Shown here: piece after piece, positions 1 to 64,000 of the stretch | Layout of the letters: every line of letters starts with the position of its first letter | How positions within the stretch are numbered: position 1 is the first letter of the stretch | Virus record (IMG/VR): IMGVR_UViG_3300034072_001093 | Span: 11,062-75,061 of that record | From: a virus | Reading direction: 5' to 3' (one strand) | Length of the DNA stretch: 64,000 nt | The notes under the pieces: generated by a model | Told to the model about the DNA's origin: nothing | Databases searched by the model: none | The model's input: the letters and a program-made list of their open reading frames with translations, nothing else | Position numbers and translations under genes: made by a program

Positions 1-1
1 A

Positions 2-253
2 CTCAACCCCGACTTCAAGAAGCTGATCCTCGACGAGTTCTGCCTGCGCGAAGCAGCTCGCTATGTTCAGTCGTCGGCCGATCCGGCTCTGCCGGCCAAT
101 GAGCGGGCTGATGCTCTCGCCATGGCTCAGGCTTCTGGCCACCTGAAGCGCTTCCTGTCGGTCACGATCCAGATGGGTGCTCATGCTGAGCGGGAAATGC
201 CCGAGATCGACGCCGCCCTCGCCGAAGCCCGTGCCGAGGAGGGTGCTGACTGA
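2..253 (+). CDS. N4 gp58-like protein (5' truncated)
   Basis: Open frame from the window edge (LNPDFKKLILDEFCLREAARYVQSSADP...EARAEEGAD*). Its TGA overlaps the ATG at 253. Syntenic position upstream of gp57-like and the capsid gene. Confidence 0.65.
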   Translation, partial: LNPDFKKLILDEFCLREAARYVQSSADPALPANERADALAMAQASGHLKRFLSVTIQMGAHAEREMPEIDAALAEARAEEGAD

Positions 254-1482
254 TGACTACCGAAAACACCAATCCGCTGGGAATGTCCGATGAGGACTTC
301 CTGAACATGGTTCCCCCTTCGAGCGAACCCAAGCAGGAGCAGGAAGCTGCACCGGCTGAGGCCGCCGCTGAAGACGAGGAACAGCAGGGAAACGAGGGCA
401 CCGCCGACACACCCGCCGAAGGTCAAGCGGCCGAAGGGACGGAAACGGACGGAACCTCGGACACCGAAACTGGAGCGGCCGCCGAAGCTGAAGACGAAGG
501 TGCTGAGGGTGACGAGGGCAAAGAAGCCCCCAAAGATCCCTCCCCCGCATCTGGCGACACCAAAGCCGCGGACGGCGCAGCCGTCAAAGCAGGCGAAGGT
601 GGCGACAAGGGCGGGGAGAAGAAGGCCGAACCGAAGTCCAACACCAATGAAAGTCCGAACTACCAGGCTTTCTACGAACAGATCATGACGCCGTTCAAGG
701 CGAATGGTCGCACCATTGAACTGAAGTCGCCTGAAGAGGCGATCCAGCTCATGCAGATGGGTGCGAACTACACCAAGAAAATGCAGGATATACAGCCGCA
801 CCGCAAAGTGCTAATGATGCTGCAGAACAACGACCTTCTCGACGAGGGCAAGCTCTCCTTCGCCATTGACCTGGTGAAGAAAGACCCCGAGGCGATCAAG
901 AAGCTCGTCAAGGATGCTGGTATCGATCCAATGGACATCGATACCACCGTCGAACCCTCTTACACCGAGGGCAACCACACGGTTAGCGACGAAGAAGCCC
1001 GGTTCCGGGAAACTCTGGAGGACGTCACTTCCTCCGAGTCCGGCAAGGAAACGCTTCAAACGATCGATCGCACCTGGGACCCTGCCAGCAAAGAGGCTCT
1101 GTGGAAATCGCCCGAGATCATGGCGATCATGCACCAACAGCGGGAAGCAGGCGTCTATGACGTCATCGCCGCCGAGGTCGAACGCCAGCGCACACTGGGC
1201 AAGATTCCCGCAAACACCCCGTTCCTCCAGGCCTACAAGGACGTAGGCGAACAGCTCACTCAGGCAGGTGCTTTCGGCACCCCTACTGCTGACCAATCCG
1301 GCAAGCCGGAACGTCAGAAGATCGGTGAGAAAGTCGCTGCTCCCAAGCCCAAGGTGACCAACGGGGACAAGGCCAGTGCTGCTGCTCCCACGCGCAGTGC
1401 AGGCAAGCCCGCCCACAAAATCGTGAACCCGCTGTCGATGTCCGACGACGAGTTCATGAACAGCTTCAAAGATCGCCTTTGA
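253..1482 (+). CDS. N4 gp57-like protein (putative scaffold; often annotated tape-measure)
   Basis: Acidic low-complexity N-terminus, conserved block PFKANG..LMQMGANYTKKMQ, NPLxMSDE/DxF at both ends. Directly upstream of the capsid gene. Confidence 0.8.
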   Translation: MTTENTNPLGMSDEDFLNMVPPSSEPKQEQEAAPAEAAAEDEEQQGNEGTADTPAEGQAAEGTETDGTSDTETGAAAEAEDEGAEGDEGKEAPKDPSPASGDTKAADGAAVKAGEGGDKGGEKKAEPKSNTNESPNYQAFYEQIMTPFKANGRTIELKSPEEAIQLMQMGANYTKKMQDIQPHRKVLMMLQNNDLLDEGKLSFAIDLVKKDPEAIKKLVKDAGIDPMDIDTTVEPSYTEGNHTVSDEEARFRETLEDVTSSESGKETLQTIDRTWDPASKEALWKSPEIMAIMHQQREAGVYDVIAAEVERQRTLGKIPANTPFLQAYKDVGEQLTQAGAFGTPTADQSGKPERQKIGEKVAAPKPKVTNGDKASAAAPTRSAGKPAHKIVNPLSMSDDEFMNSFKDRL

Positions 1483-1506
1483 TCGTCTCCAGGGACCAAA
1501 AACAAG

Positions 1507-2697
1507 ATGTTGAACTACAACGCACCCGCCGCTGGCCAGAAGTCGTCGATCGACAGTGCCGGCTCCGATCAGATGAACACCTTCTTCTGGCTGAAGAAGT
1601 CGATCATCGAAAGCCGGAAGGAGCAGTTTTTCATGCCGCTCGCTTCCGTCACCAACATGCCGAAGCATTACGGCAAGTCGATCAAGGTCTATGAGTACGT
1701 TCCGCTGCTCGATGACCGCAACGTCAACGATCAGGGTCTCGACGCTGCCGGTGCTACCACCGTCAACGGCAACCTGTACGGTTCGAGCCGTGACGTTGGC
1801 ACCATCACCTCGCGTCTGCCCACGCTGACCGAGAATGGCGGTCGTGTGAACCGTGTCGGCTTCACCCGTCTGGAACGCGAAGGCTCGATCCACAAGTTCG
1901 GTTTCTTCACCGAATTTACCCAGGAATCGATGGACTTCGATTCGGACGACATGCTGATGGATCACCTGTCGCGTGAGCTGATGACCGGTGCCGTACAGCT
2001 GACCGAAGCTGTGCTGCAGAAGGATCTGCTCGCTGCTGCTGGCACCGTCCTGTTCGCAGGTATGGCAGCCAACAACGGCCAGGTCACCGGCGAAGGCCAG
2101 GTGCCCTCGGTGGTCAGCTATGCCAACCTGATGCGCCTCGATCAGATCCTGACCGACAACCGCACGCCGAAGCAGACCAAGGTCATCACTGGCTCGCGTC
2201 TGAACGACACCAAGACTATTCCTGGTGCTCGCGTCATGTTCGTCGGCTCGGAACTGGTTCCGCTGCTGAAGGGCCTGAAGGACCTGTTCAACAATCCGGC
2301 TTTCATCGCCATCCAGCACTATGCGGATGCCGGTACGATCCTGAACGGTGAGATCGGCACGATCGATGCCTTCCGCATCGTCCAAGTTCCGGAAATGCTG
2401 CACTGGGCAGGTGCTGGTGCCGATGTCGTGGACAACCCCGGTTACCGGGAGACCAACGGCAATTACGACATCTACCCGATGCTCGTGATCGGCGAGGACA
2501 GCTTCACCACCATCGGCTTCCAGACCGACGGCCAGACGGTGAAGTTCTCGGTGATGACCAAGATGCCGGGCAAGGAAACCGCGGATCGCAACGATCCCTA
2601 CGGTGAGACCGGCTTCAGCTCGATCAAGTGGTACTACGGTATCCTGGTCAAGCGTCCCGAGCGCATCGCTCTGGTGAAGACCGTCGCTCCGCTCTGA
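1507..2697 (+). CDS. Major capsid protein (N4 gp56 family)
   Basis: 396 aa with [33 protein letters not shown] and [16 protein letters not shown], characteristic of N4-like capsid proteins. Confidence 0.95.
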
Positions 2698-2718
2698 TTG
2701 AGCTGAGCCAATGATCGA

Positions 2719-2742
2719 GGGGGGAGCAATCCCCCCTCTTTC
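2719..2742 (+). terminator. Hairpin terminator after the capsid gene
   Basis: GGGGGGA-GCAA-TCCCCCC stem with a GNRA loop, followed by TCTTT. Confidence 0.7.
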
Positions 2743-2773
2743 AGCATTCCCCCAAGATAAGAGACCAACAGAA

Positions 2774-3394
2774 ATGTCCGACGAAACCCAGAACACTGCC
2801 CCGGCCAAGACCGAGCTCGAAGTCCTCAAGGACCGTGCTCGCGTGATGGGCATCACCTTCTCGCCCAACATCGGTGTCGAGGCCCTGCGTGCCCGCATTG
2901 AAGCCAAGATGAACGGCGAAGACGAGAAGAGCCAGGAGCAGGAAGCTCCCCAGCAGGCTCAGAACGAGATCAATCCCCTCGGCGAAACTCCGACCGATCG
3001 GCCGCTCACGATGTCCGAGCTTCGTAAGAAGATCATCGCCGAGCAGACCCGTCTGGTTCGCATCCGCATCACCAACATGGATCCCAAAAAGAAGGATCTG
3101 CCGGGTGAAATTATCACGGTGGCCAACGAGTTCATGGGCACCATCAAGAAGTATGTGCCCTATGGCGAGGCAACCGAGAACGGTTACCATGTGCCGTACT
3201 GCATCTATGACTTCCTGAAGGAGCGCCGCTTCCTCGACATCCGCACGAAGCGCGACAAGAAGGGTCAGATCCAAACCACCGCAAACTATGTTCGCGAGTT
3301 CGCGATCGAGGTGCTCGATCCCCTGACGCCCGAAGAACTGGCTCGTCTCGCCAACCAGCAGGCTGCCAGCGGCAGCGTGACCAACGCCGACTGA
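2774..3394 (+). CDS. N4 gp55-like protein
   Basis: LKDRARVMGITFSPNIG and RIRITNMDPKKKDLPGEIITVAN motifs. Start moved to ATG 2774, downstream of the terminator. Confidence 0.8.
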   Translation: MSDETQNTAPAKTELEVLKDRARVMGITFSPNIGVEALRARIEAKMNGEDEKSQEQEAPQQAQNEINPLGETPTDRPLTMSELRKKIIAEQTRLVRIRITNMDPKKKDLPGEIITVANEFMGTIKKYVPYGEATENGYHVPYCIYDFLKERRFLDIRTKRDKKGQIQTTANYVREFAIEVLDPLTPEELARLANQQAASGSVTNAD

Positions 3395-3416
3395 TCCAGG
3401 AAGGACACCTCCCCCG

Positions 3417-5060
3417 ATGGCAACCAACGGTGCAGATCTTGTCGCCAATGATCTGTTGAACTCTCTGGCTCCAGGGCCTGAGTTCGAGGTCCCGAACATC
3501 GACATCACGCAGGATGAGTTCCAGTTTCCTGGTTCTCTCGGCGATGATCTCTATGGCACGGTAACCCGGCTCAAGAACGAAGATCTCACCACCGGTGCCG
3601 TCGGGGGCACTGGTGCCTTTGATGCGCTCATGCAGAGCATCAAGGCACACCTGCGGGAAGAATATGACAAGGGCCGGATCACCGGCGCTGAGTACACCAA
3701 GGCATACATCGCCCTCACCGAGGGTGCGATGGCAAACGCAACCCAATTTCTTCTGAGCCGGGAGCAGGCATTCTGGGAAGCCCAGAAAAGCCAGATTGCT
3801 GCGATATCGGGCCTCACCGAACTGGAGCTTCAGAAGCTCCGGATCACCCAGGCTCGTCTGGAAGCTGTGACCACTCGGGTAAACTTTGCGCGAGCGAAGA
3901 TCTCGCTGGCTCTGGAAGACCTCAACTTCGGAACGGCCAAGTTCAATCTCGACCAGATCCTGCCGAAGGAGCTGGAGCTCAAGGGTCTCCAGGGCCTGAG
4001 CATCACGAGCCAGACCAACCTGACCGACAAGCAGCTCGATCGACTGGACTCCGAAATCTCCCTGACCGAAGCTCAGGTCAGCAAGATGGCTGTCGAGGAG
4101 ACGCTCGTCACACAGCAGGTTGCCAAGCTGGTCAAGGACACGGATTACATCGTGGCCCAGACTGGACAGATCGAGAGCCAGATCGAGCTTACTGAAGCCC
4201 AGACCCTAAAGCTCGGTAGCGATAAGAGCCTGGTTGACGCTGAGGTTCTCAAAAACGCCCAGGAGCTGCAGGTCCTCATCAAGCAGGTCACCAAGCTCGA
4301 CAGCGAGATCGAGCTGACTGACGCACAGATTGCCAAGATGGAAAGCGACACTGCGGTCAATACGGCCCAGATTGCAAAGCTCGCCAGCGATCGTCTCTAC
4401 GTCGATGCCCAGGCCACCAAGATCCCGAGCGAGATCCTGTTGACCGATGCCCAGACCGCAAAACTCGGCAGCGACAAGCTTTACGTGGATGCCCAGATCA
4501 CCAAGGTTGCAAGCGAGAAATCGCTGATCGACAGCCAGGTGGCCAAGGCTGCAGCGGAAAAGCTCAACATCGAAGCGAACACCAATCGCATCACGGCCGA
4601 GATCACTCTGCTTGGTTCCCAGAACCAGAAGATGCTGTCGGACAAGCTGCTGGTCGACGCCCAGCGGACGAACCTGGGTGCCGAGAAGCTGAAGATCGAA
4701 GCCGACACCCAGTTCATTCTGTCCCGTGTCACGCTCAACGAAAACGAGATCGACCTGTTCGAGATCAAAGAGAAGCTCATGCAGGAGCAACTCGAAGGTG
4801 AGCGAGCCAAGACGATGGATACCCGATCGGATGGGATCACCCCCATCCTGGGTTCGGTCGGCAAGCAGAAGGACCTCTACGCCCAGCAGATCGTGTCGTA
4901 TCAGCGGGATGCCGAGGTCAAGGCCGGCAAGCTGTTCGTGGACAGCTGGATCACGCAGAAGACGATCGATGAAGGTCTCCTGGCTCCCCAGGGCTTCACC
5001 AATGCCAGCCTCGATCAGGTGCTCTCTGCGCTCAAGATCAAGAACGGCTTCGTGCCGTAA
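3417..5060 (+). CDS. N4 gp54-like virion structural protein with internal repeats
   Basis: GTGAFDALM, GRITGAEY and GKQKDLYAQQIVSYQRDAEVK motifs. The centre holds helical repeats. Confidence 0.8.
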   Translation: MATNGADLVANDLLNSLAPGPEFEVPNIDITQDEFQFPGSLGDDLYGTVTRLKNEDLTTGAVGGTGAFDALMQSIKAHLREEYDKGRITGAEYTKAYIALTEGAMANATQFLLSREQAFWEAQKSQIAAISGLTELELQKLRITQARLEAVTTRVNFARAKISLALEDLNFGTAKFNLDQILPKELELKGLQGLSITSQTNLTDKQLDRLDSEISLTEAQVSKMAVEETLVTQQVAKLVKDTDYIVAQTGQIESQIELTEAQTLKLGSDKSLVDAEVLKNAQELQVLIKQVTKLDSEIELTDAQIAKMESDTAVNTAQIAKLASDRLYVDAQATKIPSEILLTDAQTAKLGSDKLYVDAQITKVASEKSLIDSQVAKAAAEKLNIEANTNRITAEITLLGSQNQKMLSDKLLVDAQRTNLGAEKLKIEADTQFILSRVTLNENEIDLFEIKEKLMQEQLEGERAKTMDTRSDGITPILGSVGKQKDLYAQQIVSYQRDAEVKAGKLFVDSWITQKTIDEGLLAPQGFTNASLDQVLSALKIKNGFVP

Positions 5061-7282
5061 TGGGCCTGCTTGGCGGAACCAAGATCTATGTCTCGTCGGT
5101 GGCCTACAACCTGGCTGGTGACGAGAAGGATCGGCCGAATTTCCTGAAGAGCGTGGTGATCGGGAACATCCTGACACCACGCAATATCTCCATGTCCCAG
5201 GCCCTGGCGTCAGCCTATGGCAAGGGACCAGGCATGAAGCTGCGTTCGCTGTTCAAATGGGCACAGCGGAACTACAAGCTGGTGGGTATGCCCCAGTCCA
5301 GGGGACGCAGCTCATTCCGGATCGATTACAACGCCGTCAAGCAGCGTATCCCGGTGGAGTGGAGTACGATCGCTGACATCCGGGTAGTGAAGACCGGTGT
5401 GGCCGATTACACCTGGTGGGCGGAGCAGTGGATCCTGGACTATGAGCCAGCCATCTTCGAGACCAACTGGCAAGCGGATATCGACAACAATTATAACGAG
5501 ATCACGATCTACCGGGCCGATGGCACGTCGATCACGTTCGCCCCTCAGGGCTTCGACCGAAACGCACTCTACCTCTACGTGGTCTATGGTTCTCGGAACC
5601 TGCATCAGGGCAGGATCTGGATCTACAAATACCTGTCTGGTCAGCCGACACTCGACATCATGATCTCGGAGACAGCTGCTCCCCTGAGCGACTGGTATCC
5701 GGTGATCCCTGTCCGTCTAAACAACCGGTTCGTCTCCGAGGAGAACCGGGCCGAGCTCTATTACGATGCCAAGCGCTGCTACAAAAAGGCAACCGGAGAG
5801 CATCTCGATAGCCTGATCGACAAGCTCAAGGACAACGAGAACCTCGACGACATCGACTATGCCCACGTCATCTTCGGGGTGTCGCTGAACACAAAGGAGA
5901 ATGCCGGGCTGCGATACCTCTACCAGTTCTTCTTCAAGCACATGCCGAACCAGGCCACGGATTCTCAGTATTACCAGCTCTGGAAGTCCAAGCAGGAGCT
6001 CTACGAGCAGCAGGCCCAGGCTTGGGTGGACTGGCGTGACGAGCAGGGATTTGTGCGTCCTGGTGACCTGCTCCAGGGAACCAAGCAGCCGAGCTACCCG
6101 AGGCCTCCGGTGCCGCCCTGGAATGGTGTCCAGATCCGGCATGAAGCTCCCGCGGATATTGATTTCGACATCGACATCGGATGGCGTGCGATCACCGAGC
6201 AGAAGGGCACAGGCCTGGGCAAGCCGGACGCCAAACCCGGCGATCTGTGGTGGGAAGTGCGAAGCGGATACCGCTTCAATCTGTTCGGGCAAGACGGCCA
6301 GGTCATCACCAAGAAGTCGAGCCAGAAGGATGATTATGTCGTTCTCTGGTGGCAGACCGGTGTCGATAGCTGGCGTGCTCTGCACATCGAGGGCCTGGTT
6401 CACAACAACTTCGTGTACCGGGGCAAGGATGTGGAGACCACGGCAACCGAGGCGATCACCGACGAAGACCCTTCAGGGTTCATCGTGCCGCTCCAGTATT
6501 CCACCTTCACTGAGATGAGCCTGATCGAGGCAACGCAGATGTCGACTGCGTGCATCCATCTGGTGCTCAACTCCTACAAGGTGGTGAAGAAGAAATGGTA
6601 TCAGACCGGTCTGTTCAAGATCGTCCTGATCGTCGCTGTCATTGCCACGATCTATTTCACCGGAGGCTTCTCGGCAGGTGCCGTTGGTGCTCTTGGCTCC
6701 AACCTTGCAGTAGGCACAGCGATCGGCTTGACCGGCATGGCTGCGATCATTGTCGGAGCAGTGGCCAACGCCATTGCAGCCATGATCATCACGAGCGTTA
6801 TCACCAAGGGAGCGACTGCAGCTTTCGGGGCGAAGATCGGCGCGATCGTCGGGGTCCTTGCCTCGCTGGTCGCGATCAACGGGCTCACCAACATGGCGAG
6901 CACCGGTAACTTTGCGATCAACTTTGGAAGCATGGCCAGGGCGGAGAATCTGCTCAAGCTCGCCAGTGCTGCCGGCAACGCATATTCCGGTTTCGTGGAG
7001 GCCTCGATAGCGGACATTGCCGCTGAGACCCAGGAGATGCTCGACGAGTACAAGGGCGAAGCGGAAAAGCTGTCTGCTCTCTATGAAGAGATGGTGGGAT
7101 CTGATAGAGGTGTCATTGACCCCACGACATTCACCAACGTGGGCAGCCCATTTATCGAGAGCCCTGGTTCCTTCCTTGGACGGACTCTCATGACGGGAAG
7201 CGACATCGCCGATCTCTCTCTAGAGATGCTGTCCAACTTCGCCGACATCACCCTCAGCACTGAACTTTCGCTCGACGCATGA
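5060..7282 (+). CDS. N4 gp53-like virion protein with hydrophobic C-terminal helices
   Basis: KIYVSSVAYNLAGD N-terminus, KKKWYQTGLFK followed by hydrophobic segments, LGRTLMTGSDIA near the end. Syntenic. Confidence 0.8.
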   Translation: MGLLGGTKIYVSSVAYNLAGDEKDRPNFLKSVVIGNILTPRNISMSQALASAYGKGPGMKLRSLFKWAQRNYKLVGMPQSRGRSSFRIDYNAVKQRIPVEWSTIADIRVVKTGVADYTWWAEQWILDYEPAIFETNWQADIDNNYNEITIYRADGTSITFAPQGFDRNALYLYVVYGSRNLHQGRIWIYKYLSGQPTLDIMISETAAPLSDWYPVIPVRLNNRFVSEENRAELYYDAKRCYKKATGEHLDSLIDKLKDNENLDDIDYAHVIFGVSLNTKENAGLRYLYQFFFKHMPNQATDSQYYQLWKSKQELYEQQAQAWVDWRDEQGFVRPGDLLQGTKQPSYPRPPVPPWNGVQIRHEAPADIDFDIDIGWRAITEQKGTGLGKPDAKPGDLWWEVRSGYRFNLFGQDGQVITKKSSQKDDYVVLWWQTGVDSWRALHIEGLVHNNFVYRGKDVETTATEAITDEDPSGFIVPLQYSTFTEMSLIEATQMSTACIHLVLNSYKVVKKKWYQTGLFKIVLIVAVIATIYFTGGFSAGAVGALGSNLAVGTAIGLTGMAAIIVGAVANAIAAMIITSVITKGATAAFGAKIGAIVGVLASLVAINGLTNMASTGNFAINFGSMARAENLLKLASAAGNAYSGFVEASIADIAAETQEMLDEYKGEAEKLSALYEEMVGSDRGVIDPTTFTNVGSPFIESPGSFLGRTLMTGSDIADLSLEMLSNFADITLSTELSLDA

Positions 7283-7302
7283 GCTGAATGTGGAGACCAT
7301 CC

Positions 7303-7839
7303 ATGTCTGAAATGAACAACACGCCCTTCGGTCTTCGCTCTTATCGGCCTCTGCCGATGGGTGAGGACTTCATGGGTGGCCCTACCCTCGCTGACTCGCT
7401 CCGTGGCTTTGGTGGGACGGGTGGCGTTCCCCTGTCTGGCTCCTCGCTTGCGGGCAATATCGTGCTCGACCCCAATATGGGGGCAAACCTTGCTTCGGCG
7501 GCGATGACCCCGGCAATTGCTGGTATGCCGAACGCTGGCGGCATCGGAGCAAGCTGGGGAAAGCCCACCTTCACCGATAAAGCCAATATGGTGATTTCGG
7601 GTCTCGGCCTGCTCAGCAACCTCTGGATGGGATCCAAGCAGCTCAGCCTCGCCAAGCGGAACCAGAAGCTGGCAGAGCAGACCACCCAGGCCAACTATGA
7701 CGCTCAGCGTCTCGACACGGCACGAAGTCTTCAAGACATCGGCCGCACTCGTGCATTCACCGAAGGCCGATCGGAAGCCGACGGTAAAGCCTGGGCCGAC
7801 AGCTACACCCCCAAGGATCTGAAGTTCGGCCGCGGCTGA
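7303..7839 (+). CDS. N4 gp52-like virion/ejection protein
   Basis: Gly-rich protein with GLGLLSNLWMG..QLSLAK. Sits between gp53-like and gp51-like. Confidence 0.65.
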   Translation: MSEMNNTPFGLRSYRPLPMGEDFMGGPTLADSLRGFGGTGGVPLSGSSLAGNIVLDPNMGANLASAAMTPAIAGMPNAGGIGASWGKPTFTDKANMVISGLGLLSNLWMGSKQLSLAKRNQKLAEQTTQANYDAQRLDTARSLQDIGRTRAFTEGRSEADGKAWADSYTPKDLKFGRG

Positions 7840-7857
7840 TAAGAGAGGAACTCCCCG

Positions 7858-9888
7858 ATGCCCGGACCCACATGGCGTAACATTGCAGCTCCTGATCTCT
7901 CGACCAGCTTGGCTGCGATCTCGGCTGCCACCAACAATTTCAATCAGGGCCTGGCCACTGCAAAGGCTGGCTTCAACGAGTTCGACGCCAAGCAGTCGGA
8001 GCGTATGAACGCTGCATTCCAGACTGCCCTGCTGGGTCAGCAGGACAGCGGCAAGTTCTCCGAAGCCTTGGCTGCAGATCCGACCCTGGGCTTTGACCCT
8101 CGCCGGCTGAATGCCCAGAGCCTGGCCATGGCCGGCAACTGGACCAACACGCTCCTGGGTCAGGATCGCACCCGGCAGAGCCTGGAAGCTGGTGCCGAAG
8201 ACCTGAAACAGAGCCGCTGGAACTTCAGTGAAAAGCAGGGTGCTGCTGAGCGTGACAAGGTGCTCGGAGAGAGGCTGCCTGGATTGTTCAACCTGGCTCT
8301 GGCAGGCAAGGAAAATGAAGCCATGGCTGGCCTAGCTGCTGTCACTGGCCTTCGTGGTTCAGAGCTCAGCGAAGCTGGCAAAAACGTGCTCGGGTTTGCA
8401 AAGAGTGGTGTCGATATCACCGGTCAGCGACAGGATCAGAAGTTCCAGGCCGAGAACCAGAGTTGGAGCCGTGAGGACCGGGAAAGCGGCAAGGCTGCTG
8501 ATGCGATCGCAGAGGCTGTGCTTTCACAGGCAGGTCCTGGCGCGAACATCCTGGCTCTGGTTGAGCAGGCTTCTGCTGGTGCAAACCCGACGGTGCGTGC
8601 AGCAGTGCGTGCTCGTGTCGATGCTGCTCTGGGCACCTCGCTCTTCAGCGGAATGGGCGTCGGTGGTGGTGCAGGTGTCGGCGGTGGTGTTGCTCCTGGT
8701 GGTGGTAGCGGCAAAGACCGCTCGGGCATCATGAATTATGAAGCTCGTGCAGTTGGCTTTGATACCGTTCCTGCCAGCGTAAAGACGCTGGGAGACGCAG
8801 TTGCTTTCGGCAAGCAGGTGAACCGTGCTGGTGCGAGTTCCAGTGCCATGGGCATCTTCCAGATCACGCAAGAAACGATTCAGGATTTCGGTCAGCAGCT
8901 TTATGGCAAAGCTGGGTGGAAGAACAAGGAGTGGACGCCACAGGTTCAGGATGAGCTTGGGCAGGCGATATTCGAGGCCAGTAACGGCAGTGCTAAGGCT
9001 CTCAAAGGCCGGTGGGTTTCACTCTCGCTTGCTGAGGCTGAGCAGGTTCGTAAGCTGCCTTGGGAACAGGCCAAGGTCATCATCGCCCAGAAGGAGTCCG
9101 GTCACGACTTCACCGCTGGTGGTGCCCTGTCCCCGCAAGAAGCCGAGCGCATGGCTAAGCGTGGTGCAGACAGCAGCTCAACCGATCTGGATGTCCAGTC
9201 TTGGGCGAATGGGATTGGCAAGAACGCCCCCACGATCACGGTTGCTCAGGCGATCTCCAAGCAGATCCCTGGCTCCAAACCAAAAGAGCTGATGGTCATC
9301 ATCGATCGCATGGTCGATGCTTCCCGTGGACCGGACAAGAAGCCCAGGCTCAATCGGACTCAGGCAGGCCAGATCGTGATCGAGAGCATGACGCCTGACA
9401 CGTCTGGCTCTGTCCAGAAGTTCCTCGACTCCTGGGGTCTCGGCAGCGACAATCCGGCTCTGTCGGGTGGTTGGCGTCTGGACCAGGGCAAGGTCAGCAC
9501 CAAGGTCAAGGCTGCACTGCAGGGTGACCAGGCCTTCATCGTCAACGACAATGAACGCCGGATGGCCGAAGCGCAAAGCGTTGCACAGGCCCAGGCAGAG
9601 TACCAAGAGCTCGCGCAGCAGGAAAACGCGATCAGACGGGATATTGCTGCTGGCCGTGCTGGTCGAGCCAGTCTGCTGCCCCAAATCATCATGCAGAAGA
9701 ATGCGGCCTATGCCGCATGGAAACAGGCAGAAGAGCCGCTGCTCGAACGGGAGCGGAAGTCTCGGGGAGAGCCACCGAAGGGGACTCCTCCCAAGAAGAC
9801 CACGGCAAAAGCTCCTCCCGCAAAGCCAAAGGCTGAGCCCAGGAGCATCTTCAGCCTGGGAGACTGGTTCACACTGAACTCGAAATAA
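7858..9888 (+). CDS. N4 gp51-like ejected virion protein with lysozyme/transglycosylase-like domain
   Basis: TWRNIAAPD N-terminus. SSAMGIFQIT..T..WTPQVQD..W.SL resembles a lambda-type lysozyme motif. Directly upstream of vRNAP. Confidence 0.7.
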   Translation: MPGPTWRNIAAPDLSTSLAAISAATNNFNQGLATAKAGFNEFDAKQSERMNAAFQTALLGQQDSGKFSEALAADPTLGFDPRRLNAQSLAMAGNWTNTLLGQDRTRQSLEAGAEDLKQSRWNFSEKQGAAERDKVLGERLPGLFNLALAGKENEAMAGLAAVTGLRGSELSEAGKNVLGFAKSGVDITGQRQDQKFQAENQSWSREDRESGKAADAIAEAVLSQAGPGANILALVEQASAGANPTVRAAVRARVDAALGTSLFSGMGVGGGAGVGGGVAPGGGSGKDRSGIMNYEARAVGFDTVPASVKTLGDAVAFGKQVNRAGASSSAMGIFQITQETIQDFGQQLYGKAGWKNKEWTPQVQDELGQAIFEASNGSAKALKGRWVSLSLAEAEQVRKLPWEQAKVIIAQKESGHDFTAGGALSPQEAERMAKRGADSSSTDLDVQSWANGIGKNAPTITVAQAISKQIPGSKPKELMVIIDRMVDASRGPDKKPRLNRTQAGQIVIESMTPDTSGSVQKFLDSWGLGSDNPALSGGWRLDQGKVSTKVKAALQGDQAFIVNDNERRMAEAQSVAQAQAEYQELAQQENAIRRDIAAGRAGRASLLPQIIMQKNAAYAAWKQAEEPLLERERKSRGEPPKGTPPKKTTAKAPPAKPKAEPRSIFSLGDWFTLNSK

Positions 9889-9891
9889 AAT

Positions 9892-9927
9892 GGTAGGGCA
9901 GTCCCGGAATATCGGGGTTGCCCTACT
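9892..9927 (+). terminator. Stem-loop between gp51-like and vRNAP genes
   Basis: GTAGGGCA...TGCCCTAC inverted repeat just after the stop codon. Confidence 0.5.
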
Positions 9928-9981
9928 GACTCTCGCCCCCTTATAGGGGCCACAAAACATAATCCCAAAAGGGAAACCCAG

Positions 9982-12900
9982 ATGACCAATCCGACCGATT
10001 TGATGAACCAGTACCTCGAAATTTACGGGGTACGCCCCCAAACGGTCAGAGGCATCAAACAATCACAGGTCGCTCGATCGTCTGCCCAGAAGCAGCAGGA
10101 ACTCGCACAGATCAGCTCGCCTGAGGGCGCCTACGACGAGTTCGCTGGCGACATGGCGGACACCGGTGGAGCCAGTGCCAACGAGACCCAGCAGGATTTC
10201 CGCAACCTGTCGCCGGGTGAACTCGAAGCGAAGTACGGCAACCAGGCTGGCAGCATCATCTCAGCCCGCGTTGACGCTGGTGCTCGTTACCGGGCACCTC
10301 AGGTTATGCGTCGTTCGGCTGGGGAGATCGCCTCGGATCTGGGTCTGGCTGTGGCCAAGGGTGGTGCTGGTCTCCTCGGCCTCGGAGCTCTGGGCGTCAA
10401 TCTGGGAGCCAAGGCCGTCGGTGCTGATGATGCGGCTGCAATCGGCCTTCGTGCTGCACAGTTCTCGCAGTCTGTGAATGACTTCCTCACCAGCAAGCAG
10501 ACCGATGCTCTGCAGGGCGAGAAAGAGAACACCGAGGCAGAGATCCGTCAGGCCAAGCGTGACACCGACCAGCTCTACGAGCAGGAACGCCAATCCGGCG
10601 AAGGTGGAGCCAAGGTCAACCAGATCCTGCGTGAGTTCCGCGATGTCGGTGCTCGTGTTCTCGCCAATCCGACTGTCCTTGGTGATGCTGTCGCCGAGGG
10701 TGTCGGCTCGATGGCTGGTGCTGGTGTGCTGGCCCGAGGTGCTGCCAAGCTTGCTGGTGCTGTGTCCTCCCGTGTGGCTCCCGGTTTCCAGCTCTCCGAA
10801 AAGGCAGCTTCTCGTCTCGCCACTGCTAACATGGCAGCTTCGATCGGCGCACAGGAAGGCGGCAGTGCATTTCAGGGAACGACCCTGGAAGCATACGAAA
10901 TCCTGAACGAGCGCTACCCCGACATGTCGGAAAAGCAGAAAGCTGAGCTGGCAACCCAGGCCGGTGAGTTGGCTGCTGCCACCCAGACTCCGATCGCAGC
11001 GGTGACCGGTCTGCTGGTGGCTCGATTTGAAATGAATCCGCTGAAGGCCCCTGCCCTTGCCTTCGGAACGAACACCGTCAAGGAGACAATTGAGGAAGGC
11101 GTTCAGGGAGCAACCGGAACCCTGGCTCAGAACTATGCACTGGGCCAGGCTGTCGATCGTGATCGGGATCTGTTCGAAGGCGTCGGCGATGCTGCTGCCC
11201 GTGGAATGATCGCAGGTTTCGGCACCGGTGCTGTGGTCGGCTCTCCCAGCCTTGCAGCAGGAACCGCCGCTGGTGCAGCCAAGGCCGGTGTGAGCGCTGC
11301 TTCCACTGGAGCTATGGCGGTCGCCAGCAAGACCATGCGTGGTGTCAACGCAGCTGTCTCCAAGGTCGAAGGGACTTCGTTCTACCAGGCCATCAAAGAG
11401 CGTGCTCAGAAGATCATCGAGGAGGAAGAGAACGCCTCTCCATCTTCGGCTGAGAACACCAAGAGCATGCTCTCCGGTGCGATCGAGACTGTCCGTTCGA
11501 TGGGCGAGCGGGTTGTGGAGACTCTGCGCTCTGAAGGTGCACCTGACCAGGCCGTCGACGATGTGATGGAACTGGCCAAGACCGCCTCGTTCGATATTGC
11601 CGAGATCGACGAGACTGCTCCTGAACTGGTTCGAACTGCTGTCGCAGGATCAACCAATCGCTTCGAAGCGATGGAGGCTCTGGCCCAGGTGGTAAACCAG
11701 GCAGAGGAAGGCAGTGCCGACCAGATCACGGCTGCCCGGTATCTCGCCGACATGAAGTCGCAGGTCGAAGGTCTGACCCAGCACAAGCCCATGGAAAGCC
11801 TGGACGAGATCACTCCAGAGAGTGAGATCGATACCACTGTCCGCGGTCTGGAAGCAGGTCTGGTCAACCTTCTCGATAACCCCGGCATCAAGCGTGCGTA
11901 TGAGTTGGCAAAGACGGCTTTGGGTGCTGCTGTCGAAAAGGGTGCAGCGATCCTTCGTGCCAACGAAGATCCTACTACTCCCGAGAGCCAGGAGCGGATC
12001 AAGACTGCGCTGGCTGTTGCTGAGCATACCCCTGAAAAGTCGGACATCGAGACCAATGAGGTCCTGCTGAAGCATGCCGAGAATGGCACAATCCAGCTGA
12101 CCCCGGTGCAGCAGGCTCAGCTGCTCTCTGCATCTGCACTGGTTCAGGCGGAACGCCAGCTGCTCGCAGCCCAGGCAGAACAGGGCATCAAGACCAACGT
12201 CAACATGGTGACTGGTCAGGCTCTGACCGATATTCCCGATGCGATCGGTGGTGTGCGGCTGCCGTCCCTTGCCGGCCATGCTCGCCGGATCATCCAGGCC
12301 TACAAGGCCGGGTCGATCGACGTGGCCAAGGCTCACCTTCAGGAGTTGATGCAGTTCGCCCAGCATTTCCAGAACAAGGTGGCTGCAGCCAATGCCCACT
12401 TTGCCCGTGGTGGTCAGGGCAGAGGAGATCGCTTCATGGCTCTGTCGAGCCAGTATGAACCCGATGGCAGCCGCAAGATGGTGGAATCGAGCAAGCCGTT
12501 CGACGTTCGGCCGTGGAACCCTGCTTCGGTCGGCCTGGCTCAAACTGTCGGTAAGGAAGCCGAGGTCATTGCCAGCGTGGCAAACCAGATCGCACAGGCA
12601 TTCCCGGATCTGGGAATTGCCCCCGTGGTTCCGGTTGCTCTGGATCCTGGTCTGAGCGGTCCCGTCGCTGAGGTGGTTGCACGCAATCCTCGTGGTGCTG
12701 CTGCTTCTAATGTCCCCCAGACACCGACCAATGTCCAACCCGTCCAGGCCCAGGCTCCTGTCGCCCAACAGCAGCAGCAGCAGGTCCAGCTTCAGGCTGA
12801 TGTCGAACAGGCACGGGCCAAGGGCGCAGTCGCTGCTGCCAGCAAGAAGGACACTGCTCCTCCTGCCGAGTATTCCACCGAGCAGAAGGTGGCCTGGTAC

Positions 12901-15900
12901 GAAGGCCGTGACGAAGCACGTCAGCTCGCTGCCCAGGAAGCAGCTGAGGCAGAGCTGGAAGCTCAGCCGGCTATCGAAGAAATCCCGGTGGTTGAGGAGC
13001 CAGTGACAGAAGCTGTCACCCCCGATCCTGAGACTGTCGTGGAAGAGGTCGTTGAACCCGAACCTGTGCAGGTCGAGGAATCGCCTCAGGAAGCCCAGGA
13101 GACCCCTGCTCCCGAGAGCCAACCCGTGGAGACCCAGGAAGCTGAAATCGTGCCTGACGAGGCTCCTGTGACCGCTGCTGAGGTCTCTGGCATCATTGCT
13201 GAAGCTCTGGATGCGAAGATCCCGGAAGCTGAGCCTGCGGTCGAACCTGCCGAGGTGGTCCCTGCCCCGTCGGTTGCCGAGCCTGCCGAGACGGTGAAGA
13301 CCCGCTTCCCCAAGCTGGTCGGCCATGCTGCAGGATCGAAGATCACCAACTGGTTCTCGAGGGCATTCGGCCTGAAGAAGGCGGAAACGATCAAGCTGTG
13401 GAGCTATGAGGGCAACCCGATCCGATCGGTGCTCGACATGCTCAACGGCAGCCTTGAGGATTATCTGGGCGACAACGCCCCTGAGGCGAACCTGACGCCC
13501 CAAGAGATCTCGATGTATGAGGCCTTCATCGAGAAGAACGCCAGTGGCATCATCCGATCGCTGAATGGCCGGATCCAGAAGTTCCTCGATGCGCCTCACT
13601 CGCAGAAAGAAACCGCTCCCCGCAAGAGCTTCTGGCGGCAGGGCAAGAAGCCCTACAACGAATACGTGACGGGCCGCATCCTCAACCTGGTCGAGGAGAA
13701 CGACGGTAAGTTCACTCTGAACCGTGAGCTTGTTGGCATGGGTGTGCTGGCTGCTCTGCAGTGGATCCAGCAGACGAACAACTACGGCAAGCGCAAAGAG
13801 GGCCGTGACGTTCCCGGTCTGTTGGGCATGTCGAGCCAGGAAGCCAATTCCAGGCCCGAGCTCGATGGCACCAGGGAAGCGATTGCACGGGAGTTCAACC
13901 TCGGCATCACTCGTGTCGAGGCTTCCCGTTCACTGGCCCAGATGATCCGCAAATACTGGGGTCTGGACACCCGCAAGGATGCGCCGAAGGCTTATACTGA
14001 CGGCATCGCCGAAGCGCTGGCCAAGGAGATCATCGATACGATGGTCGATGGCGGTCTGCTGGTGCGTGAGTTCCCGCTCAACAAGGTGATCCCTAGCAGC
14101 AAGACTGCCAAGGAACGGACGGTAGAGATCTACTATCCGGCTGAGAATGTGCTGCCGGAGACGGGCATTCCCGATTTGATCGAGCGCATGGTCATGCGGA
14201 AGCCTGACACGGTGAACTTCGTCGGCACTCCGCCGAAGAACATCGCACAGACCCAGGTCAACAACTCGAAGGCGAAGCTCACCAGGGAGCAGAAGGCCGC
14301 CATTCGTGCTCGTCAGGCTGTGCCCTTCTTCGTGAACACCAGCATGCTGGAGTTCTATCGGAACGCAGGTGACCTGCTGAACACGCTGTTCGGTGGTGGT
14401 CGTATCGACGGTCTGCCGATCAATGCAGAGCATCGCCGGACCTTGGAAGGGCGTAACCGGACAGTGCAGCTCGGCATGCAGCAGATCGAGAAGCTCGCCC
14501 GTGAAATGCAGGCATATGCCGAAGCCAAGGGCATTCCGATCGAGGAAGTCCCGGCGCATTTCGAATACAGCTTCAACTCGATGAACCGTGAGCAGATGCT
14601 TGGTGGCACCACGCCGCAGAACAACAAGCTGATGCGTGAGGTCTTCCTGCCCACCACATCGACGAGCGATCTGTCGGACGTGTCGAGCAAGGCTTATCGG
14701 GGCTTCATGCTGGCCATGGCTCAGCACATCGGCATAAAGCTGGAGCGTCAGTCGAGCCAGGACAGCATCGACCAGGCCAAGAGTGATCTCGAGAGCAAGT
14801 ATGCTCGCTCGATCGCAGGCCTGAAAGTCTGGCTGCAGAACAAGGGACCGATCTCGGAAGAGCTGGTTCAGACACTGCAGAGCGAGCTGGGCGGAAAGCT
14901 CAACCCGGCTGCCGTGCATGCTCTGATGGAATATGCCCGGTTCGACGCAATGAGCCAGGAAGAACGCAAGAGCTTCAGCACCTCGCTGTATCTCGAAGCC
15001 GATGGTGTGACCAACGGCCCGATCAACGCTCTGATGCTGTTCAATCCTGGTTCGTTCACGGCAGACTGGATTGCCGATGTTCGTCGTGGTGGTGTGCTGT
15101 TCGACGGTGCAGCCTCGATGAACGAAGCCTATGGCAGCAATGGGGGTGACCTCTATGCCCGAGCCAGCAAGAAGCTGACCCAGCTGCTGAAGAGCGTGCT
15201 GCCCGAGACGGAAGTCGAGCGCAAAGAGCTGGAAGGCCTGCTGGCGTTCATGGATCTCTTCATGGGCGATGACGTCACCTACACCCAATTCGAGGATGGC
15301 ACATTCGAGGTGTCCTTCGATCGTGGTGTGACGAAGAACCCGCTGACGATCACCCTCTATGGTTCAGGTGCCAACGGCATGGCCGACAAGCTGGCCACCG
15401 TGCTCGTGGATGCGATCCACGAGAAGATGACCGAGATGGCTCTGAGGGGCGATGCAAACCCCAACATCTCGGTGTCGGAAGCGCTGTTCCCCAACGATCC
15501 GAACCATGAGGTGAAGTTCGAGTATTTCGAGGGCCTGCTCAAGGACCTGACCGGTCTGAAGTTCAAGGACCCGATCAGCCTCTCGATCACGAGGGACGCC
15601 TATACCCGGCTCAAGAGCCGGATGGCGGAATACATCGTGCCTCAGCTGCAGGCTGCTATCACGGCAACCGTCGGCAAGACGGTGGTGGACACCCTGACCG
15701 ATGTCCGGATGGCCACACAGGTGCAGTCGATCGCCCTTCAGTATGCGTTTGCTGCCGAAGTGAAGAAGCGTCTGGAAGCCAAGGGAGCAAAGAGCTCGGA
15801 GTTCCTGTCGCAGCAAGAGCTCGATGAGATCTTCGACTCCCTGGCTCATCTGGTTCCGATCCTCTCCACCGGGGAGCAGAACTTCTACATCGCCAACTCG

Positions 15901-18900
15901 CAGCGTGCTGATGAGGACAGCAATCCGTTCTCGCAGCTGCTGTCGGGCAAGATGTCGACGCCCGCCTTCCTGGAGAACCCGGCAAACGCTGGTGTCCGGG
16001 GCATGCCTTCGCTCGTCATCGGTTCGGGCGATGGCATGATGATGCAGAACTTTGCTGGATCCAAGGCAGGTCCGGGCAAGACCCTGGGCGTGTTCGACGG
16101 TCTGAACATGCCGATCGACATGATCGAGGAATACAGCAAGCGGATCAACGCAGCTGTGGCCCAGGCCTGGCAGCGCAATCCCCTGCAGAGTGTGGCTGAC
16201 ACCTTCACGCAGTTCCTGCCGGCCTATTCTCTGAAGGGCAAGACCTACCAGGAAATCGGGGACATTCGCTATGCCCTGACTGGCGGCACAAACGCGAAGG
16301 AAACCCCCGTTGCCGAGCTGGAGCGTCTGCTCAAGGTCCTGAATGCTTCGCTTCAGCGGGGAGCCATGCAGATGGAAGCCCGCCAGAATGCTCTGGCCCA
16401 GGTGGACTTCCGTGTGGACCAGATGGCCGGTGCTGCATCGCCTCACGTTACCGGGGGCAAGATCTCGCTCGAAGGTATGAGCAACGAGCAGATCGAGCAG
16501 GTTCTCAACGATCTCTACAATCAGGAGCTGGCCAAGCTCGAAGAGCGGGCAGAGACCCTTGCCAAGGCCACCGTGCCTGAAGCCGTGATCGATCTTTCGA
16601 CCGAGCATCCTTCGGGTGCCCGTGTGGTCCTGCCCCAGGCTCTGAAGTCGTTGGTCGAGAAGCTGAGCGGCACAGGCTGGCAGCTGAATGTTCTCGGCGA
16701 TCAGGTCGCTTCGCTCATCGAGCAGGGCTACCAGATCGTGGCTGGATCGGATGCTCAGCTTCGTTCCTGGCTCAACCAGAATGGCATGAACCAGAGTGTG
16801 CTGGACAACCCCGGCGCCGAGACGGTCAATGGCGTCACCCTGCCCAACTCGAAGGTGATCCTGTTAGTCAACCCGACGGCCGAAACGATCGTCCACGAGA
16901 TGATCCATGCTGCCACCTACAACACGCTGGCTGCCCATTATGCTGGGCAGGATCTGGGTCCCCGTGCCGTGGAGAAGGTCCGTGCGATCGAGCGTCTCGA
17001 AGTACTGGCCAAGCAGTTCCTCTCGCTCGACCTGTCCCAGGCCAGCGAGCAGGTGCAGCGTGCCTATGTGAACGCACGCAATGCCATGAAGCAGGCCCTC
17101 GCCGAGGGCAACAAGGCTGCAGCTCTCAATGAGTTCATGGCCTGGGGTCTGGCGAACCAGGAGCTGGCAGAACAACTGGACAAGACCGAGGCGAATCCCC
17201 TGGTCCGAATGCTGCGTGACGTCATCGATGGCATCAAGCAGCTCATGTTCGGCAAGCGCCAGGTGCCGGTGCTGGGTGACATGCTCAGCAACCTGCGCTT
17301 CAACACGGCGATCCTCGCTGTGACCCAGAAGGATGCGTTCGATCTGTTCGACGAGACGGCACTCTACCACAGCGAAGCCTATGGAAAGTCGCCTCGCCTC
17401 AGCCGGATCAACGAGATCCTGCAGGACAAGGTGTTCAGCTACGTCCGTGGAATGATGGTCGACGAGGGTGAAGCTGCCCAGCAGAATGCACAGAACCAGG
17501 TGAGCAACCTTACTGTGCTGGCTGACCAGGCTCTGACTGGTGCCGTGGGTGCTGGCTTCTCGATGAACATGCAGGAGAAGAGCACCTTCCAGCTGGTAGT
17601 TAGCACCATGGCATCTGCCATCCAGCTCGACGGCAATGCGCTGTCGAAGGCTTCGGAGCTGTTCAACTATGTGACCAAGACGCTGAGCATCAGCGATTTC
17701 CTGGCCAATCCGAATGAGGAGAACACCACCGACAGCACGCTGGCCAACGAGAAATACAACTTCGTCCTGGGCAACTATGGGACGCAGTTCGACCAGCTCA
17801 ACCGGTCTTCGCTGCTGCCTGTGTTCATGGGCCTGGCTCTGACCAACGAGGAGTTCCGCAAGGTCCTGGCCAAGATGCCTCTTCCCGCGGATGTCCGGAA
17901 CACCGATGGCACTCTCGACAACCGGATCGAGAATGCCGGAAACAATGTGATGGACTGGCTCGGCCGCTACTTGTCGGGGCAGAAGCGCTCGGACAAGACG
18001 GTGGGTGCTGTCGTGGACAGCCTGACCGAGCAGGTGCTGAAGACCGCGGCAGAGCGCCAAAGCTTCATCTCTGTGGTGGCCGGCAAGGCTGGTGGAGTGG
18101 TCGATACCGTCAACGATTTCGTGGCGAGCTCGATCGAGTTCATGTCGGAGCGGGCATTCCTCGGTGGTCAGAAAATCGCCGAGAACGCCACCAACCGGTG
18201 GACCAAGGTCGCTGGTGAGGCCATCAGTGCCATGGGTGGCATCGCCAATCGGGACTATGCCAACAAGCTCGGGGAAAACTGGATCGAGAGCGTGTTTGCT
18301 GCTGACCTTCCCAAGCCGCTGACCGATCTGGTCAACGACATGATCGGCCGCACCGAGAGCAATGCCCCGATCTACGACATGATCAAGCGGGTTCGCAGCT
18401 GGGTGACCAAGAGCCGTCAGCATTACCGCGAGGATCTGCCGAAGATCATTGCCAAGCAGTTCTCGAGAGAGCTGAGCAAGCAGGAATGGGCCGATCTCCA
18501 CAAGGGCATCGGTCAGACTGACGTGGCCGCTCTTCGTATGCGGTTCACCATGGCCCAGATCCTGTCGATGCTGGCTGATCCTGGTGTCCTGGCTCAGGAG
18601 ATGAGCCGCCTCGAAGCCGATCTGAAAGCTGCTCATCCTCAGGACTTCAACACGCTGCAGCGCAAGTCGGTGCAGCTGGCCGAGTTCATGAACACGGGCA
18701 AGCCTGGCACAAATCTGCTTCGTAATGCCTTGGCGATCGCAGCTCTGCTGGGTGAGAACCGGACGACGAAATATGCTCCGACGGCAACCACCGAGCAGAT
18801 GGTCGATGCCCTGGTGTCGCTCTACGCCCTCCAGGGTCTGAACCAGGACACGAAGGACAGCCTGGCCAAGCTGGCTCAGGGCGAAGCCGACGGCCTGTCG

Positions 18901-20727
18901 TTCACCACGGAATACCTGGCAGCTCTGCGGAAGTTCGAGCTTCGCCGGGCAGTCGGGAACGCCAAGTTCAACCACTTCAAGGGGTATCTGCCGAACGCCA
19001 AGGATGGCGAGATGACGATCGTTGTCCGCAAGACCGACAACTATGCCGATCTGCGTCAGCAGAGCTTCAAGATGATCGGGGTCTACCATGGTTCGAACCT
19101 CGATCGCCGATCGGGAACCTCGGCCTATTTCATGGTGCCGGTGTCGACCCGTGCCAACTATCAGCAGGGCATCATGCAGACTGTCCAGCAGACGGTTGGT
19201 GGTGTGGATCTGATGACGGGCCTGAGCCATGATCGATCGGCTGCAGGTGCCATTGCAGAGCCCAAGACTGTGGCTCGGATCTGGCGCAACCGGCACCAGG
19301 AAAATGCTGTGGAGCCCCTGATCCCGATGTTCGACAAGGACGGCATGATCATGGGCTATGAGCGCAGCACCAATCCCGAGATCATGGGGCAGATGGGTCA
19401 GGAGAACCACCTGGCCAATGCGATGGGTCAATGGCGTGGGCGTCAGGTCGAAGAGCGTGAAGGTCGCTATGTGAACCAGACGCTGATCGAACGCATGCAC
19501 CAGATGTGGGAGAAGGCCAGCGCAGAGCAGCAGAAGACCCAGTTCGTCAACCTGTTCGATCCCAAGGTTCGCAAGGACGATCCTGTGCTGGAAGACATCT
19601 TCCAGAGCCTGCCCGGCTATGTGATCCAGGACATCGTGAAGGTCTTCGGCGAGCAGTTCATGATCCGCAAGGATCTGCTCAATGACTCGATGGGCTATCG
19701 TGATGCCTCTATCCGGGATGCCTGGACCGGCAACAGCCGTCTGGACCCCAAGATCCTGGAGATGATCAAGAACACCACGATCTCGGTGTTCGGCATGGAT
19801 GGGTATCGCAAGCTGGTGACGGCCGAGAAAACGATCCAGAACGTGATGACCGACCTTAGGGTGATCATCGTGGTCAAGTCGATGTTCGTGCCTGCTGCGA
19901 ACCTGACCTGGAACATCTACCAGCTCATGTCCCGTGGTGTTCCCATTGGTTCGATCGGCAAGGGCATGCCCCGCAAGGTCTCGGAGGTGAACGATTACCT
20001 CAAGCGCAAGAGCCGGGAGATCGAGGCCGAAGCCGAGCTTAAGGCAGTGGGAACCAATGTCCGTGCAGCTCTCAAGCTGGAAGCGGAGATCCAGGCACTC
20101 AAGGACAGCTACAAGTTCCTGAGCATCTGGCCTCTGATCGATGCCGGCGAGCTTAGTTCGATCTCTGACGGCATGCTTTCGCAGGACGATCTGAAGCTTA
20201 GCGAGGGCCGCATCAGCGAATATATCGATCGACTGGCTGACAAGCTGCCTGCTAGTGTGCGGACCATGGCCAAATACGGTCTGATTGCTCGGGACACGGC
20301 GCTGTTCAAGGGGCTGCAGAAGACGGTTGAATACGGGGACTTCCTGGCCAAGGCGATCCTCTACGAGGATCTGGTGGGCAGGCAAAAGAAAACGCCCGAA
20401 GCAGCACTGGCCATGATCAACGAGGAATACGTCAATTATGACCGGCTGCCCGGGCGTACCCGTGGTGCGGTGGAGCAACTCGGGTTGGCATGGTTCTGGA
20501 ACTTCAAGATCCGATCGACCAAGACGGCTCTGTCGATCGTGAGGAACAATCCGGTCCACGCACTGATTGCGATGAACCTGCCTGCTCCTGGCTTCCTGGG
20601 TGACGTGGGAAGCCCGCTGACGGACAATATGGTGGCTGTGACGGGTGACGGCAGGGCTGGCTTCTCTATCGGCCTTGAGATGGCCCTGAGGGCGCCTCAG
20701 CTGCATCCGCTGGGCAGCGTGCTGTGA
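9982..20727 (+). CDS. Virion-encapsidated RNA polymerase (N4 gp50-like vRNAP)
   Basis: 3581 aa with T7-family motifs YLEADGVTNGP (A), RGVTKNPLTITLYGSG (B) and VIGSGDG/VFDG (C region). No cysteine was seen on reading, as in N4 vRNAP. Confidence 0.97.
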   Translation: MTNPTDLMNQYLEIYGVRPQTVRGIKQSQVARSSAQKQQELAQISSPEGAYDEFAGDMADTGGASANETQQDFRNLSPGELEAKYGNQAGSIISARVDAGARYRAPQVMRRSAGEIASDLGLAVAKGGAGLLGLGALGVNLGAKAVGADDAAAIGLRAAQFSQSVNDFLTSKQTDALQGEKENTEAEIRQAKRDTDQLYEQERQSGEGGAKVNQILREFRDVGARVLANPTVLGDAVAEGVGSMAGAGVLARGAAKLAGAVSSRVAPGFQLSEKAASRLATANMAASIGAQEGGSAFQGTTLEAYEILNERYPDMSEKQKAELATQAGELAAATQTPIAAVTGLLVARFEMNPLKAPALAFGTNTVKETIEEGVQGATGTLAQNYALGQAVDRDRDLFEGVGDAAARGMIAGFGTGAVVGSPSLAAGTAAGAAKAGVSAASTGAMAVASKTMRGVNAAVSKVEGTSFYQAIKERAQKIIEEEENASPSSAENTKSMLSGAIETVRSMGERVVETLRSEGAPDQAVDDVMELAKTASFDIAEIDETAPELVRTAVAGSTNRFEAMEALAQVVNQAEEGSADQITAARYLADMKSQVEGLTQHKPMESLDEITPESEIDTTVRGLEAGLVNLLDNPGIKRAYELAKTALGAAVEKGAAILRANEDPTTPESQERIKTALAVAEHTPEKSDIETNEVLLKHAENGTIQLTPVQQAQLLSASALVQAERQLLAAQAEQGIKTNVNMVTGQALTDIPDAIGGVRLPSLAGHARRIIQAYKAGSIDVAKAHLQELMQFAQHFQNKVAAANAHFARGGQGRGDRFMALSSQYEPDGSRKMVESSKPFDVRPWNPASVGLAQTVGKEAEVIASVANQIAQAFPDLGIAPVVPVALDPGLSGPVAEVVARNPRGAAASNVPQTPTNVQPVQAQAPVAQQQQQQVQLQADVEQARAKGAVAAASKKDTAPPAEYSTEQKVAWYEGRDEARQLAAQEAAEAELEAQPAIEEIPVVEEPVTEAVTPDPETVVEEVVEPEPVQVEESPQEAQETPAPESQPVETQEAEIVPDEAPVTAAEVSGIIAEALDAKIPEAEPAVEPAEVVPAPSVAEPAETVKTRFPKLVGHAAGSKITNWFSRAFGLKKAETIKLWSYEGNPIRSVLDMLNGSLEDYLGDNAPEANLTPQEISMYEAFIEKNASGIIRSLNGRIQKFLDAPHSQKETAPRKSFWRQGKKPYNEYVTGRILNLVEENDGKFTLNRELVGMGVLAALQWIQQTNNYGKRKEGRDVPGLLGMSSQEANSRPELDGTREAIAREFNLGITRVEASRSLAQMIRKYWGLDTRKDAPKAYTDGIAEALAKEIIDTMVDGGLLVREFPLNKVIPSSKTAKERTVEIYYPAENVLPETGIPDLIERMVMRKPDTVNFVGTPPKNIAQTQVNNSKAKLTREQKAAIRARQAVPFFVNTSMLEFYRNAGDLLNTLFGGGRIDGLPINAEHRRTLEGRNRTVQLGMQQIEKLAREMQAYAEAKGIPIEEVPAHFEYSFNSMNREQMLGGTTPQNNKLMREVFLPTTSTSDLSDVSSKAYRGFMLAMAQHIGIKLERQSSQDSIDQAKSDLESKYARSIAGLKVWLQNKGPISEELVQTLQSELGGKLNPAAVHALMEYARFDAMSQEERKSFSTSLYLEADGVTNGPINALMLFNPGSFTADWIADVRRGGVLFDGAASMNEAYGSNGGDLYARASKKLTQLLKSVLPETEVERKELEGLLAFMDLFMGDDVTYTQFEDGTFEVSFDRGVTKNPLTITLYGSGANGMADKLATVLVDAIHEKMTEMALRGDANPNISVSEALFPNDPNHEVKFEYFEGLLKDLTGLKFKDPISLSITRDAYTRLKSRMAEYIVPQLQAAITATVGKTVVDTLTDVRMATQVQSIALQYAFAAEVKKRLEAKGAKSSEFLSQQELDEIFDSLAHLVPILSTGEQNFYIANSQRADEDSNPFSQLLSGKMSTPAFLENPANAGVRGMPSLVIGSGDGMMMQNFAGSKAGPGKTLGVFDGLNMPIDMIEEYSKRINAAVAQAWQRNPLQSVADTFTQFLPAYSLKGKTYQEIGDIRYALTGGTNAKETPVAELERLLKVLNASLQRGAMQMEARQNALAQVDFRVDQMAGAASPHVTGGKISLEGMSNEQIEQVLNDLYNQELAKLEERAETLAKATVPEAVIDLSTEHPSGARVVLPQALKSLVEKLSGTGWQLNVLGDQVASLIEQGYQIVAGSDAQLRSWLNQNGMNQSVLDNPGAETVNGVTLPNSKVILLVNPTAETIVHEMIHAATYNTLAAHYAGQDLGPRAVEKVRAIERLEVLAKQFLSLDLSQASEQVQRAYVNARNAMKQALAEGNKAAALNEFMAWGLANQELAEQLDKTEANPLVRMLRDVIDGIKQLMFGKRQVPVLGDMLSNLRFNTAILAVTQKDAFDLFDETALYHSEAYGKSPRLSRINEILQDKVFSYVRGMMVDEGEAAQQNAQNQVSNLTVLADQALTGAVGAGFSMNMQEKSTFQLVVSTMASAIQLDGNALSKASELFNYVTKTLSISDFLANPNEENTTDSTLANEKYNFVLGNYGTQFDQLNRSSLLPVFMGLALTNEEFRKVLAKMPLPADVRNTDGTLDNRIENAGNNVMDWLGRYLSGQKRSDKTVGAVVDSLTEQVLKTAAERQSFISVVAGKAGGVVDTVNDFVASSIEFMSERAFLGGQKIAENATNRWTKVAGEAISAMGGIANRDYANKLGENWIESVFAADLPKPLTDLVNDMIGRTESNAPIYDMIKRVRSWVTKSRQHYREDLPKIIAKQFSRELSKQEWADLHKGIGQTDVAALRMRFTMAQILSMLADPGVLAQEMSRLEADLKAAHPQDFNTLQRKSVQLAEFMNTGKPGTNLLRNALAIAALLGENRTTKYAPTATTEQMVDALVSLYALQGLNQDTKDSLAKLAQGEADGLSFTTEYLAALRKFELRRAVGNAKFNHFKGYLPNAKDGEMTIVVRKTDNYADLRQQSFKMIGVYHGSNLDRRSGTSAYFMVPVSTRANYQQGIMQTVQQTVGGVDLMTGLSHDRSAAGAIAEPKTVARIWRNRHQENAVEPLIPMFDKDGMIMGYERSTNPEIMGQMGQENHLANAMGQWRGRQVEEREGRYVNQTLIERMHQMWEKASAEQQKTQFVNLFDPKVRKDDPVLEDIFQSLPGYVIQDIVKVFGEQFMIRKDLLNDSMGYRDASIRDAWTGNSRLDPKILEMIKNTTISVFGMDGYRKLVTAEKTIQNVMTDLRVIIVVKSMFVPAANLTWNIYQLMSRGVPIGSIGKGMPRKVSEVNDYLKRKSREIEAEAELKAVGTNVRAALKLEAEIQALKDSYKFLSIWPLIDAGELSSISDGMLSQDDLKLSEGRISEYIDRLADKLPASVRTMAKYGLIARDTALFKGLQKTVEYGDFLAKAILYEDLVGRQKKTPEAALAMINEEYVNYDRLPGRTRGAVEQLGLAWFWNFKIRSTKTALSIVRNNPVHALIAMNLPAPGFLGDVGSPLTDNMVAVTGDGRAGFSIGLEMALRAPQLHPLGSVL

Positions 20728-20736
20728 TCAAAGGAA

Positions 20737-20773
20737 TGTGGGGGACCGGGGTCGCACTTTCGGTCCCCCACAC
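20737..20773. terminator. Bidirectional terminator between convergent late and middle genes
   Basis: GGGGACCG...CGGTCCCC inverted repeat between vRNAP and the 20807 ORF. Confidence 0.6.
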
Positions 20774-20806
20774 CCTGGCTCCTCGTGGGGGTTCAGGAGC
20801 CAGAGG

Positions 20807-21379
20807 TCAAGCTGCTTGGGCTTCTCGGCGTCTGCGGCGGTTGATGTGCAGGATCGAGAGCTTCATGATGGGGCTATGGTCGAACTGTCCACGCATGACA
20901 GCAGCGGTCAGATTGCTATCCATGATGGCAGCAACTTCCTGGCGTGCTTCCACCAGCACCGGGTCAACTCCGATCAGAGCCAATTCAGGGTGAAGCTCGA
21001 TCGCCCGTTCGCGGAACTCCCGAAGACGAGCAAGCTCGTCGTCGTCGGTCGGCTGCTCAGCAGGGGTTTCTTGGATAGCGGGCTCGTCAACGGGAGCCTT
21101 GGTAACAGCAGGGAGATCCTCGACGCTGTAGACCACAGGGAGGAACGAGAATTGTTCTTCGGTGCCGACCCAGGACAGAGTGTGGGCTCGGCCGAAGGTT
21201 GGCGGAACGGCTTTAGTCTTTTTGACCAAGTGGCTCGCTGCCAGGCGGTCGATAATGGCGTGCAGCGCGCCATACTGGTCCCAGCCCAGGTGAGCCTTTA
21301 GGTCACGGACGCAGGTTTCCGGATTGCTGCGAATGAATTTCGCGATTTCGAGACTGAATTTCGTGGGACGACGCATCAT
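20807..21379 (-). CDS. Putative winged-helix DNA-binding protein
   Basis: N-terminal CVRDLKAHLGWDQYGALHAIIDRLAASHLVKK resembles a LexA/MarR-type wHTH. AAGGAG RBS before ATG 21379. Confidence 0.5.
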   Translation of the reverse strand: MMRRPTKFSLEIAKFIRSNPETCVRDLKAHLGWDQYGALHAIIDRLAASHLVKKTKAVPPTFGRAHTLSWVGTEEQFSFLPVVYSVEDLPAVTKAPVDEPAIQETPAEQPTDDDELARLREFRERAIELHPELALIGVDPVLVEARQEVAAIMDSNLTAAVMRGQFDHSPIMKLSILHINRRRRREAQAA

Positions 21380-21408
21380 GCGCTCCTTGGTTCTGGAAAT
21401 GGGTGGGC

Positions 21409-21570
21409 TCATTCCTCGGTCGAAGGCGAGAAGAGCTTCAGGATCCACCTGACGATCACGAATGCTCCGACGATCATCAGCACGGTTGGGAGGGCGGAAA
21501 TGATGGCCGGGACGACATACGCCCCGACCACCAGGATGACTGCGATTGACAGCCAGTGTTCTGTTTTCAT
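21409..21570 (-). CDS. Small membrane protein (2 TM)
   Basis: 53 aa with two hydrophobic stretches. Confidence 0.55.
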   Translation of the reverse strand: MKTEHWLSIAVILVVGAYVVPAIISALPTVLMIVGAFVIVRWILKLFSPSTEE

Positions 21571-21580
21571 TGACCCAGGG

Positions 21581-22003
21581 TTACGCCGCAGCGACATCCG
21601 GGTTGTTAGTCGGCTTCTTCAGGTTGGCGAAGATCGACGGCTTGGCCGGTGCAGCTTCGACCTCGGTGTCGGTTGTCGAACCAGCTTGGGTTTCTTCCGT
21701 GGCGAACGGCGGTTCGTCAGCTTCGGGTTCAGTTGCCGGTGCTTCTTCGGTCTCCGTGTTGGCAGCCGGAGCAGTGCGAGCAGCGGTCACCTTGGCAGCG
21801 ACACCGGCATTGCGACGGGTCGGAGCCGGTGCAGGAGCGGCGATGGGCTCATCCGTGATGGACAGCTCGGCCGTGAAGCCCTGGTCACCACGGGTGGCCT
21901 TCATTTCGATCGTCACGGCCTTGCCTTCGACGACGAGACCGCGGCTGTTGAGGTAGAAGCGGAGAGCGTCTTCGATCTCCGACTGGATCAGGATAACCTG
22001 CAT
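21581..22003 (-). CDS. Conserved N4-like hypothetical protein
   Basis: MQVILIQSEIEDAL..Y start, KATRG motif, acidic linker and SIFANLKKP end. Follows the RuvC-like gene. Confidence 0.7.
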   Translation of the reverse strand: MQVILIQSEIEDALRFYLNSRGLVVEGKAVTIEMKATRGDQGFTAELSITDEPIAAPAPAPTRRNAGVAAKVTAARTAPAANTETEEAPATEPEADEPPFATEETQAGSTTDTEVEAAPAKPSIFANLKKPTNNPDVAAA

Positions 22004-22004
22004 T

Positions 22005-22559
22005 TCAAAGTCCTTCGAAAATCCGCATGAGGTTGCGGAACATGGGGGTGTTCACACCTGCATGGATCGCTGCGATGGCGTCTGCGAGGTGTTCAGCTTT
22101 CTGTGCCACCTGCCCCCGGTGAAGGGGCCAGTTGGCGTCGGGATAGAACTCCATCGCCTTGGCGATCATGAGCTCTTTGCTGGCGAGCTTATTTTCGGCG
22201 AGGGCTTGCTTGCACTCGCTGGGGGTCACCTCGACCAGGGGAATGCCTTCCGAGACGATAGCTCCCAGGATCCCCACGCACATGCCGTAGCTGGCCATCG
22301 CTCTTGCGGATTGAGATCCGACGGGCACTTCGACGAAGACAACCTTCGCCTTGCGTGCCTCAGCGATAACGACCGATGCCAGCTGTTGCGTGAGGTGGAG
22401 ATCCTTGGAGTTCTTCCTCACCTGCTTCCCCTTCTCATCCTTGGGTGCAACCAAGGTGAGCCGGGGGGTGTCGAGGACCCCCGTGCTGAGGTCTAACTCG
22501 GAAGGAGCGAGGCCCCAGTTTCGCATACTGGGGTCCATGCCAAGCACGGGGATCTTCAT
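22005..22559 (-). CDS. RuvC-like Holliday junction resolvase
   Basis: VLGMDPSMRNWG, FVEVPVGSQSARA and EHLADAIAAI supply RNase H-fold acidic residues. Confidence 0.8.
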   Translation of the reverse strand: MKIPVLGMDPSMRNWGLAPSELDLSTGVLDTPRLTLVAPKDEKGKQVRKNSKDLHLTQQLASVVIAEARKAKVVFVEVPVGSQSARAMASYGMCVGILGAIVSEGIPLVEVTPSECKQALAENKLASKELMIAKAMEFYPDANWPLHRGQVAQKAEHLADAIAAIHAGVNTPMFRNLMRIFEGL

Positions 22560-22572
22560 GGCTCAGGCCTCC

Positions 22573-23337
22573 TCAGGCGGCTTTCTTGTTGCCGAAGAGG
22601 CTCTTGCTGGCAGGCTTGGCACCGCCCTGCTGGGGCGGCTGACCGGGACGGCCCGACTGAGCAGCACCAGCACCGTCCTTGACCTTGCGGTTGTCCTTCT
22701 GCTTGCCCTTGTTCTTCTCGAGCCAGGCAGTGTGGAAGGTGCCTTCCTCGGCACCAGCGGTCGCTTCGGGGACGGTCATCATCGTCTCGGTGTTGAACAC
22801 CTTGTCGATCGTGTTGACCTCGCGGGTCTCGGCCGTCTCGACATAGGCACCGCTGGCGTCCTTCTCGCTCTTGTTTTCGAGCACGTTGAGGATCGCCACG
22901 CTGACGGTCTTGCCGATCAGATCGATCAGGACCGGGACCTTGGTCGGGACATCCTTCTTCAGTTCGGCGTCATAGATCATGACAGCCTTTTCCTCGGTCG
23001 GCTGTTCCGACAGGGGGATGCCAGTGGCGCAGAGGCACAGGTCGTTGATGGTGATAAAGCCGGGCAGCGGAGCCTTCTTGTCATTCTTCGTGACATAGTA
23101 GTTATTGCCGTCGCGGGTGGTCATGTAGACCGTCTCGCGGTATTCACGGCCGCCGAGGTCGAGGTTGACCACGACACCCTGGGCACCGCCCGAGCTGGAG
23201 ATGGCATAAACCAGCTTGATGGGGCCGGTGTAGATGTCGCTGGCCAGGGGGCTGAAGCCGCCCAGGCGATCGGTTGCTTCTTCCAGACCTTCGGTGGTCA
23301 GGCTTCCAAAGAGTGCATTCATTTTTTGGGCTTTCAT
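22573..23337 (-). CDS. Single-stranded DNA-binding protein (N4 gp45-like)
   Basis: GLEEATDRLGG, YRETVY, LPGF and a C-terminal SLF tail. An alternative start is at 23322. Confidence 0.85.
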   Translation of the reverse strand: MKAQKMNALFGSLTTEGLEEATDRLGGFSPLASDIYTGPIKLVYAISSSGGAQGVVVNLDLGGREYRETVYMTTRDGNNYYVTKNDKKAPLPGFITINDLCLCATGIPLSEQPTEEKAVMIYDAELKKDVPTKVPVLIDLIGKTVSVAILNVLENKSEKDASGAYVETAETREVNTIDKVFNTETMMTVPEATAGAEEGTFHTAWLEKNKGKQKDNRKVKDGAGAAQSGRPGQPPQQGGAKPASKSLFGNKKAA

Positions 23338-23473
23338 TCTGGGTTTTTGATGCTTTTTTCGAGATATTTTTCGTGTGTTTTTCGTCTCTTGAAAGCGGTT
23401 GCTGGCAGTTTTTTACAGGGTCTGCCAACCTGATCCCCTCGACGGATTTGCGCCCCGTTGAGAGGGAATGGGG

Positions 23474-24244
23474 TTACTCGTCGTAGAACCTGTGCAGGTG
23501 ATCCAGGAGCAGCTGGGCATCGTTGTCCATGTAGGTCTGCTTCCGACTGAACATGCCCATGGGCGAACGGATACGAGTGCCGATCGATTCCTTGGTCAGG
23601 CGCGTCTGGAAAACGTGCTTGAAGCCGAGATCCTCATCGTCTTCGGTGACGGTGAGCAGATCGGGGTCGGCGTCCTTGAGATCCTTCAGGGGGATCTTGG
23701 TCGCCTCGACGACGGTCGAGAAATAGGCTTCCAGTCCCTGGTTCTTCAGGGAGCCCTTGATGGGCACGGAACGCTTCATCGACAGCGAGCTCTCGTCATA
23801 CTGTTCGAGGACGTGAGCCAGGATGATGACGGGCTTGCCAAACTGGACCAGCTTCTGCTGGATCAGGCGCTTCCAGAACTGGGCATAATTGCTCCAGCCC
23901 TTCATGGTGTCAGCGGTCCCGAGCACATACTGGCTCTCGAACATATCCATCATGAAGGTGGCGGTATCGATGATCAGGCCATCGACGTCATCGGGATTGT
24001 TGATCGCCTCGTCGACGAACTCATAGACCTGCCAGGGGTCATCGACACGGGCGTTGATGAACTTGTTCTTGAAAGGCAGGCGCTTGCCGGCCTCGCAGTT
24101 GATGTAGATCCAGCGTTCCTGGTTCCTGATGTTGCGGAGCGAGGCGGATTTGCCCGCACCGGAGACGCCGCCGATCAAGACCATCTGGTCGTTGAACTCG
24201 ATCTGCTCCTCGTCTTCCATGGGGGCTTCGATTGTGTCGGTCAC
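23474..24244 (-). CDS. AAA/Sak4-like ATPase (N4 gp44-like)
   Basis: Walker A GVSGAGKS, INCEAGKRLPF and IRSPMGMF. GTG start with a GGAGA RBS. Confidence 0.85.
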   Translation of the reverse strand: MTDTIEAPMEDEEQIEFNDQMVLIGGVSGAGKSASLRNIRNQERWIYINCEAGKRLPFKNKFINARVDDPWQVYEFVDEAINNPDDVDGLIIDTATFMMDMFESQYVLGTADTMKGWSNYAQFWKRLIQQKLVQFGKPVIILAHVLEQYDESSLSMKRSVPIKGSLKNQGLEAYFSTVVEATKIPLKDLKDADPDLLTVTEDDEDLGFKHVFQTRLTKESIGTRIRSPMGMFSRKQTYMDNDAQLLLDHLHRFYDE

Positions 24245-24324
24245 TGGGTATTCTCCTGGAAATTCGGTTGGCAGTGGCGGTCCTCGAACCAAGAAAAGGA
24301 CTGCCACTGCCTAGATGTGCGTGA

Positions 24325-26484
24325 TCAGGCGGCCTCTCGCTCGACGAAGCGTTTGGCCACCGTGACCAGCACGGTGCTGTCGATCTCTGCTTTGGGCAGA
24401 GGCTCTTTCAGCTTTTTGTTGAAGGTGTGGACACGGTTGCTGACCTCGGTCAGCTGCATGCCCCCGTCCATAAGAGCCAAGGCGAACTTGATCATATGGT
24501 TGTTGCGGTTGCCTGAGGCCATTCGCTGGGCGAACCAGCGCTCGAGGTTATCGAGCGACTGGAGCTCCTTGTTGGCCTGCAGGAATTGCTCGTTCTTGTT
24601 CGTCCGGGGGATGAACGGCAGAGCATCCACCATCTGCCCCTCGTTGTAGTGGTGGGTTCCACCTTCGAAGGACTGCCACTTCTTCGACCGCTGGTTGGCG
24701 GCCGCATCGGAGTCGAACGGCAGCCAGGCCATGAAGGAGTTCATGAACTCCTTGTAGTCCTCGCTGTCGAGCTCCAGCGTGTAGTTGATGGGCATGATCA
24801 GGCGGAACCTGTTCTCCTCATCAGTGTGGCGCTTGGTGGTGTAGGTCATGAAGGTGTAATCCTTCATGAGCTCGTGGACCGTATCGAGCGTGACACCGCC
24901 GTCGATGTCGATCACGACCAGGTTGAAGCCTGGGATGATCTTGTCTTCGGCACGGTGCCCACCTTCGGCCCAGTGGTTGATCCAGTGAAGCCCAGGAGCC
25001 TGGGTCAGCACATGGAGCTGGTCGAAAGGTGCAAGCTCGCCCTCATAATTGTAGGCGAAGTTGTCGCTGTAGGCGATCCGCAGCTTGTCGAGCGAGGTCT
25101 CCTTCAGGGTTTCCCCCGAGAAGAACTCGATCCCGTCGATGAACCGCTTCTTCAGGATGATGTGCTGCTTGTAGCCATAGGCCTGAGCCAGGGTGATCAT
25201 CTCGCTGCGAGCAGACTGACCCGTCTTGTAGAAGGGCAGCTCCTCGTGAAGATCAGCATGCGTCAGCTCACGATCGCAGCCGGCGATGAACCGGGCGAGC
25301 TTTGCGTAAGCTGGCTCACGCTTGACGATCTTCTCAGCAAAAGCCTGACCGGACTCTTCCACCACCTTGATGGCGGAGTACAGGTGATCGAGCTCCAGGG
25401 TGCTGGACTGGTCGATAAAGGCATAAGCCCCTGCCAGCTTCAGCGCCTTGTAATAGCGGTGGGAGAGCTCGGCCTTCTCGGTATCCTTGTGGGTATCGAG
25501 GGCGTCTGCAGCCCGCTCACAGTCGATCTTGTACCGCAGCAGCTCGATCGCCACTGGATCTTCGAGCTGGATCTGCCACCCAAATAGCGCCGGATCGGCA
25601 AGGTTCTCGAAGTGGTCGTTCCAGGCATCCAGAGTGGCGCTGTTCTGCTTGGTGGTCAGGTCGGCATAGATCTCCTCGGGGGTCTTCGAATAGTATGCCT
25701 TCCGGTTCGGCTCACCAAAACCGAAGATACAGCGGCGAGCATAGCCGATCTTGAGGAACTGGTAGAACTGATCTTCGGTCTGGCTCCCGTCGAAGATCCT
25801 GTCGGGCGAGCCAAACAGGAGCATGTTCGTCGGGGTCTTGCCGTCGATTTCCTCGGTGCGCTTGTTGTCGGCCGACTCCTTGATCAGCTTGCCCTTGATG
25901 CGGCCCTGGTCATAGAGTTCCAGGAACACATTGAGGACTTCTGTGTTTGCTACCAGGTTAGAGCCGATCTCGTCGATTTGGAGGTTGATTGCCCCCGCAC
26001 CGGAGAGTAACAGCTTGTGACGCAGCTGCTTGACCGCAGGAGAAGTTCCTTCAGAAAACGTGTAGAGGTGGTGTCCGGCAGACCTGAACTCTTTCTGCGC
26101 TTTCTCGAACTCCTCCTGCTGGTCAGTACCGTCCCGAACAGCCCGCCGATTGGCGATCTTCATCAGGTTCTGCTCAGCCAGATAGTTGAATGTGTCGTCC
26201 ATGAACCGGCGCTTGAAGCCGTTCATGACTTGCTCTTCCATGATGGCCACGGAATGGCCCTTGCCGAAGCCTGAGGTCGCAACACCAATGGAATAGATGT
26301 TGACGGGCACAGGACCGCGGTCCTTGGTCAGGACAGTGACGCCCATGTTGGCGGCCATCATACCAAGGAAATAGGCGACCTGAGCCTGATAGAAGCTCCG
26401 ATCGGTATTCATGGTCTGCTTGCAAAGAGTATCCACGATCTCCTGCATGGCGGGGTGGTGTGGAACCTTGGAAAAGTCCATCAT
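24325..26484 (-). CDS. DNA primase (N4 gp43-like)
   Basis: SGFGKG, IDEIGSNL, VIDIDGG, YTTKRH and a GNRNN PriCT-like C-terminus. Confidence 0.9.
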   Translation of the reverse strand: MMDFSKVPHHPAMQEIVDTLCKQTMNTDRSFYQAQVAYFLGMMAANMGVTVLTKDRGPVPVNIYSIGVATSGFGKGHSVAIMEEQVMNGFKRRFMDDTFNYLAEQNLMKIANRRAVRDGTDQQEEFEKAQKEFRSAGHHLYTFSEGTSPAVKQLRHKLLLSGAGAINLQIDEIGSNLVANTEVLNVFLELYDQGRIKGKLIKESADNKRTEEIDGKTPTNMLLFGSPDRIFDGSQTEDQFYQFLKIGYARRCIFGFGEPNRKAYYSKTPEEIYADLTTKQNSATLDAWNDHFENLADPALFGWQIQLEDPVAIELLRYKIDCERAADALDTHKDTEKAELSHRYYKALKLAGAYAFIDQSSTLELDHLYSAIKVVEESGQAFAEKIVKREPAYAKLARFIAGCDRELTHADLHEELPFYKTGQSARSEMITLAQAYGYKQHIILKKRFIDGIEFFSGETLKETSLDKLRIAYSDNFAYNYEGELAPFDQLHVLTQAPGLHWINHWAEGGHRAEDKIIPGFNLVVIDIDGGVTLDTVHELMKDYTFMTYTTKRHTDEENRFRLIMPINYTLELDSEDYKEFMNSFMAWLPFDSDAAANQRSKKWQSFEGGTHHYNEGQMVDALPFIPRTNKNEQFLQANKELQSLDNLERWFAQRMASGNRNNHMIKFALALMDGGMQLTEVSNRVHTFNKKLKEPLPKAEIDSTVLVTVAKRFVEREAA

Positions 26485-27494
26485 TTGTAGCGATCCTTTT
26501 GGGTGCAGGCGTCGAAGGCCGGACAATAGTCGCAGCGCTTGGGAGCACCTGGGACCTCGATGACGACGCCCTGCCCGCCCTGATCATTTAGGTGGGCATA
26601 GGCTTCAGCAGCGGAGTCGAAGTTTTTGGTGGAGCGGCCGTCGGTCTTCGCCGGGTTCTTGTAATATTTGAACTTCGGGTCAGACTGCCACAGCTCCTCG
26701 GGGGTGCACTCGGGCAGCTCGTGCTCGGGCACCTTGCGGAATTTCTCGATCAGCCGGATCTTCTCGCGGATCCAGGCTTCGACCTCATCGGTCGACAGGA
26801 GCTGGATCTGCTTCTGCTCAACACGGCGCTGAGGATAGGCCTTGTTGGTGATCGCATCGATCTTCTTCCAGTCGGTGAAGACGAAGTTGATGTTGCCATA
26901 ATCCTCGGTGATCCGGGGACGGAAACGGGTTTCCGGCGACAGGCTGATGTCCGAGTTGCCCTGGGCATCGAGCCAGCGGTAGATCGACATCTGCAGCTGG
27001 AAGTCGCTGGTCTTGCCGCCAGAGACCCAGCTGTAGGCCGAGGTGCTCTTGGTGTCGTTGACGATGCCGTCGGTGATGGCATCGAACTTCCCGCCGATGA
27101 TGTAATTGCCGAAGCGACGGAACATCCGCTGTTCCAGATAGACCGGAATGGGGTCCTTCATGGCATCGAGCTGAGCGTCGGTCGGGTTGATGAGAACCCG
27201 ATCGATGACGCCCTCAGGGTAGCCGAGCTTGGCAAGATTGCGGCGATAGCCCTTGAGCCAGGCTTTCTCCATGGAGTCATGGATGGCGTGGCCATAGGCG
27301 CTGGCGATGAGATCGGCGACGTCCAGAGGGATCTTCTGGCTCGGGTGGATACGGCTCGGCAGCAGGATATGCCGCAGGGGCTTCATCAGGCCGGTGACGG
27401 AGATGTAGTCGGGCTGGTCGATGTGGTCGTATTCATCGTGGACAAGCCAGACAGCGAGAGCGAGCGGAATACCGCTTGTATTGGTGATGGTCAT
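26481..27494 (-). CDS. PD-(D/E)xK exonuclease-like protein (N4 gp42-like)
   Basis: LAVWL.HD.YD, GKFD...DTKSTS, QMSIYRWL and a C-terminal Cys cluster. Confidence 0.8.
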   Translation of the reverse strand: MTITNTSGIPLALAVWLVHDEYDHIDQPDYISVTGLMKPLRHILLPSRIHPSQKIPLDVADLIASAYGHAIHDSMEKAWLKGYRRNLAKLGYPEGVIDRVLINPTDAQLDAMKDPIPVYLEQRMFRRFGNYIIGGKFDAITDGIVNDTKSTSAYSWVSGGKTSDFQLQMSIYRWLDAQGNSDISLSPETRFRPRITEDYGNINFVFTDWKKIDAITNKAYPQRRVEQKQIQLLSTDEVEAWIREKIRLIEKFRKVPEHELPECTPEELWQSDPKFKYYKNPAKTDGRSTKNFDSAAEAYAHLNDQGGQGVVIEVPGAPKRCDYCPAFDACTQKDRYK

Positions 27495-27561
27495 GGTTCA
27501 TTCCTGGGTTTCGCGTATGGGGCTGCCAGACCGTTGGCCCGGTCACAGCAGCCCCGAGGAC

Positions 27562-27630
27562 TTAATGGTCCCGGAGGGGGAGCTCGAGTTGGTCCTCGTG
27601 CTCTTCCCGCTCCATAAGGATGCTAGGCAT
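27562..27630 (-). CDS. 22-aa micropeptide MPSILMEREEHEDQLELPLRDH (not in ORF track)
   Basis: GAGAGGA RBS 7 nt before the ATG, TAA stop, in an otherwise empty gap of a dense operon. Confidence 0.5.
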   Translation of the reverse strand: MPSILMEREEHEDQLELPLRDH

Positions 27631-27734
27631 AGCGATGTCCTCTCACGCAATGGCGCAGAGCGAGGCTCTCTCTCCAGACAGCGCCGATGAACAGGAGGCG
27701 GATTCCTCCTGTCCCCAGAGAGCTTGGTGTCTGA

Positions 27735-28076
27735 TCAGTTGAGCTGGGAGAGGTCGTAGGGCGGCCGTTCCTGGAGCTTGGTGCCTTCGGGCTGCTTCTG
27801 GAACTCGGCCTGGCTCATGTGGCCCAGGTAGACGACGTTCACGAGAACGACGTCGGCAACGATGATCGAGGGGTCTTCCATGCGGCCATGGAAGTTGAGC
27901 TGCAGAGCCTGCTGGGCACGACCGATGGCGCTGACCGGGAAGGTCTTCTCGTCACGGCTGACGACGGCATTGAGCAGCGTGCTGCCAATGGTTTCAGGCT
28001 GATCGTCCGTGGCGGGCTTGGCGAACTTCACCTCGCCGCAGACGAGGTAATAGTGATGCTTCTGGAATTTGGACAT
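27735..28076 (-). CDS. Conserved N4-like hypothetical (gp40-like)
   Basis: HYYLVCGEV, IGRAQQALQ and YLGHMSQAEF. Follows the DNA polymerase. Confidence 0.7.
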   Translation of the reverse strand: MSKFQKHHYYLVCGEVKFAKPATDDQPETIGSTLLNAVVSRDEKTFPVSAIGRAQQALQLNFHGRMEDPSIIVADVVLVNVVYLGHMSQAEFQKQPEGTKLQERPPYDLSQLN

Positions 28077-28210
28077 GGCTTGGTTCCTGTCTGCAGCCCC
28101 TTCCGGGGAGGAAAGGGCTGCTGGTCTAGACATTGGGGGATCTGGGTTTGGGTCTCATGTCGAGAGAAATAGACATTAGCCGGAGAGGCCTGTTCGTCAA
28201 TCCCTAAATG

Positions 28211-28239
28211 AGAATAATGGCAGTGTGCATTTATGTAAA
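28211..28239 (-). promoter_or_regulatory. sigma70-like promoter TTTACA-N17-TATTCT
   Basis: -35 at 28234-28239 and -10 at 28211-28216, 17-bp spacer, AT-rich intergenic context. Confidence 0.55.
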
Positions 28240-28267
28240 CACACACTATGTTGACATTTGATAAGAC

Positions 28268-30931
28268 TTAGGCAACCGCGCTCACGATTGCTTCAGTAAT
28301 ATCATCCGCCGTTGCGTCGTTCGCTATTTCAATTTCTTTGCTCCAATCAGGATAGAAGATGGACAGAGCCCCACCAAGCTTCACTTTATCGTGAGCTATA
28401 TCTGGGTGGTCTTGCCATCTGACGGCTTGAACGAGGTGTTTGTTGGTGTAGAGCACTGGCTCCATGCAATCCCGAATGAGGAAATATCCCGCATCGTGGA
28501 TCTGAGAGCATGGTCTGATGTCCAGACGGTGTTCACTCTTTCGGACTTTGCCCATGAACTCTGAGCCCGCTCGGGAATTGAGCAGACACCAGCTTTGTCC
28601 GAAGGCATTGCCTGCAGATCGGGCTTCTGCTTCTGCTTCGAATGGGGTCTTCCGGTTACCCCGGATGACCTGCTTCAGCAGCGGCGTGCGGACACGAAGG
28701 CCAAAGGCCACCGTGACATAGCCGGTCTTGCTCGCCTCCTGGATCTTGTTCCAGATCCATTCGTCGCTGACTTTGTAGAGCTCATGGTAGCGGGTCTCGA
28801 TCGCGATCGCTTGTTCCTTGTTGAGGCCCGTCTGTTCGACGATCCCTTTCCAGGTGCCACCATAGGTGAGCAGGAAGGTCGGAACCTTGCTCTCCTGCCG
28901 TTCGACAGGATAGGCTTTGGCGATCGAGTTGATGCTCACCACCGAGTTGGGATCAATGCCCTCCATGCGATATCCGAAATAGGAGAACGCTCGGAGGCAA
29001 TGACCATCGTATCCATCCGTGTAGACCTTAAGTTTCTGAGGGTCCTTTGTGGTGAGAGCCGAGATCCTGTCTTCGAGGGAATCGAAGTCCAGCCCCGCAA
29101 AAATCCACCCAGGTGGTGCGACGAAGCAGCTCTTTATGAGCTTGCCCAGGGCGAGCTTGCCCTTCTTGATGTACGGCTCCAGTATATGTCCGAACCTGTC
29201 GATCATTGCCTGCGAGACCGCCATGAAGATGTTGGACGGCAGGTTCTGCAGGTTGGGATCGGAGCTGCTGAGGCGGCCCGAGATCGTGCCTCCCAGGTTG
29301 AAGTTCCCGAACAGATAATGCCATCCATCGGGTCCCTCAAACGCACCCTTGAAAGCCGGGATGAACGAGGTCAGCAGCTTGTTGATGGCCTTGAACTCGA
29401 TCAGAGCTTCGAGGAACTCCAGCACCTCTGGCTCAGTGGTGTGGTTCTTCAGAGCCTTGAGGGTGTCGCCGTCGGTGGCTGGCAGCTTGGTGTCCGTCCT
29501 GGCGATTACGGGCAGACCGAGAACCTCGTAGAGCAGCTTCTGGAGCTGGGGCGGCGAGTTGGGATTGAAGACCTCCTTTCCGTCGGCCGCGGTAACCCGT
29601 TTCTTCTTGAGCTCGCTGTTCCGCTTGATTGCCCAGGCCTCGTTGAGCTTGGTGGTGAACTCGGCGATGATGGCTGAGGAGTTCATGACCTGGACCGAGT
29701 GGTCCTCATAGGCCTGCAACACCTCTTCAACTTCGAGGACACGATCCATCTTGAGGGGCATGCCGGTCAGCTGCATCTGGATGATGTCCAGCGTGGCAGG
29801 CTTGAAGACCGTCTCGTAAATGTCGAGCTGCTGATCGGCCACCATGGTATCCCAGTGCTTGTCCAGGGTGAACCAGGTGGAGAGACCATCGACCAGATTG
29901 TATTCCAGCAGTTTCGGCAGCGGAATGTTGGTGATGTCCTTGATGTCATCCTGCGCCCAGTTGCCGGAGAACTCCTGCGCCTGGGTTTTGAGGCTGAGAT
30001 CGTTGCCCGCCGTGCTGTTGGTGGCGAGATAGGTGATCAGCTTGGTGCAGTCCCAGTTCCTGAGCATGACCTCCATGCCTTCCAGTAGCCCCTCGGTGTC
30101 GAGGATGTGGTCCATGAAGAGCTGGTAGATCAGGATGTAGACGTCGAAGCTGATCGAGTGATAGATCGCCTTCTGAGTGAACGCCTCGAAGAAAGCCTTC
30201 AGCAGCGCCCTCACCGGCTCGTTGCGGACCTGGCGGCCGAACGGAGCTTCGGTGGCTCCAGCGATGGGCTCATAGTCCACCGCGAAGGCAATCCCTTCGT
30301 GCTGGTTCCAGCACATGGTAATGGTGCCGATCCCTGCTGTCGGGTGTTTCAGGCTGAAGGTCTCGATGTCGATCGTCAGAGGCGTGTCGAGATCGAGCAG
30401 CTTTTGCAGCCAGGCATGGATCTCCTCGTAGGTCTGGGGATATTCAGCGAACCGGATGATCCCTTTCCCTGGCTCCTGGTAGCAGCCGACACGGTGAGCT
30501 GTGAGGGCCTGCATACCCTGCTGGATCTGCTGGGTGATCTTGTCCGGATCGTAAAAGATCGATCGGTAATTGGGCACGTACACGACCTTGAAATCCCCGA
30601 ACGGGGAGTCGAGCACGTAGCCCATGTTCGGCTCGACCTTGCGGACGCCGGCCAGGACTTTGAAATAGTCACCTTGGGCACAGAGGACATACTTCACGCC
30701 CATGTCAGTGAGGACAGGAGCAAGCTCCTCCTCTACATAGGCCTTCATCTCGCCGACCGGGGTCTTCTTCTTGTCGGGCGACATGAAGAGGTCGATCACG
30801 AGAACGTCATCCGGGTTTACAGCCCCGTCGGATAAATAGGCTTTCTGGATCTCCTTCGTCATGATGGTGGGAGTGAGCAGAGCAACCTCGTAGCTGCTCT
30901 TCTCTTCCGAGCTGTAATAGGCGTACTTCAT
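28268..30931 (-). CDS. Family A DNA polymerase (N4 gp39-like)
   Basis: Exo I DIETFS, SGRLSSSDPNLQN, motif A DFDSLEDR, motif B RQESKVPTFLLTYGG and motif C QIHDA. Confidence 0.95.
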   Translation of the reverse strand: MKYAYYSSEEKSSYEVALLTPTIMTKEIQKAYLSDGAVNPDDVLVIDLFMSPDKKKTPVGEMKAYVEEELAPVLTDMGVKYVLCAQGDYFKVLAGVRKVEPNMGYVLDSPFGDFKVVYVPNYRSIFYDPDKITQQIQQGMQALTAHRVGCYQEPGKGIIRFAEYPQTYEEIHAWLQKLLDLDTPLTIDIETFSLKHPTAGIGTITMCWNQHEGIAFAVDYEPIAGATEAPFGRQVRNEPVRALLKAFFEAFTQKAIYHSISFDVYILIYQLFMDHILDTEGLLEGMEVMLRNWDCTKLITYLATNSTAGNDLSLKTQAQEFSGNWAQDDIKDITNIPLPKLLEYNLVDGLSTWFTLDKHWDTMVADQQLDIYETVFKPATLDIIQMQLTGMPLKMDRVLEVEEVLQAYEDHSVQVMNSSAIIAEFTTKLNEAWAIKRNSELKKKRVTAADGKEVFNPNSPPQLQKLLYEVLGLPVIARTDTKLPATDGDTLKALKNHTTEPEVLEFLEALIEFKAINKLLTSFIPAFKGAFEGPDGWHYLFGNFNLGGTISGRLSSSDPNLQNLPSNIFMAVSQAMIDRFGHILEPYIKKGKLALGKLIKSCFVAPPGWIFAGLDFDSLEDRISALTTKDPQKLKVYTDGYDGHCLRAFSYFGYRMEGIDPNSVVSINSIAKAYPVERQESKVPTFLLTYGGTWKGIVEQTGLNKEQAIAIETRYHELYKVSDEWIWNKIQEASKTGYVTVAFGLRVRTPLLKQVIRGNRKTPFEAEAEARSAGNAFGQSWCLLNSRAGSEFMGKVRKSEHRLDIRPCSQIHDAGYFLIRDCMEPVLYTNKHLVQAVRWQDHPDIAHDKVKLGGALSIFYPDWSKEIEIANDATADDITEAIVSAVA

Positions 30932-30940
30932 CAGATTTCC

Positions 30941-31486
30941 TCAGTAAATCAGGCGGGTAGCGGAATAGGCTTCCATCTTCTCTTTGGTCTTCTCGAACTG
31001 GATCCAGGCAGGAGAACCAGGCTCCAGACAGAATCCCTCTTCGCCGGTTCGCTCCAATCCCTTGAAGATTTCAAGGGCCGGGATCACACACTCGGGAAGA
31101 GAATTCCTGAGAGCGAGGAGGTCGGGTTCGACGGCTTTTACAAGGCCGACAATTCCCTGCCGGATGGCCTTGCGGTCTTCCAGGAGCAGGGCATGATCAG
31201 CCAGGAGTTCCTGCATCTCTCCCTTGAGCGAGAGATGCAGGCCCCTCAAAGGTTGCCCGCGAACAGGGCAATCCGGATGCCGGTAGGCAACCCCATCGTA
31301 GAGGAATCCCCAGCGCCTCTGGCCCTCGGTCTTCTCCATGATGTTGTCATGCTTGAGGACCAGGGCGTAGACCCGCTTGAGCCAGTGTTCGCTCTCATGG
31401 ACGAACAGGTAGCGATCAATGGCACCGGTTACGACGTCCACGAATGCGTTCCTGGCTCTCTGGGCAGTCATGTTGACAGGCGGCAT
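30941..31486 (-). CDS. Hypothetical protein (N4 gp38-like position)
   Basis: GFLYDG and RNSLPEC motifs. Lies between helicase and polymerase. Confidence 0.65.
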   Translation of the reverse strand: MPPVNMTAQRARNAFVDVVTGAIDRYLFVHESEHWLKRVYALVLKHDNIMEKTEGQRRWGFLYDGVAYRHPDCPVRGQPLRGLHLSLKGEMQELLADHALLLEDRKAIRQGIVGLVKAVEPDLLALRNSLPECVIPALEIFKGLERTGEEGFCLEPGSPAWIQFEKTKEKMEAYSATRLIY

Positions 31487-31496
31487 GGGGGTTCTC

Positions 31497-32828
31497 CTAG
31501 TGGATCAGCCCGCCAAAGCGTGGAGCCAGGTCTCCGAAAAGGAAGACCCGCTCCCTGGCTCTCGAGAAAGCCACGTAGAGCATACGAGCTGCTTGGTTGG
31601 GGTTGGTACAGGTGCTGATGTTGCCGAGGTCGATGACCGCGGTTTCGTAGGTCGAGCCCTGGGCCTTGTAGACCGTGCCTGCGTCGAGGGGACGGAGGTC
31701 CGGATAACCCTGCTTCAGGTGGAAGTGGGTCGGCCAGTCCTGCTTCTTGGCGAAATACTGGATGCAGGCACGAAGGTGGTCCATGTCCATGGCAATGGGC
31801 ACGTTCGTGTGAGTACCGCCGCTGGCAGTGGCGATCGTTGCAAGCCGGTAATCTAGGGTCACGCCATCCGGCAGCTGGGCGGTCTTGATGCCGGTGTCAT
31901 AGGACAGGATCTTAACCCCTGCCTCGACCGAGAGCAGGCCATTGCGAAGCTGGACAGCGTTGTTGTTGACCAGGAACTCGTTGGTGGTGAGTTCAGCCGG
32001 CAGGTTGCGGATCTGCCGGATATAGTCGTTGAATAGGCTCACCCGCTCGTTGGTGTAAGCCAGGATGCGGTGATCACGGGTCGGCGAAGAGAAGTTGTGG
32101 TCGAGGACCGCCTGCAGATCTTCATCGTCGCAGTGATCGATGACGCCGGGGACGATCTTGATCGGCTTGAAGATGCCGGTCTCGACGGTCTCACGGAGCT
32201 GGTTGCAGACCTCCATCAGGGCTGTCTGGTTCGAGTTCCGCATCTGCTGCTTGAGCTCGACGAAGGGCTTGTTGCCCAGGAACACAGGCGAGATCCTTTC
32301 CATGACGGGAGCCAGCTGGCAGTGATCACCAACATAGACGATCTTGCAGTTCAGGGTGCCCTGGTGGATCATGTTGTAGAGACCGCTGTCGATCATCGAA
32401 CATTCGTCGACGAACAGGATCTTGTTCTCGTGGACCTTGAAATCCTTGCGCTTGGCGAGCTTGGATTTTCCGGTGTTGTAGTCCTCGCGGACGTTGAGCC
32501 GGAGGAAGGATGCCAGTGTCTGGGAAGGCCGCTGAGTGGCAACAGCCAGCACTTCGGCCGCCTTGTTGGTGGTCGCCGTCATGTGAACTTCGTCATAGAC
32601 AGGCGGCATGCCCATCAGCTGGCAGGTCTGCTGGTAGCGGGGCATGATGTCATCGATCATCAGGCTCATGGTGAACGTCTTGCCGACGCCACCCGGGCCA
32701 GACATGATCATCTCTTTCTCATTCGAGAAGAGGAAGTTGAAGAACATGTCGGCAGCTGCCTGCTGGTCTTCGTTGGGCGCAGGCTTCTTGGCCTGGCGAG
32801 CAGAGATGCTCGACGTGATCTGGTTCAT
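31497..32828 (-). CDS. SF1 (Dda/RecD-like) DNA helicase
   Basis: GPGGVGKT, ATTNKAA, VDECSM, GDHCQLAPV, YKAQGSTY and LYVAFSRAR. Confidence 0.92.
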   Translation of the reverse strand: MNQITSSISARQAKKPAPNEDQQAAADMFFNFLFSNEKEMIMSGPGGVGKTFTMSLMIDDIMPRYQQTCQLMGMPPVYDEVHMTATTNKAAEVLAVATQRPSQTLASFLRLNVREDYNTGKSKLAKRKDFKVHENKILFVDECSMIDSGLYNMIHQGTLNCKIVYVGDHCQLAPVMERISPVFLGNKPFVELKQQMRNSNQTALMEVCNQLRETVETGIFKPIKIVPGVIDHCDDEDLQAVLDHNFSSPTRDHRILAYTNERVSLFNDYIRQIRNLPAELTTNEFLVNNNAVQLRNGLLSVEAGVKILSYDTGIKTAQLPDGVTLDYRLATIATASGGTHTNVPIAMDMDHLRACIQYFAKKQDWPTHFHLKQGYPDLRPLDAGTVYKAQGSTYETAVIDLGNISTCTNPNQAARMLYVAFSRARERVFLFGDLAPRFGGLIH

Positions 32829-32892
32829 GGGTTTTTCCGTTATGCTGCTGGGGCTGCGTCCCCCCAGAAAAGAGGGGACGCATCCATGGAGA

Positions 32893-34551
32893 TCAGGCAA
32901 TCTTGGTCTTGATCACCGCGATTTCCTGCGGGGTGAAGCTGAGCTTCTCCCAGGAAATCTTGACCTTCTGCTTGTGGTTCAGGAGAGCTGCCCACTGCTG
33001 CTTCTCGTAGAGAGCACGAGCGGTGGCCTGACGGGGGCCGAGGCCAGCCATCGGGTCCTTCTTCGGCGGAGCGGTCTTGGTCGGAGCCTGGGCAACAGGA
33101 CGCTGATGCAGGCTTTTGCGAGCGCCCATCTCGTCGATGAACGCCTTCAAGCCCTGATCAGTGATCGTCGGAAAGCCGAGCTTTTCCCAGGTCCTCTTGG
33201 TCCTGGCTCGAATGGCCAGCAGATCTTCGGCCGCTTGGGCGCGGACCTTGCTGTGGTTGGCACGGCTCTGCATCGTGTCGATCAGGCTCTGGATGGACTG
33301 CGCCTGGGTCATGCTGACCTTCTGCTCGGTGACCTGCTTGCTCAGAGCCGTCGGATCGACAGCCGGAGCAACAGGCTTCTTGGGATCGGAAAGGTCGATG
33401 GCTTCAGCTTCCTGGCTCGGCATTGCCACGGTGACGTCGGCTGCATTGGGGATGGACAGCGCTTTGGTCTCGAAAGACCCGCCCATTGCGGAGGTGATAC
33501 GCACCTCCTCGATCGGCGGAGCGTGATGGCCGGCAATAGCCGCTGCGAGCAGCGTTTTGCCTTCAGGATGGTCGGTCATGGGTTTGCCTTGCTTGAGGCT
33601 CAGGAACATGTCGTCCGTGAGCTCGAAGATGATGTGGTAGCCAGCGACCCGCATTTTGTCGGGCTCGTTGTGGGGCACTGCGATGACGTCTTCGGGTGCA
33701 ACCTTGCCAAGGGTGCATGCCGTGCCGGGGAAGGTGCGGAGATAGCCACGACGAGCGACATGGAGACCGGTGGAGCACTGGGTCCGACGGCTCGGGTCAA
33801 TCAGCTTTTCGTCCATGCAGACGAAGCTGCCGACCCGCTGCACCACCCTGTTGGTGTGGCAGTCGACATAGGTGTGTTCACCGCGGCGGTTGAGCACCTT
33901 GTAGATGATGATTGAACCATCTTCAGCGATCGGCAGATCAGCCCGTTCCAGGAAGTGCATGAGCTCCTGGGCAGTGTGCTGACGCTTGGATGCGACGGTC
34001 GCCATACGAGCAAAGAATGCTTCCAGAGCCTTGGGCGAGCCCAATTTGTTGGCGTGGGCGATCTGGCGCTGCAATTTCTCTGCCCCCACAATGGGGGTAT
34101 CGTTGACGACGGCAACGACGGTCTGGTCTTTGTCCAGCTCATCGTTGGTCATCGGCTCGGCATGGGCCATGATGTCAGCCAGAGCGGCATCGATCTTGGC
34201 CCGCTGGTCCGGGACAGCGCCCATGGCGATATTGGGCACCATGGGGGCTTCCTCTGCGGGCTCGTCTTCGGAGCTGAACAGCTCCTTGATCTTGGCCTTC
34301 GCCACCCGGAAGAAGCGAACCAGGCCACCGGTGGATTTCTCGAAATCCTGGTAGTTGGTGGTGGGCGGAGTTTCCTCGATTGAGATGTCGACCTCGGCGA
34401 CCTGACGAGCCAGGAGAGCATCCTTGGACTCGTCGATGATGCGCTGAAGGCGGGGATCGCCCTGCTCGATGCGAGAGGTCTTGCCGTCCTCGTGGTAGAG
34501 GGTGAGGCAAACCTTATCGACCACCAGGGCAACGATGCGGAGTTTGGTCAT
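32893..34551 (-). CDS. rIIB: rIIB-like protein
   Basis: LPIAEDG.IIIYK, CSTGLHV, PEDVIAVP and KMRV motifs. Downstream of rIIA. Confidence 0.85.
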   Translation of the reverse strand: MTKLRIVALVVDKVCLTLYHEDGKTSRIEQGDPRLQRIIDESKDALLARQVAEVDISIEETPPTTNYQDFEKSTGGLVRFFRVAKAKIKELFSSEDEPAEEAPMVPNIAMGAVPDQRAKIDAALADIMAHAEPMTNDELDKDQTVVAVVNDTPIVGAEKLQRQIAHANKLGSPKALEAFFARMATVASKRQHTAQELMHFLERADLPIAEDGSIIIYKVLNRRGEHTYVDCHTNRVVQRVGSFVCMDEKLIDPSRRTQCSTGLHVARRGYLRTFPGTACTLGKVAPEDVIAVPHNEPDKMRVAGYHIIFELTDDMFLSLKQGKPMTDHPEGKTLLAAAIAGHHAPPIEEVRITSAMGGSFETKALSIPNAADVTVAMPSQEAEAIDLSDPKKPVAPAVDPTALSKQVTEQKVSMTQAQSIQSLIDTMQSRANHSKVRAQAAEDLLAIRARTKRTWEKLGFPTITDQGLKAFIDEMGARKSLHQRPVAQAPTKTAPPKKDPMAGLGPRQATARALYEKQQWAALLNHKQKVKISWEKLSFTPQEIAVIKTKIA

Positions 34552-36971
34552 TTCTGGGTTTCCTTGGAATTGCTCGCCACTGCCAGCTTGATCATTTCGA
34601 TCAGAGCGGGCCTGGTCGTGGGCGAGTAGGGTTCGGGGGAGTGGAGAATGCCGACGAGCGGGTAGATGTCGAAGACATCCATGAGCTTGTTGCAGGACAT
34701 CCTGATGATGGTGCTCACGAAAGCACTGTCCAGTTTCACCTTCTGGGCAGCGTCCTCGATAGCAGTGCTATCGAAGAACGTTGCCTTGGTCAGAGACCGG
34801 GCAATGCTGATGATGTTCCAGTCCTTTTCGGTGAGGTCCTGGACCACTCCGAGGGTAGACTGGAGCTCGGGAATCCTCTCGACGGCGTTCATGAAAAACA
34901 CGAACACGCGGGGAAGTTTGATGCGGGTGAAATCCCGAGCCAGGTGAGCCCGGATACGAGGGTTGGTCTCATATTCCTTGACGATCAGTTCAATCAGGTG
35001 GGCGTTGAGGCTCTTGGCTCCTTTCTTGATGTAGGCCTCTTCCTGGGTCACGCTGATGGTCAGACCGACCTTGTCAGCGAACATGTCCATGATGGCCTTG
35101 CTCGCGTCTTCGTTGAGGTAGTCGGTCAGCTCAGTGCCTTCCTTGCCCCGCTTGACGGTTAGAACGAACTCCGGTTTCTCAGACCGGGCTTTGACGCTCT
35201 CACTGCATGCGGGATCTTCCGGCATCGAGAAGCTGCGTTTCCAGACGCGGACACCGGACAGAAGGGGCAGGCCCTTCTTGACGTTCCGTTCGGCCCGGAT
35301 GATGGGCGTAACCACATCCGGTTCTTCCCAGGGTTGAACGATCGTCATGTCGAGGACGGTATACCCCAGGCTCTCGAAGGCTTCTCTGACCTTCGGGGTC
35401 TTGGTGTAGGTCCTCGGGACGATGAAGGTGATGACGCCGTGCATGGCAGCATCAATCCCCTCCATTTCAGGGAAGCGCTTGATGCGGTTCCTGATGTCCT
35501 CGGGGGTGAAGCCGATAGCTGCAATCTTGCGACATACAGCAATGCCCTGCTCCTGCCAGAAGTTGTCGTGCAGCCGCAGCTGGTCGAACGAATGCTGACA
35601 GGGCCGGTAGGAGTCACGCAGCCAGATCGACAGACGCTTGATCGGGAGATCCCGGCTCGAAATCGCGTCCTTCACCGGTTGAATGACCTGGCTCATGAAC
35701 CAGTAATTCACTGCCGGAGTGGCGGACGTTTTCAGCTTCCTGTCGATCAGAAGAGCATGGCGGAAGGATTTCAGGAGGTCCTTGTCGCCAATCCCCTGGT
35801 GCTGCAGAACACGAGCACGCAGGAAGAGCTCGTCATCTGCCATGTTGCCGTAAGTGCCGCCGTGAAGCCTGTAGCGAGCGAGACGCTGAACCAGGTGGTC
35901 AGGCTTGAACAGGATCGACCTATTCGGCACCGAGACAGGCATGGGATGCCGGGTATCGAAGACTTGCCACGCCTTCACGGGAGTGTCGAACTCGTTGAAA
36001 AAGCTGCGAAAAGCAACGTTGGCTTTATGCTCAAGATTGGCTTCAGCCTGATCGAGGCATTCCGTGATGAGCTTCTTGATCGTGGCGATCGTCATCGGGG
36101 TGAGAGACAGACTTTCCCGGCTCGGAGTGATGCTGAGGCTGTCAGCCGGAGCCTGGAAAATGATCGAGAGTCTCTCGTTTCGGCCAGCGACCTTATCGAC
36201 GAACTTCGACGCACGGTTGAGCTCGGCCTCATACTCGGCAGACCGAGGAACAGGGTAGATCACGTTGCCCAGGCGGATCTGAATCTTGTTGTTGTAATGG
36301 AGGGGCACCAGAAGGAAGCCCATCTCGGCCTTCGAGAAGGGATAGGTGTTGAGCTGCTTGCCGTTGAGCTCGACCAGCATTTCGCCGTTGCGGACAACCT
36401 CGTGAATGAGACTCTCAAACCGACTGCGGTCCTGGCTGGTCTTCAGGGGTATGTTGACCTCGACGCCGGTCTCTTCCGTGGGGAAGGACGCGATCGGCAA
36501 GATGCTGGGCTTGCCGTTCACCTCGGCCGAGGACTTCGACATGTTGTAGATGGTCCGCTCACCATCATGGTAGCTGGTGACCTGGAAGTGGTCGGTGAAC
36601 GAAAACGGTGCCTTGCAGCCCAGGCCGAAGCCACCGGTCACGAATTTGTTGGCCCGCTTGGTGGAGCCGCCATAGGTGCCGAACAGCGGCTTGATCATGT
36701 TCTTGGCGATGCCGTTGCCGAAGTCGCGGAAGATGACGGCTTCGTTGGTCAGGGTGACCTGCAGGGGCACGTTCTGCTTGCCGGCCTCGATGTGAGCATC
36801 CCACCCATTGCAGAGGGTCTCACGAACGACAGCCAGAGGCTGGTTCGAGTAGAGAGCGCCGGAGAGGACCATCATGAGGGTGGGGTCGGAGTCGTCGAAG
36901 GTGAACTCCATGGCCTCGCCACCGCCGATAACGGCGTGGGTAACGTGGTCTTCGTGATGTGCGACTTTCAT
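34548..36971 (-). CDS. rIIA: rIIA-like protein (GHKL ATPase N-terminus)
   Basis: LYSN..AVVRETLCNGWDAH, RDFGNGI, GGFGLGCKAPF and PSRESL. Confidence 0.88.
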   Translation of the reverse strand: MKVAHHEDHVTHAVIGGGEAMEFTFDDSDPTLMMVLSGALYSNQPLAVVRETLCNGWDAHIEAGKQNVPLQVTLTNEAVIFRDFGNGIAKNMIKPLFGTYGGSTKRANKFVTGGFGLGCKAPFSFTDHFQVTSYHDGERTIYNMSKSSAEVNGKPSILPIASFPTEETGVEVNIPLKTSQDRSRFESLIHEVVRNGEMLVELNGKQLNTYPFSKAEMGFLLVPLHYNNKIQIRLGNVIYPVPRSAEYEAELNRASKFVDKVAGRNERLSIIFQAPADSLSITPSRESLSLTPMTIATIKKLITECLDQAEANLEHKANVAFRSFFNEFDTPVKAWQVFDTRHPMPVSVPNRSILFKPDHLVQRLARYRLHGGTYGNMADDELFLRARVLQHQGIGDKDLLKSFRHALLIDRKLKTSATPAVNYWFMSQVIQPVKDAISSRDLPIKRLSIWLRDSYRPCQHSFDQLRLHDNFWQEQGIAVCRKIAAIGFTPEDIRNRIKRFPEMEGIDAAMHGVITFIVPRTYTKTPKVREAFESLGYTVLDMTIVQPWEEPDVVTPIIRAERNVKKGLPLLSGVRVWKRSFSMPEDPACSESVKARSEKPEFVLTVKRGKEGTELTDYLNEDASKAIMDMFADKVGLTISVTQEEAYIKKGAKSLNAHLIELIVKEYETNPRIRAHLARDFTRIKLPRVFVFFMNAVERIPELQSTLGVVQDLTEKDWNIISIARSLTKATFFDSTAIEDAAQKVKLDSAFVSTIIRMSCNKLMDVFDIYPLVGILHSPEPYSPTTRPALIEMIKLAVASNSKETQK

Positions 36972-37067
36972 GATGGCTTCCTTGGTTCTGGGTTTAGGAC
37001 GCACAGGGCCAGCCCACCCCCGGAGGGGGTTGGCGGCTCCTGTGCTGTCTGGTCTGATGGTTAGGGG

Positions 37068-37514
37068 TTAGACAAAGTGGTCGAGGAAGGGCGGCGAGTA
37101 GGCCGGCCCCTTCGTAATCTTGCCGTTCTCGTCGAAGATGGGATTGCCCTCTTCGTCGAACTTCGACCAGTTGGATCGATCGACCTCATCGAGTGCCTCC
37201 TCGATGTGCAACCCCAGAAAAACCCCCACACCGGTAGCCGTCACGACCTGATCGCAGAGAGAGTCGAGAAACTCCTTGCGGTCATCGGTCATGATCGGAG
37301 TGTCAGAGGTTTTCAGGTGCTTGGCCAGGGCCTCCATGGCTTCCTTGGCCTGCTGGCGCATGACCTCGCCGAAGCCGGATGTCGATCGATAGGCGTCGAG
37401 CATCTCGGCCACCTCTTCGAAGTGGACGCCCATCTGCACACGGATGTGCTTGGGCAGAGGCTCGGGCCTGGCCTTTCGGAACCAGTTGGCGATGCTGGAA
37501 ATGGTGTCGTTCAT
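37068..37514 (-). CDS. MazG-like NTP pyrophosphohydrolase
   Basis: EEVAE, DSLCDQVV, EVDRSNWSK and GKITKG. Confidence 0.8.
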   Translation of the reverse strand: MNDTISSIANWFRKARPEPLPKHIRVQMGVHFEEVAEMLDAYRSTSGFGEVMRQQAKEAMEALAKHLKTSDTPIMTDDRKEFLDSLCDQVVTATGVGVFLGLHIEEALDEVDRSNWSKFDEEGNPIFDENGKITKGPAYSPPFLDHFV

Positions 37515-37529
37515 TTGGTCTGGGTTCTT

Positions 37530-37838
37530 TCAGTTCGGGCGTGCAGCCCGGTATGCGTCGTTGATGAGGCCAGCGATAAAACGCCGAACGTCTCCCCGAA
37601 TGCCGATCTCGTCGGCAACCCAGTTCACCTGGTTCTCGGGCAGCTGCTCGAAGATCTCCTCCATGAATGATCTGCGAGTATCGTTCGGCTTGATGCCCAT
37701 GCGGGTCAGCCGGTGAGAGACGCTGGTGTGGTGCATCCCCAGCTTCCGTGCGATGGAAGCCGCGGAGAACCCCAAAGCGTTCATCCGGAGAATCTCCTCC
37801 TTGGTGTCGTAGAATTGTTCTGTTTTAGAAGCTGGCAT
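37530..37838 (-). CDS. HTH DNA-binding protein (type found upstream of rIIA in N4-like phages)
   Basis: GFSAASIARKLGMHHTSVSHRL HTH, then DTRRSFME. Confidence 0.75.
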   Translation of the reverse strand: MPASKTEQFYDTKEEILRMNALGFSAASIARKLGMHHTSVSHRLTRMGIKPNDTRRSFMEEIFEQLPENQVNWVADEIGIRGDVRRFIAGLINDAYRAARPN

Positions 37839-38225
37839 TGTGCGTGTCCCATTATCTTTATCGTTCGATGCAGACGTGCAGGATCGTCCGGAAAAGGTTC
37901 CGAAGTTGAGACGATCCTGCGGGATCAGCTAATTTTGCTATGCTGGAAAAGCATGGTCAGTGCTTTCTCCTGGCTCAAGCAGACAGCTTCGGGTCGCGCA
38001 CCCCAAGGGCACCACCCGAAGTAACAATCGCCAACCAAATACCCTGAGGGGGAGCGGATACTGGGATTGGTGAGACTGTCACCCTTAGCCCCGGCAGAGG
38101 CCACGTTCTGTCTACTAAATTGATGTTTGGTCTGGGTTTATGAGAAGTTGGTCGCTTCTATCCTATGATAGGGCAAGCCTGAATCTGGTGGCAAGCACTA
38201 TTTAGAGGTATGTCGACATTTCGTC

Positions 38226-38690
38226 TCAAATCTCCAGGAGCTTCCGGTGCTGGATCAGGTAGGAAGTTGCTCTTTCGAGCAAAGCCAGATCGTCTTTGAA
38301 GAAGCCCAGGCCGCGGTTACAGGAGCTGCAAAGCATGCCCCTGAAAGTGTGGGTCTGGTGACAATGATCGATCGAAAGCTCTTTCCACCTACCATCTCCA
38401 GCAGCCCCACAAAGGTCACAAAGACCGTTATGGGCGAGAAGCTGCTGAATAAGCTCTGGGGTCGCTTTGACGCCGATCCGACGAAGACGGTATCTCAGGC
38501 GACCCTCCGGATTGCCGTGATACCTATCGGAGGATTGAGCGTTGAGCTTGTCCTTGTTGGCCTGGCGATAACTCCGCATATACGCCTGATGCTGAGCCAG
38601 CTTATCGGGATCCGCATTACGCTTTGCCCTCGCTCTGGCGCATGCTTCGAGCTTCTTAGCAGAAGTTTTGTTAACCCTGGTCACGGTCAA
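38226..38690 (-). CDS. Endonuclease VII-like HNH (putative free-standing homing endonuclease)
   Basis: CDLC, IDHCH and RGMLCSSCNRGLG.F.D. The start overlaps the thyX stop. Confidence 0.85.
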   Translation of the reverse strand: MTVTRVNKTSAKKLEACARARAKRNADPDKLAQHQAYMRSYRQANKDKLNAQSSDRYHGNPEGRLRYRLRRIGVKATPELIQQLLAHNGLCDLCGAAGDGRWKELSIDHCHQTHTFRGMLCSSCNRGLGFFKDDLALLERATSYLIQHRKLLEI

Positions 38691-39583
38691 ATCTCCAGAG
38701 TTTTGCGAAACTGAATCCAGCCCGTGAAGTTCCCGTGGAGGTCAGATCTTGCCCATTCATAGGTTCCGTCTGGACGAGGGTCTAAAGCCTCATCAGGTGT
38801 TGCCTGATGCTCTGCAGGTGAGGCATGCAGGGGCTTGGAGCCAACGAGGCGATCGAACAGCTTCAGGTCTTCCTCGACGGTGGTCTGGCGGCCGTCATGG
38901 GTCAGGTAGCTGACACGAGCACAGCGAGCGGTGGAGACCTTCTTGAGGATGTCGTTTATCTGGCCAGGCATGGGAACGACACGCATGACGCCGTTCCCGG
39001 TAATCCGGTCCTGGGCTGCCTTGACGTCATCGCGGGTGATGTAAGGCAGATGCCAGTCTTCCGGAGCCAGGTGCTGAGGATGGCTGCTGCACAGAGCGTT
39101 GAGCATTTCCAGAGCCAGGACCTTCATCTCAGGCTGGGCATCGGGGTGAGCACGCAGCTCGAAGAAGTTCTCCCAGTCCGTCGCCGTGACGACGACGTTG
39201 ATGTGTGCCCATGGTTCGAGGATGCGATTGGCAATCTGCTTGTGGAGACCGAGACGAACCATCTCTTCTGCAGCTCTGATGCAGCAATCGAGAGCATCGT
39301 GCCACTCTGCGTTGGCATATGCCAGGTCATCTGCGGTGAGTTCAGCTCCAGCCTGCATCCCAGGCTTATTGCTGCCCCAGAAGACAGGCATGGCAGGATC
39401 CCGGCGAAGATCTTCGATCATTCGTTCGACAGGGATAGCTCGACTGGAGCTTGCGTTCCGCGAAAAGACCCTGTGTGTCATAAACTCCGCATGGATGAAC
39501 CTCGGGTAGCGTAGCTGCATGGTTGTGAGGCGGATTCCAGCAGGTGAGATGCTGTCCGCGATCACTTTGGCATAGATTGTCAT
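38687..39583 (-). CDS. thyX: Flavin-dependent thymidylate synthase
   Basis: RYPRFIHAEFMTHRVFSRNASSSRAIP, HKQIANR, ARCARVSY and HASPAEH. Confidence 0.93.
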   Translation of the reverse strand: MTIYAKVIADSISPAGIRLTTMQLRYPRFIHAEFMTHRVFSRNASSSRAIPVERMIEDLRRDPAMPVFWGSNKPGMQAGAELTADDLAYANAEWHDALDCCIRAAEEMVRLGLHKQIANRILEPWAHINVVVTATDWENFFELRAHPDAQPEMKVLALEMLNALCSSHPQHLAPEDWHLPYITRDDVKAAQDRITGNGVMRVVPMPGQINDILKKVSTARCARVSYLTHDGRQTTVEEDLKLFDRLVGSKPLHASPAEHQATPDEALDPRPDGTYEWARSDLHGNFTGWIQFRKTLEI

Positions 39584-39765
39584 GGGTCTGTGTCTTTCTG
39601 GGTTTGTGAAGTCCGAGACACTCTGGAGAGAGCCTCGGTTGGTCGACTTCAAGGGGGTCAGATGGTGCACTCACGGTTTACAGTGTTAGGGTAAACCTGA
39701 GGAAAGCTGGGGGTTTGCTGGGGATATGGTTTACAAGAAAATCCTTATTTTTCAATGATACGCAA

Positions 39766-39813
39766 GGAATCATAATCCGTAGGTCGGGGGTTCAAGTCCC
39801 TCCTCCGCTACCA
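39766..39813 (+). mobile_element. attP core: 3' part of a tRNA with CAT anticodon (tRNA-Met-like)
   Basis: GGAATCATAATCCGTAGGTCGGGGGTTCAAGTCCCTCCTCCGCTACCA gives an anticodon loop with CAT, a T-arm (GGGGG-TTCAAGT-CCCTC), the 3' acceptor strand and CCA. There is no 5' half. It lies ~60 bp from the integrase stop. Confidence 0.85.
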
Positions 39814-39871
39814 AAAAATCCCGGTAAAACAAAGGTTTAGAGGAGCGGCAAATTTCAGATGAAACCAAAGT

Positions 39872-40921
39872 TTACACGCCTTTGTAAACTTTTCCGCGCT
39901 GGGTCTTCTGGCCCATGCCGCGCATCTTTTGCGCCAAGTGCATGATGACCCGTGCGTTATCGACATATCTGAGCCGTACAGCGGACACTTTCTCCGAACT
40001 CCAACCAAGAATCTTGGCGATGTCATCGTCGTTGAGGCCGTTCTGCACCAGCTTAGTGGCGAAAGTGCCACGAAGGTCGTGAAGAACACGATCGAACCCT
40101 GGCGGAAACGATTTCCGGAGCATGCAAGACAGCCCTTGCTTGGTCCAAGCGAACCCGCGGCTGTTTTTCAGCACGGTTCCGGTCTGCTCTCTGCCCTTCA
40201 ACCATGCCCTGAGTTCAGGGAGCATGGGGATGATGGCCTCTGTTCCTCGCTTCTCGGTGCGTTCGACCCAGACAAAATTCTGGTCGAGGTTCACATTACC
40301 CCACTCAAGCTTGACCAGATCTCCGAGACGGAGACCGGTGAGGCTGGCGAGAACGATGGCGTCCATGACGTGCGTCGGGATCTTGGCATTGTGAATGGCG
40401 TCCCAGTGACGCTCCTCCCAGATCTCGTCGGCCTTGTTGACGCGGTGGAGCTTGGAGATGCCGTCGGCACAGTTGTGGTCGACCATGGCGTTCTCCCTGC
40501 CCCAGTTGAGCAGGGTGCTCATCATGACGACACCCTTGTCGGCCGAGCGGGGTTGGTCCCTCCACTGGTTCCGCCAGCCGTGGACCTTGCCTCGCATCTT
40601 GGCATCGTTGAAGAGCTCAAGGGGCATCTTCCCGAAGTGCTCGTCGATCCGGTTGAGCCAGAGACGGTAGTCCTTTTTGGTGGCCGGCTTCAGCCGACCA
40701 AACTCGGGGCTGTCCTGGTAGGCTGTAATGAGGGCACTCATTCTGACGGTCTTCTCGTCTCGATCTTTGTTCATGGCCGCGAGCTGCTTGGCGAGCAGCT
40801 TTTGGGTGATAACGGGGGGGACGTGATCATCCGTCTGGATGAGTGGTCCCCCCCGCCAGGCATACGAATAGTACCGATCGCCCCATCTGAGGCGTTTGCG
40901 GACAATGTGTATCCCTATCAC
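39872..40921 (-). CDS. int: Tyrosine recombinase / phage integrase
   Basis: Catalytic set R (TGLRLGD), K (TEKRG), HxxR (HDLR), W (LGWS), Y (RYV), plus an arm-binding-type N-terminus YYSYAWRGG. GTG 40921 chosen; ATG 40951 is an alternative. Confidence 0.93.
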   Translation of the reverse strand: MIGIHIVRKRLRWGDRYYSYAWRGGPLIQTDDHVPPVITQKLLAKQLAAMNKDRDEKTVRMSALITAYQDSPEFGRLKPATKKDYRLWLNRIDEHFGKMPLELFNDAKMRGKVHGWRNQWRDQPRSADKGVVMMSTLLNWGRENAMVDHNCADGISKLHRVNKADEIWEERHWDAIHNAKIPTHVMDAIVLASLTGLRLGDLVKLEWGNVNLDQNFVWVERTEKRGTEAIIPMLPELRAWLKGREQTGTVLKNSRGFAWTKQGLSCMLRKSFPPGFDRVLHDLRGTFATKLVQNGLNDDDIAKILGWSSEKVSAVRLRYVDNARVIMHLAQKMRGMGQKTQRGKVYKGV

Positions 40922-40925
40922 GACC

Positions 40926-41135
40926 TTAGTCCTGCGCCGCGAAGTAGGCATCGAATCTGTCCCGTAGCGTGGTCTCCTTGGCTGCCGGGGGCAGCTGCGG
41001 AGATGGTAAGCATGAAACAGTGACTCCATCTTCCCGGATGTCAACGGAGTTGGGCATGAAGCCGTATTCCCGCTTGAGCATGTCGAGGATGGATCGCACC
41101 TCGGTTAGAGGCACGGTACGCCGCTTTGTAGTCAC
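40926..41135 (-). CDS. Putative excisionase / recombination directionality factor
   Basis: 69 aa with a GGAGG RBS, directly upstream of int. Basic helix, beta hairpin (VDIREDGVTV) and acidic-aromatic tail resemble small genes coupled to alphaproteobacterial integrases. Confidence 0.5.
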   Translation of the reverse strand: MTTKRRTVPLTEVRSILDMLKREYGFMPNSVDIREDGVTVSCLPSPQLPPAAKETTLRDRFDAYFAAQD

Positions 41136-41279
41136 GAATCCTCCCTTGGTCCCGTGAAGCTGAGCCTGACCTGCTCAGCCGCACAGAGATGATTCTGTTG
41201 ATGGTCATGGTTTGGCACCGAAGTGCCTGGTCTGGGTTTTTACGGTGCTCTGTAAGGGGGGGCGAGCACTGTGAGAGGG

Positions 41280-41308
41280 CATATCCCGGATGGTTTCCAA
41301 CATGTCAA
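41280..41308 (-). promoter_or_regulatory. sigma70-like promoter upstream of xis-int
   Basis: Perfect TTGACA (41303-41308), N17, then GATATG. Confidence 0.5.
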
Positions 41309-41348
41309 CATAGCCTGAAAAGATAACATCGAGCCCCTTCGGGTAAAC

Positions 41349-41741
41349 TTAACATCGGTTGTTTTTGGGTAAGCCCTCCTGTCCGATATGCTGCTGCATG
41401 TTGCTGCAGGTTCGAGCTATGAGATGGCATTGGTAAACCAGAGGTAACGCATCCCAGACGTCTGATAACCAAATGAAAATGCGCTGTTTTACCGTGACAT
41501 CTTCAAATTGGGTCTTATCTGGGAGTGAAATGCCCGAAGGTGTTTCCACAGGATTATTCGATCCATTTTGGTTGTTGTTTGCCGCCTGCAGGAGGTCATA
41601 AAACTCCTGCAGTGTGGCCTGGAGGCCACTCTTATCGACCGGAATTTCGATCTTGTCGAAGTCCGGATTGATCTTGGCTGCGTCTGCCTGGGTGGTGAGG
41701 ACGTGGATTCGCTGCCCATCGTTTGCGGTGTAGAAGATCAT
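41349..41741 (-). CDS. Hypothetical protein
   Basis: 130-aa ORF coupled to the dCMP deaminase stop. AT-richer 3' half. Confidence 0.6.
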   Translation of the reverse strand: MIFYTANDGQRIHVLTTQADAAKINPDFDKIEIPVDKSGLQATLQEFYDLLQAANNNQNGSNNPVETPSGISLPDKTQFEDVTVKQRIFIWLSDVWDALPLVYQCHLIARTCSNMQQHIGQEGLPKNNRC

Positions 41742-42328
41742 GCCTGGTTCCTCAGCTGGCGAGTTGCCTCGCGTCTGCGTTCGACATTGGCGTTGTTGGC
41801 CTCAAGGAGGCCTCGGACACGCCACTCGAGAAACTGGATTCGATCCTTGAGCTTCTCTTGATTGGGCGGAGGTGAGCCAGGGAGAACCCTGACAGTCACC
41901 CCACCTTCGAACAGGATCTCGGCCGCCTGTCTCATGCTCTCTCCCCATCGGGGATCGTCATGGTCGAATGGATAGACCACCACGCAGCTGATCCCAGCCT
42001 GAACGATGTCGCCTGCACAGTTCGCACAAGGGAACCAGGGAATATACATGGTGCATCCCCTGGTGCTGGCTCCCATGCGTGCTGCATTGAGGATAGCATT
42101 CTCCTCGGCATGCTTGGTGAAGGCGTATTTGGTCGGCCTGGCGTGGCGCGATTCGATTGTGTCATCCACGCCCCTGGGGAAGCCGTTCCAGCCTGAGCTG
42201 ACCTGCTCCTGGTCAGGGCCGACGATGACAGCACCAACCTGCCGGCCACGGTCCTTGGACCATTCGGCATAGTGCAGGGCGAGCGACATCCATCGCTCGT
42301 CCCACATGCGCTGCTTCGAGGCGATCAT
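41738..42328 (-). CDS. dCMP deaminase
   Basis: SKD..QVGAVIV, GWNGFPRG, HAEENA and PCANC zinc motifs. Confidence 0.92.
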   Translation of the reverse strand: MIASKQRMWDERWMSLALHYAEWSKDRGRQVGAVIVGPDQEQVSSGWNGFPRGVDDTIESRHARPTKYAFTKHAEENAILNAARMGASTRGCTMYIPWFPCANCAGDIVQAGISCVVVYPFDHDDPRWGESMRQAAEILFEGGVTVRVLPGSPPPNQEKLKDRIQFLEWRVRGLLEANNANVERRREATRQLRNQA

Positions 42329-42513
42329 GATGCCTCCCCGAAATACAGCTTCCGGCAGGTCTTGCAGGTGACTTTGCCGAAATTTTCCTGGGAGGCGAAA
42401 TAGTAGCTGCCTTCCAGGGGCTGACCACAAAGGGTGGTTGTGGGGTTGACTCGGTTACGGTCGGCGATGTGGCGAGCCTTGCTGTCGTCGAGCAGGGTAT
42501 CGATTGCGGGCAT
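42325..42513 (-). CDS. Small putative zinc-binding protein
   Basis: H..TLCG..VTCKTC. Overlaps the next start codon. Confidence 0.55.
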   Translation of the reverse strand: MPAIDTLLDDSKARHIADRNRVNPTTTLCGQPLEGSYYFASQENFGKVTCKTCRKLYFGEAS

Positions 42514-42515
42514 GG

Positions 42516-43769
42516 TCAGCTCCTGACGTAGATGAGCTTGCCGAAGGGCACGCTCTGTCCCTTCTGGGTGCAGGCCCAGATGATGGGAACATTGACGGGA
42601 AGCGGCTGCATCGGGGCGACATAGAGATCGCTGAAGATGACGGCCGCGGTGGGCTTGTGCTCGACGATGTGAGCATGGACGCAGCGAAGGCAGGTGCCTC
42701 CCCTGCCCACGACCACGATCTTTTCGAAGCGATCGTCCTCGTAGAAGACGTCCTCCTTCTGGATCTGGGTGTCGAACTGGACCAGGGTGAGCTTCTTCGG
42801 GTTGAACTGTTCCTTGATGAATTTCACCTCGGAGTTGAACCGGAGAACCTCCTGGTCGGTGATCGAGCCGGACACATCGAGGTAGTAGATGAGGTGCTCA
42901 AGGCGACCTTCGTCCTCGAATCGGGACGGCAGATACATGTCGTCATGGGCGAATCGGCGGTTGGGCCTGCGCCAGGTGAAGTCCTCATCGACCAGATCGG
43001 TGAAGAAGGCCTTGAGCTCCGCTTCCCAGGGGATGATCGGAGCCAGGAATTTCTCGACAATCTGCTCGATGTTGCCCGGCAAAGTGCCAGGCTTCTGCCC
43101 GGCAAGCTTAGCCTGGTGAATGGCTCGGACCACGTTGTTGACGGCCGCTGTGGCTGTCTCCTTGGACATGGGGATCATGTCGCCGAGCTGATCGGTATCA
43201 TTGGGGTTGGGCTGCCCTGCTGCTCCCTGGTTCCCGACATCGCCGCCTGAACCATTGGGTGTGCAGGGTCCAGGCCCCCAGCTGGGCTTGGGCGGTTTCT
43301 GGTATTGCTGGATGAGGATGTCGTAGATGTCTTCCTCGGCCTGCAGTCCGTATTGCTGGTCCTTCCAGCAGTTTTCGACGCTGGTGAATTTGAATCCGTC
43401 CTGTTCGAGGCCGTTGTTGATCCGGAGATCGCAGGCGAAGTTCCAGATCAGGGGATCCCGGCTTTCACGCCGAACCTGGTGCAGCAGGGCTGCATGCCAG
43501 AGTTCGTGCATGAGGACGGTCTCCCGACCATCAGGGTGGATTTCCATGAACCAGTCGGGGTTCCACCAGAAGGTGACGCCGTCGGTTGCTGCCGTGGGAA
43601 TATCCCGGCTCCAGATGAAGTCCATGGACGACATGATGGAGCCAAGGAAGGCAGCGTTCTGGCCCAGGAAGACCTTGGTCTTGGTCCGATCGAGCTCACG
43701 GGTGATCGTGAACTCGTCGTAACCTAGCTCCTGCACCTGCTTGGGTGCAGCGGGGTGTTGGTTGCTCAT
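42516..43769 (-). CDS. Metallopeptidase-like + VWA domain protein (N4 gp25-like)
   Basis: TAATDG, HELWH, WRRPNRR, MIDAS DVSGS and GRGGT. Confidence 0.88.
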   Translation of the reverse strand: MSNQHPAAPKQVQELGYDEFTITRELDRTKTKVFLGQNAAFLGSIMSSMDFIWSRDIPTAATDGVTFWWNPDWFMEIHPDGRETVLMHELWHAALLHQVRRESRDPLIWNFACDLRINNGLEQDGFKFTSVENCWKDQQYGLQAEEDIYDILIQQYQKPPKPSWGPGPCTPNGSGGDVGNQGAAGQPNPNDTDQLGDMIPMSKETATAAVNNVVRAIHQAKLAGQKPGTLPGNIEQIVEKFLAPIIPWEAELKAFFTDLVDEDFTWRRPNRRFAHDDMYLPSRFEDEGRLEHLIYYLDVSGSITDQEVLRFNSEVKFIKEQFNPKKLTLVQFDTQIQKEDVFYEDDRFEKIVVVGRGGTCLRCVHAHIVEHKPTAAVIFSDLYVAPMQPLPVNVPIIWACTQKGQSVPFGKLIYVRS

Positions 43770-43778
43770 AGAGCCTCC

Positions 43779-44822
43779 TCAGCCGTTGATGTAGCGGGAC
43801 AGGGCGATCATCGCCTTGGCGAAGGACGGGTGACGCTTCAGCTTCTCGTTGCGGAGAATGACCGAACGGAAGAAGACGATCTTGAAGGTGAGATCGAAGC
43901 GGTCGATGTAGGTCGCCACGTCCTCGAAAGCCTCTTCAGTGACGATGTCCATCAGGTGCGAGACGACAGCCCATTTGGTGGCGTTGTCCTGGGGAACCGG
44001 GCACTTTTCCGGGTCCTTGCGGATGTCGGCAATGCTGACCATCGAGGCGTAGATCTTGGTGAACTGGACGAACTCGACAGCCACGCCGGAGGTGAGAGCA
44101 CCGGCATAGAGGCTGATCTTGTCGTCCCTGACCTCTTTGCCCTTGATTAGCTTGTTCATGAACTCCCAGGTCCGGGGGCAGCAGAAGGTCTTCTCCTGGT
44201 GGTCGGGCCGGAAGTCCATCAGCAGGCTGGGCTTGAAGCTCAGGAAGCCGATGATCCGCGGATCGAAGTTCTGGGCCAGGGCGACGTCTTCACGCCACTC
44301 CTCGAAGTTGATCTCCATCTCGATGTGGATGAGCCGGCTCTGCATGGCAGTGCTGAGGCTGGTCGTGATCGCCTTGTCCGTCGACAGGTTGCCGGCAAGG
44401 ACGACACCGACGTCTTCGTGCAGGTCGAACTGGCCGACCTTGCGATCGAGCACGAGCTTGTAGGCGGCCGCCTGCACGCTCTTGGGTGCCGAGTTGAACT
44501 CGTCGAGGAACAGGCCCCAGCCATTGCTGCCCTTGGGCTTCTCACGGCCAGCGAGCGGGAACAGATCGGCGAACGGGGCGAAGCGAGCTTCACCATTCTC
44601 GTCGAACCGGGGAAGCCCGGTCAGGTCTTCCGGTGCCGAGGTGGACAGCCGGTGGTCGATCATGTCGAGGCCGAACTCGTCGAAGATCGAACGGACGATC
44701 GAGCTCTTGCCGACGCCGGGCGATCCCTGGACGAAGGGAACCAGGCCCGCCATCAGGCAATCGACGATGTGCGAGCGGGTCTGACGGGGCGTGCAGCGAT
44801 ACAGGTTGGTCGTGTCGGTCAT
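43779..44822 (-). CDS. MoxR-like AAA+ ATPase (N4 gp24-like)
   Basis: GSPGVGKS, LFLDE, LAGN and PRTW. Paired with the VWA gene. Confidence 0.88.
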   Translation of the reverse strand: MTDTTNLYRCTPRQTRSHIVDCLMAGLVPFVQGSPGVGKSSIVRSIFDEFGLDMIDHRLSTSAPEDLTGLPRFDENGEARFAPFADLFPLAGREKPKGSNGWGLFLDEFNSAPKSVQAAAYKLVLDRKVGQFDLHEDVGVVLAGNLSTDKAITTSLSTAMQSRLIHIEMEINFEEWREDVALAQNFDPRIIGFLSFKPSLLMDFRPDHQEKTFCCPRTWEFMNKLIKGKEVRDDKISLYAGALTSGVAVEFVQFTKIYASMVSIADIRKDPEKCPVPQDNATKWAVVSHLMDIVTEEAFEDVATYIDRFDLTFKIVFFRSVILRNEKLKRHPSFAKAMIALSRYING

Positions 44823-44848
44823 TGGTCTGGGTTTCCTTGGTTCTGGGT

Positions 44849-46054
44849 TCAGGAGAGTGCGTAATCGGCGGCCAGGATGTCCTGGGCCAGGGTGTCATCG
44901 AGCTTTCCAAGGCTGATGGGTTTGCCCAGCAGCTGGCTGACGATGTTGTCGAGCAGGTTGCTCTTGGCGATCAGGTGCAGCTGCAGGTTGTATTGGCGGC
45001 GCAGGTCGTTGCCGTAGTTGGGGTGGCAGCGGAAGCAGTCGTGGACGGTGACCACCTTGAAGGGCTTCACAGGGAGAGACTGGATCAGGTCTTCGATCAC
45101 CCCTTGGTCAACATGACCGAGGTTGTCGGGGTTGAGGTGATCCATGATCCGAGCGGACAGGTAACCTGTGCTTTGATAATGGTTCCAGAGAACCGCAACG
45201 AGCCGATCATCCACGGTTTTGGTGGCCTTACCGTAGATCTCGTTTTCAGCCATCAGGAGGTCCCAAAGGACCTTGACTTTAACGGGATCATAATCGCACC
45301 GGCGGCCCATCTCACGGACGATCATGCCGTCGATCGAGTGGACGACATTCGCTCCCAGAGCACGGCCGCCTTCGACAGGTGCATTGATTTTGCGGGTGAT
45401 CTCGATCGGCTGATTGAGAACGTGCACAGTCTCCTTGACGGTATCCATGACCGGCGTGCGGACCTGGAAGTTGTCGGGCAGCACCCAGTCGTGGCTCAGG
45501 GTGTCCGGATTCCACATGGCCTGGAATGCCTGGTTGAGTTCCCAGGCACCCGGAGCTGCGTGTGCCATGGTGTTGTAGAAGACGTTCAGGAAGTTACCTT
45601 CACCAAACACCCTCTTAGGCACAGCCGTCGAGCCGTAGAGGGCCGTCATGATGGCCTCCTTGCACATGGCTCGGGAGATCTTCGAGGTGTCGCCGATCTG
45701 GTCCAGCATATACTGGTAGATCCGGGTGTAGGCGTCTTCACGCTGACCGGTGTTGACGACGTTGCAGAGCTCGGCCGCATAGCGATCGCCGATCAGTACA
45801 GCGAGGATCTGCAGGCCTGAGCTGGTGGCATCGAGCGAGATCAGGTGGCCGGTGGGCAGCTGGCGTTCAGTCTCACGCCAAGCCTTGACGGCAGCGTGGT
45901 AGAGGGCCGGATTCTCTGCCTGGTCGAGCAGGCTTTCGAGATCGTTCTCGTTGTTGTCGAACCAGGCCAGGCGAGTGTCCCAGGTCTCCTTGTCGAGACC
46001 GAACTGCGAGGCGACGTCGATTTTGATGTATTCACGAGCGGTGAAGGTTTCCAT
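44849..46054 (-). CDS. RNA polymerase II subunit 2 (N4 gp16-like)
   Basis: LDATSSGLQ, K.AIMTALYGS, ANVVHSIDG and VHDCF. Confidence 0.93.
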   Translation of the reverse strand: METFTAREYIKIDVASQFGLDKETWDTRLAWFDNNENDLESLLDQAENPALYHAAVKAWRETERQLPTGHLISLDATSSGLQILAVLIGDRYAAELCNVVNTGQREDAYTRIYQYMLDQIGDTSKISRAMCKEAIMTALYGSTAVPKRVFGEGNFLNVFYNTMAHAAPGAWELNQAFQAMWNPDTLSHDWVLPDNFQVRTPVMDTVKETVHVLNQPIEITRKINAPVEGGRALGANVVHSIDGMIVREMGRRCDYDPVKVKVLWDLLMAENEIYGKATKTVDDRLVAVLWNHYQSTGYLSARIMDHLNPDNLGHVDQGVIEDLIQSLPVKPFKVVTVHDCFRCHPNYGNDLRRQYNLQLHLIAKSNLLDNIVSQLLGKPISLGKLDDTLAQDILAADYALS

Positions 46055-46083
46055 GGCGGTCTTCCTGTGAAATGTGGTGGAGA

Positions 46084-46347
46084 TCAGAAGGGGACGGAGT
46101 CGATCATCTGGATCACGTCAGGGCTGAAACGCAGCCACTCGACGTTCTTGTTCGCCCATTCGAGGTAGTCGGGATCGTCACGGAACACTTCCGAGACGAG
46201 GCGACCTTTGTGTTTCCCAAAGGTCAGCCGGCTGTCCCATCCGAAGGTCGTGACGGAATCGTGCTGCTTGAAGCGATTGGGGGTGGTGGTCTGGGGCTGC
46301 TCATCGAGCGGCAAGCCGCAGTAAGGGCACTCCTTGTGGTGGCCCAT
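46084..46347 (-). CDS. Small protein with FGKHKG motif (ExoX C-terminal-like)
   Basis: CPYC and LTFGKHKG...DPDYLEW. Confidence 0.6.
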   Translation of the reverse strand: MGHHKECPYCGLPLDEQPQTTTPNRFKQHDSVTTFGWDSRLTFGKHKGRLVSEVFRDDPDYLEWANKNVEWLRFSPDVIQMIDSVPF

Positions 46348-46500
46348 GTCAGTTCTCCTGGTTCAGGAGACCGGTGGATTGTGAACAGCACGACGCCTGC
46401 CGAGGATTGCCTCAGCAGAGCGTTGGTCTTCGTGCTGTAAACTTGGTCGGTCTGGGTTTTGGTCGGTGGAGTCGGTAGCCGGTTTACACCGGAATTTCGA

Positions 46501-46680
46501 TCAGTCTTTCTTCAGAGCTCTGGCGTTCTGCCGGTAGGCGAGCTTGTTGATCAGGGCTTGCTTGGCCTGCTCATATTCACGCTCGATCGCGGGTTGGTCC
46601 TCAGGCATCTGAGCACCCCGCATTTCATGGGCTCGAACCGCATTCTCGAAGCGGTTGAGGGCGGCTTTGTATCCGGCCAT
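46501..46680 (-). CDS. Hypothetical protein
   Basis: ATG overlaps the upstream TGA. Helical, 59 aa. Confidence 0.5.
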   Translation of the reverse strand: MAGYKAALNRFENAVRAHEMRGAQMPEDQPAIEREYEQAKQALINKLAYRQNARALKKD

Positions 46681-46958
46681 CAGTCCATCCTCATGTTCTG
46701 TTTGGGCTCCCAATACTCGTCAGGCTCGCCTGTCGAGTAGGTCGCCTGCACAATGTCCCGGTGATAGTGGGCGACACGCATTGTCGCTGCACGCAGGGAC
46801 CCGTCCTGGTCTCGCTTTCCCATCCACAGGTGGATGGCACAGCCATCAGGGCCGACAAGGTCAGTGCGATATGGCACCGGATCTTTGTGGCCGGGGACGT
46901 AGATGAGACCTTCGGCTTTCTGGCCAGGGTTCGGGATGCGTCTAGGCGTTCGGCTCAT
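46680..46958 (-). CDS. Hypothetical protein
   Basis: 92-aa ORF in a tightly packed operon. Confidence 0.55.
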   Translation of the reverse strand: MSRTPRRIPNPGQKAEGLIYVPGHKDPVPYRTDLVGPDGCAIHLWMGKRDQDGSLRAATMRVAHYHRDIVQATYSTGEPDEYWEPKQNMRMD

Positions 46959-47289
46959 GGGAAATCCTTTCGCTCGGGAGGTGCAGCGTCAGCATGACAA
47001 CCTCCATGTCTTCGGCTCGGCGGTGCTTCTGCTTGGTGGTCCAGACGTCACCGTATTCGTCGCCATAGAACTTGCCCTGGAGCCAGGCATTGAGGAGGTT
47101 CTGGGCTGCCGATCGGGTGGCATAGGTCCGGATCAGCATGTCCCTTTCGTAGCCCTTGGGCCAGCTGTCGGGATCGCTGAAGTCCACTGGTTCGAGGTGG
47201 GAACCCCCTCTCCCATCCCGGCGCTGAGGCCGGGGCAGGTATTTCTGCGTGCCTTTCACACGCACAGCATATTGGATGAGCTGGGTCAT
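46942..47289 (-). CDS. Hypothetical protein
   Basis: 115-aa ORF with operon packing. Confidence 0.6.
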   Translation of the reverse strand: MTQLIQYAVRVKGTQKYLPRPQRRDGRGGSHLEPVDFSDPDSWPKGYERDMLIRTYATRSAAQNLLNAWLQGKFYGDEYGDVWTTKQKHRRAEDMEVVMLTLHLPSERISHEPNA

Positions 47290-47292
47290 AGC

Positions 47293-47520
47293 TCACCAGT
47301 CCTGGTCTTCGACACGCTCTCCGATGTGGAGAATGCCGTTGGAGAGGTTAGCGTCGTGATAGACCTTTAGGGGTGGTTCCTCCCCATCATCGACGGCGAA
47401 GAGCTCTTCGATTTCGAAATACGGGAGCATCTCGTGGAGATTTCTGTTCTGGTCGTAGATCAGAGCCATGGGGACGCTATTCCCGTTGGTCATCAGCGGG
47501 CGTTGGATCTTGACGATCAT
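47293..47520 (-). CDS. Hypothetical protein
   Basis: MIVKIQRPL..ALIYD..W. Coupled start. Confidence 0.6.
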   Translation of the reverse strand: MIVKIQRPLMTNGNSVPMALIYDQNRNLHEMLPYFEIEELFAVDDGEEPPLKVYHDANLSNGILHIGERVEDQDW

Positions 47521-47681
47521 GTGAGATGCCCCTTGTCGGTTGTTTTCTTGATCAGACCCCAAAGAGTGTATTCTTCGTCCTCAGTGAGATCCCAATTTTC
47601 AGCCCCCATTTCCCTCTGCACCTCATCAGTGTGGATGAGGCGGATGAGTGCTTTGACTTCTTCTTTGGTCAGTTCGATCAC
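47517..47681 (-). CDS. Hypothetical protein
   Basis: GTG overlaps the RNAP1 stop. AAGGAG RBS. Confidence 0.5.
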   Translation of the reverse strand: MIELTKEEVKALIRLIHTDEVQREMGAENWDLTEDEEYTLWGLIKKTTDKGHLT

Positions 47682-48559
47682 ACAAGATGCTCCTTGTCGG
47701 CAAGCTGGACGACTGCCTTGTTCCACTCGGTCCCCTGGTAGTTGACATGGTAGCCCATGCAGTAGGTCCGGCCCCGCTTGTCGTAGCGGTGGGTGACGTG
47801 GTGGACGTTGGCGATCGAGGTCAGCTGGGCCATGACGTCCCGAGCTGCCTGGTCGTATTTCTGGAAGGCACGCTGGCGTTTCTCGAAGTCCTTCTTCGTC
47901 TCGCCCTCCTTCTGCCGATCGAGGTCTGACCAGCTGTTCTGAACCATCTCCGCGGTCTCCATTTTGATGGCGAAGCGGATGGCGTTCATGCGGTTGATGT
48001 GGTCGAGGCAGAGGTCATCCTCTCCCGGATTCTGGTTCAGCATGACCGAGCCAGAACTCATGAAATAGCCGGTCTCGTTGTTCCGCAAGACAGGCCTGGG
48101 AGGCACGACCATAGGCAGAGGGAACTGGTAGCGGTTGAGCTCCTCCTGAACGTCATCGCTGACCTCGAAGATCACGATGAACTGCCCCAGATTGGGGTTA
48201 TAGTCGAACAGGTCGACGGCCACACAAAGCATGAGCATGTCAGCCGTGGCCTGGGCATCGTTGAGGTGCCGGTACATGACGCCGACCATGGTCTTGACGT
48301 CAGCGCGCTTGTGGAGAGCGATTTGGACCATGGCATCGAAGCCGAAGGTCACAGGGATGCCGGCCTCTTCCATCACCCGCACGAAGGGGATGTCGGACTC
48401 GATGAACTCCTTCTTGATCCTGGGGATCAGCTGGTTCTTGTTGAAGAGGATCTCGAGCTGCACCTGGAGAGCATGCAGCTGCTTATCAGTCGTACCGTTT
48501 CCGATAGACGTAGGGTTGCCATCGTTGATGGGGTCGTTGGAAGCGAGAGCGTTGGTCAT
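47678..48559 (-). CDS. RNA polymerase II subunit 1 (N4 gp15-like)
   Basis: QFPLPMVVPP and HRYDKRGRTYCMGYHVNYQG. Confidence 0.93.
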   Translation of the reverse strand: MTNALASNDPINDGNPTSIGNGTTDKQLHALQVQLEILFNKNQLIPRIKKEFIESDIPFVRVMEEAGIPVTFGFDAMVQIALHKRADVKTMVGVMYRHLNDAQATADMLMLCVAVDLFDYNPNLGQFIVIFEVSDDVQEELNRYQFPLPMVVPPRPVLRNNETGYFMSSGSVMLNQNPGEDDLCLDHINRMNAIRFAIKMETAEMVQNSWSDLDRQKEGETKKDFEKRQRAFQKYDQAARDVMAQLTSIANVHHVTHRYDKRGRTYCMGYHVNYQGTEWNKAVVQLADKEHLV

Positions 48560-48764
48560 GGTCTGGGTCTTCCTTGGTTCCGGTCATCATCCGGTAGGTG
48601 TTGAGCATGTCGTTGATGCGATTGTGGGCATTCTCATGGCCGATACGCTGGACGATTTCCTCGTAGAGCCTGGCAGTGAGCTCGAGATTCTCAGCTGTGA
48701 ATGCGGGAGAGTGGATCTCCATGACGTATTCGCCGATGAGATCTTCGATCGGCTTTTTGGACAT
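48486..48764 (-). CDS. Hypothetical protein
   Basis: AAAGGA RBS. The 3' end overlaps the RNAP1 start. Confidence 0.45.
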   Translation of the reverse strand: MSKKPIEDLIGEYVMEIHSPAFTAENLELTARLYEEIVQRIGHENAHNRINDMLNTYRMMTGTKEDPDHDQRSRFQRPHQRWQPYVYRKRYD

Positions 48765-48889
48765 AGGGGTTCCTTTGTGGGAGAGCCAAAAAACAAAAAC
48801 CAACCCTGACGAACGAGACAGCCAATGGCGGCAGCCTCGCCCGTCAGGGCGATCACGCGAGAAACCTTTCCTCTGGAAAGGTTTCGAGA

Positions 48890-49324
48890 TCAGCAGATCT
48901 GGGCTTCCCAGCGATCGGCCAGGTCCTTGTTGACCTGGGCCTTGGCTTTGCTCTCGGGTGTGCCATTGGCTTCGTGCTGGGACTGGTAGAAGCGGAACTT
49001 CTCAGCAGTTTCCATGGCGAATGCGAGAGGCACGAGGATGAAGCCAACAGGCGGTTCCTGGTCGGCTATCTTGACCTCTTCGCGTAGCTCGGCACGATCG
49101 CTTGCCCATTTTTTATAGCTTTGCTTCGGGCCTGGGTCGAACATCTCGTTGATCTCGTTGGTGCTGAGCTTCATGCGGTTCCCGAAGTCGGTCTCCACGA
49201 GGTAGAGCTTCTGGTTGTCCTTGGCCAGGTGAGCCTTCATGCTCACGGAGCTGGGCTGGATCTCCTTGATGACGATAGCGTTGCCGGTCCGGCGACCGTC
49301 CTTGGTGAAGAGAATGCGGCTCAT
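48890..49324 (-). CDS. Hypothetical protein
   Basis: LFTKDGRRTGNAIV..ETDFGN. Coupled start. Confidence 0.65.
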   Translation of the reverse strand: MSRILFTKDGRRTGNAIVIKEIQPSSVSMKAHLAKDNQKLYLVETDFGNRMKLSTNEINEMFDPGPKQSYKKWASDRAELREEVKIADQEPPVGFILVPLAFAMETAEKFRFYQSQHEANGTPESKAKAQVNKDLADRWEAQIC

Positions 49325-49575
49325 GCTGTTGCTCCCCATTTGAAGCGCTTCACGATGTCGGAGAAGCCCTCGACCGACGGTGCGATGGTCCCCTGGTGAT
49401 CCGCTGCAGTGTAGCGAATGCCCTTGGGTGCCTTGGAGTGGCCGGTCTGGTTGACCGAGGCCCGGATGGTCTGGACGACATCCTTGCCCTTGGCACCAGG
49501 GCGTAGGGGACCATCCCAGGTGGTGAGTTCGAGGACGATTTCATCGCCCTCTTTGCGGAGGAATTTGATGCTCAT
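49321..49575 (-). CDS. Hypothetical protein
   Basis: 84 aa with ATGA overlaps at both ends. Confidence 0.6.
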   Translation of the reverse strand: MSIKFLRKEGDEIVLELTTWDGPLRPGAKGKDVVQTIRASVNQTGHSKAPKGIRYTAADHQGTIAPSVEGFSDIVKRFKWGATA

Positions 49576-50126
49576 GCTGCCTGCCTTTCGATGGTGTCGG
49601 GCTGCTTGTCGGTCGTCAGGATGAAATCGCTGAGAGCGAGGATGTCCTCAGGGATACCCACGTCGAAGACAGGGATGCCCCAGAGGCTGGCGATGTTGAG
49701 AGCGTGTTTGGTTCCACCCGTGTAATAGGCACGGGGCAGCCAGGTGATCACGCATTTCACCGGGTCATCGAGGTTCTCGCCCAGAATGATGGGCACGTTC
49801 CTGCAGAGGAGCATCTTGGCTCCATCGGAGCATCTGTCCCAGGCAGGATGGGCCTGTTGTGCGATCTCGATCTGGCGTGGTGTGACCGGCAGCTTGGCGA
49901 AGCATCGACCATCGCTGGAGGCTCCGTTGTAGCGTTCCCAGGGCAGGAAGATCTGTTTCTGGTCCTTGGCTCCGATCTCGAAGGCCTGGTCTGCTCCGAC
50001 AGCTCGGCCCGATCGGAGCATCCAGCCTCGCTTGTAGAGCTCGTCGGCGATGGCAGTCATGGTGGCCTGAGCATAATCAGGCGTGCTCCGCGGGCCGATG
50101 CCCGCGTAGGTCAATTGTCTGGTCAT
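49572..50126 (-). CDS. SLOG/DprA-like nucleotide-binding protein
   Basis: YAGIG.R.TP, LRSG.A.GADQAFE.G, RN..ILG and GGT..A..IA...IPVF. Confidence 0.75.
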   Translation of the reverse strand: MTRQLTYAGIGPRSTPDYAQATMTAIADELYKRGWMLRSGRAVGADQAFEIGAKDQKQIFLPWERYNGASSDGRCFAKLPVTPRQIEIAQQAHPAWDRCSDGAKMLLCRNVPIILGENLDDPVKCVITWLPRAYYTGGTKHALNIASLWGIPVFDVGIPEDILALSDFILTTDKQPDTIERQAA

Positions 50127-50196
50127 GTGGGTCTCTGGGTTTTTGGTAGGAGGAAAACAGAGCGAGCAACCAGGTTTGGTCCCCTGGTTACCCGCT

Positions 50197-50217
50197 CAAA
50201 CGAAGCGAAGCGACGTT
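50197..50217 (-). promoter_or_regulatory. vRNAP-type hairpin early promoter
   Basis: Template (+) strand C-AAAC-GAAGC-GAA-GC-GACGTT has the N4 early promoter geometry. Confidence 0.65.
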
Positions 50218-50599
50218 AGCTGGTTGGGCAGACAACAGCGAAGAGAGCTTCGCCTGCGCTATCCGGAATTACGGGCTCCCATCCGGTATTGAGAGGTCCT
50301 GATTTTCTGTTCCCATCTGCTGATGTGAGGACCATGAAGGAGCTCTTAGTCATGCGCCTAGAGCAGTCCACCTCTTCAAACACCAGCTTCTCTTCACGAG
50401 TCCTGGAGTTTGTCATTTTCAGCCAGTAGGTCGGCAGAGATTTGGTGGCCATTGCCTTTCGGATGTCCGAAGCCTTCAAGAAGAAGGTGTTTCCCTCGCG
50501 AGAAACTATCACCTCCACCCACCGGTCATCAGTTTGTGCCAATGCTGGGACGGAGGATAATGCCCCCAATATGGAGGCAATGAGCACAAGCTTCTTCAT
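50216..50599 (-). CDS. Secreted/periplasmic protein
   Basis: Sec signal MKKLVLIASILGALSSVPALA, then DC...WEPVIPDS.G...VC with two Cys. Confidence 0.7.
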   Translation of the reverse strand: MKKLVLIASILGALSSVPALAQTDDRWVEVIVSREGNTFFLKASDIRKAMATKSLPTYWLKMTNSRTREEKLVFEEVDCSRRMTKSSFMVLTSADGNRKSGPLNTGWEPVIPDSAGEALFAVVCPTS

Positions 50600-50617
50600 G
50601 GTGTTGGTCTTCCTGGT

Positions 50618-50944
50618 TCAGGTGTCTTCGCGGTATCCGCGATTCATCCAAGGTTGGGGCTGAATTTGCCGAAGCCAATCAGCTACGTCAGGAATACGAT
50701 TGTGGCAATCCTGTCTGACGTGCATCTCGGCGACGAGTCTGGTCGGTGCTCCATTGGGGAGCACGATGCCGAACTTACGCTCGGCCTCGTATATCCCATG
50801 TGAGTGGTGCCTGAGTGCCCGGTGACGAAAGTCACCGAACAGCTCTTTGGTGGCATCAAACCAGCTGTGCAGCTCGAAATAGTCTTCGGGCTTGCCGCCG
50901 AACCTGCGAGCAGAGGATTCAGCATGGTAGAGCATGTGGCTCAT
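50618..50944 (-). CDS. Conserved His-rich hypothetical protein
   Basis: HAESSARRFGGKPEDY, HRALRHH and E.HV..D. Confidence 0.7.
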   Translation of the reverse strand: MSHMLYHAESSARRFGGKPEDYFELHSWFDATKELFGDFRHRALRHHSHGIYEAERKFGIVLPNGAPTRLVAEMHVRQDCHNRIPDVADWLRQIQPQPWMNRGYREDT

Positions 50945-50946
50945 GA

Positions 50947-51372
50947 TCAGGCGACTCCCTCTTCGGTGTGGGCGTTCTCGCTCATTGTGGTGTTGACGTC
51001 GATCGAGCACTCGAAGGTGTATGGTACGGTCGAGACGTTGAACTCCATGTGCCCCTGGCCGCCGTCGTTGTTATACCAGTCGACGCCGGTGCCAGAGAGG
51101 TAGTCATAGGCGAAATCCTCGATCTCCTGGAGCAAGGGATCGGCTTTGATCTGAGCGTAGAAATTACAGTCTTCGTCGACATCAATGTTGTCGATCGATC
51201 CGCTATCGCCACCGCCACTGAAGGCGATGTAAACGGTTTTCCAGCCCCTCTCAGCTATCTTGTTAGCAAGTTCTCGGCGTTTGGCATTGGCCTTGAGCTT
51301 GGTGAGCTTCCGCTCGTTTTCCATGTTGAGGAGGATTTCAGCGACGTTGGTCGAGGGAGCATTCATGGTCAT
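50947..51372 (-). CDS. Conserved hypothetical protein
   Basis: FSGGGDSG and WYNNDGGQG motifs. Adjacent to the His-rich gene. Confidence 0.7.
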   Translation of the reverse strand: MTMNAPSTNVAEILLNMENERKLTKLKANAKRRELANKIAERGWKTVYIAFSGGGDSGSIDNIDVDEDCNFYAQIKADPLLQEIEDFAYDYLSGTGVDWYNNDGGQGHMEFNVSTVPYTFECSIDVNTTMSENAHTEEGVA

Positions 51373-51405
51373 TTCCTTGGTTCTGGGTTTTGGAAGTTGG
51401 TCGGC

Positions 51406-51567
51406 TCAGTCCTTGTAGCCCCGATATCGTGTGGGATAGCGGTAGACCATCCCGGCGATGAGGAAGGAGCCGTTATCGAGCTTCTTGAACATGCGGAACA
51501 CTAGGCGAGTGCCACGACGCTTGGGCAGGAAACGGGTCAGGGTAATCTTGGGAATGATGATCTGCAT
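51406..51567 (-). CDS. Small basic hypothetical protein (53 aa)
   Basis: MQIIIPKITLTRFLPKRR..., read by hand. Preceded by the AACCCAGA leader. Confidence 0.45.
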   Translation of the reverse strand: MQIIIPKITLTRFLPKRRGTRLVFRMFKKLDNGSFLIAGMVYRYPTRYRGYKD

Positions 51568-51588
51568 TGGTCTGGGTTCTTTCTGGGT

Positions 51589-51765
51589 TTAGATGCTGGT
51601 CAGCATCCAGTGGACTTGCTCCGCCTCGACGAGAGCTTTGATGGTGGCCTTGCGGCCGAACCGTCGGTTCATCTGGGCGACGTACCGATCGGATTTGTCG
51701 TTCTTGTGCCGGAGCACATGCTTGATCGCGAGCTCTTCAATTGTCGGTGGTGGCTTACGCGGCAT
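51589..51765 (-). CDS. Small hypothetical protein (58 aa)
   Basis: MPRKPPPTIEELAIKH..., read by hand. Overlaps the end of the upstream gene. Confidence 0.5.
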   Translation of the reverse strand: MPRKPPPTIEELAIKHVLRHKNDKSDRYVAQMNRRFGRKATIKALVEAEQVHWMLTSI

Positions 51766-52171
51766 CAGCTCTGGCCTCGATCGTTTTGTTGAGGGCCTTC
51801 AGCCCTTCGAGGTAGAGGCTGATCTCACGATGGATAGCCGGTGCCTTGTTCGGCAGATCGGCCAGTCCAGTGCCTACGCCATCCTCGGGCCAGACGACTG
51901 TCTTGCCGGCGATCAGGCAGAGCGTGAGGTAATTGAAGATCTCCAGGTAATGGAGCCTGAAGCGCTTGAGGTCGGCATCGTTCATGAACGATTCCGGATC
52001 GTTGTTCGGTGCTCGCTTGGTGATGATGCCGACGGCATTGGGCTCACCGCGGCACTCTTTTGCCTGGCCACGGAGGCCGAAGCGAAGGGCATTGTCGCCG
52101 AAGATATAGACGGATTCCGGGTTGTTCCGGAGGTCTTCACGGGTGATCCATTTCTGGAAGATGAGAGGCAT
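51755..52171 (-). CDS. Conserved phage protein (FGDN/GQA motif)
   Basis: YIFGDN..R.G..GQA..RGEPNAVGI.TK and GVGTGLA.L. Confidence 0.7.
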   Translation of the reverse strand: MPLIFQKWITREDLRNNPESVYIFGDNALRFGLRGQAKECRGEPNAVGIITKRAPNNDPESFMNDADLKRFRLHYLEIFNYLTLCLIAGKTVVWPEDGVGTGLADLPNKAPAIHREISLYLEGLKALNKTIEARADAA

Positions 52172-52181
52172 GTGTGCTCCT

Positions 52182-52349
52182 TCAGAACATGTAGCTCAGC
52201 ATGTCGAGCAGCTGAGCAACGGTGAGTTTTTCGAAGCGGTGTTCCCGCTCTTCGGGATCGGGTGTTTCTGCTGCGATCTGGTCTTTCACCATGTCGAGCA
52301 GGTGCCGGAGAGTGCTGGCAGTGTTGGCTGCCACGTCTTCACGCTGCAT
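52182..52349 (-). CDS. Small hypothetical protein (55 aa)
   Basis: MQREDVAANTASTLRHLL..., AAAGGA RBS. Confidence 0.5.
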   Translation of the reverse strand: MQREDVAANTASTLRHLLDMVKDQIAAETPDPEEREHRFEKLTVAQLLDMLSYMF

Positions 52350-52353
52350 GTGA

Positions 52354-52497
52354 TCAGTTCCTTTGGTCGGTGTCGTTCATGGCTTTGGCCACGATCTGGT
52401 CAGCTCGGCGCATGAAGAACCCAGCAAACCAATTGTTCATGACGATGAGGCGGCTGAGCTCATTCTGAGCCTGCTCAGGAAGAGGTTTCTGGTTCAT
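52354..52497 (-). CDS. Small hypothetical protein (47 aa)
   Basis: MNQKPLPEQAQNELSRL..., AGGA RBS. Confidence 0.45.
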   Translation of the reverse strand: MNQKPLPEQAQNELSRLIVMNNWFAGFFMRRADQIVAKAMNDTDQRN

Positions 52498-52594
52498 CTC
52501 TGGGTCCTGTTAGGTTTCAGGTTGCTTTCGTCGAAAAGCCCCTGAAAGTTGGAATCTAGGATTTAGGTGTTGGACTATCTCGGCCAGCCACCAA

Positions 52595-52624
52595 GGGGAC
52601 CCCATGCTTGCGCATGAGGCCCCC
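52595..52624 (-). terminator. Hairpin after the gp2-like gene
   Basis: GGGG..CATGC-TTGC-GCATG..CCCC. Confidence 0.5.
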
Positions 52625-52638
52625 GATGGAGGCGAGAA

Positions 52639-53055
52639 TTAAGCAGCGAAGCTGATCGGCGGAGCGAAGGATTCCCCTTCGTCGGCGACGAACTCTTCAC
52701 GCTCAGCGTGGTGACGCAGACGGATGTCGAGACCACCATCACCGTTCGAGATGATCACGGTTTCGCCGGGCTCGAGACGTTCGGCACGAGCGAGCAGCGT
52801 GTCACGCAGCACGTTCATGCGCTTACGCAGAGCAGCGAACTCGCGGTTGTTCACCTTGGTGTCGGCGTCGGCCATGGTGTCGAGCGGGATGCCGTTGAGC
52901 AGCGAAACGAAAGGATATTTCTCGTCGTTCTGCTGATAGCCGACGTCCAGCCAGAACTTGGTCTTGGGCTTGTCGGTCTTGGCTGGTTCGCCATTGGCAG
53001 CAGCCATGTTGGTCGCGAGAGTGCCGAAGCGATCCTGAAAGGTCTTGATAGCCAT
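52639..53055 (-). CDS. N4 gp2-like ssDNA-binding RNAP II coactivator
   Basis: MAIKTF, K.KFWLDVGY, FVSL..GIPLDT and LEPGE match N4 gp2 motifs. Confidence 0.85.
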   Translation of the reverse strand: MAIKTFQDRFGTLATNMAAANGEPAKTDKPKTKFWLDVGYQQNDEKYPFVSLLNGIPLDTMADADTKVNNREFAALRKRMNVLRDTLLARAERLEPGETVIISNGDGGLDIRLRHHAEREEFVADEGESFAPPISFAA

Positions 53056-53114
53056 GATGTTCGTTCCTTGGTTCTAGGAGGTTGGGTTGTGGTGTGTGCC
53101 ATGGACGACACCAC

Positions 53115-53135
53115 CAAACGGAGCGAAGCGACCCG
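53115..53135 (-). promoter_or_regulatory. vRNAP-type hairpin early promoter upstream of gp2-like
   Basis: C-AAAC-GGAGC-GAA-GC-GACCCG on the template strand. Confidence 0.7.
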
Positions 53136-53173
53136 CTGATGGTGACGTCATGGAGTTGAGGTTGGAGAGGATC

Positions 53174-53524
53174 TCAGCCGACGTAGAAGCGCCAGCGTTC
53201 CACGAGATCCTTGGCTTCGGTGAGACCGCATCCGAGGATGCTCCGGACCATTCTGATGGCGGTGATTTTCTTGGTCTTGGCGGCTTCACGGATGAGCTCG
53301 AAGCCGACGGTGCCGAAGGTGTTTTCGAGCGTCTGGTTGGCAGCAGCTGCATCGAAGCGAGGCGTGCTGTCTGCGCCCGCAAAGGTCACGATTGCGTTCT
53401 TTTCAGGGCGAAGATTTCTGTCGAGAAAGTCTTGGATGTTGTCCGCAAAGAGCTCAAGATCTTCGTCAAACTCGGTGTTGACCACGACCTTAAGGGTGAT
53501 GGTGGTGCGGTTGGGATATTCCAT
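53174..53524 (-). CDS. Protein with ribosomal bL12 (L7/L12) C-terminal-like domain
   Basis: KKITAIRMVRSILGCGLTEAKDLVE matches the bL12 CTD motif (KI..IK.VR..TGLGLKEAKDLVE). Confidence 0.7.
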   Translation of the reverse strand: MEYPNRTTITLKVVVNTEFDEDLELFADNIQDFLDRNLRPEKNAIVTFAGADSTPRFDAAAANQTLENTFGTVGFELIREAAKTKKITAIRMVRSILGCGLTEAKDLVERWRFYVG

Positions 53525-53559
53525 TGATCTGTTCCTTCTGGGTTTGATTGGAGAAGTGC

Positions 53560-53793
53560 TCAGTGCATCAGGAGCACGGCATCACCCGCCAGCTGGCGAG
53601 CGATGTCGGTCATGGGAAAGCCCTGAGATTTGAGGATCTCGATCTCGAAGTCCTCGATGCCTTCGGCGATGAGGAGCTCTTCGATCTCGTTGTCCGAGAG
53701 CGCTTCAATGTCGTCATCGACAGTGCGATCGACGGTGGATGAGAAGGCTTCGAGGTCAGAGATGGTGAGCATGTCAGGCAGGTGGAAAGCCAT
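53560..53793 (-). CDS. Acidic early hypothetical protein
   Basis: 77 aa, very D/E-rich. AAGGA RBS. Confidence 0.6.
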   Translation of the reverse strand: MAFHLPDMLTISDLEAFSSTVDRTVDDDIEALSDNEIEELLIAEGIEDFEIEILKSQGFPMTDIARQLAGDAVLLMH

Positions 53794-53796
53794 GGG

Positions 53797-54006
53797 TCAG
53801 TCCTTGTTCCGGAGAGCGTCCAGCATCCTTGGTTCCCCGTGGAGGATCCAAAGAAGCAGCAGGACGCCAGCGATGATGAGAAGGCCGCAATAGGCAGGTC
53901 CGGACTGGTTGTTGGCCAGTCCGAGGAGCACGAGGAATGCTCCCATGCCGAGCGGGATGAGTGCTGCGATCAGCGATGTGATGAGCTTCACTGGCTCAGG
54001 ACGCAC
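53797..54006 (-). CDS. Small early membrane protein (2 TM)
   Basis: Two hydrophobic helices. Confidence 0.55.
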   Translation of the reverse strand: MRPEPVKLITSLIAALIPLGMGAFLVLLGLANNQSGPAYCGLLIIAGVLLLLWILHGEPRMLDALRNKD

Positions 54007-54290
54007 TCGTAGGAGGTCTCAGCAGAGCGCTGTTCCAGATGGCTGGAGAGAGCTTTGCAGTCATCGGCCGTGAGGTTGTAATCGACAACCTTGGACGGAC
54101 CCTTGCCCCAGTCGTCATGCTCGACGAGCTCGTAATACGAGCCGGTCAGGTGATCACGGATGATGTAGGCACCAGCGAGCACGTTGATGCTGAGCATCAC
54201 GGACATGATGATGAAGGGGAGGAGCTTGGGCTTGGATTGATGACGCGCAAAGGCGTCAGCTGCCCGTGGGGCAGAGTATAGCGGTTTCAT
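53988..54290 (-). CDS. Early membrane-anchored protein
   Basis: One TM segment followed by DYNLTADDC...YEC. Confidence 0.6.
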   Translation of the reverse strand: MKPLYSAPRAADAFARHQSKPKLLPFIIMSVMLSINVLAGAYIIRDHLTGSYYELVEHDDWGKGPSKVVDYNLTADDCKALSSHLEQRSAETSYECVLSQ

Positions 54291-54424
54291 CTGGGTTTTC
54301 CCTTAATTTGGTCGAGGGACTGCCTTGAAGGCAGAGCTTGGGTAGAGACAGATTCCCAACATGGCAAGCATGATGGGATGAGGCGAGGACGGCCAACAAG
54401 TTGGACTATCCTAAGGGTGAGATG

Positions 54425-54448
54425 CCCTAGAGCCCGAAGGCCCTAGGG
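54425..54448 (-). terminator. Hairpin after the first early gene
   Basis: CCCTAG-AGCCCGAAGGCC-CTAGGG. Confidence 0.5.
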
Positions 54449-54485
54449 TTTAGGTGATGTTTAGGGTTGAGGTGGTGGTGAGCTG

Positions 54486-54830
54486 TTAGCTCGGGAAAGC
54501 CTTAGCGAACTTCGCAGCGAAGTCGTCGTGTGCTTCCTGATATAGACGAGCATGATCTTCGGACTGCCTGCAGAACTCCTTGACACGGAGATTGGCATGA
54601 GCCTGCTCTTCTGCGTAGGAGCGGATGAGATCCTGATCGAAGGTCTGAGCAGCGAGGAAGTGGGACTTCTTCTGCTCGGTTGCTGCCTTGGTGACAGTTG
54701 CACTGAGCATGCCGATACCATCAGTGGTGACGTCGATGAGTGCACCGGCTGAGTTGAAGCCTTTCGAGATGGTATTGAGCATGGACTTGAGTGCGCCTGC
54801 CTTGGTGGCAACAGTGGTGGTGGTAGCCAT
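54486..54830 (-). CDS. First early gene (N4 gp1-like position)
   Basis: 114-aa helical protein with an AGGAGA RBS, directly downstream of a hairpin promoter. Confidence 0.65.
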   Translation of the reverse strand: MATTTTVATKAGALKSMLNTISKGFNSAGALIDVTTDGIGMLSATVTKAATEQKKSHFLAAQTFDQDLIRSYAEEQAHANLRVKEFCRQSEDHARLYQEAHDDFAAKFAKAFPS

Positions 54831-54866
54831 GGGTATTCTCCTGATGATGAGCGATGATGAGCACGC

Positions 54867-54882
54867 CAGACGAAGCGAAGCG
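54867..54882 (-). promoter_or_regulatory. vRNAP-type hairpin early promoter
   Basis: C-AGAC-GAAGC-GAA-GCG. Confidence 0.65.
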
Positions 54883-54899
54883 CCCAGTGTTACTGGTGC

Positions 54900-56270
54900 C
54901 CACGATTGAAGGGGGGTGGGTCTGTGTTTTGTGTTCAGGAGATACCGGGGGGGTGTTTTTGTGTTGGGGTGGTGCTCCGCACCAATACCCTACAACCGGA
55001 CATAGCTATGGCTATCACAGAAACCCGCAAAACTATCTCCAAGTTAATAGACTCAACTTGGGGCTAACCCGTGTCTATCTGGGACGAGCGGATTCCATTG
55101 TATAAAATAGACTGTTGACTATCCTACATACCGAGACATAAAACCCGGTCTGAGGGTGAGCGAACATGCTCTTGATGCTGCGAAAAAATTTCTGAGAGTA
55201 CCGATCGAGGGGGAACCACCTGCAAGTGGTAGGGGTATCCACCCCAACGAAAGCTTGGCAAGTCTGAGCCAAGTGACCTCCGATCGAGACGATTCCGTTA
55301 CCGTGCACCGTGCTATCGATCCCGTTCTCTGGGTTTTTCGGGACGAAGCTAGATGAGGCGACTGGCTCGAAAGAGCGCATTGGACTTTGGTCGGTCCTAT
55401 TGCGATCTGCTGGATAAGCTGTCTATGGGTTTGCTGGGAGCGGATGAAAATGGAGAGACAGGACCGGAGCTCTATGGTCAGTGACCCTGGCTCATTGTTG
55501 TTTCGGCCCTGTCTCTCTTCCCCCCTCACGAGTGAAGCAACGCGACAAGCTTCCTCGGAGAATCTGCCGGATTGTTGAACCAGTCAGGGCTGGTAACGGT
55601 TCAGGAACTGGGACCCTCATGGCTCGCTAAAAGAGAACCAGTTGGGCAGGAAGATCGTTCCCCACCGTCTGCGGCTGTTATTATCCCCACGCACCGCTAG
55701 GGTATCTGCGCTCCACACATTCGTGCGAACATGCTGAAAGAAAGACACGATCCCGCAGCACACCCCGATTATAGGTGAGACGGGACTCCCTGTGAATCGA
55801 TATTTTCAATGGAACCAGGGCTAAGAGCTTGATTCGGCGCACATATCTATGTGCCTGGGAACCAGGAACATGAGTTTCCTGGGCAGAACTTGTTCGCCTG
55901 TGTGCGCGAGTATCTCGACAAAATAATTTGAAATCCAGGAGGCGGTAGCCCCTCTCTCCCCCTCTGGAATACCGTCAGGTATTTCAGACATCTCTCTCTC
56001 TCTCATATCTCTCTAAGAGATATAAGGGCTCCGTGGGTGAGGAGGTCATTTCCGGTAGAAGGGTCCTCGGCGGCGTGGCCTGCCGGGGGCTCTTGTGTGC
56101 CAACGATATATGACCTAAAACCCAACCTGTCCAGAGCCACTGCACCGACATCGATCGAGAGCAACACGGCCAGGGACCAGGAGCCCTCCCCGCCGCGGCG
56201 CAGCCGCATGAGCGAGGGATGGGGCGACGGTCCCGTCAGACCCCCCAGACATAACCAGCCAATAAGAGGG
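54900..56270. other. Probable genome-end / terminal repeat region
   Basis: Gene-poor, between divergent early (-) and late (+) modules, where the ends of an N4-like genome would join. Confidence 0.55.
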
Positions 56271-56277
56271 AATACCC

Positions 56278-56550
56278 ATGGCTCCTGAAGATACCTCCGA
56301 GCAGCTGGAGCTGTTCGCCGATACCGAAGACAAAGACGCCAACTTCGTCGATTTGCCTGAAGGCCCAGTCGAAGCTGAGCCGATGACCTACGGGGCCTTC
56401 CTGGCTCAGATCGATCGGATCCCCGTCGAGACCTTCCCGAACGACACTGCCGGCCACATGATCCACCTCGGGGACAACAAGGCAACCTGGCTCCCCGATG
56501 ACGTGTTCCACGCCGTCTTTGTTTCGACCGAAGGCGTGACCATCCACTGA
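56278..56550 (+). CDS. Small protein with QLELF motif and EAEPMT..W.P..VF domain
   Basis: GAGGG RBS, 90 aa. The pattern resembles a small phage domain I recall being fused to Tad2/Acb-type proteins. Confidence 0.6.
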   Translation: MAPEDTSEQLELFADTEDKDANFVDLPEGPVEAEPMTYGAFLAQIDRIPVETFPNDTAGHMIHLGDNKATWLPDDVFHAVFVSTEGVTIH

Positions 56551-56601
56551 GCCCCACTGGCTCCAACCTCTCAACGACAAGAGTCCGGAAAGGACCGACC
56601 C

Positions 56602-56892
56602 ATGAATATCAGTCAGCAAGAAGCCCTCTACGAGCAGCGCAAGCAGGAGATGCAGACCCAGGGCATCCACCCTGCCCCCTCCGGCTTCTCCGAGCAGCAG
56701 CTCAAGGACGATCCGATCCTGCGGTATTTCTATTTCGAGCACCTGCCCGACCAGCTGCGGGCGACCTCGGTCAAGTTCTATGAGCTTGCCTGGTTCCTGA
56801 TCTCGGTGCTGCCTCGCAACGCTGAGCGCTCTGTGGCCCTCAGGAAGCTCCTGGAAGCCAAGGACGCGGCCGTGCGGGCGAACGTGGGCTGA
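56602..56892 (+). CDS. Conserved phage helical-hairpin protein (possibly Acb2/Tad1-like)
   Basis: YF..EHLP..L...S..F.ELA....LP..AERSVALRKLLEAKDAAVRA. AAAGGA RBS. Confidence 0.6.
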   Translation: MNISQQEALYEQRKQEMQTQGIHPAPSGFSEQQLKDDPILRYFYFEHLPDQLRATSVKFYELAWFLISVLPRNAERSVALRKLLEAKDAAVRANVG

Positions 56893-56924
56893 CGAGCTCT
56901 AGGAGGCTCTAGAGAGGGTTATTC

Positions 56925-56952
56925 GGGCGGGCACCGACCAAAGTGCCCGCCC
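56925..56952 (+). terminator. Hairpin
   Basis: GGGCGGGCAC-CGACCAAA-GTGCCCGCCC. Confidence 0.5.
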
Positions 56953-57055
56953 CTCCCTTACGGAGACCCCGGTAACCCAGAAAAGAAAGCCGGGGCACAG
57001 GGCCTATCTCATGAGTCCCACAGTGGCACAACGATAAGATTCAGGGTAACTGAAC

Positions 57056-57733
57056 ATGATTACTAAGGACCAGGTGGAGCTCGCTCTACCCGCAAACCTC
57101 AAGTCTGCTGCCACTCAGCAGCTGGTCGACAAGATCAATAACATAGTTAGCGATCCCATCGTCGCAGAGAACGTCCGCGAAAATTTCCTGAGCTATGCCT
57201 CAGTGCTGAAGGAAGGCCGGTTCAAGACCGAGGATTACCTCCATGCCGTGGTCTACGTGAGCCACAAGGTCATGGGGATGAACAACAAGGACGCCTACGC
57301 GGCGACCTTCCCTGCCCGCTATGCCGCCCTCGTCGCCAAGGGGATCCCCGACAAGGACATCTCGGCCTACGTCGCTGCCTACCACAAGGGCAAGCTCGTG
57401 AACCTGATCATGGAGCAGACCCTGGTTCCGACCTGGATCCTCAACCAGGAGATTTTCCAGAAGGCGATCAACGTCCAGGCCGACCTTATGATGAACGCGA
57501 ACAGCGAAAAGGTTCGCTCGGACGCTGCCAACTCCATCCTCACGCACCTCGCAAAACCCAAGGAAGCTGCGGCTCCGGTGCAGATCAACCTGGCCGAAAA
57601 CTCGGGTATGACCGAGATGAAAGAGATGCTCGCTCGCATGGCTCGCACGCAGCAGGAGCTGATTGCAAGCGGTGTCGATACCCGATCGATCGCTGGCCAA
57701 GCCCTCATTGAAGGGAAGGTCACCGAGGTATGA
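57056..57733 (+). CDS. N4 gp69-like protein (putative small terminase)
   Basis: ALP.NLK, YVSHKVMG, YHKGKLV..I.EQ and SEKVRSDAANSILTHL. Coupled to terL. Confidence 0.8.
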   Translation: MITKDQVELALPANLKSAATQQLVDKINNIVSDPIVAENVRENFLSYASVLKEGRFKTEDYLHAVVYVSHKVMGMNNKDAYAATFPARYAALVAKGIPDKDISAYVAAYHKGKLVNLIMEQTLVPTWILNQEIFQKAINVQADLMMNANSEKVRSDAANSILTHLAKPKEAAAPVQINLAENSGMTEMKEMLARMARTQQELIASGVDTRSIAGQALIEGKVTEV

Positions 57734-59319
57734 GCGTCGTTAAGCAGGAACTCGACGACTGGTTGGATCAGGTCAACTACGCTGAACTCAACTCGAGCAG
57801 CTACATTCCCACAGAGTTTGCCCTCACTTTCATGAACTTCATCAAACTGGTGAACGGAGTGGAGGGTGAGTCCCATAAGACTCCCCCCGTCCACCTGAAG
57901 ATGCTGGACAAAGTGACCAGTCCACGCGGGTATGTGGCCAATCTGTGCTTCCGAGGCGCCGCTAAGACCACACTCTTCGCGGAATACTTCTCACTCTTTC
58001 TGGGAATGTTCGGCTACCTCCCTGGTCTGGGGAAGGTCGAGGGCATGATCTATGTCTCTGACTCCATGGACAACGGCGTCAAGTCGGCCCGCAAGAACAT
58101 CGAGTTCCGGTACAACAACTCCGAGTTCCTGCAGGAATGGATCCCCAAGGCCACCTTCACGGACAATTACATCGAGTTCATCGGCAAAGAGGGCAACCGC
58201 CTGGGCATCAAGATGTTCGGTGCCAAGACCGGCCTTCGCGGAACCAAGATCTTCGGCAAGCGCCCGGTCCTGGCTGTGCTCGATGACCTCGTGTCGGACG
58301 ACGATGCCAAGTCCAAGGCGGCAATGATCGCCATCAAGGACACGGTTTACAAAGGCGTCAACCACGCTCTGGACCCGACCCGGCGAAAGGTGATCTTCAA
58401 CGGAACGCCCTTCAACAAGGACGACATCCTCATCGAGGCCGTTGAGTCCGGTGCCTGGGACGTCAACGTGTGGCCGGTGTGCGAGCGCTTCCCCTGCGAG
58501 CGAGATGAGTTCGTCGGGGCCTGGGAAGATCGCTTCACCTACGATTACGTCAAAGAGCAGTACGACATGGCGGTTGCCACCGGCAAGCTGGCTGCCTTCA
58601 TGCAGGAGCTGATGCTCCGGATCACCTCCGATGAAGAGCGTCTCGTGCTCGACAGCGACGTTCGCTGGTACAGCCGGGAGCATCTGCTGCGGAATCTGGG
58701 ATCGTTCAACTTCTACATCACCACCGACTTTGCCACCTCGGAAAAACAGACGGCCGACTATTCGGTCATCTCGGTCTGGGCCTATAATGCGAACGGGGAC
58801 TGGTTCTGGGTTGACGGGATCTGTGTTCGCCAATCGATGGACAAGTCGATTGATGACTTGTTTCGCCTGGTGCAATTGTATAAACCTCAGCAGGTAGGCG
58901 TCGAGATCACGGGCCAACAGGGAGCTTTCATCTCCTGGATGCAGAGGGAAATGCTGAACCGGAATATCTGGTTCAACTTCGCCTCCTCCGAGAAGAGCAA
59001 CACCCCTGGCATTCGTCCAATCACCGACAAGCTCTCCCGATTTAATCTGGTCGTTCCCTGGTTCAAATCCGGGAAAATGTATTTCCCCCAGGAATGGAAG
59101 CACCTGCAGATCATGAACTTGTTCATGGGGCAGCTTCGCCTGGTCACGGCCAGCGGGATCAAGGGCAAGGACGACTGCATCGATACGATCTCGATGCTCG
59201 GCTACCTCAACCCGTGGAAACCTTCCGTTTCAGCTCCTGCAACACCCAACGAGGTGAGCCTGTGGGAGGAGGAGGAAGCCCAGGGATACGGTGGGGGAAT
59301 GTCCTCTTACGTGGTCTGA
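57730..59319 (+). CDS. terL: Terminase large subunit (N4 gp68-like)
   Basis: CFRGAAKTT, LDDL, NGTPF, TTDFATS and KDDCIDTISML. Confidence 0.95.
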   Translation: MSVVKQELDDWLDQVNYAELNSSSYIPTEFALTFMNFIKLVNGVEGESHKTPPVHLKMLDKVTSPRGYVANLCFRGAAKTTLFAEYFSLFLGMFGYLPGLGKVEGMIYVSDSMDNGVKSARKNIEFRYNNSEFLQEWIPKATFTDNYIEFIGKEGNRLGIKMFGAKTGLRGTKIFGKRPVLAVLDDLVSDDDAKSKAAMIAIKDTVYKGVNHALDPTRRKVIFNGTPFNKDDILIEAVESGAWDVNVWPVCERFPCERDEFVGAWEDRFTYDYVKEQYDMAVATGKLAAFMQELMLRITSDEERLVLDSDVRWYSREHLLRNLGSFNFYITTDFATSEKQTADYSVISVWAYNANGDWFWVDGICVRQSMDKSIDDLFRLVQLYKPQQVGVEITGQQGAFISWMQREMLNRNIWFNFASSEKSNTPGIRPITDKLSRFNLVVPWFKSGKMYFPQEWKHLQIMNLFMGQLRLVTASGIKGKDDCIDTISMLGYLNPWKPSVSAPATPNEVSLWEEEEAQGYGGGMSSYVV

Positions 59320-59370
59320 CATCCTACAGATCAGCTCACTCGCAAAAAACAGAACATAAGCGGGGTCTGA

Positions 59371-60084
59371 ATGAACGTACTCGAGCTCTTCCGGAAGCTC
59401 TCCTTCGGGGAATTTTCGAACATCGCCATAGGCAATGACGGCAACGGCACCATCTCGGATGGTGCCAAGCCCCGCGTTGTCATGCACGCAAACGAAGGGC
59501 TCCAGCAGCTCTACAGCCGGTTCATCCTATCGGAGAAGAGCCTGCTCCTGACGTGCTTGTCGCATGTATCGACCTACCATCTGGATCCTATCCACGCCCT
59601 GAGCCAGGCGTCCGAAGACAACCCCAACGACATCTACCTGATCGACAGCCCCGACGATCCCTTCATCGGTGATGTGGTCAAGGTGCTGGAAGCTTGGGAT
59701 AACACCCAGAAGCCGATGCCTCTGAACCAGGCGAGCAATCCGCGGTCGCTGCACACGCCGAAGTTCGACGTGGTGCAGGTGCCGATGCCTATGGTCGATC
59801 AGGTGATTGCCCTGAATTACCAGGCCTACCACCCTACCCTGCTCGATGCGGGCGACGACTACGAGGAGCAGGAGATCTTCCTGCCCCGGTTTTTGGAAAG
59901 CGCCCTCACCGCGTACATCGCCCACAAGGTCTATGCCGACATGGGGACTGATACCTCGGTGTCGAAAAGCCAGCTCTACCTCAACCGCTACGAGATGGCC
60001 TGCAAGGGTGTCGAGGAGAAAGACCTCGTGAGCAACACCCGCTCGAACAGCGGCAACCTCTTCGAACTGAACGGATGGATTTGA
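59371..60084 (+). CDS. N4 gp67-like head-tail adaptor/tail protein
   Basis: LSFGEFSN, NEGL..LYSRF and F..NGWI C-terminus. Confidence 0.8.
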   Translation: MNVLELFRKLSFGEFSNIAIGNDGNGTISDGAKPRVVMHANEGLQQLYSRFILSEKSLLLTCLSHVSTYHLDPIHALSQASEDNPNDIYLIDSPDDPFIGDVVKVLEAWDNTQKPMPLNQASNPRSLHTPKFDVVQVPMPMVDQVIALNYQAYHPTLLDAGDDYEEQEIFLPRFLESALTAYIAHKVYADMGTDTSVSKSQLYLNRYEMACKGVEEKDLVSNTRSNSGNLFELNGWI

Positions 60085-60085
60085 T

Positions 60086-60514
60086 ATGGGAATGAACGTG
60101 TTTGGCTCGCCGTCGGCGGTGGGTCTCATCGAGCGGATGCTCGGCCCGGCCTACCAGTCGGTGAAGATCGTCGCCGATCATATCGGCATCTTGAAGACGA
60201 TAGCCACCAATATCGGCGATGTGAAGGACGCTGCCCGGAACAAGGCCCGGGCAATCACGACGCTCGAGGATCAGGCAGGTGCCCTTGGCTCCACGACCTA
60301 TGTCGAGCTGCCCTTCGGTCTGCATGAGACCTCGATCATGGATGTGCAGGTGGTCCTGGTTGGGACCGGTGTCGACAAGCCGCTCTACTCGGAGAGCTCG
60401 GGCCACTTCACTAGCAAGACCCGTCTCGGCTTCGTCGAGGTGGCGCTCAAACCTGGAGCGCCGGCTGAACTGGCAGGCGCAGATATCCGCGTCACCGTCT
60501 TCCACAAAATCTGA
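60086..60514 (+). CDS. Hypothetical virion-associated protein
   Basis: 142 aa. The LIERMLGPAYQSVK.VA N-terminus resembles N4-like tail-fibre/appendage anchor segments. Confidence 0.55.
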   Translation: MGMNVFGSPSAVGLIERMLGPAYQSVKIVADHIGILKTIATNIGDVKDAARNKARAITTLEDQAGALGSTTYVELPFGLHETSIMDVQVVLVGTGVDKPLYSESSGHFTSKTRLGFVEVALKPGAPAELAGADIRVTVFHKI

Positions 60515-60531
60515 ACCAGGACCCCACCTGA

Positions 60532-63500
60532 ATGACGCACCAGCCAAAGCATAATAACAACCTGCTGGACATCTCTCCCAAGCAACTGATCTTCCCGGCA
60601 ACGGCGGCATTCAACATGTCGCCGGTGCTTGAGGTCGTGCTGGAGAACAAAGGCTGGGCGGACATCGTCCTCAATGACATCGAGGTGGTGGGCAACTTCA
60701 CGATCGACACCTCCGGGTGTCCCAAAGCTCTGAAGGGTGGGCAGACTGCAAAGCTGCGGGTATGCTTTACCCCTCAGGCACCCGGTTATCCCACAGGTCT
60801 GGTGAGGATCAATGCCGGTCAGTCCGGCAAATTCGATGTCAAGCTTCAGGGCACCGCCTATATTCCGGCAGGCGGATACACCATTCTGGTGGACACCTTG
60901 GCTCAGATCCAAAGCCAGGATGGTCTTCTGTTTCCCGATGGGCACTATGCCCAGGTCGTGGATGATCCGAACCCGGACAACAACGGTGTCTGGAAGAAAG
61001 TCGGTGCTCCTGGTTCCGGACACTGGGATGGTCCGATCGACGGGTTTCTCGGAAAACGAGGGGAGCCTGGTGCTCCCGGTCAGCCTGGTCCGAAAGGCGA
61101 CAAGGGCGATGCCGGAATTGGTGAGCCCGGTCCCCGCGGTGAAGCTGGTCCTGAAGGACCTCCGGGACCCAAAGGCGATCCCGGTGTTCCCGGTCCTAAA
61201 GGTGATCCGGGTGCTCCTGGTATGCGTGGGCAGCCAGGTCCGAAAGGCGACAAAGGTGACCCTGGCCAGCCTGGCCCCAAAGGCAATCCCGGTGCTTTCG
61301 GGAAAGACGGACCGAGTCTCTACATCGTGGCCAGTCCGCGACCAAACTTCACTTATGAAGACGGCAAGCCTGTGCCTGCAGTGCAGGTCATCACGTTCAC
61401 GGCCTTCCTCGATGGTGTTGCCGCTGAAGTGGCCTGGACCACCGCACCCAATGTGAAGTCCCACACTGGCAGCGCTCTGACGCTCAAGCCGGAAGATATG
61501 GCTGCCCACCAGACGGTCAGCATTGTGGCGACCACAGACACGGGCGTGAAGGCCGTCACTCATGTGACGAAGCTGAGCAGCTTCAAGGCAACCTTCGGTG
61601 CTCCCATTGGTTCGCCGATCGGAGATCGCCTGGCTGAAGATCTGGTGGCTGACGTCGCCGGTCTCTTCGAGACCTATGGCGACACGATGAGTGCTGCGAA
61701 CAGCGCTCTCCTGGCCAACCTGGCAAAGGATGCAGCTGCGGCTCACGAAGCCAATGCAGCAATCGCCCAGGCGAATGTTGATCTGGCACTGGCTCAGGCG
61801 AAGCCCGCATTTGACGCAATCGACGGTGCAGTAGCTCTGGCCTCGCAGCGTGCAGCTGATGCGACCACCGCCCAGTCGCTCGCAGAGCAGGCAAAGGACA
61901 TTGGTCTTGCTGCCCGTGTCGCAGCCGAAACGGCCAAGGCCCAAGCAGAGACCGCCCGAGCTGACGCTGTCCAACAGGCTCTGCTGTCTGGTGGCTACGC
62001 TGCCACGACCAGCGCCCATCGTGATGAGGCTGGGAACTATGCTGGCGTCAGCACAGCCCAGGCGATCGCGGCTCAGGTCCAGTCGAACACTGCAGGTCAG
62101 CACGCTCTTGCTGCGGCTTCTGAAGCCAGCACAGCTACCGCTCAGCGCAATGACGCAGAGGTCTTCGCCTTCGCTGCCAACAGCAGCAAGGTCGAGGCTG
62201 AAGCAGCTGCAGGGGCATCTGCCGAGCGAGCAGCCCAGGCTGGCATTCACGAGACGAACGCAGGCCAGTCCGCCTATGCTGCCCAGCAGGACCGAGCTCG
62301 TGCTGAGACGGCACGCAGCGATGCTGAGGCTTTCCGGAACCAGTCGGCAGCCTCAGAGACCAATGCTGCTGGTTCAGCGGCAGCGGCGTTTCTCGACGCT
62401 GGCATCGCAACTACTGCCCGGAACCAGTCGGAAGGCTTTGCCAACGCATCGGCGAGCAACGCCCAGACTGCGATCTCGAAGGCGAACGAAGCTGGCCAGA
62501 GTGCCCAGGCTGCCAGCACCGATCGGATTGCTGCACAGACCGCCAGGGGAGATGCTGAAGCGTTCCGGAACCAGGCGGTTCAATCGGAGCAGAGTGCTGC
62601 AGGGAGCATGAACACCGCCACCCAGCAGGCCAACTTGGCGACCCAGGCTCGTAATGACGCTCTTGGTCACGCCAATGCGGCTGCGGGCCAGGCACAGACT
62701 GCCACCTCGAAAGCAACGGAGGCCGGACAACACGCCAGTGCTGCTCAGGCCGATCGTGTGGCAGCTGAAACCGCCAAAGGATCCGCCCTTGCTTCCGAAG
62801 GTCGGGCTGCCGTCAGTGAGAGCAATGCTCTAAGCAGCGCCAACAGCGCTGCCGCTCAACAGCTGCTATCGGCACAGGCGCGAGACTCTGCCCGCGCAGC
62901 AGCACGATCGACGATACCCGACAACTTCCTTGATCCGGCCAACTGGGAGAGAAATCTAGGTTGGGGCGGCAATGTCGAGTTCGTAAACGGCATTGCCAAA
63001 ACCACGACTGGTGGCGCTTTCAACGGAGCATTCGGCATCGCCATCGCTCCGGGCCAGCACTATCGAATGACTGTTCGCTACCGGGTCGTGAACCAGGGTG
63101 GGGGCACTACCTACATAGGGCTGATTCCGCTACCGAGCAATATCCTCTTCTGGCTCCACAACGAAAGCTCTCCTCCGGTTGGCCAGTGGCGAACGGTTGA
63201 GCTCGTATTCAGCGCGGACGATTATTTCGAACCGGGTGTAAACCCGACTTTTGAAGTCCGTCCTGTCGTGCTTATCGGATACCCCACGGTGACTGATGGC
63301 GAGGCAGTCCTGTGCCGACTTGAGAACATCACGGCCGAGAGGCGCTCTTCTAATTTTGCCAATGCGTCGAACCAGTCCGCTCAGACGGCAGCTGCTCATG
63401 CAGGCACTGCAGGAGAATTTGCCTCGGCAGCTAACCAGGCAAAGATCGATGCGCAGACTGCTCGAAGCCAGTCCCTTGGTTACAGAGATGAAGCTGTCTC

Positions 63501-64000
63501 GGCGAGGAACACTGCGACCGAGGCAGCCTCTACAGCCACTGCTCAGCAGCAGCTGGCTACTCAGGCCCGGAATGATGCAGGCGGTCACGCAAATGCGGCT
63601 CTGGGTCACGCTCAGACTGCCCAGTCTCACTCGACTGATGCAGGCATCCGATCGGCTGCGGCTGAAACTAGCAGGATTGCTGCTCAAGCTGCCAATGGTT
63701 CGGCCCAAACCGCTGCCGAGGCTGCAGGTGGATCAGCCACTCAGGCTGATGGGTTCCGGGCTGCTGCTCAGACGGCATCGAATCTGTCGGCACGTTATGC
63801 CAACCAGGCTGCCCGCCTGGCTTCCGGCAACCTCGTGCGTCAACCGACCTTCGAGAGCGGCAACCGTGATGGTTGGGAAGCGATCGGCGACGCCGGCGAC
63901 TGGGGCCTCAATGTGTCGCCCAGGGGCTTCACGGGAGGCCGCTGGTTCAATGGCCGTGACAACCTCATTTACAACGGTCCTCTCAACGCAATCAAGCAGA
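60532..64000 (+). CDS. Long tail fibre / appendage protein (3' truncated, not in ORF track)
   Basis: Open from ATG 60532 to the window end ([21 protein letters not shown]...). Ig-like N-terminus, ~30 Gly-X-Y triplets, long Ala-rich helical repeats, CBM-like beta inserts (~62920-63330 and from ~63830). Confidence 0.8.
61042..61317 (+). repeat. Collagen-like Gly-X-Y repeat coding region
   Basis: [21 protein letters not shown]...[15 protein letters not shown]. Confidence 0.9.

Follow-up and report, generated by a model that had tools for sequence, protein, structure and literature searches.

Candidate operator-type palindromes at the heads of three middle-region gene blocks in an integrase-carrying N4-like phage

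Introduction

N4-like phages begin infection with an RNA polymerase that is carried in the virion. Because infection starts with this enzyme, an integrated N4-like prophage has a start-up problem, for which to our knowledge no explanation has been offered. Genomes of N4-like phages that carry an integrase have come to light solely in sequence surveys (PMC10654107). The virus record IMGVR_UViG_3300034072_001093, a phage genome of 75,061 bp with a tyrosine integrase gene, raises the question of which regulatory elements could serve such a prophage. An earlier note on the window, the 64,000-nucleotide stretch analysed here (positions 11,062 to 75,061 of the record, all coordinates being those of the window), had pointed to a short palindrome repeated at three intergenic promoters. 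It proposed that one regulator acting there may control excision and replication genes through the host RNA polymerase, letting an induced prophage bypass the cascade of virion RNA polymerase (vRNAP) and RNA polymerase II. We ask here whether these palindromes are real cis-elements and what they are most likely to do.

Three palindromes in intergenic DNA

The 10-base palindrome ATGT-YR-ACAT (ATGTNNACAT) has exactly three matches in the whole 75,061-bp genome. The sequences and positions that the earlier note gave for them, and for an imperfect copy beside the first, are all correct when checked against the sequence:

28248–28257, no strand assigned: site 1, perfect palindrome ATGTTGACAT
38210–38219, no strand assigned: site 2, perfect palindrome ATGTCGACAT
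41302–41311, no strand assigned: site 3, palindrome ATGTCAACAT; the minus strand reads ATGTTGACAT and so contains TTGACA
28233–28242, no strand assigned: imperfect second copy, ATGTAAACAC, or GTGTTTACAT on the minus strand

In their context, the sites read TATGTTGACATTT at 28247–28259 (plus strand), TATGTCGACATTT at 38209–38221 (plus strand), and TATGTTGACATGT on the minus strand over 41302–41311. Each copy is symmetrical at 8 of 8 dyad positions around a central pyrimidine-purine step, and the copies agree in three more columns. The flanking bases are asymmetric (T before, TT or GT after), with one orientation at sites 1 and 2 and the opposite one at site 3, although the genes at all three sites run the same way. 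The flank comparison revealed no similarity among the three sites beyond about 12 nt, which counts against a function as operators. The element is 10–11 bp long, with a G+C content of 30–40% in a genome of 58% G+C.

In the window, the three matches compare with 0.59 expected, and 3 of 100 shuffles reach three. The full-genome scan that the earlier note had called for placed all three copies in intergenic DNA, which makes up 5.1% of the genome. After correction for the choice of motif, the chance of an equally good palindrome triple in shuffled intergenic DNA is about 0.01. Both results count for an operator function, as do the perfect dyad and the imperfect copy 15 bp from site 1. The gaps at sites 1, 2, and 3 are 134, 387, and 140 nt long, and the palindrome lies at the upstream edge each time, 10, 6, and 37 nt after the preceding minus-strand stop codon and 94–372 nt before the next start codon. 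No copy was found in the attP gap (39671–39871).

The half-site is also enriched independently of the complete palindrome. The pentamer TATGT/ACATA occurs 12 times in intergenic DNA, compared with 3.5 ± 1.9 expected, and none of 1000 shuffles reaches 12. A further, longer palindrome carries the same half-sites in everted order:

55839–55854, no strand assigned: perfect 16-bp palindrome GCACATA-TC-TATGTGC

Gene blocks headed by the palindromes

All three palindromes lie, as previously claimed, in the gaps that head blocks of middle-region genes. Site 1 heads the block of gp40-like, exonuclease, primase, Sak4, and SSB genes, the SSB gene standing 5 kb downstream, beyond two more intergenic gaps, a point against its control from site 1. 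Site 2 heads the block of gp35-like helix-turn-helix (HTH), MazG, rIIA/B, helicase, and DNA polymerase genes, 372 nt before the gp35-like gene. Site 3 heads the block of xis-like, integrase, and thymidylate synthase (thyA) genes. The adjoining genes are as follows:

28268–30931, minus strand: DNA polymerase gene, upstream neighbour of site 1
38226–38690, minus strand: endonuclease VII-like (endoVII) gene, upstream neighbour of site 2
41349–41741, minus strand: 130-aa gene, upstream neighbour of site 3
40926–41135, minus strand: 69-aa xis-like gene, GTG start after GGGAGGA, directly downstream of site 3
39872–41044, minus strand: tyrosine integrase, longest frame given
47678–48559 and 44849–46054: RNA polymerase II genes, with the palindrome-headed operons downstream of them

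Scans against Rfam and for tRNAs gave no match.

Neighbouring sigma70-like promoter matches

Sigma70-like matches number six in intergenic DNA against 1.8 expected (P 0.012), which counts for an operator function; against it, this DNA is A+T-richer here, a bias that makes the motif as well as promoter-like matches more likely. Three of the matches lie on the minus strand:

28211–28239, minus strand: TTTACA-17-TATTCT, 9/12, inside a 12-pair hairpin (28248–28221)
38165–38194, minus strand: TTGCCA-18-TATCAT, 10/12, second-best of the genome
55768–55796, minus strand: TTCACA-17-TATAAT, 11/12, best of the genome; heads the minus-strand early-gene block and has A/T-rich DNA upstream

The earlier note had set each site at or just upstream of a host-type promoter. 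This stands for sites 1 and 2, which adjoin top-scoring sigma70-like matches of the minus strand (TTTACA lies 8 nt downstream of site 1 and TTGCCA 15 nt downstream of site 2), with hexamers, spacings, and positions (28239–28211 and 38194–38165) as described there. It does not stand for site 3, where TTGACA lacks a credible −10 hexamer; the best one at 17 nt, GATATG, fails the scan. A −35-like hexamer falls within the palindrome, in the same register, at site 3 (TTGACA) and in the imperfect copy beside site 1 (TTTACA). Measured to their centres, the three sites stand about −48, −56, and −33 from the putative starts of transcription. The geometry is not uniform, and the spacing to the hexamers differs from site to site, which counts against an operator function. 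All three minus-strand intergenic matches have a TATGT-containing palindrome within 50 nt upstream, which counts for it; the third of these is the 16-bp palindrome, 43 nt upstream of the −35 hexamer of the match at 55768–55796.

Related phages and strains

A helicase-only search of viral contigs found no related locus. With alignments, the closest relatives retrievable from viral, metagenome, and genome collections have a helicase of at most 57% identity, too distant for a comparison of the sites themselves, and in them the motif is absent or at chance level, which counts against an operator function. A search with a back-translated peptide common to this phage and a 71% relative gave no match. 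When repeated palindromes were sought locus by locus in the relatives, shared dyads exceeded those of shuffles, none stood at the corresponding places, and the top ones were A+T-rich promoter-like boxes. Gene order differs at each of the three junctions. No relative has the integrase cassette. After thyA comes rIIA in the relatives, but endoVII and gp35 here, and in many of them an additional 0.7–2.6 kb separates the DNA polymerase gene from the gp40-like gene. The relatives also have one long hairpin with a T-run just before the gp35 gene, which is absent at that place in this phage. Strains diverging by 3–8% are present in public runs, those from sludge and drinking water among them, and their contigs span all three sites.

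Alternative explanations

The palindrome could be part of a promoter, either an A+T-rich middle-promoter element of phage RNA polymerase II or a variant of the late ACATA box, which we consider unlikely. Its length and base composition speak for such a role, as does its position in front of middle operons, which themselves lie downstream of the RNA polymerase II genes. The minimal middle promoter of N4 RNA polymerase II spans −7 to +2 and is A+T-rich (Abravaya and Rothman-Denes 1990, summarised in PMC4496689), and it too is a short element that precedes the middle (replication) genes of the early/middle strand. AACATA is common to the palindrome and the late-gene box CAAAAACAGAACATAAG (four copies), and late start sites of LUZ7 occur on the early/middle strand too (PMC9163698). 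However, the N4 element has a direction, with its start at T, whereas the palindrome here is a perfect dyad without direction, whose flank is inverted at one of the three sites (site 3) though the genes are co-directional. Three promoters would also be few for a middle region of 23 kb, in which the strand-specific motif AAACCCAGA, with 19 copies including one 98 nt downstream of site 1, is the better promoter or leader candidate, and the late box stands 12–20 nt from start codons, much closer than the palindromes do. The hairpin promoters of N4 vRNAP and the middle promoters of LUZ7 resemble the palindrome as inverted repeats in the intergenic DNA of an N4-like phage, but they need a stem of at least 4–6 bp and a loop of 3–4 nt (PMC9163698), while arms of 4 bp around a 2-nt centre cannot extrude as a hairpin. 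It is less likely again that three unrelated A+T-rich 10-mers in A+T-richer intergenic DNA were simply noticed when palindromes were sought near promoter-like hexamers. The shuffle tests were run after the fact on a motif that was chosen after looking and has only three copies, and the looser ones are not significant: any 4-Nk-4 palindrome (k 0–8) occurs in three intergenic regions in 74 of 500 shuffles (15%), and a generic 11-mer with one wildcard is common to three regions in 35% of them, which is not rare. The dissimilar flanks, the lack of a relative with the motif, and the inconsistent geometry relative to the promoter-like hexamers would also fit coincidence. Against this, only 38 of 4000 shuffles yield a 4-Nk-4 palindrome triple with at least 11 invariant columns, as observed (about 0.01). 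What carries the weight is therefore the perfect dyad symmetry, the extra columns, and the placement. A rough product of chances for the upstream-edge placement of all three copies, by arithmetic, is 0.008; the enriched pentamer and the 16-bp palindrome near a third sigma70-like promoter also argue against coincidence. That the palindrome is real and non-random is supported.

Improbable, in our estimation, is a signal of operon ends or junctions, that is, a roadblock or termination-associated site, or a boundary sequence of module exchange. Such a signal would account for all three palindromes following a stop codon by 6–37 nt, far from the next start codon, and for their positions at junctions that vary among relatives (the integrase cassette, the order around thyA, and the extra DNA). 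A 12-pair hairpin with a T-rich tail directly follows site 1, and a minor strain skips the endoVII gene that adjoins site 2. By contrast, no terminator-like hairpin with a T-run stands in register with the palindrome at sites 2 and 3, the RNA folds of the three gaps have no feature in common and weak z-scores, and a match of ten bases is too short for homologous exchange. The sites themselves are not breakpoints, because the contig alignments of the strains run through sites 1–3. Several narrower candidates were rejected. An intrinsic terminator requires a G+C-rich stem-loop with a T-run, and the palindrome is A+T-rich and too short, the adjacent hairpin with its T-rich tail occurring at site 1 only. 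Integrase core or arm sites have inverted cores around an overlap of 6–8 bp, whereas the spacer here is 2 bp and the attP gap is devoid of copies. All three sites contain the HincII/HindII site GTYRAC at their central pyrimidine-purine step, but the conserved part extends two bases further on each side, and restriction avoidance of GTYRAC is not seen (76 observed, 69 expected).

Possible operator-type sites and their candidate binders

Perfect twofold symmetry is more in keeping with a dimeric protein than with the promoter of a single-subunit polymerase. Judged from the sequence features above, the palindromes are real cis-elements that we tentatively read, as the likeliest of the possibilities but short of an even chance, as operator-type docking sites for one dimeric, sequence-specific protein. 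One such DNA-binding protein would dock at the three palindromes, the host RNA polymerase would use the neighbouring sigma70-like matches, and binding would change the transcription of the three middle-region units. The arrangement resembles the dispersed operators of temperate phages (lambda/434-type OR/OL, P1 C1 operators, and L5/Bxb1 stoperators) in that a short (pseudo)symmetric site recurs at the heads of several transcription units, at or next to sigma70-type promoter elements, in a genome with an integrase. It differs from them in that those dyads are 14–20 bp long and the present one is 10 bp, that its copies number just three or four and vary in position relative to the −35 and −10 hexamers, that the phage has neither a recognisable repressor gene nor an immunity region, and that the early and middle genes of the N4 group are normally read by phage polymerases. 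The half-sites are 6 bp apart centre to centre, which is unusually close for helix-turn-helix dimers and counts against the operator reading, as do the small number of copies, the choice of motif after looking, and the looser shuffle tests. The placement at the upstream edge of each gap and the enriched pentamer count for it.

Two plausible DNA-binding proteins are encoded, which counts for it:

37530–37838, minus strand: 102-aa helix-turn-helix protein, N4 gp35 homologue, candidate binder
20807–21448, minus strand: 213-aa protein with no relative in GenBank phages, candidate lineage-specific binder

The earlier note had named both for binding tests (the second as 20807–21379). For the first, the suggestion is weakened by its identity as a core gene product of N4-like phages, lytic relatives included; it is not lineage-specific and is present in 79 of 87 relatives without the motif and without an integrase. 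A fold search with the model of the gp35-like protein gave weak local matches to HTH domains of the LuxR/NarL type (E 0.14 or more). Residues about 25–118 of the 213-aa protein resemble a winged helix-turn-helix, which offers leads only. The binder may be the 213-aa winged-helix-like protein, the gp35 homologue, the 69-aa xis-like protein, whose predicted structure is poor (pLDDT 63), or a host factor. About 60 minus-strand proteins were compared with known families, and none was recognisable as a CI-type, Cro-type, or other repressor, which counts against the operator reading. The sites of IHF, LexA, and CRP/FNR and the NarL 7-2-7 boxes do not fit the palindrome, and a literature search with the 10-mers returned primers only.

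A wider proposal, in which we place little confidence, is that this temperate N4-like phage gained a network of host-polymerase promoters under TATGT-type palindromes, letting the prophage restart from inside the cell. These promoters would stand on the strand normally read by phage polymerases, at the early-gene head and before the xis-int, gp35-to-polymerase, and exonuclease-primase-SSB blocks, and a prophage without virion RNA polymerase could thereby restart excision, replication, and, via SSB, late transcription. The bypass of the vRNAP cascade put forward earlier is speculative, and the strong sigma70-like promoter predicted at 55796–55768, at the early-gene head and absent from the earlier note, is a more direct candidate for it. 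Should the palindromes and the neighbouring sigma70-like promoters be in use, the N4-like family would have its first concrete proposal of regulatory elements for lysogeny or induction, and one with short, testable targets; if not, they are an ordinary small set of intergenic repeats.

In the cassette headed by site 3, the nearest phage integrases, from alphaproteobacterial phages, are only 31–33% identical to the tyrosine integrase. Database matches to this enzyme set in at residue 44 of the longest frame, which probably puts its true start near 40925. The xis-like gene has a 72% identical copy in a related strain.

Genome layout

The phage is N4-like, and no close relative was found among GenBank phages. 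The ends of the 75,061-bp record, of which the window comprises bases 11062-75061, overlap by 127 bp, so the assembly is circular. The virion RNA polymerase gene (3,581 aa) lies on the plus strand together with the structural genes, and the minus strand carries the following.

55763 down to 20807, minus strand: gene block, with the small early genes
47678-48559 and 44849-46054, minus strand: the two RNA polymerase II subunits, within the block
After RNA polymerase II, minus strand: middle/replication genes, comprising dCMP deaminase, 130-aa gene, xis-like gene, tyrosine integrase and thymidylate synthase; endonuclease VII-like gene, 102-aa HTH protein, MazG, rIIA, rIIB and Dda-like helicase; DNA polymerase, gp40-like gene, exonuclease, primase, Sak4, SSB and RuvC

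A frame still open at the window end (60532-64000) and a 1,336-aa frame starting the record (genome 40-4050) may encode one very large late protein across the circular junction.

Palindromes in three intergenic gaps

The earlier note described three ATGT-NN-ACAT palindromes, whose sequences and coordinates all proved right. The distances below are in minus-strand reading.

28248-28257: site 1, beginning 10 nt past the DNA polymerase stop codon, gap of 134 nt
38210-38219: site 2, beginning 6 nt past the stop codon of the endonuclease VII-like gene, gap of 387 nt
41302-41311: site 3, beginning 37 nt past the stop codon of the 130-aa gene, gap of 140 nt

A search for ATGTNNACAT gives three hits in the window, where 0.59 would be expected, and the full 75,061-bp genome likewise holds three. 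All three are intergenic; under a simple gene model, intergenic DNA makes up 5.1% of the genome. The putative leader motif AAACCCAGA follows each palindrome 62-98 nt downstream. The sites also agree at three positions besides the core, namely a T ahead of the palindrome, a central G and, two bases behind the palindrome, another T, provided that site 3 is read on the strand opposite to sites 1 and 2; alignment of the three flanks revealed no further likeness.

For a motif specified in advance these counts would look strong, but this one had been picked after reading the sequence, and motif classes were therefore tested against dinucleotide-shuffled intergenic DNA. Any 4-Nk-4 palindrome occurred in three intergenic regions in 74/500 shuffles, any 11-mer with one free position in 35% of shuffles, and a triple like the observed one, a palindrome with 11 or more invariant columns, in 38/4000. 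That every copy sits at the upstream edge of its gap contributes a rough additional factor of 0.008 by our own, likewise post hoc, arithmetic. The half-site TATGT/ACATA has 12 intergenic copies, where shuffles give 3.5 +/- 1.9; its intergenic density is 3.3 per kb, compared with 0.7 per kb genome-wide. This enrichment is independent support for a non-chance motif. Two of the twelve build a perfect 16-bp palindrome, GCACATA-TC-TATGTGC, at 55839-55854.

Promoter context

Under the criteria of the promoter scan, the genome holds 18 sigma70-like matches, six of them intergenic, where shuffles give 1.8 (P 0.012). Three intergenic matches are on the minus strand.

55796-55768, minus strand: TTCACA-17-TATAAT, 11/12, heading the early block; the 16-bp palindrome lies 43 nt upstream
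38194-38165, minus strand: TTGCCA-18-TATCAT, 15 nt after site 2
28239-28211, minus strand: TTTACA-17-TATTCT, 8 nt after site 1

Promoter-like matches therefore adjoin sites 1 and 2; at site 3, the hexamer standing 17 nt past TTGACA is GATATG. This TTGACA is inside the site 3 palindrome, and TTTACA occupies the same register in the imperfect copy beside site 1 (28233-28242). Relative to putative starts, the palindrome centres lie near -48 (site 1; imperfect copy -33), -56 (site 2) and -33 (site 3), and there is no single spacing. A 12-pair hairpin with a T-rich tail, which could terminate the polymerase transcript, overlaps site 1 as well.

Between the early block and the plus-strand genes lies a divergent control region (55764-56036) that is dense in dyads, namely the 16-bp palindrome, a CCAGGAA-N7-TTCCTGG hairpin and ATATCTCT-CTA-AGAGATAT. 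It also contains a CT repeat and the genome's best sigma70-like promoter, with an A/T-rich stretch upstream.

Relatives and strains

The nearest other phage on record has a helicase 71% identical. Among the relatives compared (helicase <=57% identical, N4-like prophages of Mesorhizobium and Dyella genomes included), the integrase, the xis-like gene and the palindrome motif are each absent. Their gene order is thyA-rIIA-rIIB-gp35-MazG-helicase; here gp35-MazG precede rIIA, which places site 2 at a rearranged junction. Site 3 is at the junction of the integrase cassette, and many relatives carry extra genes between DNA polymerase and the gp40-like gene, the place of site 1. Contigs of strains 3-8% divergent in public runs span all three sites.

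In relatives (loci L002-L081), the stretch from rIIB to gp35 contains one long conserved hairpin plus T-run, some 15-20 nt upstream of the gp35 homologue; ATACCTCTAGTC-tata-GACTAGAGGTAT-CTTTTAT is one example. The stems of this hairpin covary, with compensatory changes across genomes, and its role may be that of a terminator or of a hairpin promoter of the LUZ7 type (PMC9163698). This phage lacks such a hairpin and T-run at that place.

A minor strain in the source sample skips the endonuclease VII-like gene beside site 2 (38226-38690; 38256-38793) or has other DNA in its place, and a drinking-water strain departs at the same point; in its behaviour the gene resembles a mobile insertion.

Candidate regulators and interpretation

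Three phage proteins are candidate binders of the palindromes, namely a 102-aa protein, a 213-aa protein and the 69-aa xis-like protein of the integration cassette; no known repressor family was found among about 60 minus-strand proteins. The 102-aa protein (37530-37838, minus strand) is a homologue of N4 gp35 (41% identity), which is present in 79/87 relatives. Its model (pLDDT 83) has a three-helix HTH at the N-terminus; NarL/RcsB-type domains give weak local matches, and HTH_38 and sigma region 4 give weak Pfam hits. The 213-aa protein (20807-21448, minus strand), encoded by the last gene of the minus-strand block, has no match in GenBank phages. Its residues 25-118 fall among winged-helix clusters (MarR, HTH_24, DUF977) in a protein atlas, every score being below the level of more than a lead.

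Perfect twofold symmetry around a flexible pyrimidine-purine centre favours binding by a dimeric protein over use as a polymerase promoter, and the adjoining promoter-like hexamers favour an operator-type role. We tentatively predict operator-type sites, the leading reading, which is possible and short of probable. Few copies, closely spaced half-sites, uneven geometry and a binder that is itself a candidate count against it. A promoter element is unlikely, chance somewhat less likely than that, and a signal marking operon ends or junctions slightly less likely again; the remaining probability is unassigned.

The model of the earlier note, in which one regulator of excision and replication would allow a bypass of the virion polymerase, fits what is established for N4 (PMC4496689). 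Though hypothetical, it speaks to a real gap concerning integrase-carrying N4-like phages (PMC10654107). The strong sigma70-like promoter heading the early genes would be a more direct candidate route for such a bypass.

Integration cassette

The 69-aa xis-like gene (40926-41135, minus strand) is a real gene; 43 of its first 45 residues are identical in the copy of a related strain. In a related strain the gene forms a single 96-aa frame from the ATG after the AAACCCAGA leader. In the window (41135-41208, minus strand) a one-base difference near 41170 breaks this frame. Two pieces are left, an arginine-rich frame of 55 aa and the 69-aa frame, which begins at an internal GTG behind a strong GGGAGGA. 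At 39766-39813 the attP gap matches the 3' part of tRNA genes, and contigs of many different tRNA genes stack there, running on into tRNA 5' halves, which supports a tRNA gene as the integration site.

Other repeated motifs

Genome-wide, AAACCCAGA has 19 exact copies (15 on the minus strand, four on the plus strand) and, with one mismatch, 39 against 11.8 expected. After most copies, the start codon of a gene without a Shine-Dalgarno sequence follows at a distance of 0-12 nt, and the motif may act as a leader, as a translation signal or as a phage-polymerase promoter. Four plus-strand (late) genes, the virion RNA polymerase gene among them, are preceded at 12-20 nt by a 17-nt box, about CAAAAACAGAACATAAG; no sigma70-like match was found before the late genes. 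Three intergenic gaps of the early block contain CGCTTCGCTYCGTYTG and are candidates for counterparts of N4's three virion-polymerase early promoters.

9974-9982, plus strand: AAACCCAGA, example
23338-23346, 34553-34561, 44826-34, 50134-42 and 54290-98, minus strand: AAACCCAGA, examples
Window -6822, -6384, 9956 and 59353, plus strand: late-gene box CAAAAACAGAACATAAG
Gaps 54812-55118, 53056-53173 and 50127-50215, minus strand: CGCTTCGCTYCGTYTG

Several 6-bp palindromes are depleted genome-wide, including GGGCCC (0 observed, 10.7 expected), ATGCAT (0 and 8.8), CACGTG (0 and 6.4) and CTCGAG (17 and 54), which suggests restriction pressure by the host.

Follow-up and report, generated by a model that had tools for sequence, protein, structure and literature searches.

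A probable lambda-type integration module, with an attP core that matches tRNA-Met(CAT), in an N4-like phage

N4-like phages are generally regarded as strictly lytic, and it is on this basis that they are used in, for example, therapy cocktails. Early transcription in N4 depends on a virion RNA polymerase (vRNAP) that is delivered by the virion, and Enterobacteria phage N4, which is the lytic archetype of the Schitoviridae, is not known to have an integrase or attP site. The integrase of phage lambda (Int) is a heterobivalent tyrosine integrase with arm-type and core-type sites, and its directionality factor is Xis.

Temperate N4-like phages have already been published, so the novelty of the case described here is lower than an earlier note on this DNA had assumed. 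Specifically, Zheng et al. (2023, mSystems 8:e00197-23; PMC10654107) reported uncultured N4-like genomes that bear integrases, as well as integrated proviruses; in the sections of the paper that we draw on, some N4-like viruses are inferred to be lysogenic, and the proviruses are mainly in Moraxella. Like the genomes in those sections, the phage that we studied combines vRNAP, RNAPII, and a tyrosine integrase in an IMG/VR genome. Unlike those proviruses, it appears to be associated with Sphingomonadales and to target tRNA-Met(CAT). Also, its attP anatomy is resolved, and its sub-lineage appears to switch between tRNA-Met and tRNA-Arg cores. Within the same sections of that paper, we did not find descriptions of att sites, arm repeats, or a partner gene for the integrase.

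We analyzed a stretch of 64,000 nucleotides ("the window") that covers most of a 75-kb N4-like genome. The full record is 75,061 bp and is rated as 100% complete by CheckV. Its 127-bp terminal "repeat" reflects an overlap left by the assembler, which makes the assembly circular. The genome has the traits of the Schitoviridae: a giant, full-length virion RNA polymerase, a two-subunit RNAPII, and a size within the usual ~70-75 kb (Table 1). It further resembles phage N4 in having rIIA/rIIB, AAA, and vWA genes and in its size of ~75 kb.

Table 1. Features of the integration cassette and hallmark genes of the phage (positions are in the window)
Feature	Position	Strand	Details
Virion RNA polymerase (3581 aa), N4-like hallmark	9982..20727	+	Full-length match to phrog_2206 "virion RNA polymerase" (2419 bits, E = 0)
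attP arm, thyX side	39676..39765		Three GTTTAC/GTAAAC hexamers: 39676-39681 (+), 39691-39696 (-), 39729-39734 (+)
attP core, 48 bp	39766..39813	+	Exact match to the 3' part of tRNA-Met(CAT), from the anticodon stem and loop through CCA
attP arm, int side	39814..39890		Inverted GTTTAC...GTAAAC pair: 39870-39875 (+), 39884-39889 (-); overlaps the int stop codon
Lambda-type tyrosine integrase (int), 359 aa	39872..40951	-	ATG at 40951; PF00589, phrog_1, catalytic residues, lambda Int alignment
69-aa integrase partner gene	40926..41135	-	GTG start after AAGGGAGG ribosome-binding site; 26-nt overlap with the int start
Leader/promoter region of the 69-aa gene and int	41136..41348	-	TTGACA, weak -10, AACCCAGA, hairpin, GTTTAC
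Hairpin in the leader region	41214-41227		GGCAC-CGAA-GTGCC, as written on the + strand
AACCCAGA in the leader	41231-41238		
TTGACA inside ATGTTGACAT	41303-41308	-	Identical in L198; counterpart in L211
One more GTTTAC in the leader region	41343-41348		
orf130, 130-aa ORF directly upstream of the cassette	41349..41741	-	85% identical in L198
RNAPII subunit	44849-46054		phrog_2051
RNAPII subunit	47678-48559		phrog_2166

The predicted integrase matches PF00589 (1.3e-16, 61.3 bits, with a curated cutoff of 27.1 bits) and phrog_1 "integrase" (3.2e-33). Among solved structures, lambda Int (1z1b) is its closest relative (E = 5.7e-9). The earlier note listed a full set of catalytic residues (R-K-HxxR-W-Y), and all six are invariant across 20 homologs: R202, K228, H285, R288, W311, and Y323 (numbering follows window:39872-40933). 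The first five of these align with R212, K235, H308, R311, and H333 of lambda Int, and the tyrosine lies just beyond the aligned stretch, within an invariant R-Y-V motif. Integrases from Novosphingobium, Croceicoccus, and Erythrobacter are ~50% identical; with the integrase as the sole query, no relative was found in genome_contigs. The integrases that are shown or inferred to be in N4-like genomes all fall within one clade of 16 (SH-aLRT 95), and the nearest integrases beyond this clade are from ordinary prophages of ~40 kb. Three integrase homologs (P0002, P0006, and P0087) were tied to N4-like AAA proteins circumstantially, by the matching length and source of their contigs; P0006 is on a contig of 71,173 bp, and another homolog, P0079, is on one of 73,991 bp.

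The attP core is identical, at 48 of 48 nucleotides, to positions 30-77 of the 77-nt tRNA-Met(CAT) gene, which bears out the earlier observation that the 3' half of a CAT tRNA lies past the int stop. Neither ARAGORN nor Rfam called a tRNA here, as expected for half of a tRNA. Full 77-nt tRNA-Met genes that match the core exactly are found in L002 and in 38 stretches from genome_contigs. Most of these 38 contigs are from Sphingomonadales, mainly Blastomonas, Sphingorhabdus, and Sphingopyxis. The core ends 58 bp from the int stop. Core and int are convergent, and the tRNA would therefore be rebuilt beside int upon integration. The core is also single-copy in the 75-kb genome. With just one att copy, phage genes on either side of the cassette, and a circular assembly, the record appears to be the excised (attP) form, as had been proposed. 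In this use of the 3' part of a tRNA gene, the phage differs from lambda, whose core is an intergenic site.

Relatives of the phage carry a tRNA-Met fragment beside int that starts at tRNA position 29-32. In phage genomes that were assembled as circles, a fragment (position 29/32 to 77) adjoins int, and in prophages with the same integrase family, a full tRNA is convergent with int. Furthermore, in five metagenome loci, a full tRNA and a 46-nt repeat are ~9.4 kb apart with int between them, as expected of attL and attR. The same integrase family (43-51% identity) is present in ordinary sphingomonad prophages and ~9.4-kb islands (for example, L019, L021, L201, L203, L205, L206, and L216), which likewise have a 65-70-aa partner gene and have positions 32-77 of tRNA-Met duplicated at the ends of the element. 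Unlike the window phage, these elements lack N4-like genes, and in some of them, the core has the same direction as int, which places int at the other end of the prophage. Judging from these sequences, the integrase family is tied to the tRNA-Met(CAT) gene, in agreement with the earlier proposal of an alphaproteobacterial tRNA-Met as the target.

Around the core, we identified GTTTAC hexamers as candidate arm-type Int-binding sites. GTTTAC is present at 17 copies in the 64-kb window, versus 5.09 expected, and 5 of the 17 are within 214 bp around the core. As in lambda, the short motif is repeated on both sides of the core. Two N4-like contigs, L189 and L007, have retained GTAAAC motifs in their attP regions, despite the different tRNA core of L007. 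An inverted GTTTAC/GTAAAC pair is also found 3' of the int stop in L189, L007, and L211 (another N4-like contig).

Another similarity to lambda is the small gene that lies directly upstream of int and overlaps it. The earlier note had pointed out this 69-aa gene, and its position is kept: homologs are directly upstream of int in over 40 phage, prophage, and metagenome loci. Its GTG start and ribosome-binding site are conserved. An ATG upstream, at 41208, was rejected as the start because a 1-nt indel in the close relative L198 shifts its frame relative to the gene. The protein does not belong to any family in Pfam or PHROG, and it did not match any excisionase family or the winged-helix Xis fold. 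An AlphaFold2 model (pLDDT 70) has a helix, a beta-hairpin, and a second helix; when this model was compared to the PDB with Foldseek, there was no match at E <= 0.001. Thus, the description of the gene as "Xis-like" is apt for its position adjoining int but not for its family or fold, and unlike Xis of lambda, the protein resembles no Xis in sequence or structure. Purely by position, it is a candidate excisionase or directionality factor.

The leader of the 69-aa gene is 96% identical to the leader of L198; the coding regions of L198 are 67-86% identical at the protein level. In L211, GTTTAC, TTGACA, and AACCCAGA are found in the same order ahead of a 72-aa gene. The proposal of a host promoter at TTGACA stands in part: the element is present and is conserved in L198 and L211, but the -10 element that follows it (GATATG) is weak by the E. 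coli consensus, and a sigma-70 scan did not call the site. Putative TTGAC-type host-like promoters beside ATGT-NN-ACAT boxes were found for the int operon and for at least two other minus-strand operons. Directly upstream of the leader is orf130, which has no match in Pfam, PHROG, or ESM Atlas. Beyond the window phage, it turned up only in the close relative L198, and L211 lacks it, so it is not shown to be part of the module.

Similar cassettes are found in other N4-like contigs. Across L189 and L198, which are 60-86% identical to the window phage at the amino acid level, the order is dCMP deaminase, orf130, the 69-aa gene, int, the tRNA-Met fragment, thyX, HTH, MazG, and rIIA. Two N4-like contigs have tRNA-Arg cores instead. 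L007 has int, a fragment of tRNA-Arg(ACG), and thyX, and it continues on to a DNA polymerase that is 66% identical. L211 (metagenome contig VFQO010001579.1) has RNAP2, AAA, vWA, the 72-aa gene, int, and a complete tRNA-Arg(CCT), followed by DUF1178, CN-hydrolase, PyrG, and TpiA. This PyrG and that of Sphingorhabdus share 85% identity. L211 thus shows what would be expected of an integrated junction: an N4-like genome that runs through int and a complete tRNA into chromosomal genes of a sphingomonad. It is a single metagenome contig, and the ~45 bp common to attP and the host tRNA could, in principle, have caused a mis-join. Taken together, these contigs indicate that N4-like relatives have been retargeted between tRNA-Met and tRNA-Arg while retaining the arm motif. 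The arm sequence of L211 had 0 matches in viral_contigs, and the vWA protein, as the sole query, found no relative there. The integrase trait is patchy, as none of seven near-complete syntenic N4-like relatives has a PF00589 gene.

We did not find a lysogen or attL/attR of the window phage in viral_contigs, genome_contigs, or metagenome_contigs. In particular, an exact pattern comprising the 3' end of the core and the int-side flank had 0 matches in metagenome_contigs, and a tblastn comparison of all phage ORFs to 38 host loci with the tRNA found no phage genes. The earlier note had suggested looking for prophages that contain vRNAP, and none turned up: in 401 Sphingomonadaceae genomes, RNAP2 had one weak match only, which resembles T7-type polymerase; phrog_2206 was not found in 120 Sphingorhabdus genomes, though it did match the phage's own genome, which served as a control; and the N4-like AAA protein was not found in 136 Sphingopyxis genomes. 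Overall, there was no credible N4-like prophage in this sample of ~650 sphingomonad genomes. The closest 120 homologs of the N4-like AAA protein are all on contigs of at most 77.7 kb.

We also searched for a repressor. No repressor of the CI/Cro/XRE type turned up among 52 small ORFs (Pfam, E <= 1e-3) or among the 25 families listed of 38 matched in PHROG (E <= 1e-5). A single HTH-like protein (37530-37838, phrog_6377) was seen, and relatives that have no integrase carry it too. The phage thus differs from lambda in having no recognizable CI/Cro switch, and because no repressor is recognizable, the locus cannot be described as a complete lysogeny module, as the earlier note had it.

We consider it quite likely that the cassette is a functional lambda-style site-specific integration module in a complete N4-like (Schitoviridae-type) phage whose host is a sphingomonad, and the phage is probably able to insert into its host. 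The earlier proposal that the phage is temperate is supported as to capacity, both by the N4-like contigs with the cassette at the same place and by the junction in L211. In the mechanism that we propose, the genome would circularize; the N-terminal part of Int would bind the GTTTAC arm sites, and its core-binding and catalytic domains would bind the tRNA-derived core. Int would then recombine attP with the tRNA-Met(CAT) gene of the host, and the crossover would fall within or close to the anticodon loop. The 48 bp carried by the phage would replace the 3' part of the host gene, which would leave the tRNA intact. After integration, int would lie beside the rebuilt tRNA, with thyX at the opposite end of the prophage. 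The 69-aa protein would most likely work with Int, as a directionality factor or as a regulator.

Other explanations would leave the phage without stable lysogeny. It is quite unlikely, in our view, that the cassette, acquired by recombination with a sphingomonad prophage, is a passenger that persists for a while without any part in a strictly lytic life cycle. The lack of a recognizable repressor and our failure to find lysogens, or N4-like prophages in ~650 sphingomonad genomes, would fit this scenario, as would the lack of any integrase in most syntenic N4-like relatives and the ordinary ~40-kb prophages that carry the nearest integrases outside the N4-associated clade. However, the locus of the cassette is shared by N4-like phages that are just 47-67% identical in their core genes. 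The catalytic residues, arm sites, and partner gene have all been retained, the leader is conserved at 96%, and L211 has the junction of an integrated element. Also, the arm motif has remained constant as the core switched among tRNA-Met and two tRNA-Arg genes, which argues for selection on function. A recombinase might instead serve for multimer resolution, genome circularization, or a transient carrier state. Consistent with this, some isolate assemblies contain separate N4-like contigs of 76-78 kb (for example, Paraburkholderia sp. SIMBA_049 and SIMBA_054), and pseudolysogeny of N4-like phages is described in the sections of PMC10654107 that we draw on. But an exact copy of the 3' part of a host tRNA is a signature of chromosomal integration, and a multimer-resolution site needs no match to a host tRNA; furthermore, in tRNA-Met, elements with related integrases are bounded by attL and attR. 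We therefore view a role other than stable lysogeny as very unlikely.

It is extremely improbable that assembly fused an N4-like phage with an unrelated prophage to give a chimeric island. Metagenomes do contain the tRNA-like core as a repeat, and run X3 has contigs that break within it; the loose contig ends at 39766 are 5' halves of tRNA-Met genes from other bacteria. However, when we used Logan contigs to compare samples across the island, an 8,002-bp contig from run X1 covered 35121-43122 with zero differences. Depth was uniform over the int island, at 13-14 for X1 and 40-50 for X3. X5, which comes from an independent sludge study, contains the core with the thyX-side arm, as well as the region of int and the 69-aa gene, and matching junctions with N4-like genes recur in three other contigs. 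The earlier worry about a chimeric island was thus refuted, as far as contigs allow, and we dropped this explanation. In run X6 ("organism A"), the N4-like flanks are present at ~90-95% identity, with little depth over int. Among the Logan contigs listed, we did not find the 5' half of tRNA-Met joined to the int side, which is evidence neither for nor against lysogens in these samples.

If the cassette is indeed an integration module, then the vRNAP-dependent cascade would have to be silenced in the prophage and later restarted. A prophage has no injected vRNAP and would need another start-up route. It is conceivable, but unlikely, that lysogeny requires no dedicated repressor: because early transcription depends on the vRNAP that the virion delivers, the integrated genome would be silent by default, and host RNA polymerase would restart the cascade from the TTGAC-type promoters at induction.

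With regard to the likely integration module, this phage adds a sphingomonad-associated lineage to the temperate N4-like phages, and its attP is unusually well resolved, with a core, arm repeats, a partner gene, and a conserved leader. These defined parts could be cloned for integration tests, and they could also help to study how a cascade that starts from an injected polymerase might be silenced and restarted. More broadly, given a sublineage that appears to maintain an integration module, the assumption that N4-like phages are strictly lytic needs to be checked genome by genome.

To judge from its genes, this is a complete N4-like phage. One ORF of 3581 aa is a full-length match (E = 0) to phrog_2206, the virion RNA polymerase (vRNAP) family, and two RNAPII subunits, rIIA/rIIB, AAA and vWA proteins, a DNA polymerase, and a primase are also of the N4-like type. 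The window covers bases 11062-75061 of the 75,061-bp IMG/VR record, which is 100% complete according to CheckV. The record's "direct terminal repeat" consists of 127 identical bp, as left when an assembler closes a circle, and would not mark the physical ends of the genome. The earlier note had raised the concern that the integrase island might be chimeric, which was not borne out: an 8,002-bp contig from one run of the likely source study covers 35121-43122 with zero differences, depth over the island is even in two runs of that study, and an independent sludge study contains the thyX-side arm with the core, and also the region of the integrase and the 69-aa gene, with few differences. As far as contigs can show, the assembly across the island is sound. 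An endonuclease VII gene (PF02945) between the HTH gene and thyX has no counterpart in syntenic relatives, and coverage there is thin in the related phages of two runs (X5, from the sludge study, and X6); the gene probably encodes a mobile homing endonuclease.

Features of the integration cassette and related loci (window coordinates unless a locus is named)
Feature	Position	Strand	Remarks
vRNAP ORF	9982-20727		
HTH-like gene	37530-37838		
Endonuclease VII gene	38226-38690		
attP core	39766-39813		48 bp identical to positions 30-77 of a 77-nt tRNA-Met(CAT) gene
Integrase	39872-40951	-	passes PF00589; best solved relative is lambda Int
69-aa ORF	40926-41135		GTG start behind AAGGGAGG site; 26-nt overlap with integrase start
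TTGACA	41303-41308	-	-10 element GATATG is weak
Box ATGTTGACAT	41302-41311		near-palindromic, in leader; TTGACA inside
Exact copy of ATGTTGACAT	28248-28257		intergenic
Variant ATGTCGACAT	38210-38219		intergenic
AACCCAGA sites (examples)	23338, 34553, 37519, 39597, 41231, 44826, 51571		
orf130 (130 aa)	41349-41741	-	directly upstream of leader
tRNA-Arg(ACG) 3' part	L007:1131-1175 (IMGVR_UViG_3300016664_000056)	antisense to integrase	between integrase and thyX
Split RNAPII gene	L211:388-2477		

The integrase has all of its catalytic residues, as had been claimed: R202, K228, H285, R288, W311, and Y323 are invariant across 20 homologues, and all but Y323 align with catalytic residues of lambda Int. 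Homologues of the 69-aa protein are encoded directly upstream of the integrase in more than 40 loci of this integrase family, so the ORF is a genuine gene that consistently accompanies this integrase. However, the protein belongs to no Pfam or PHROG family, and its AlphaFold2 model (23 sequences; pLDDT 70; helix, beta-hairpin, helix) matched no solved fold, so the description of this gene as Xis-like reflects its position alone.

The proposed match of the core to a CAT-anticodon tRNA holds at 48 of 48 nt. The matching tRNA-Met gene turned up in a viral contig and later in 38 stretches from the bacterial genome collection, 36 of which contain the whole 77-nt gene (98.7-100% identity). Genomes that match the core are mostly Sphingomonadales (Blastomonas, Sphingorhabdus, and Sphingopyxis), with scattered other Alphaproteobacteria; the phage genome has a single copy. 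Because the anticodon stem lacks the initiator tRNA's three G:C pairs, the target would be an elongator tRNA-Met or possibly tRNA-Ile2, two candidates that the anticodon by itself does not distinguish. Two betaproteobacterial assemblies, one labelled Acidovorax delafieldii CCH4-A2 (L086/G036) and the other a Hydrogenophaga intermedia MAG (L075), contain the exact alphaproteobacterial tRNA-Met, and the CTP synthase of G036 is 80% identical to that of the sphingomonad locus L211, which probably means that both assemblies are mixed or contaminated.

Relatives of the integrase point to the same target. Several circularly assembled phage genomes carry the tRNA-Met fragment beside the integrase, starting from tRNA position 29-32; two proviruses have a complete tRNA convergent with the integrase; and in five metagenome loci, a full tRNA-Met and a 46-nt repeat (positions 32-77) lie about 9.4 kb apart with the integrase between them, which we read as an attL/attR pair. 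Because of these three arrangements, comparison of the loci demonstrably places integration by this family in the tRNA-Met gene, with the crossover predicted between the anticodon loop and the 3' end. Together with the host gene matches, this agrees with the alphaproteobacterial tRNA-Met target proposed earlier. The elements of about 9.4 kb (L201, L203, L205, L206, and L216) encode the same integrase and partner gene; too small for ordinary phages, they may be islands or satellites.

The sequence around the core also suggests how the integrase might bind. Of the rare hexamer GTTTAC, the 64-kb window has 17 copies. A 214-bp stretch around the core contains five of them, with three located toward thyX and the other two forming an inverted pair across the integrase stop codon. 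This cluster looks like a set of candidate arm-type sites for a lambda-like integrase. In the related phages L189 and L007, GTTTAC motifs likewise lie on either side of the core, and in L211 the inverted pair follows the integrase.

Upstream of the partner gene, the proposed host promoter stood only in part: TTGACA is present, but the -10 element is weak and a sigma-70 scan did not call this promoter. The alphaproteobacterial promoter consensus is CTTGAC-N17-CTATAT, and the window's gTTGAC-N17-GGATAT is presumably closer to this than to the E. coli consensus. The 213-bp leader is 96% identical between the window and the N4-like contig L198, far above the coding regions. The near-palindromic ATGTTGACAT/ATGTCGACAT boxes may serve as an operator or as a promoter element common to these regions; all three lie near a TTGAC-type -35 element and GTTTAC. 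The octamer AACCCAGA (TCTGGGTT on the plus strand) has 22 copies in the window (2.09 expected), one of them in the cassette leader, and most are 0-25 nt ahead of the start codons of minus-strand genes, often with no visible Shine-Dalgarno sequence. It is also found in the leaders of L189 and L211, and may be a translation-initiation or leader signal. Since the cassette shares promoter and leader elements with other phage operons, its sequence argues for long residence in this phage lineage.

Other N4-like phages carry the cassette too. L189 and L198, probably one phage, have the order dCMP deaminase, orf130, 69-aa gene, integrase, tRNA-Met fragment, thyX, HTH, MazG, and rIIA, with proteins 60-86% identical to the window's; no relatives of orf130 were detected beyond L198. 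In L007, the order is integrase, tRNA-Arg(ACG) 3' part, thyX, HTH, MazG, and DNA polymerase (66% identical). The phage side of L211 has an N4-like RNAP2, AAA (60%), vWA (60%), a leader containing GTTTAC, TTGACA, and AACCCAGA, a 72-aa homologue of the partner gene, and an integrase (43%). Past the integrase are a complete, convergent tRNA-Arg(CCT) and then DUF1178, CN-hydrolase, CTP synthase (85% identical to that of Sphingorhabdus buctiana), and triosephosphate isomerase. This looks exactly as expected where an integrated copy meets a sphingomonad chromosome, although L211 is a single metagenome contig and could be mis-joined through the ~45 bp shared by attP and tRNA. The GTTTAC arm motifs are kept although L007 and L211 use different tRNAs; the L007 site thus reads as retargeted with its GTAAAC arm motifs retained. 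In L211, a 198-aa ORF that looks like an HNH-type endonuclease interrupts the RNAPII large-subunit gene, leaving parts of 142 aa and 270 aa.

More broadly, relatives of the integrase number more than 1,500; those with names are from Novosphingobium, Croceicoccus, and Erythrobacter (about 50% identity), and most of those in IMG/VR are at the end of ordinary ~40-kb proviruses without vRNAP. Among cultured phages in GenBank, no integrase was more than 34% identical, and none of those matches is N4-like in size. A 126-sequence integrase tree puts all eight integrases labelled N4-like together in a clade of 16 (SH-aLRT 95). Five of these are on contigs with N4-like genes, and three are linked to such genes only through contigs of matching length. 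The clade's other eight carry no such label, and where their contigs could be compared, these showed no further similarity to this phage. Trees of MazG and of a 467-aa replication protein also group the integrase-bearing phages, with modest support (90 and 89). These trees fit, but do not prove, a single acquisition of the cassette followed by retargeting. The trait is patchy: seven near-complete syntenic relatives lack a PF00589 gene altogether.

The earlier note described an apparently complete lysogeny module. The integrase, attP, and partner gene are there, but no CI/Cro/XRE-type repressor was found among 52 small ORFs; the sole HTH-like protein is also present in relatives without integrase. 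The suggested search for prophages found no lysogen or junction of this phage in any collection searched, and no N4-like hallmark genes in about 650 sampled sphingomonad genomes. A lysogen would have to silence the vRNAP-dependent cascade after infection and restart it at induction. None of the 120 closest AAA-protein relatives is on a contig longer than 77.7 kb. Two of these N4-like AAA proteins (P0176 and P0239) are annotated in Paraburkholderia sp. SIMBA_049 and SIMBA_054, where the contigs measure 76,468 and 77,653 bp. It seems that complete N4-like genomes can accompany isolate assemblies as molecules of their own, which would resemble a carrier state or pseudolysogeny. For the window's phage, we still consider it quite likely that the integration module is functional. 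The phage also encodes a Sak4-like annealase, a RuvC-like resolvase, a DprA-like protein, and SSB, which could circularise a terminally repeated genome ahead of integration.

Overall, the presence of an integration cassette in this N4-like phage is well supported. Zheng et al. (2023; PMC10654107) report lysogeny hallmark genes in 54 N4-like genomes and proviruses, together with 40 integrated N4-like proviral regions, mostly in Moraxella, and conclude that some N4-like viruses are lysogenic. Lysogenic N4-like viruses were thus already known; what is added here is a lineage associated with sphingomonads and targeting tRNA-Met, in which attP is well resolved and there is evidence that the site has been retargeted.
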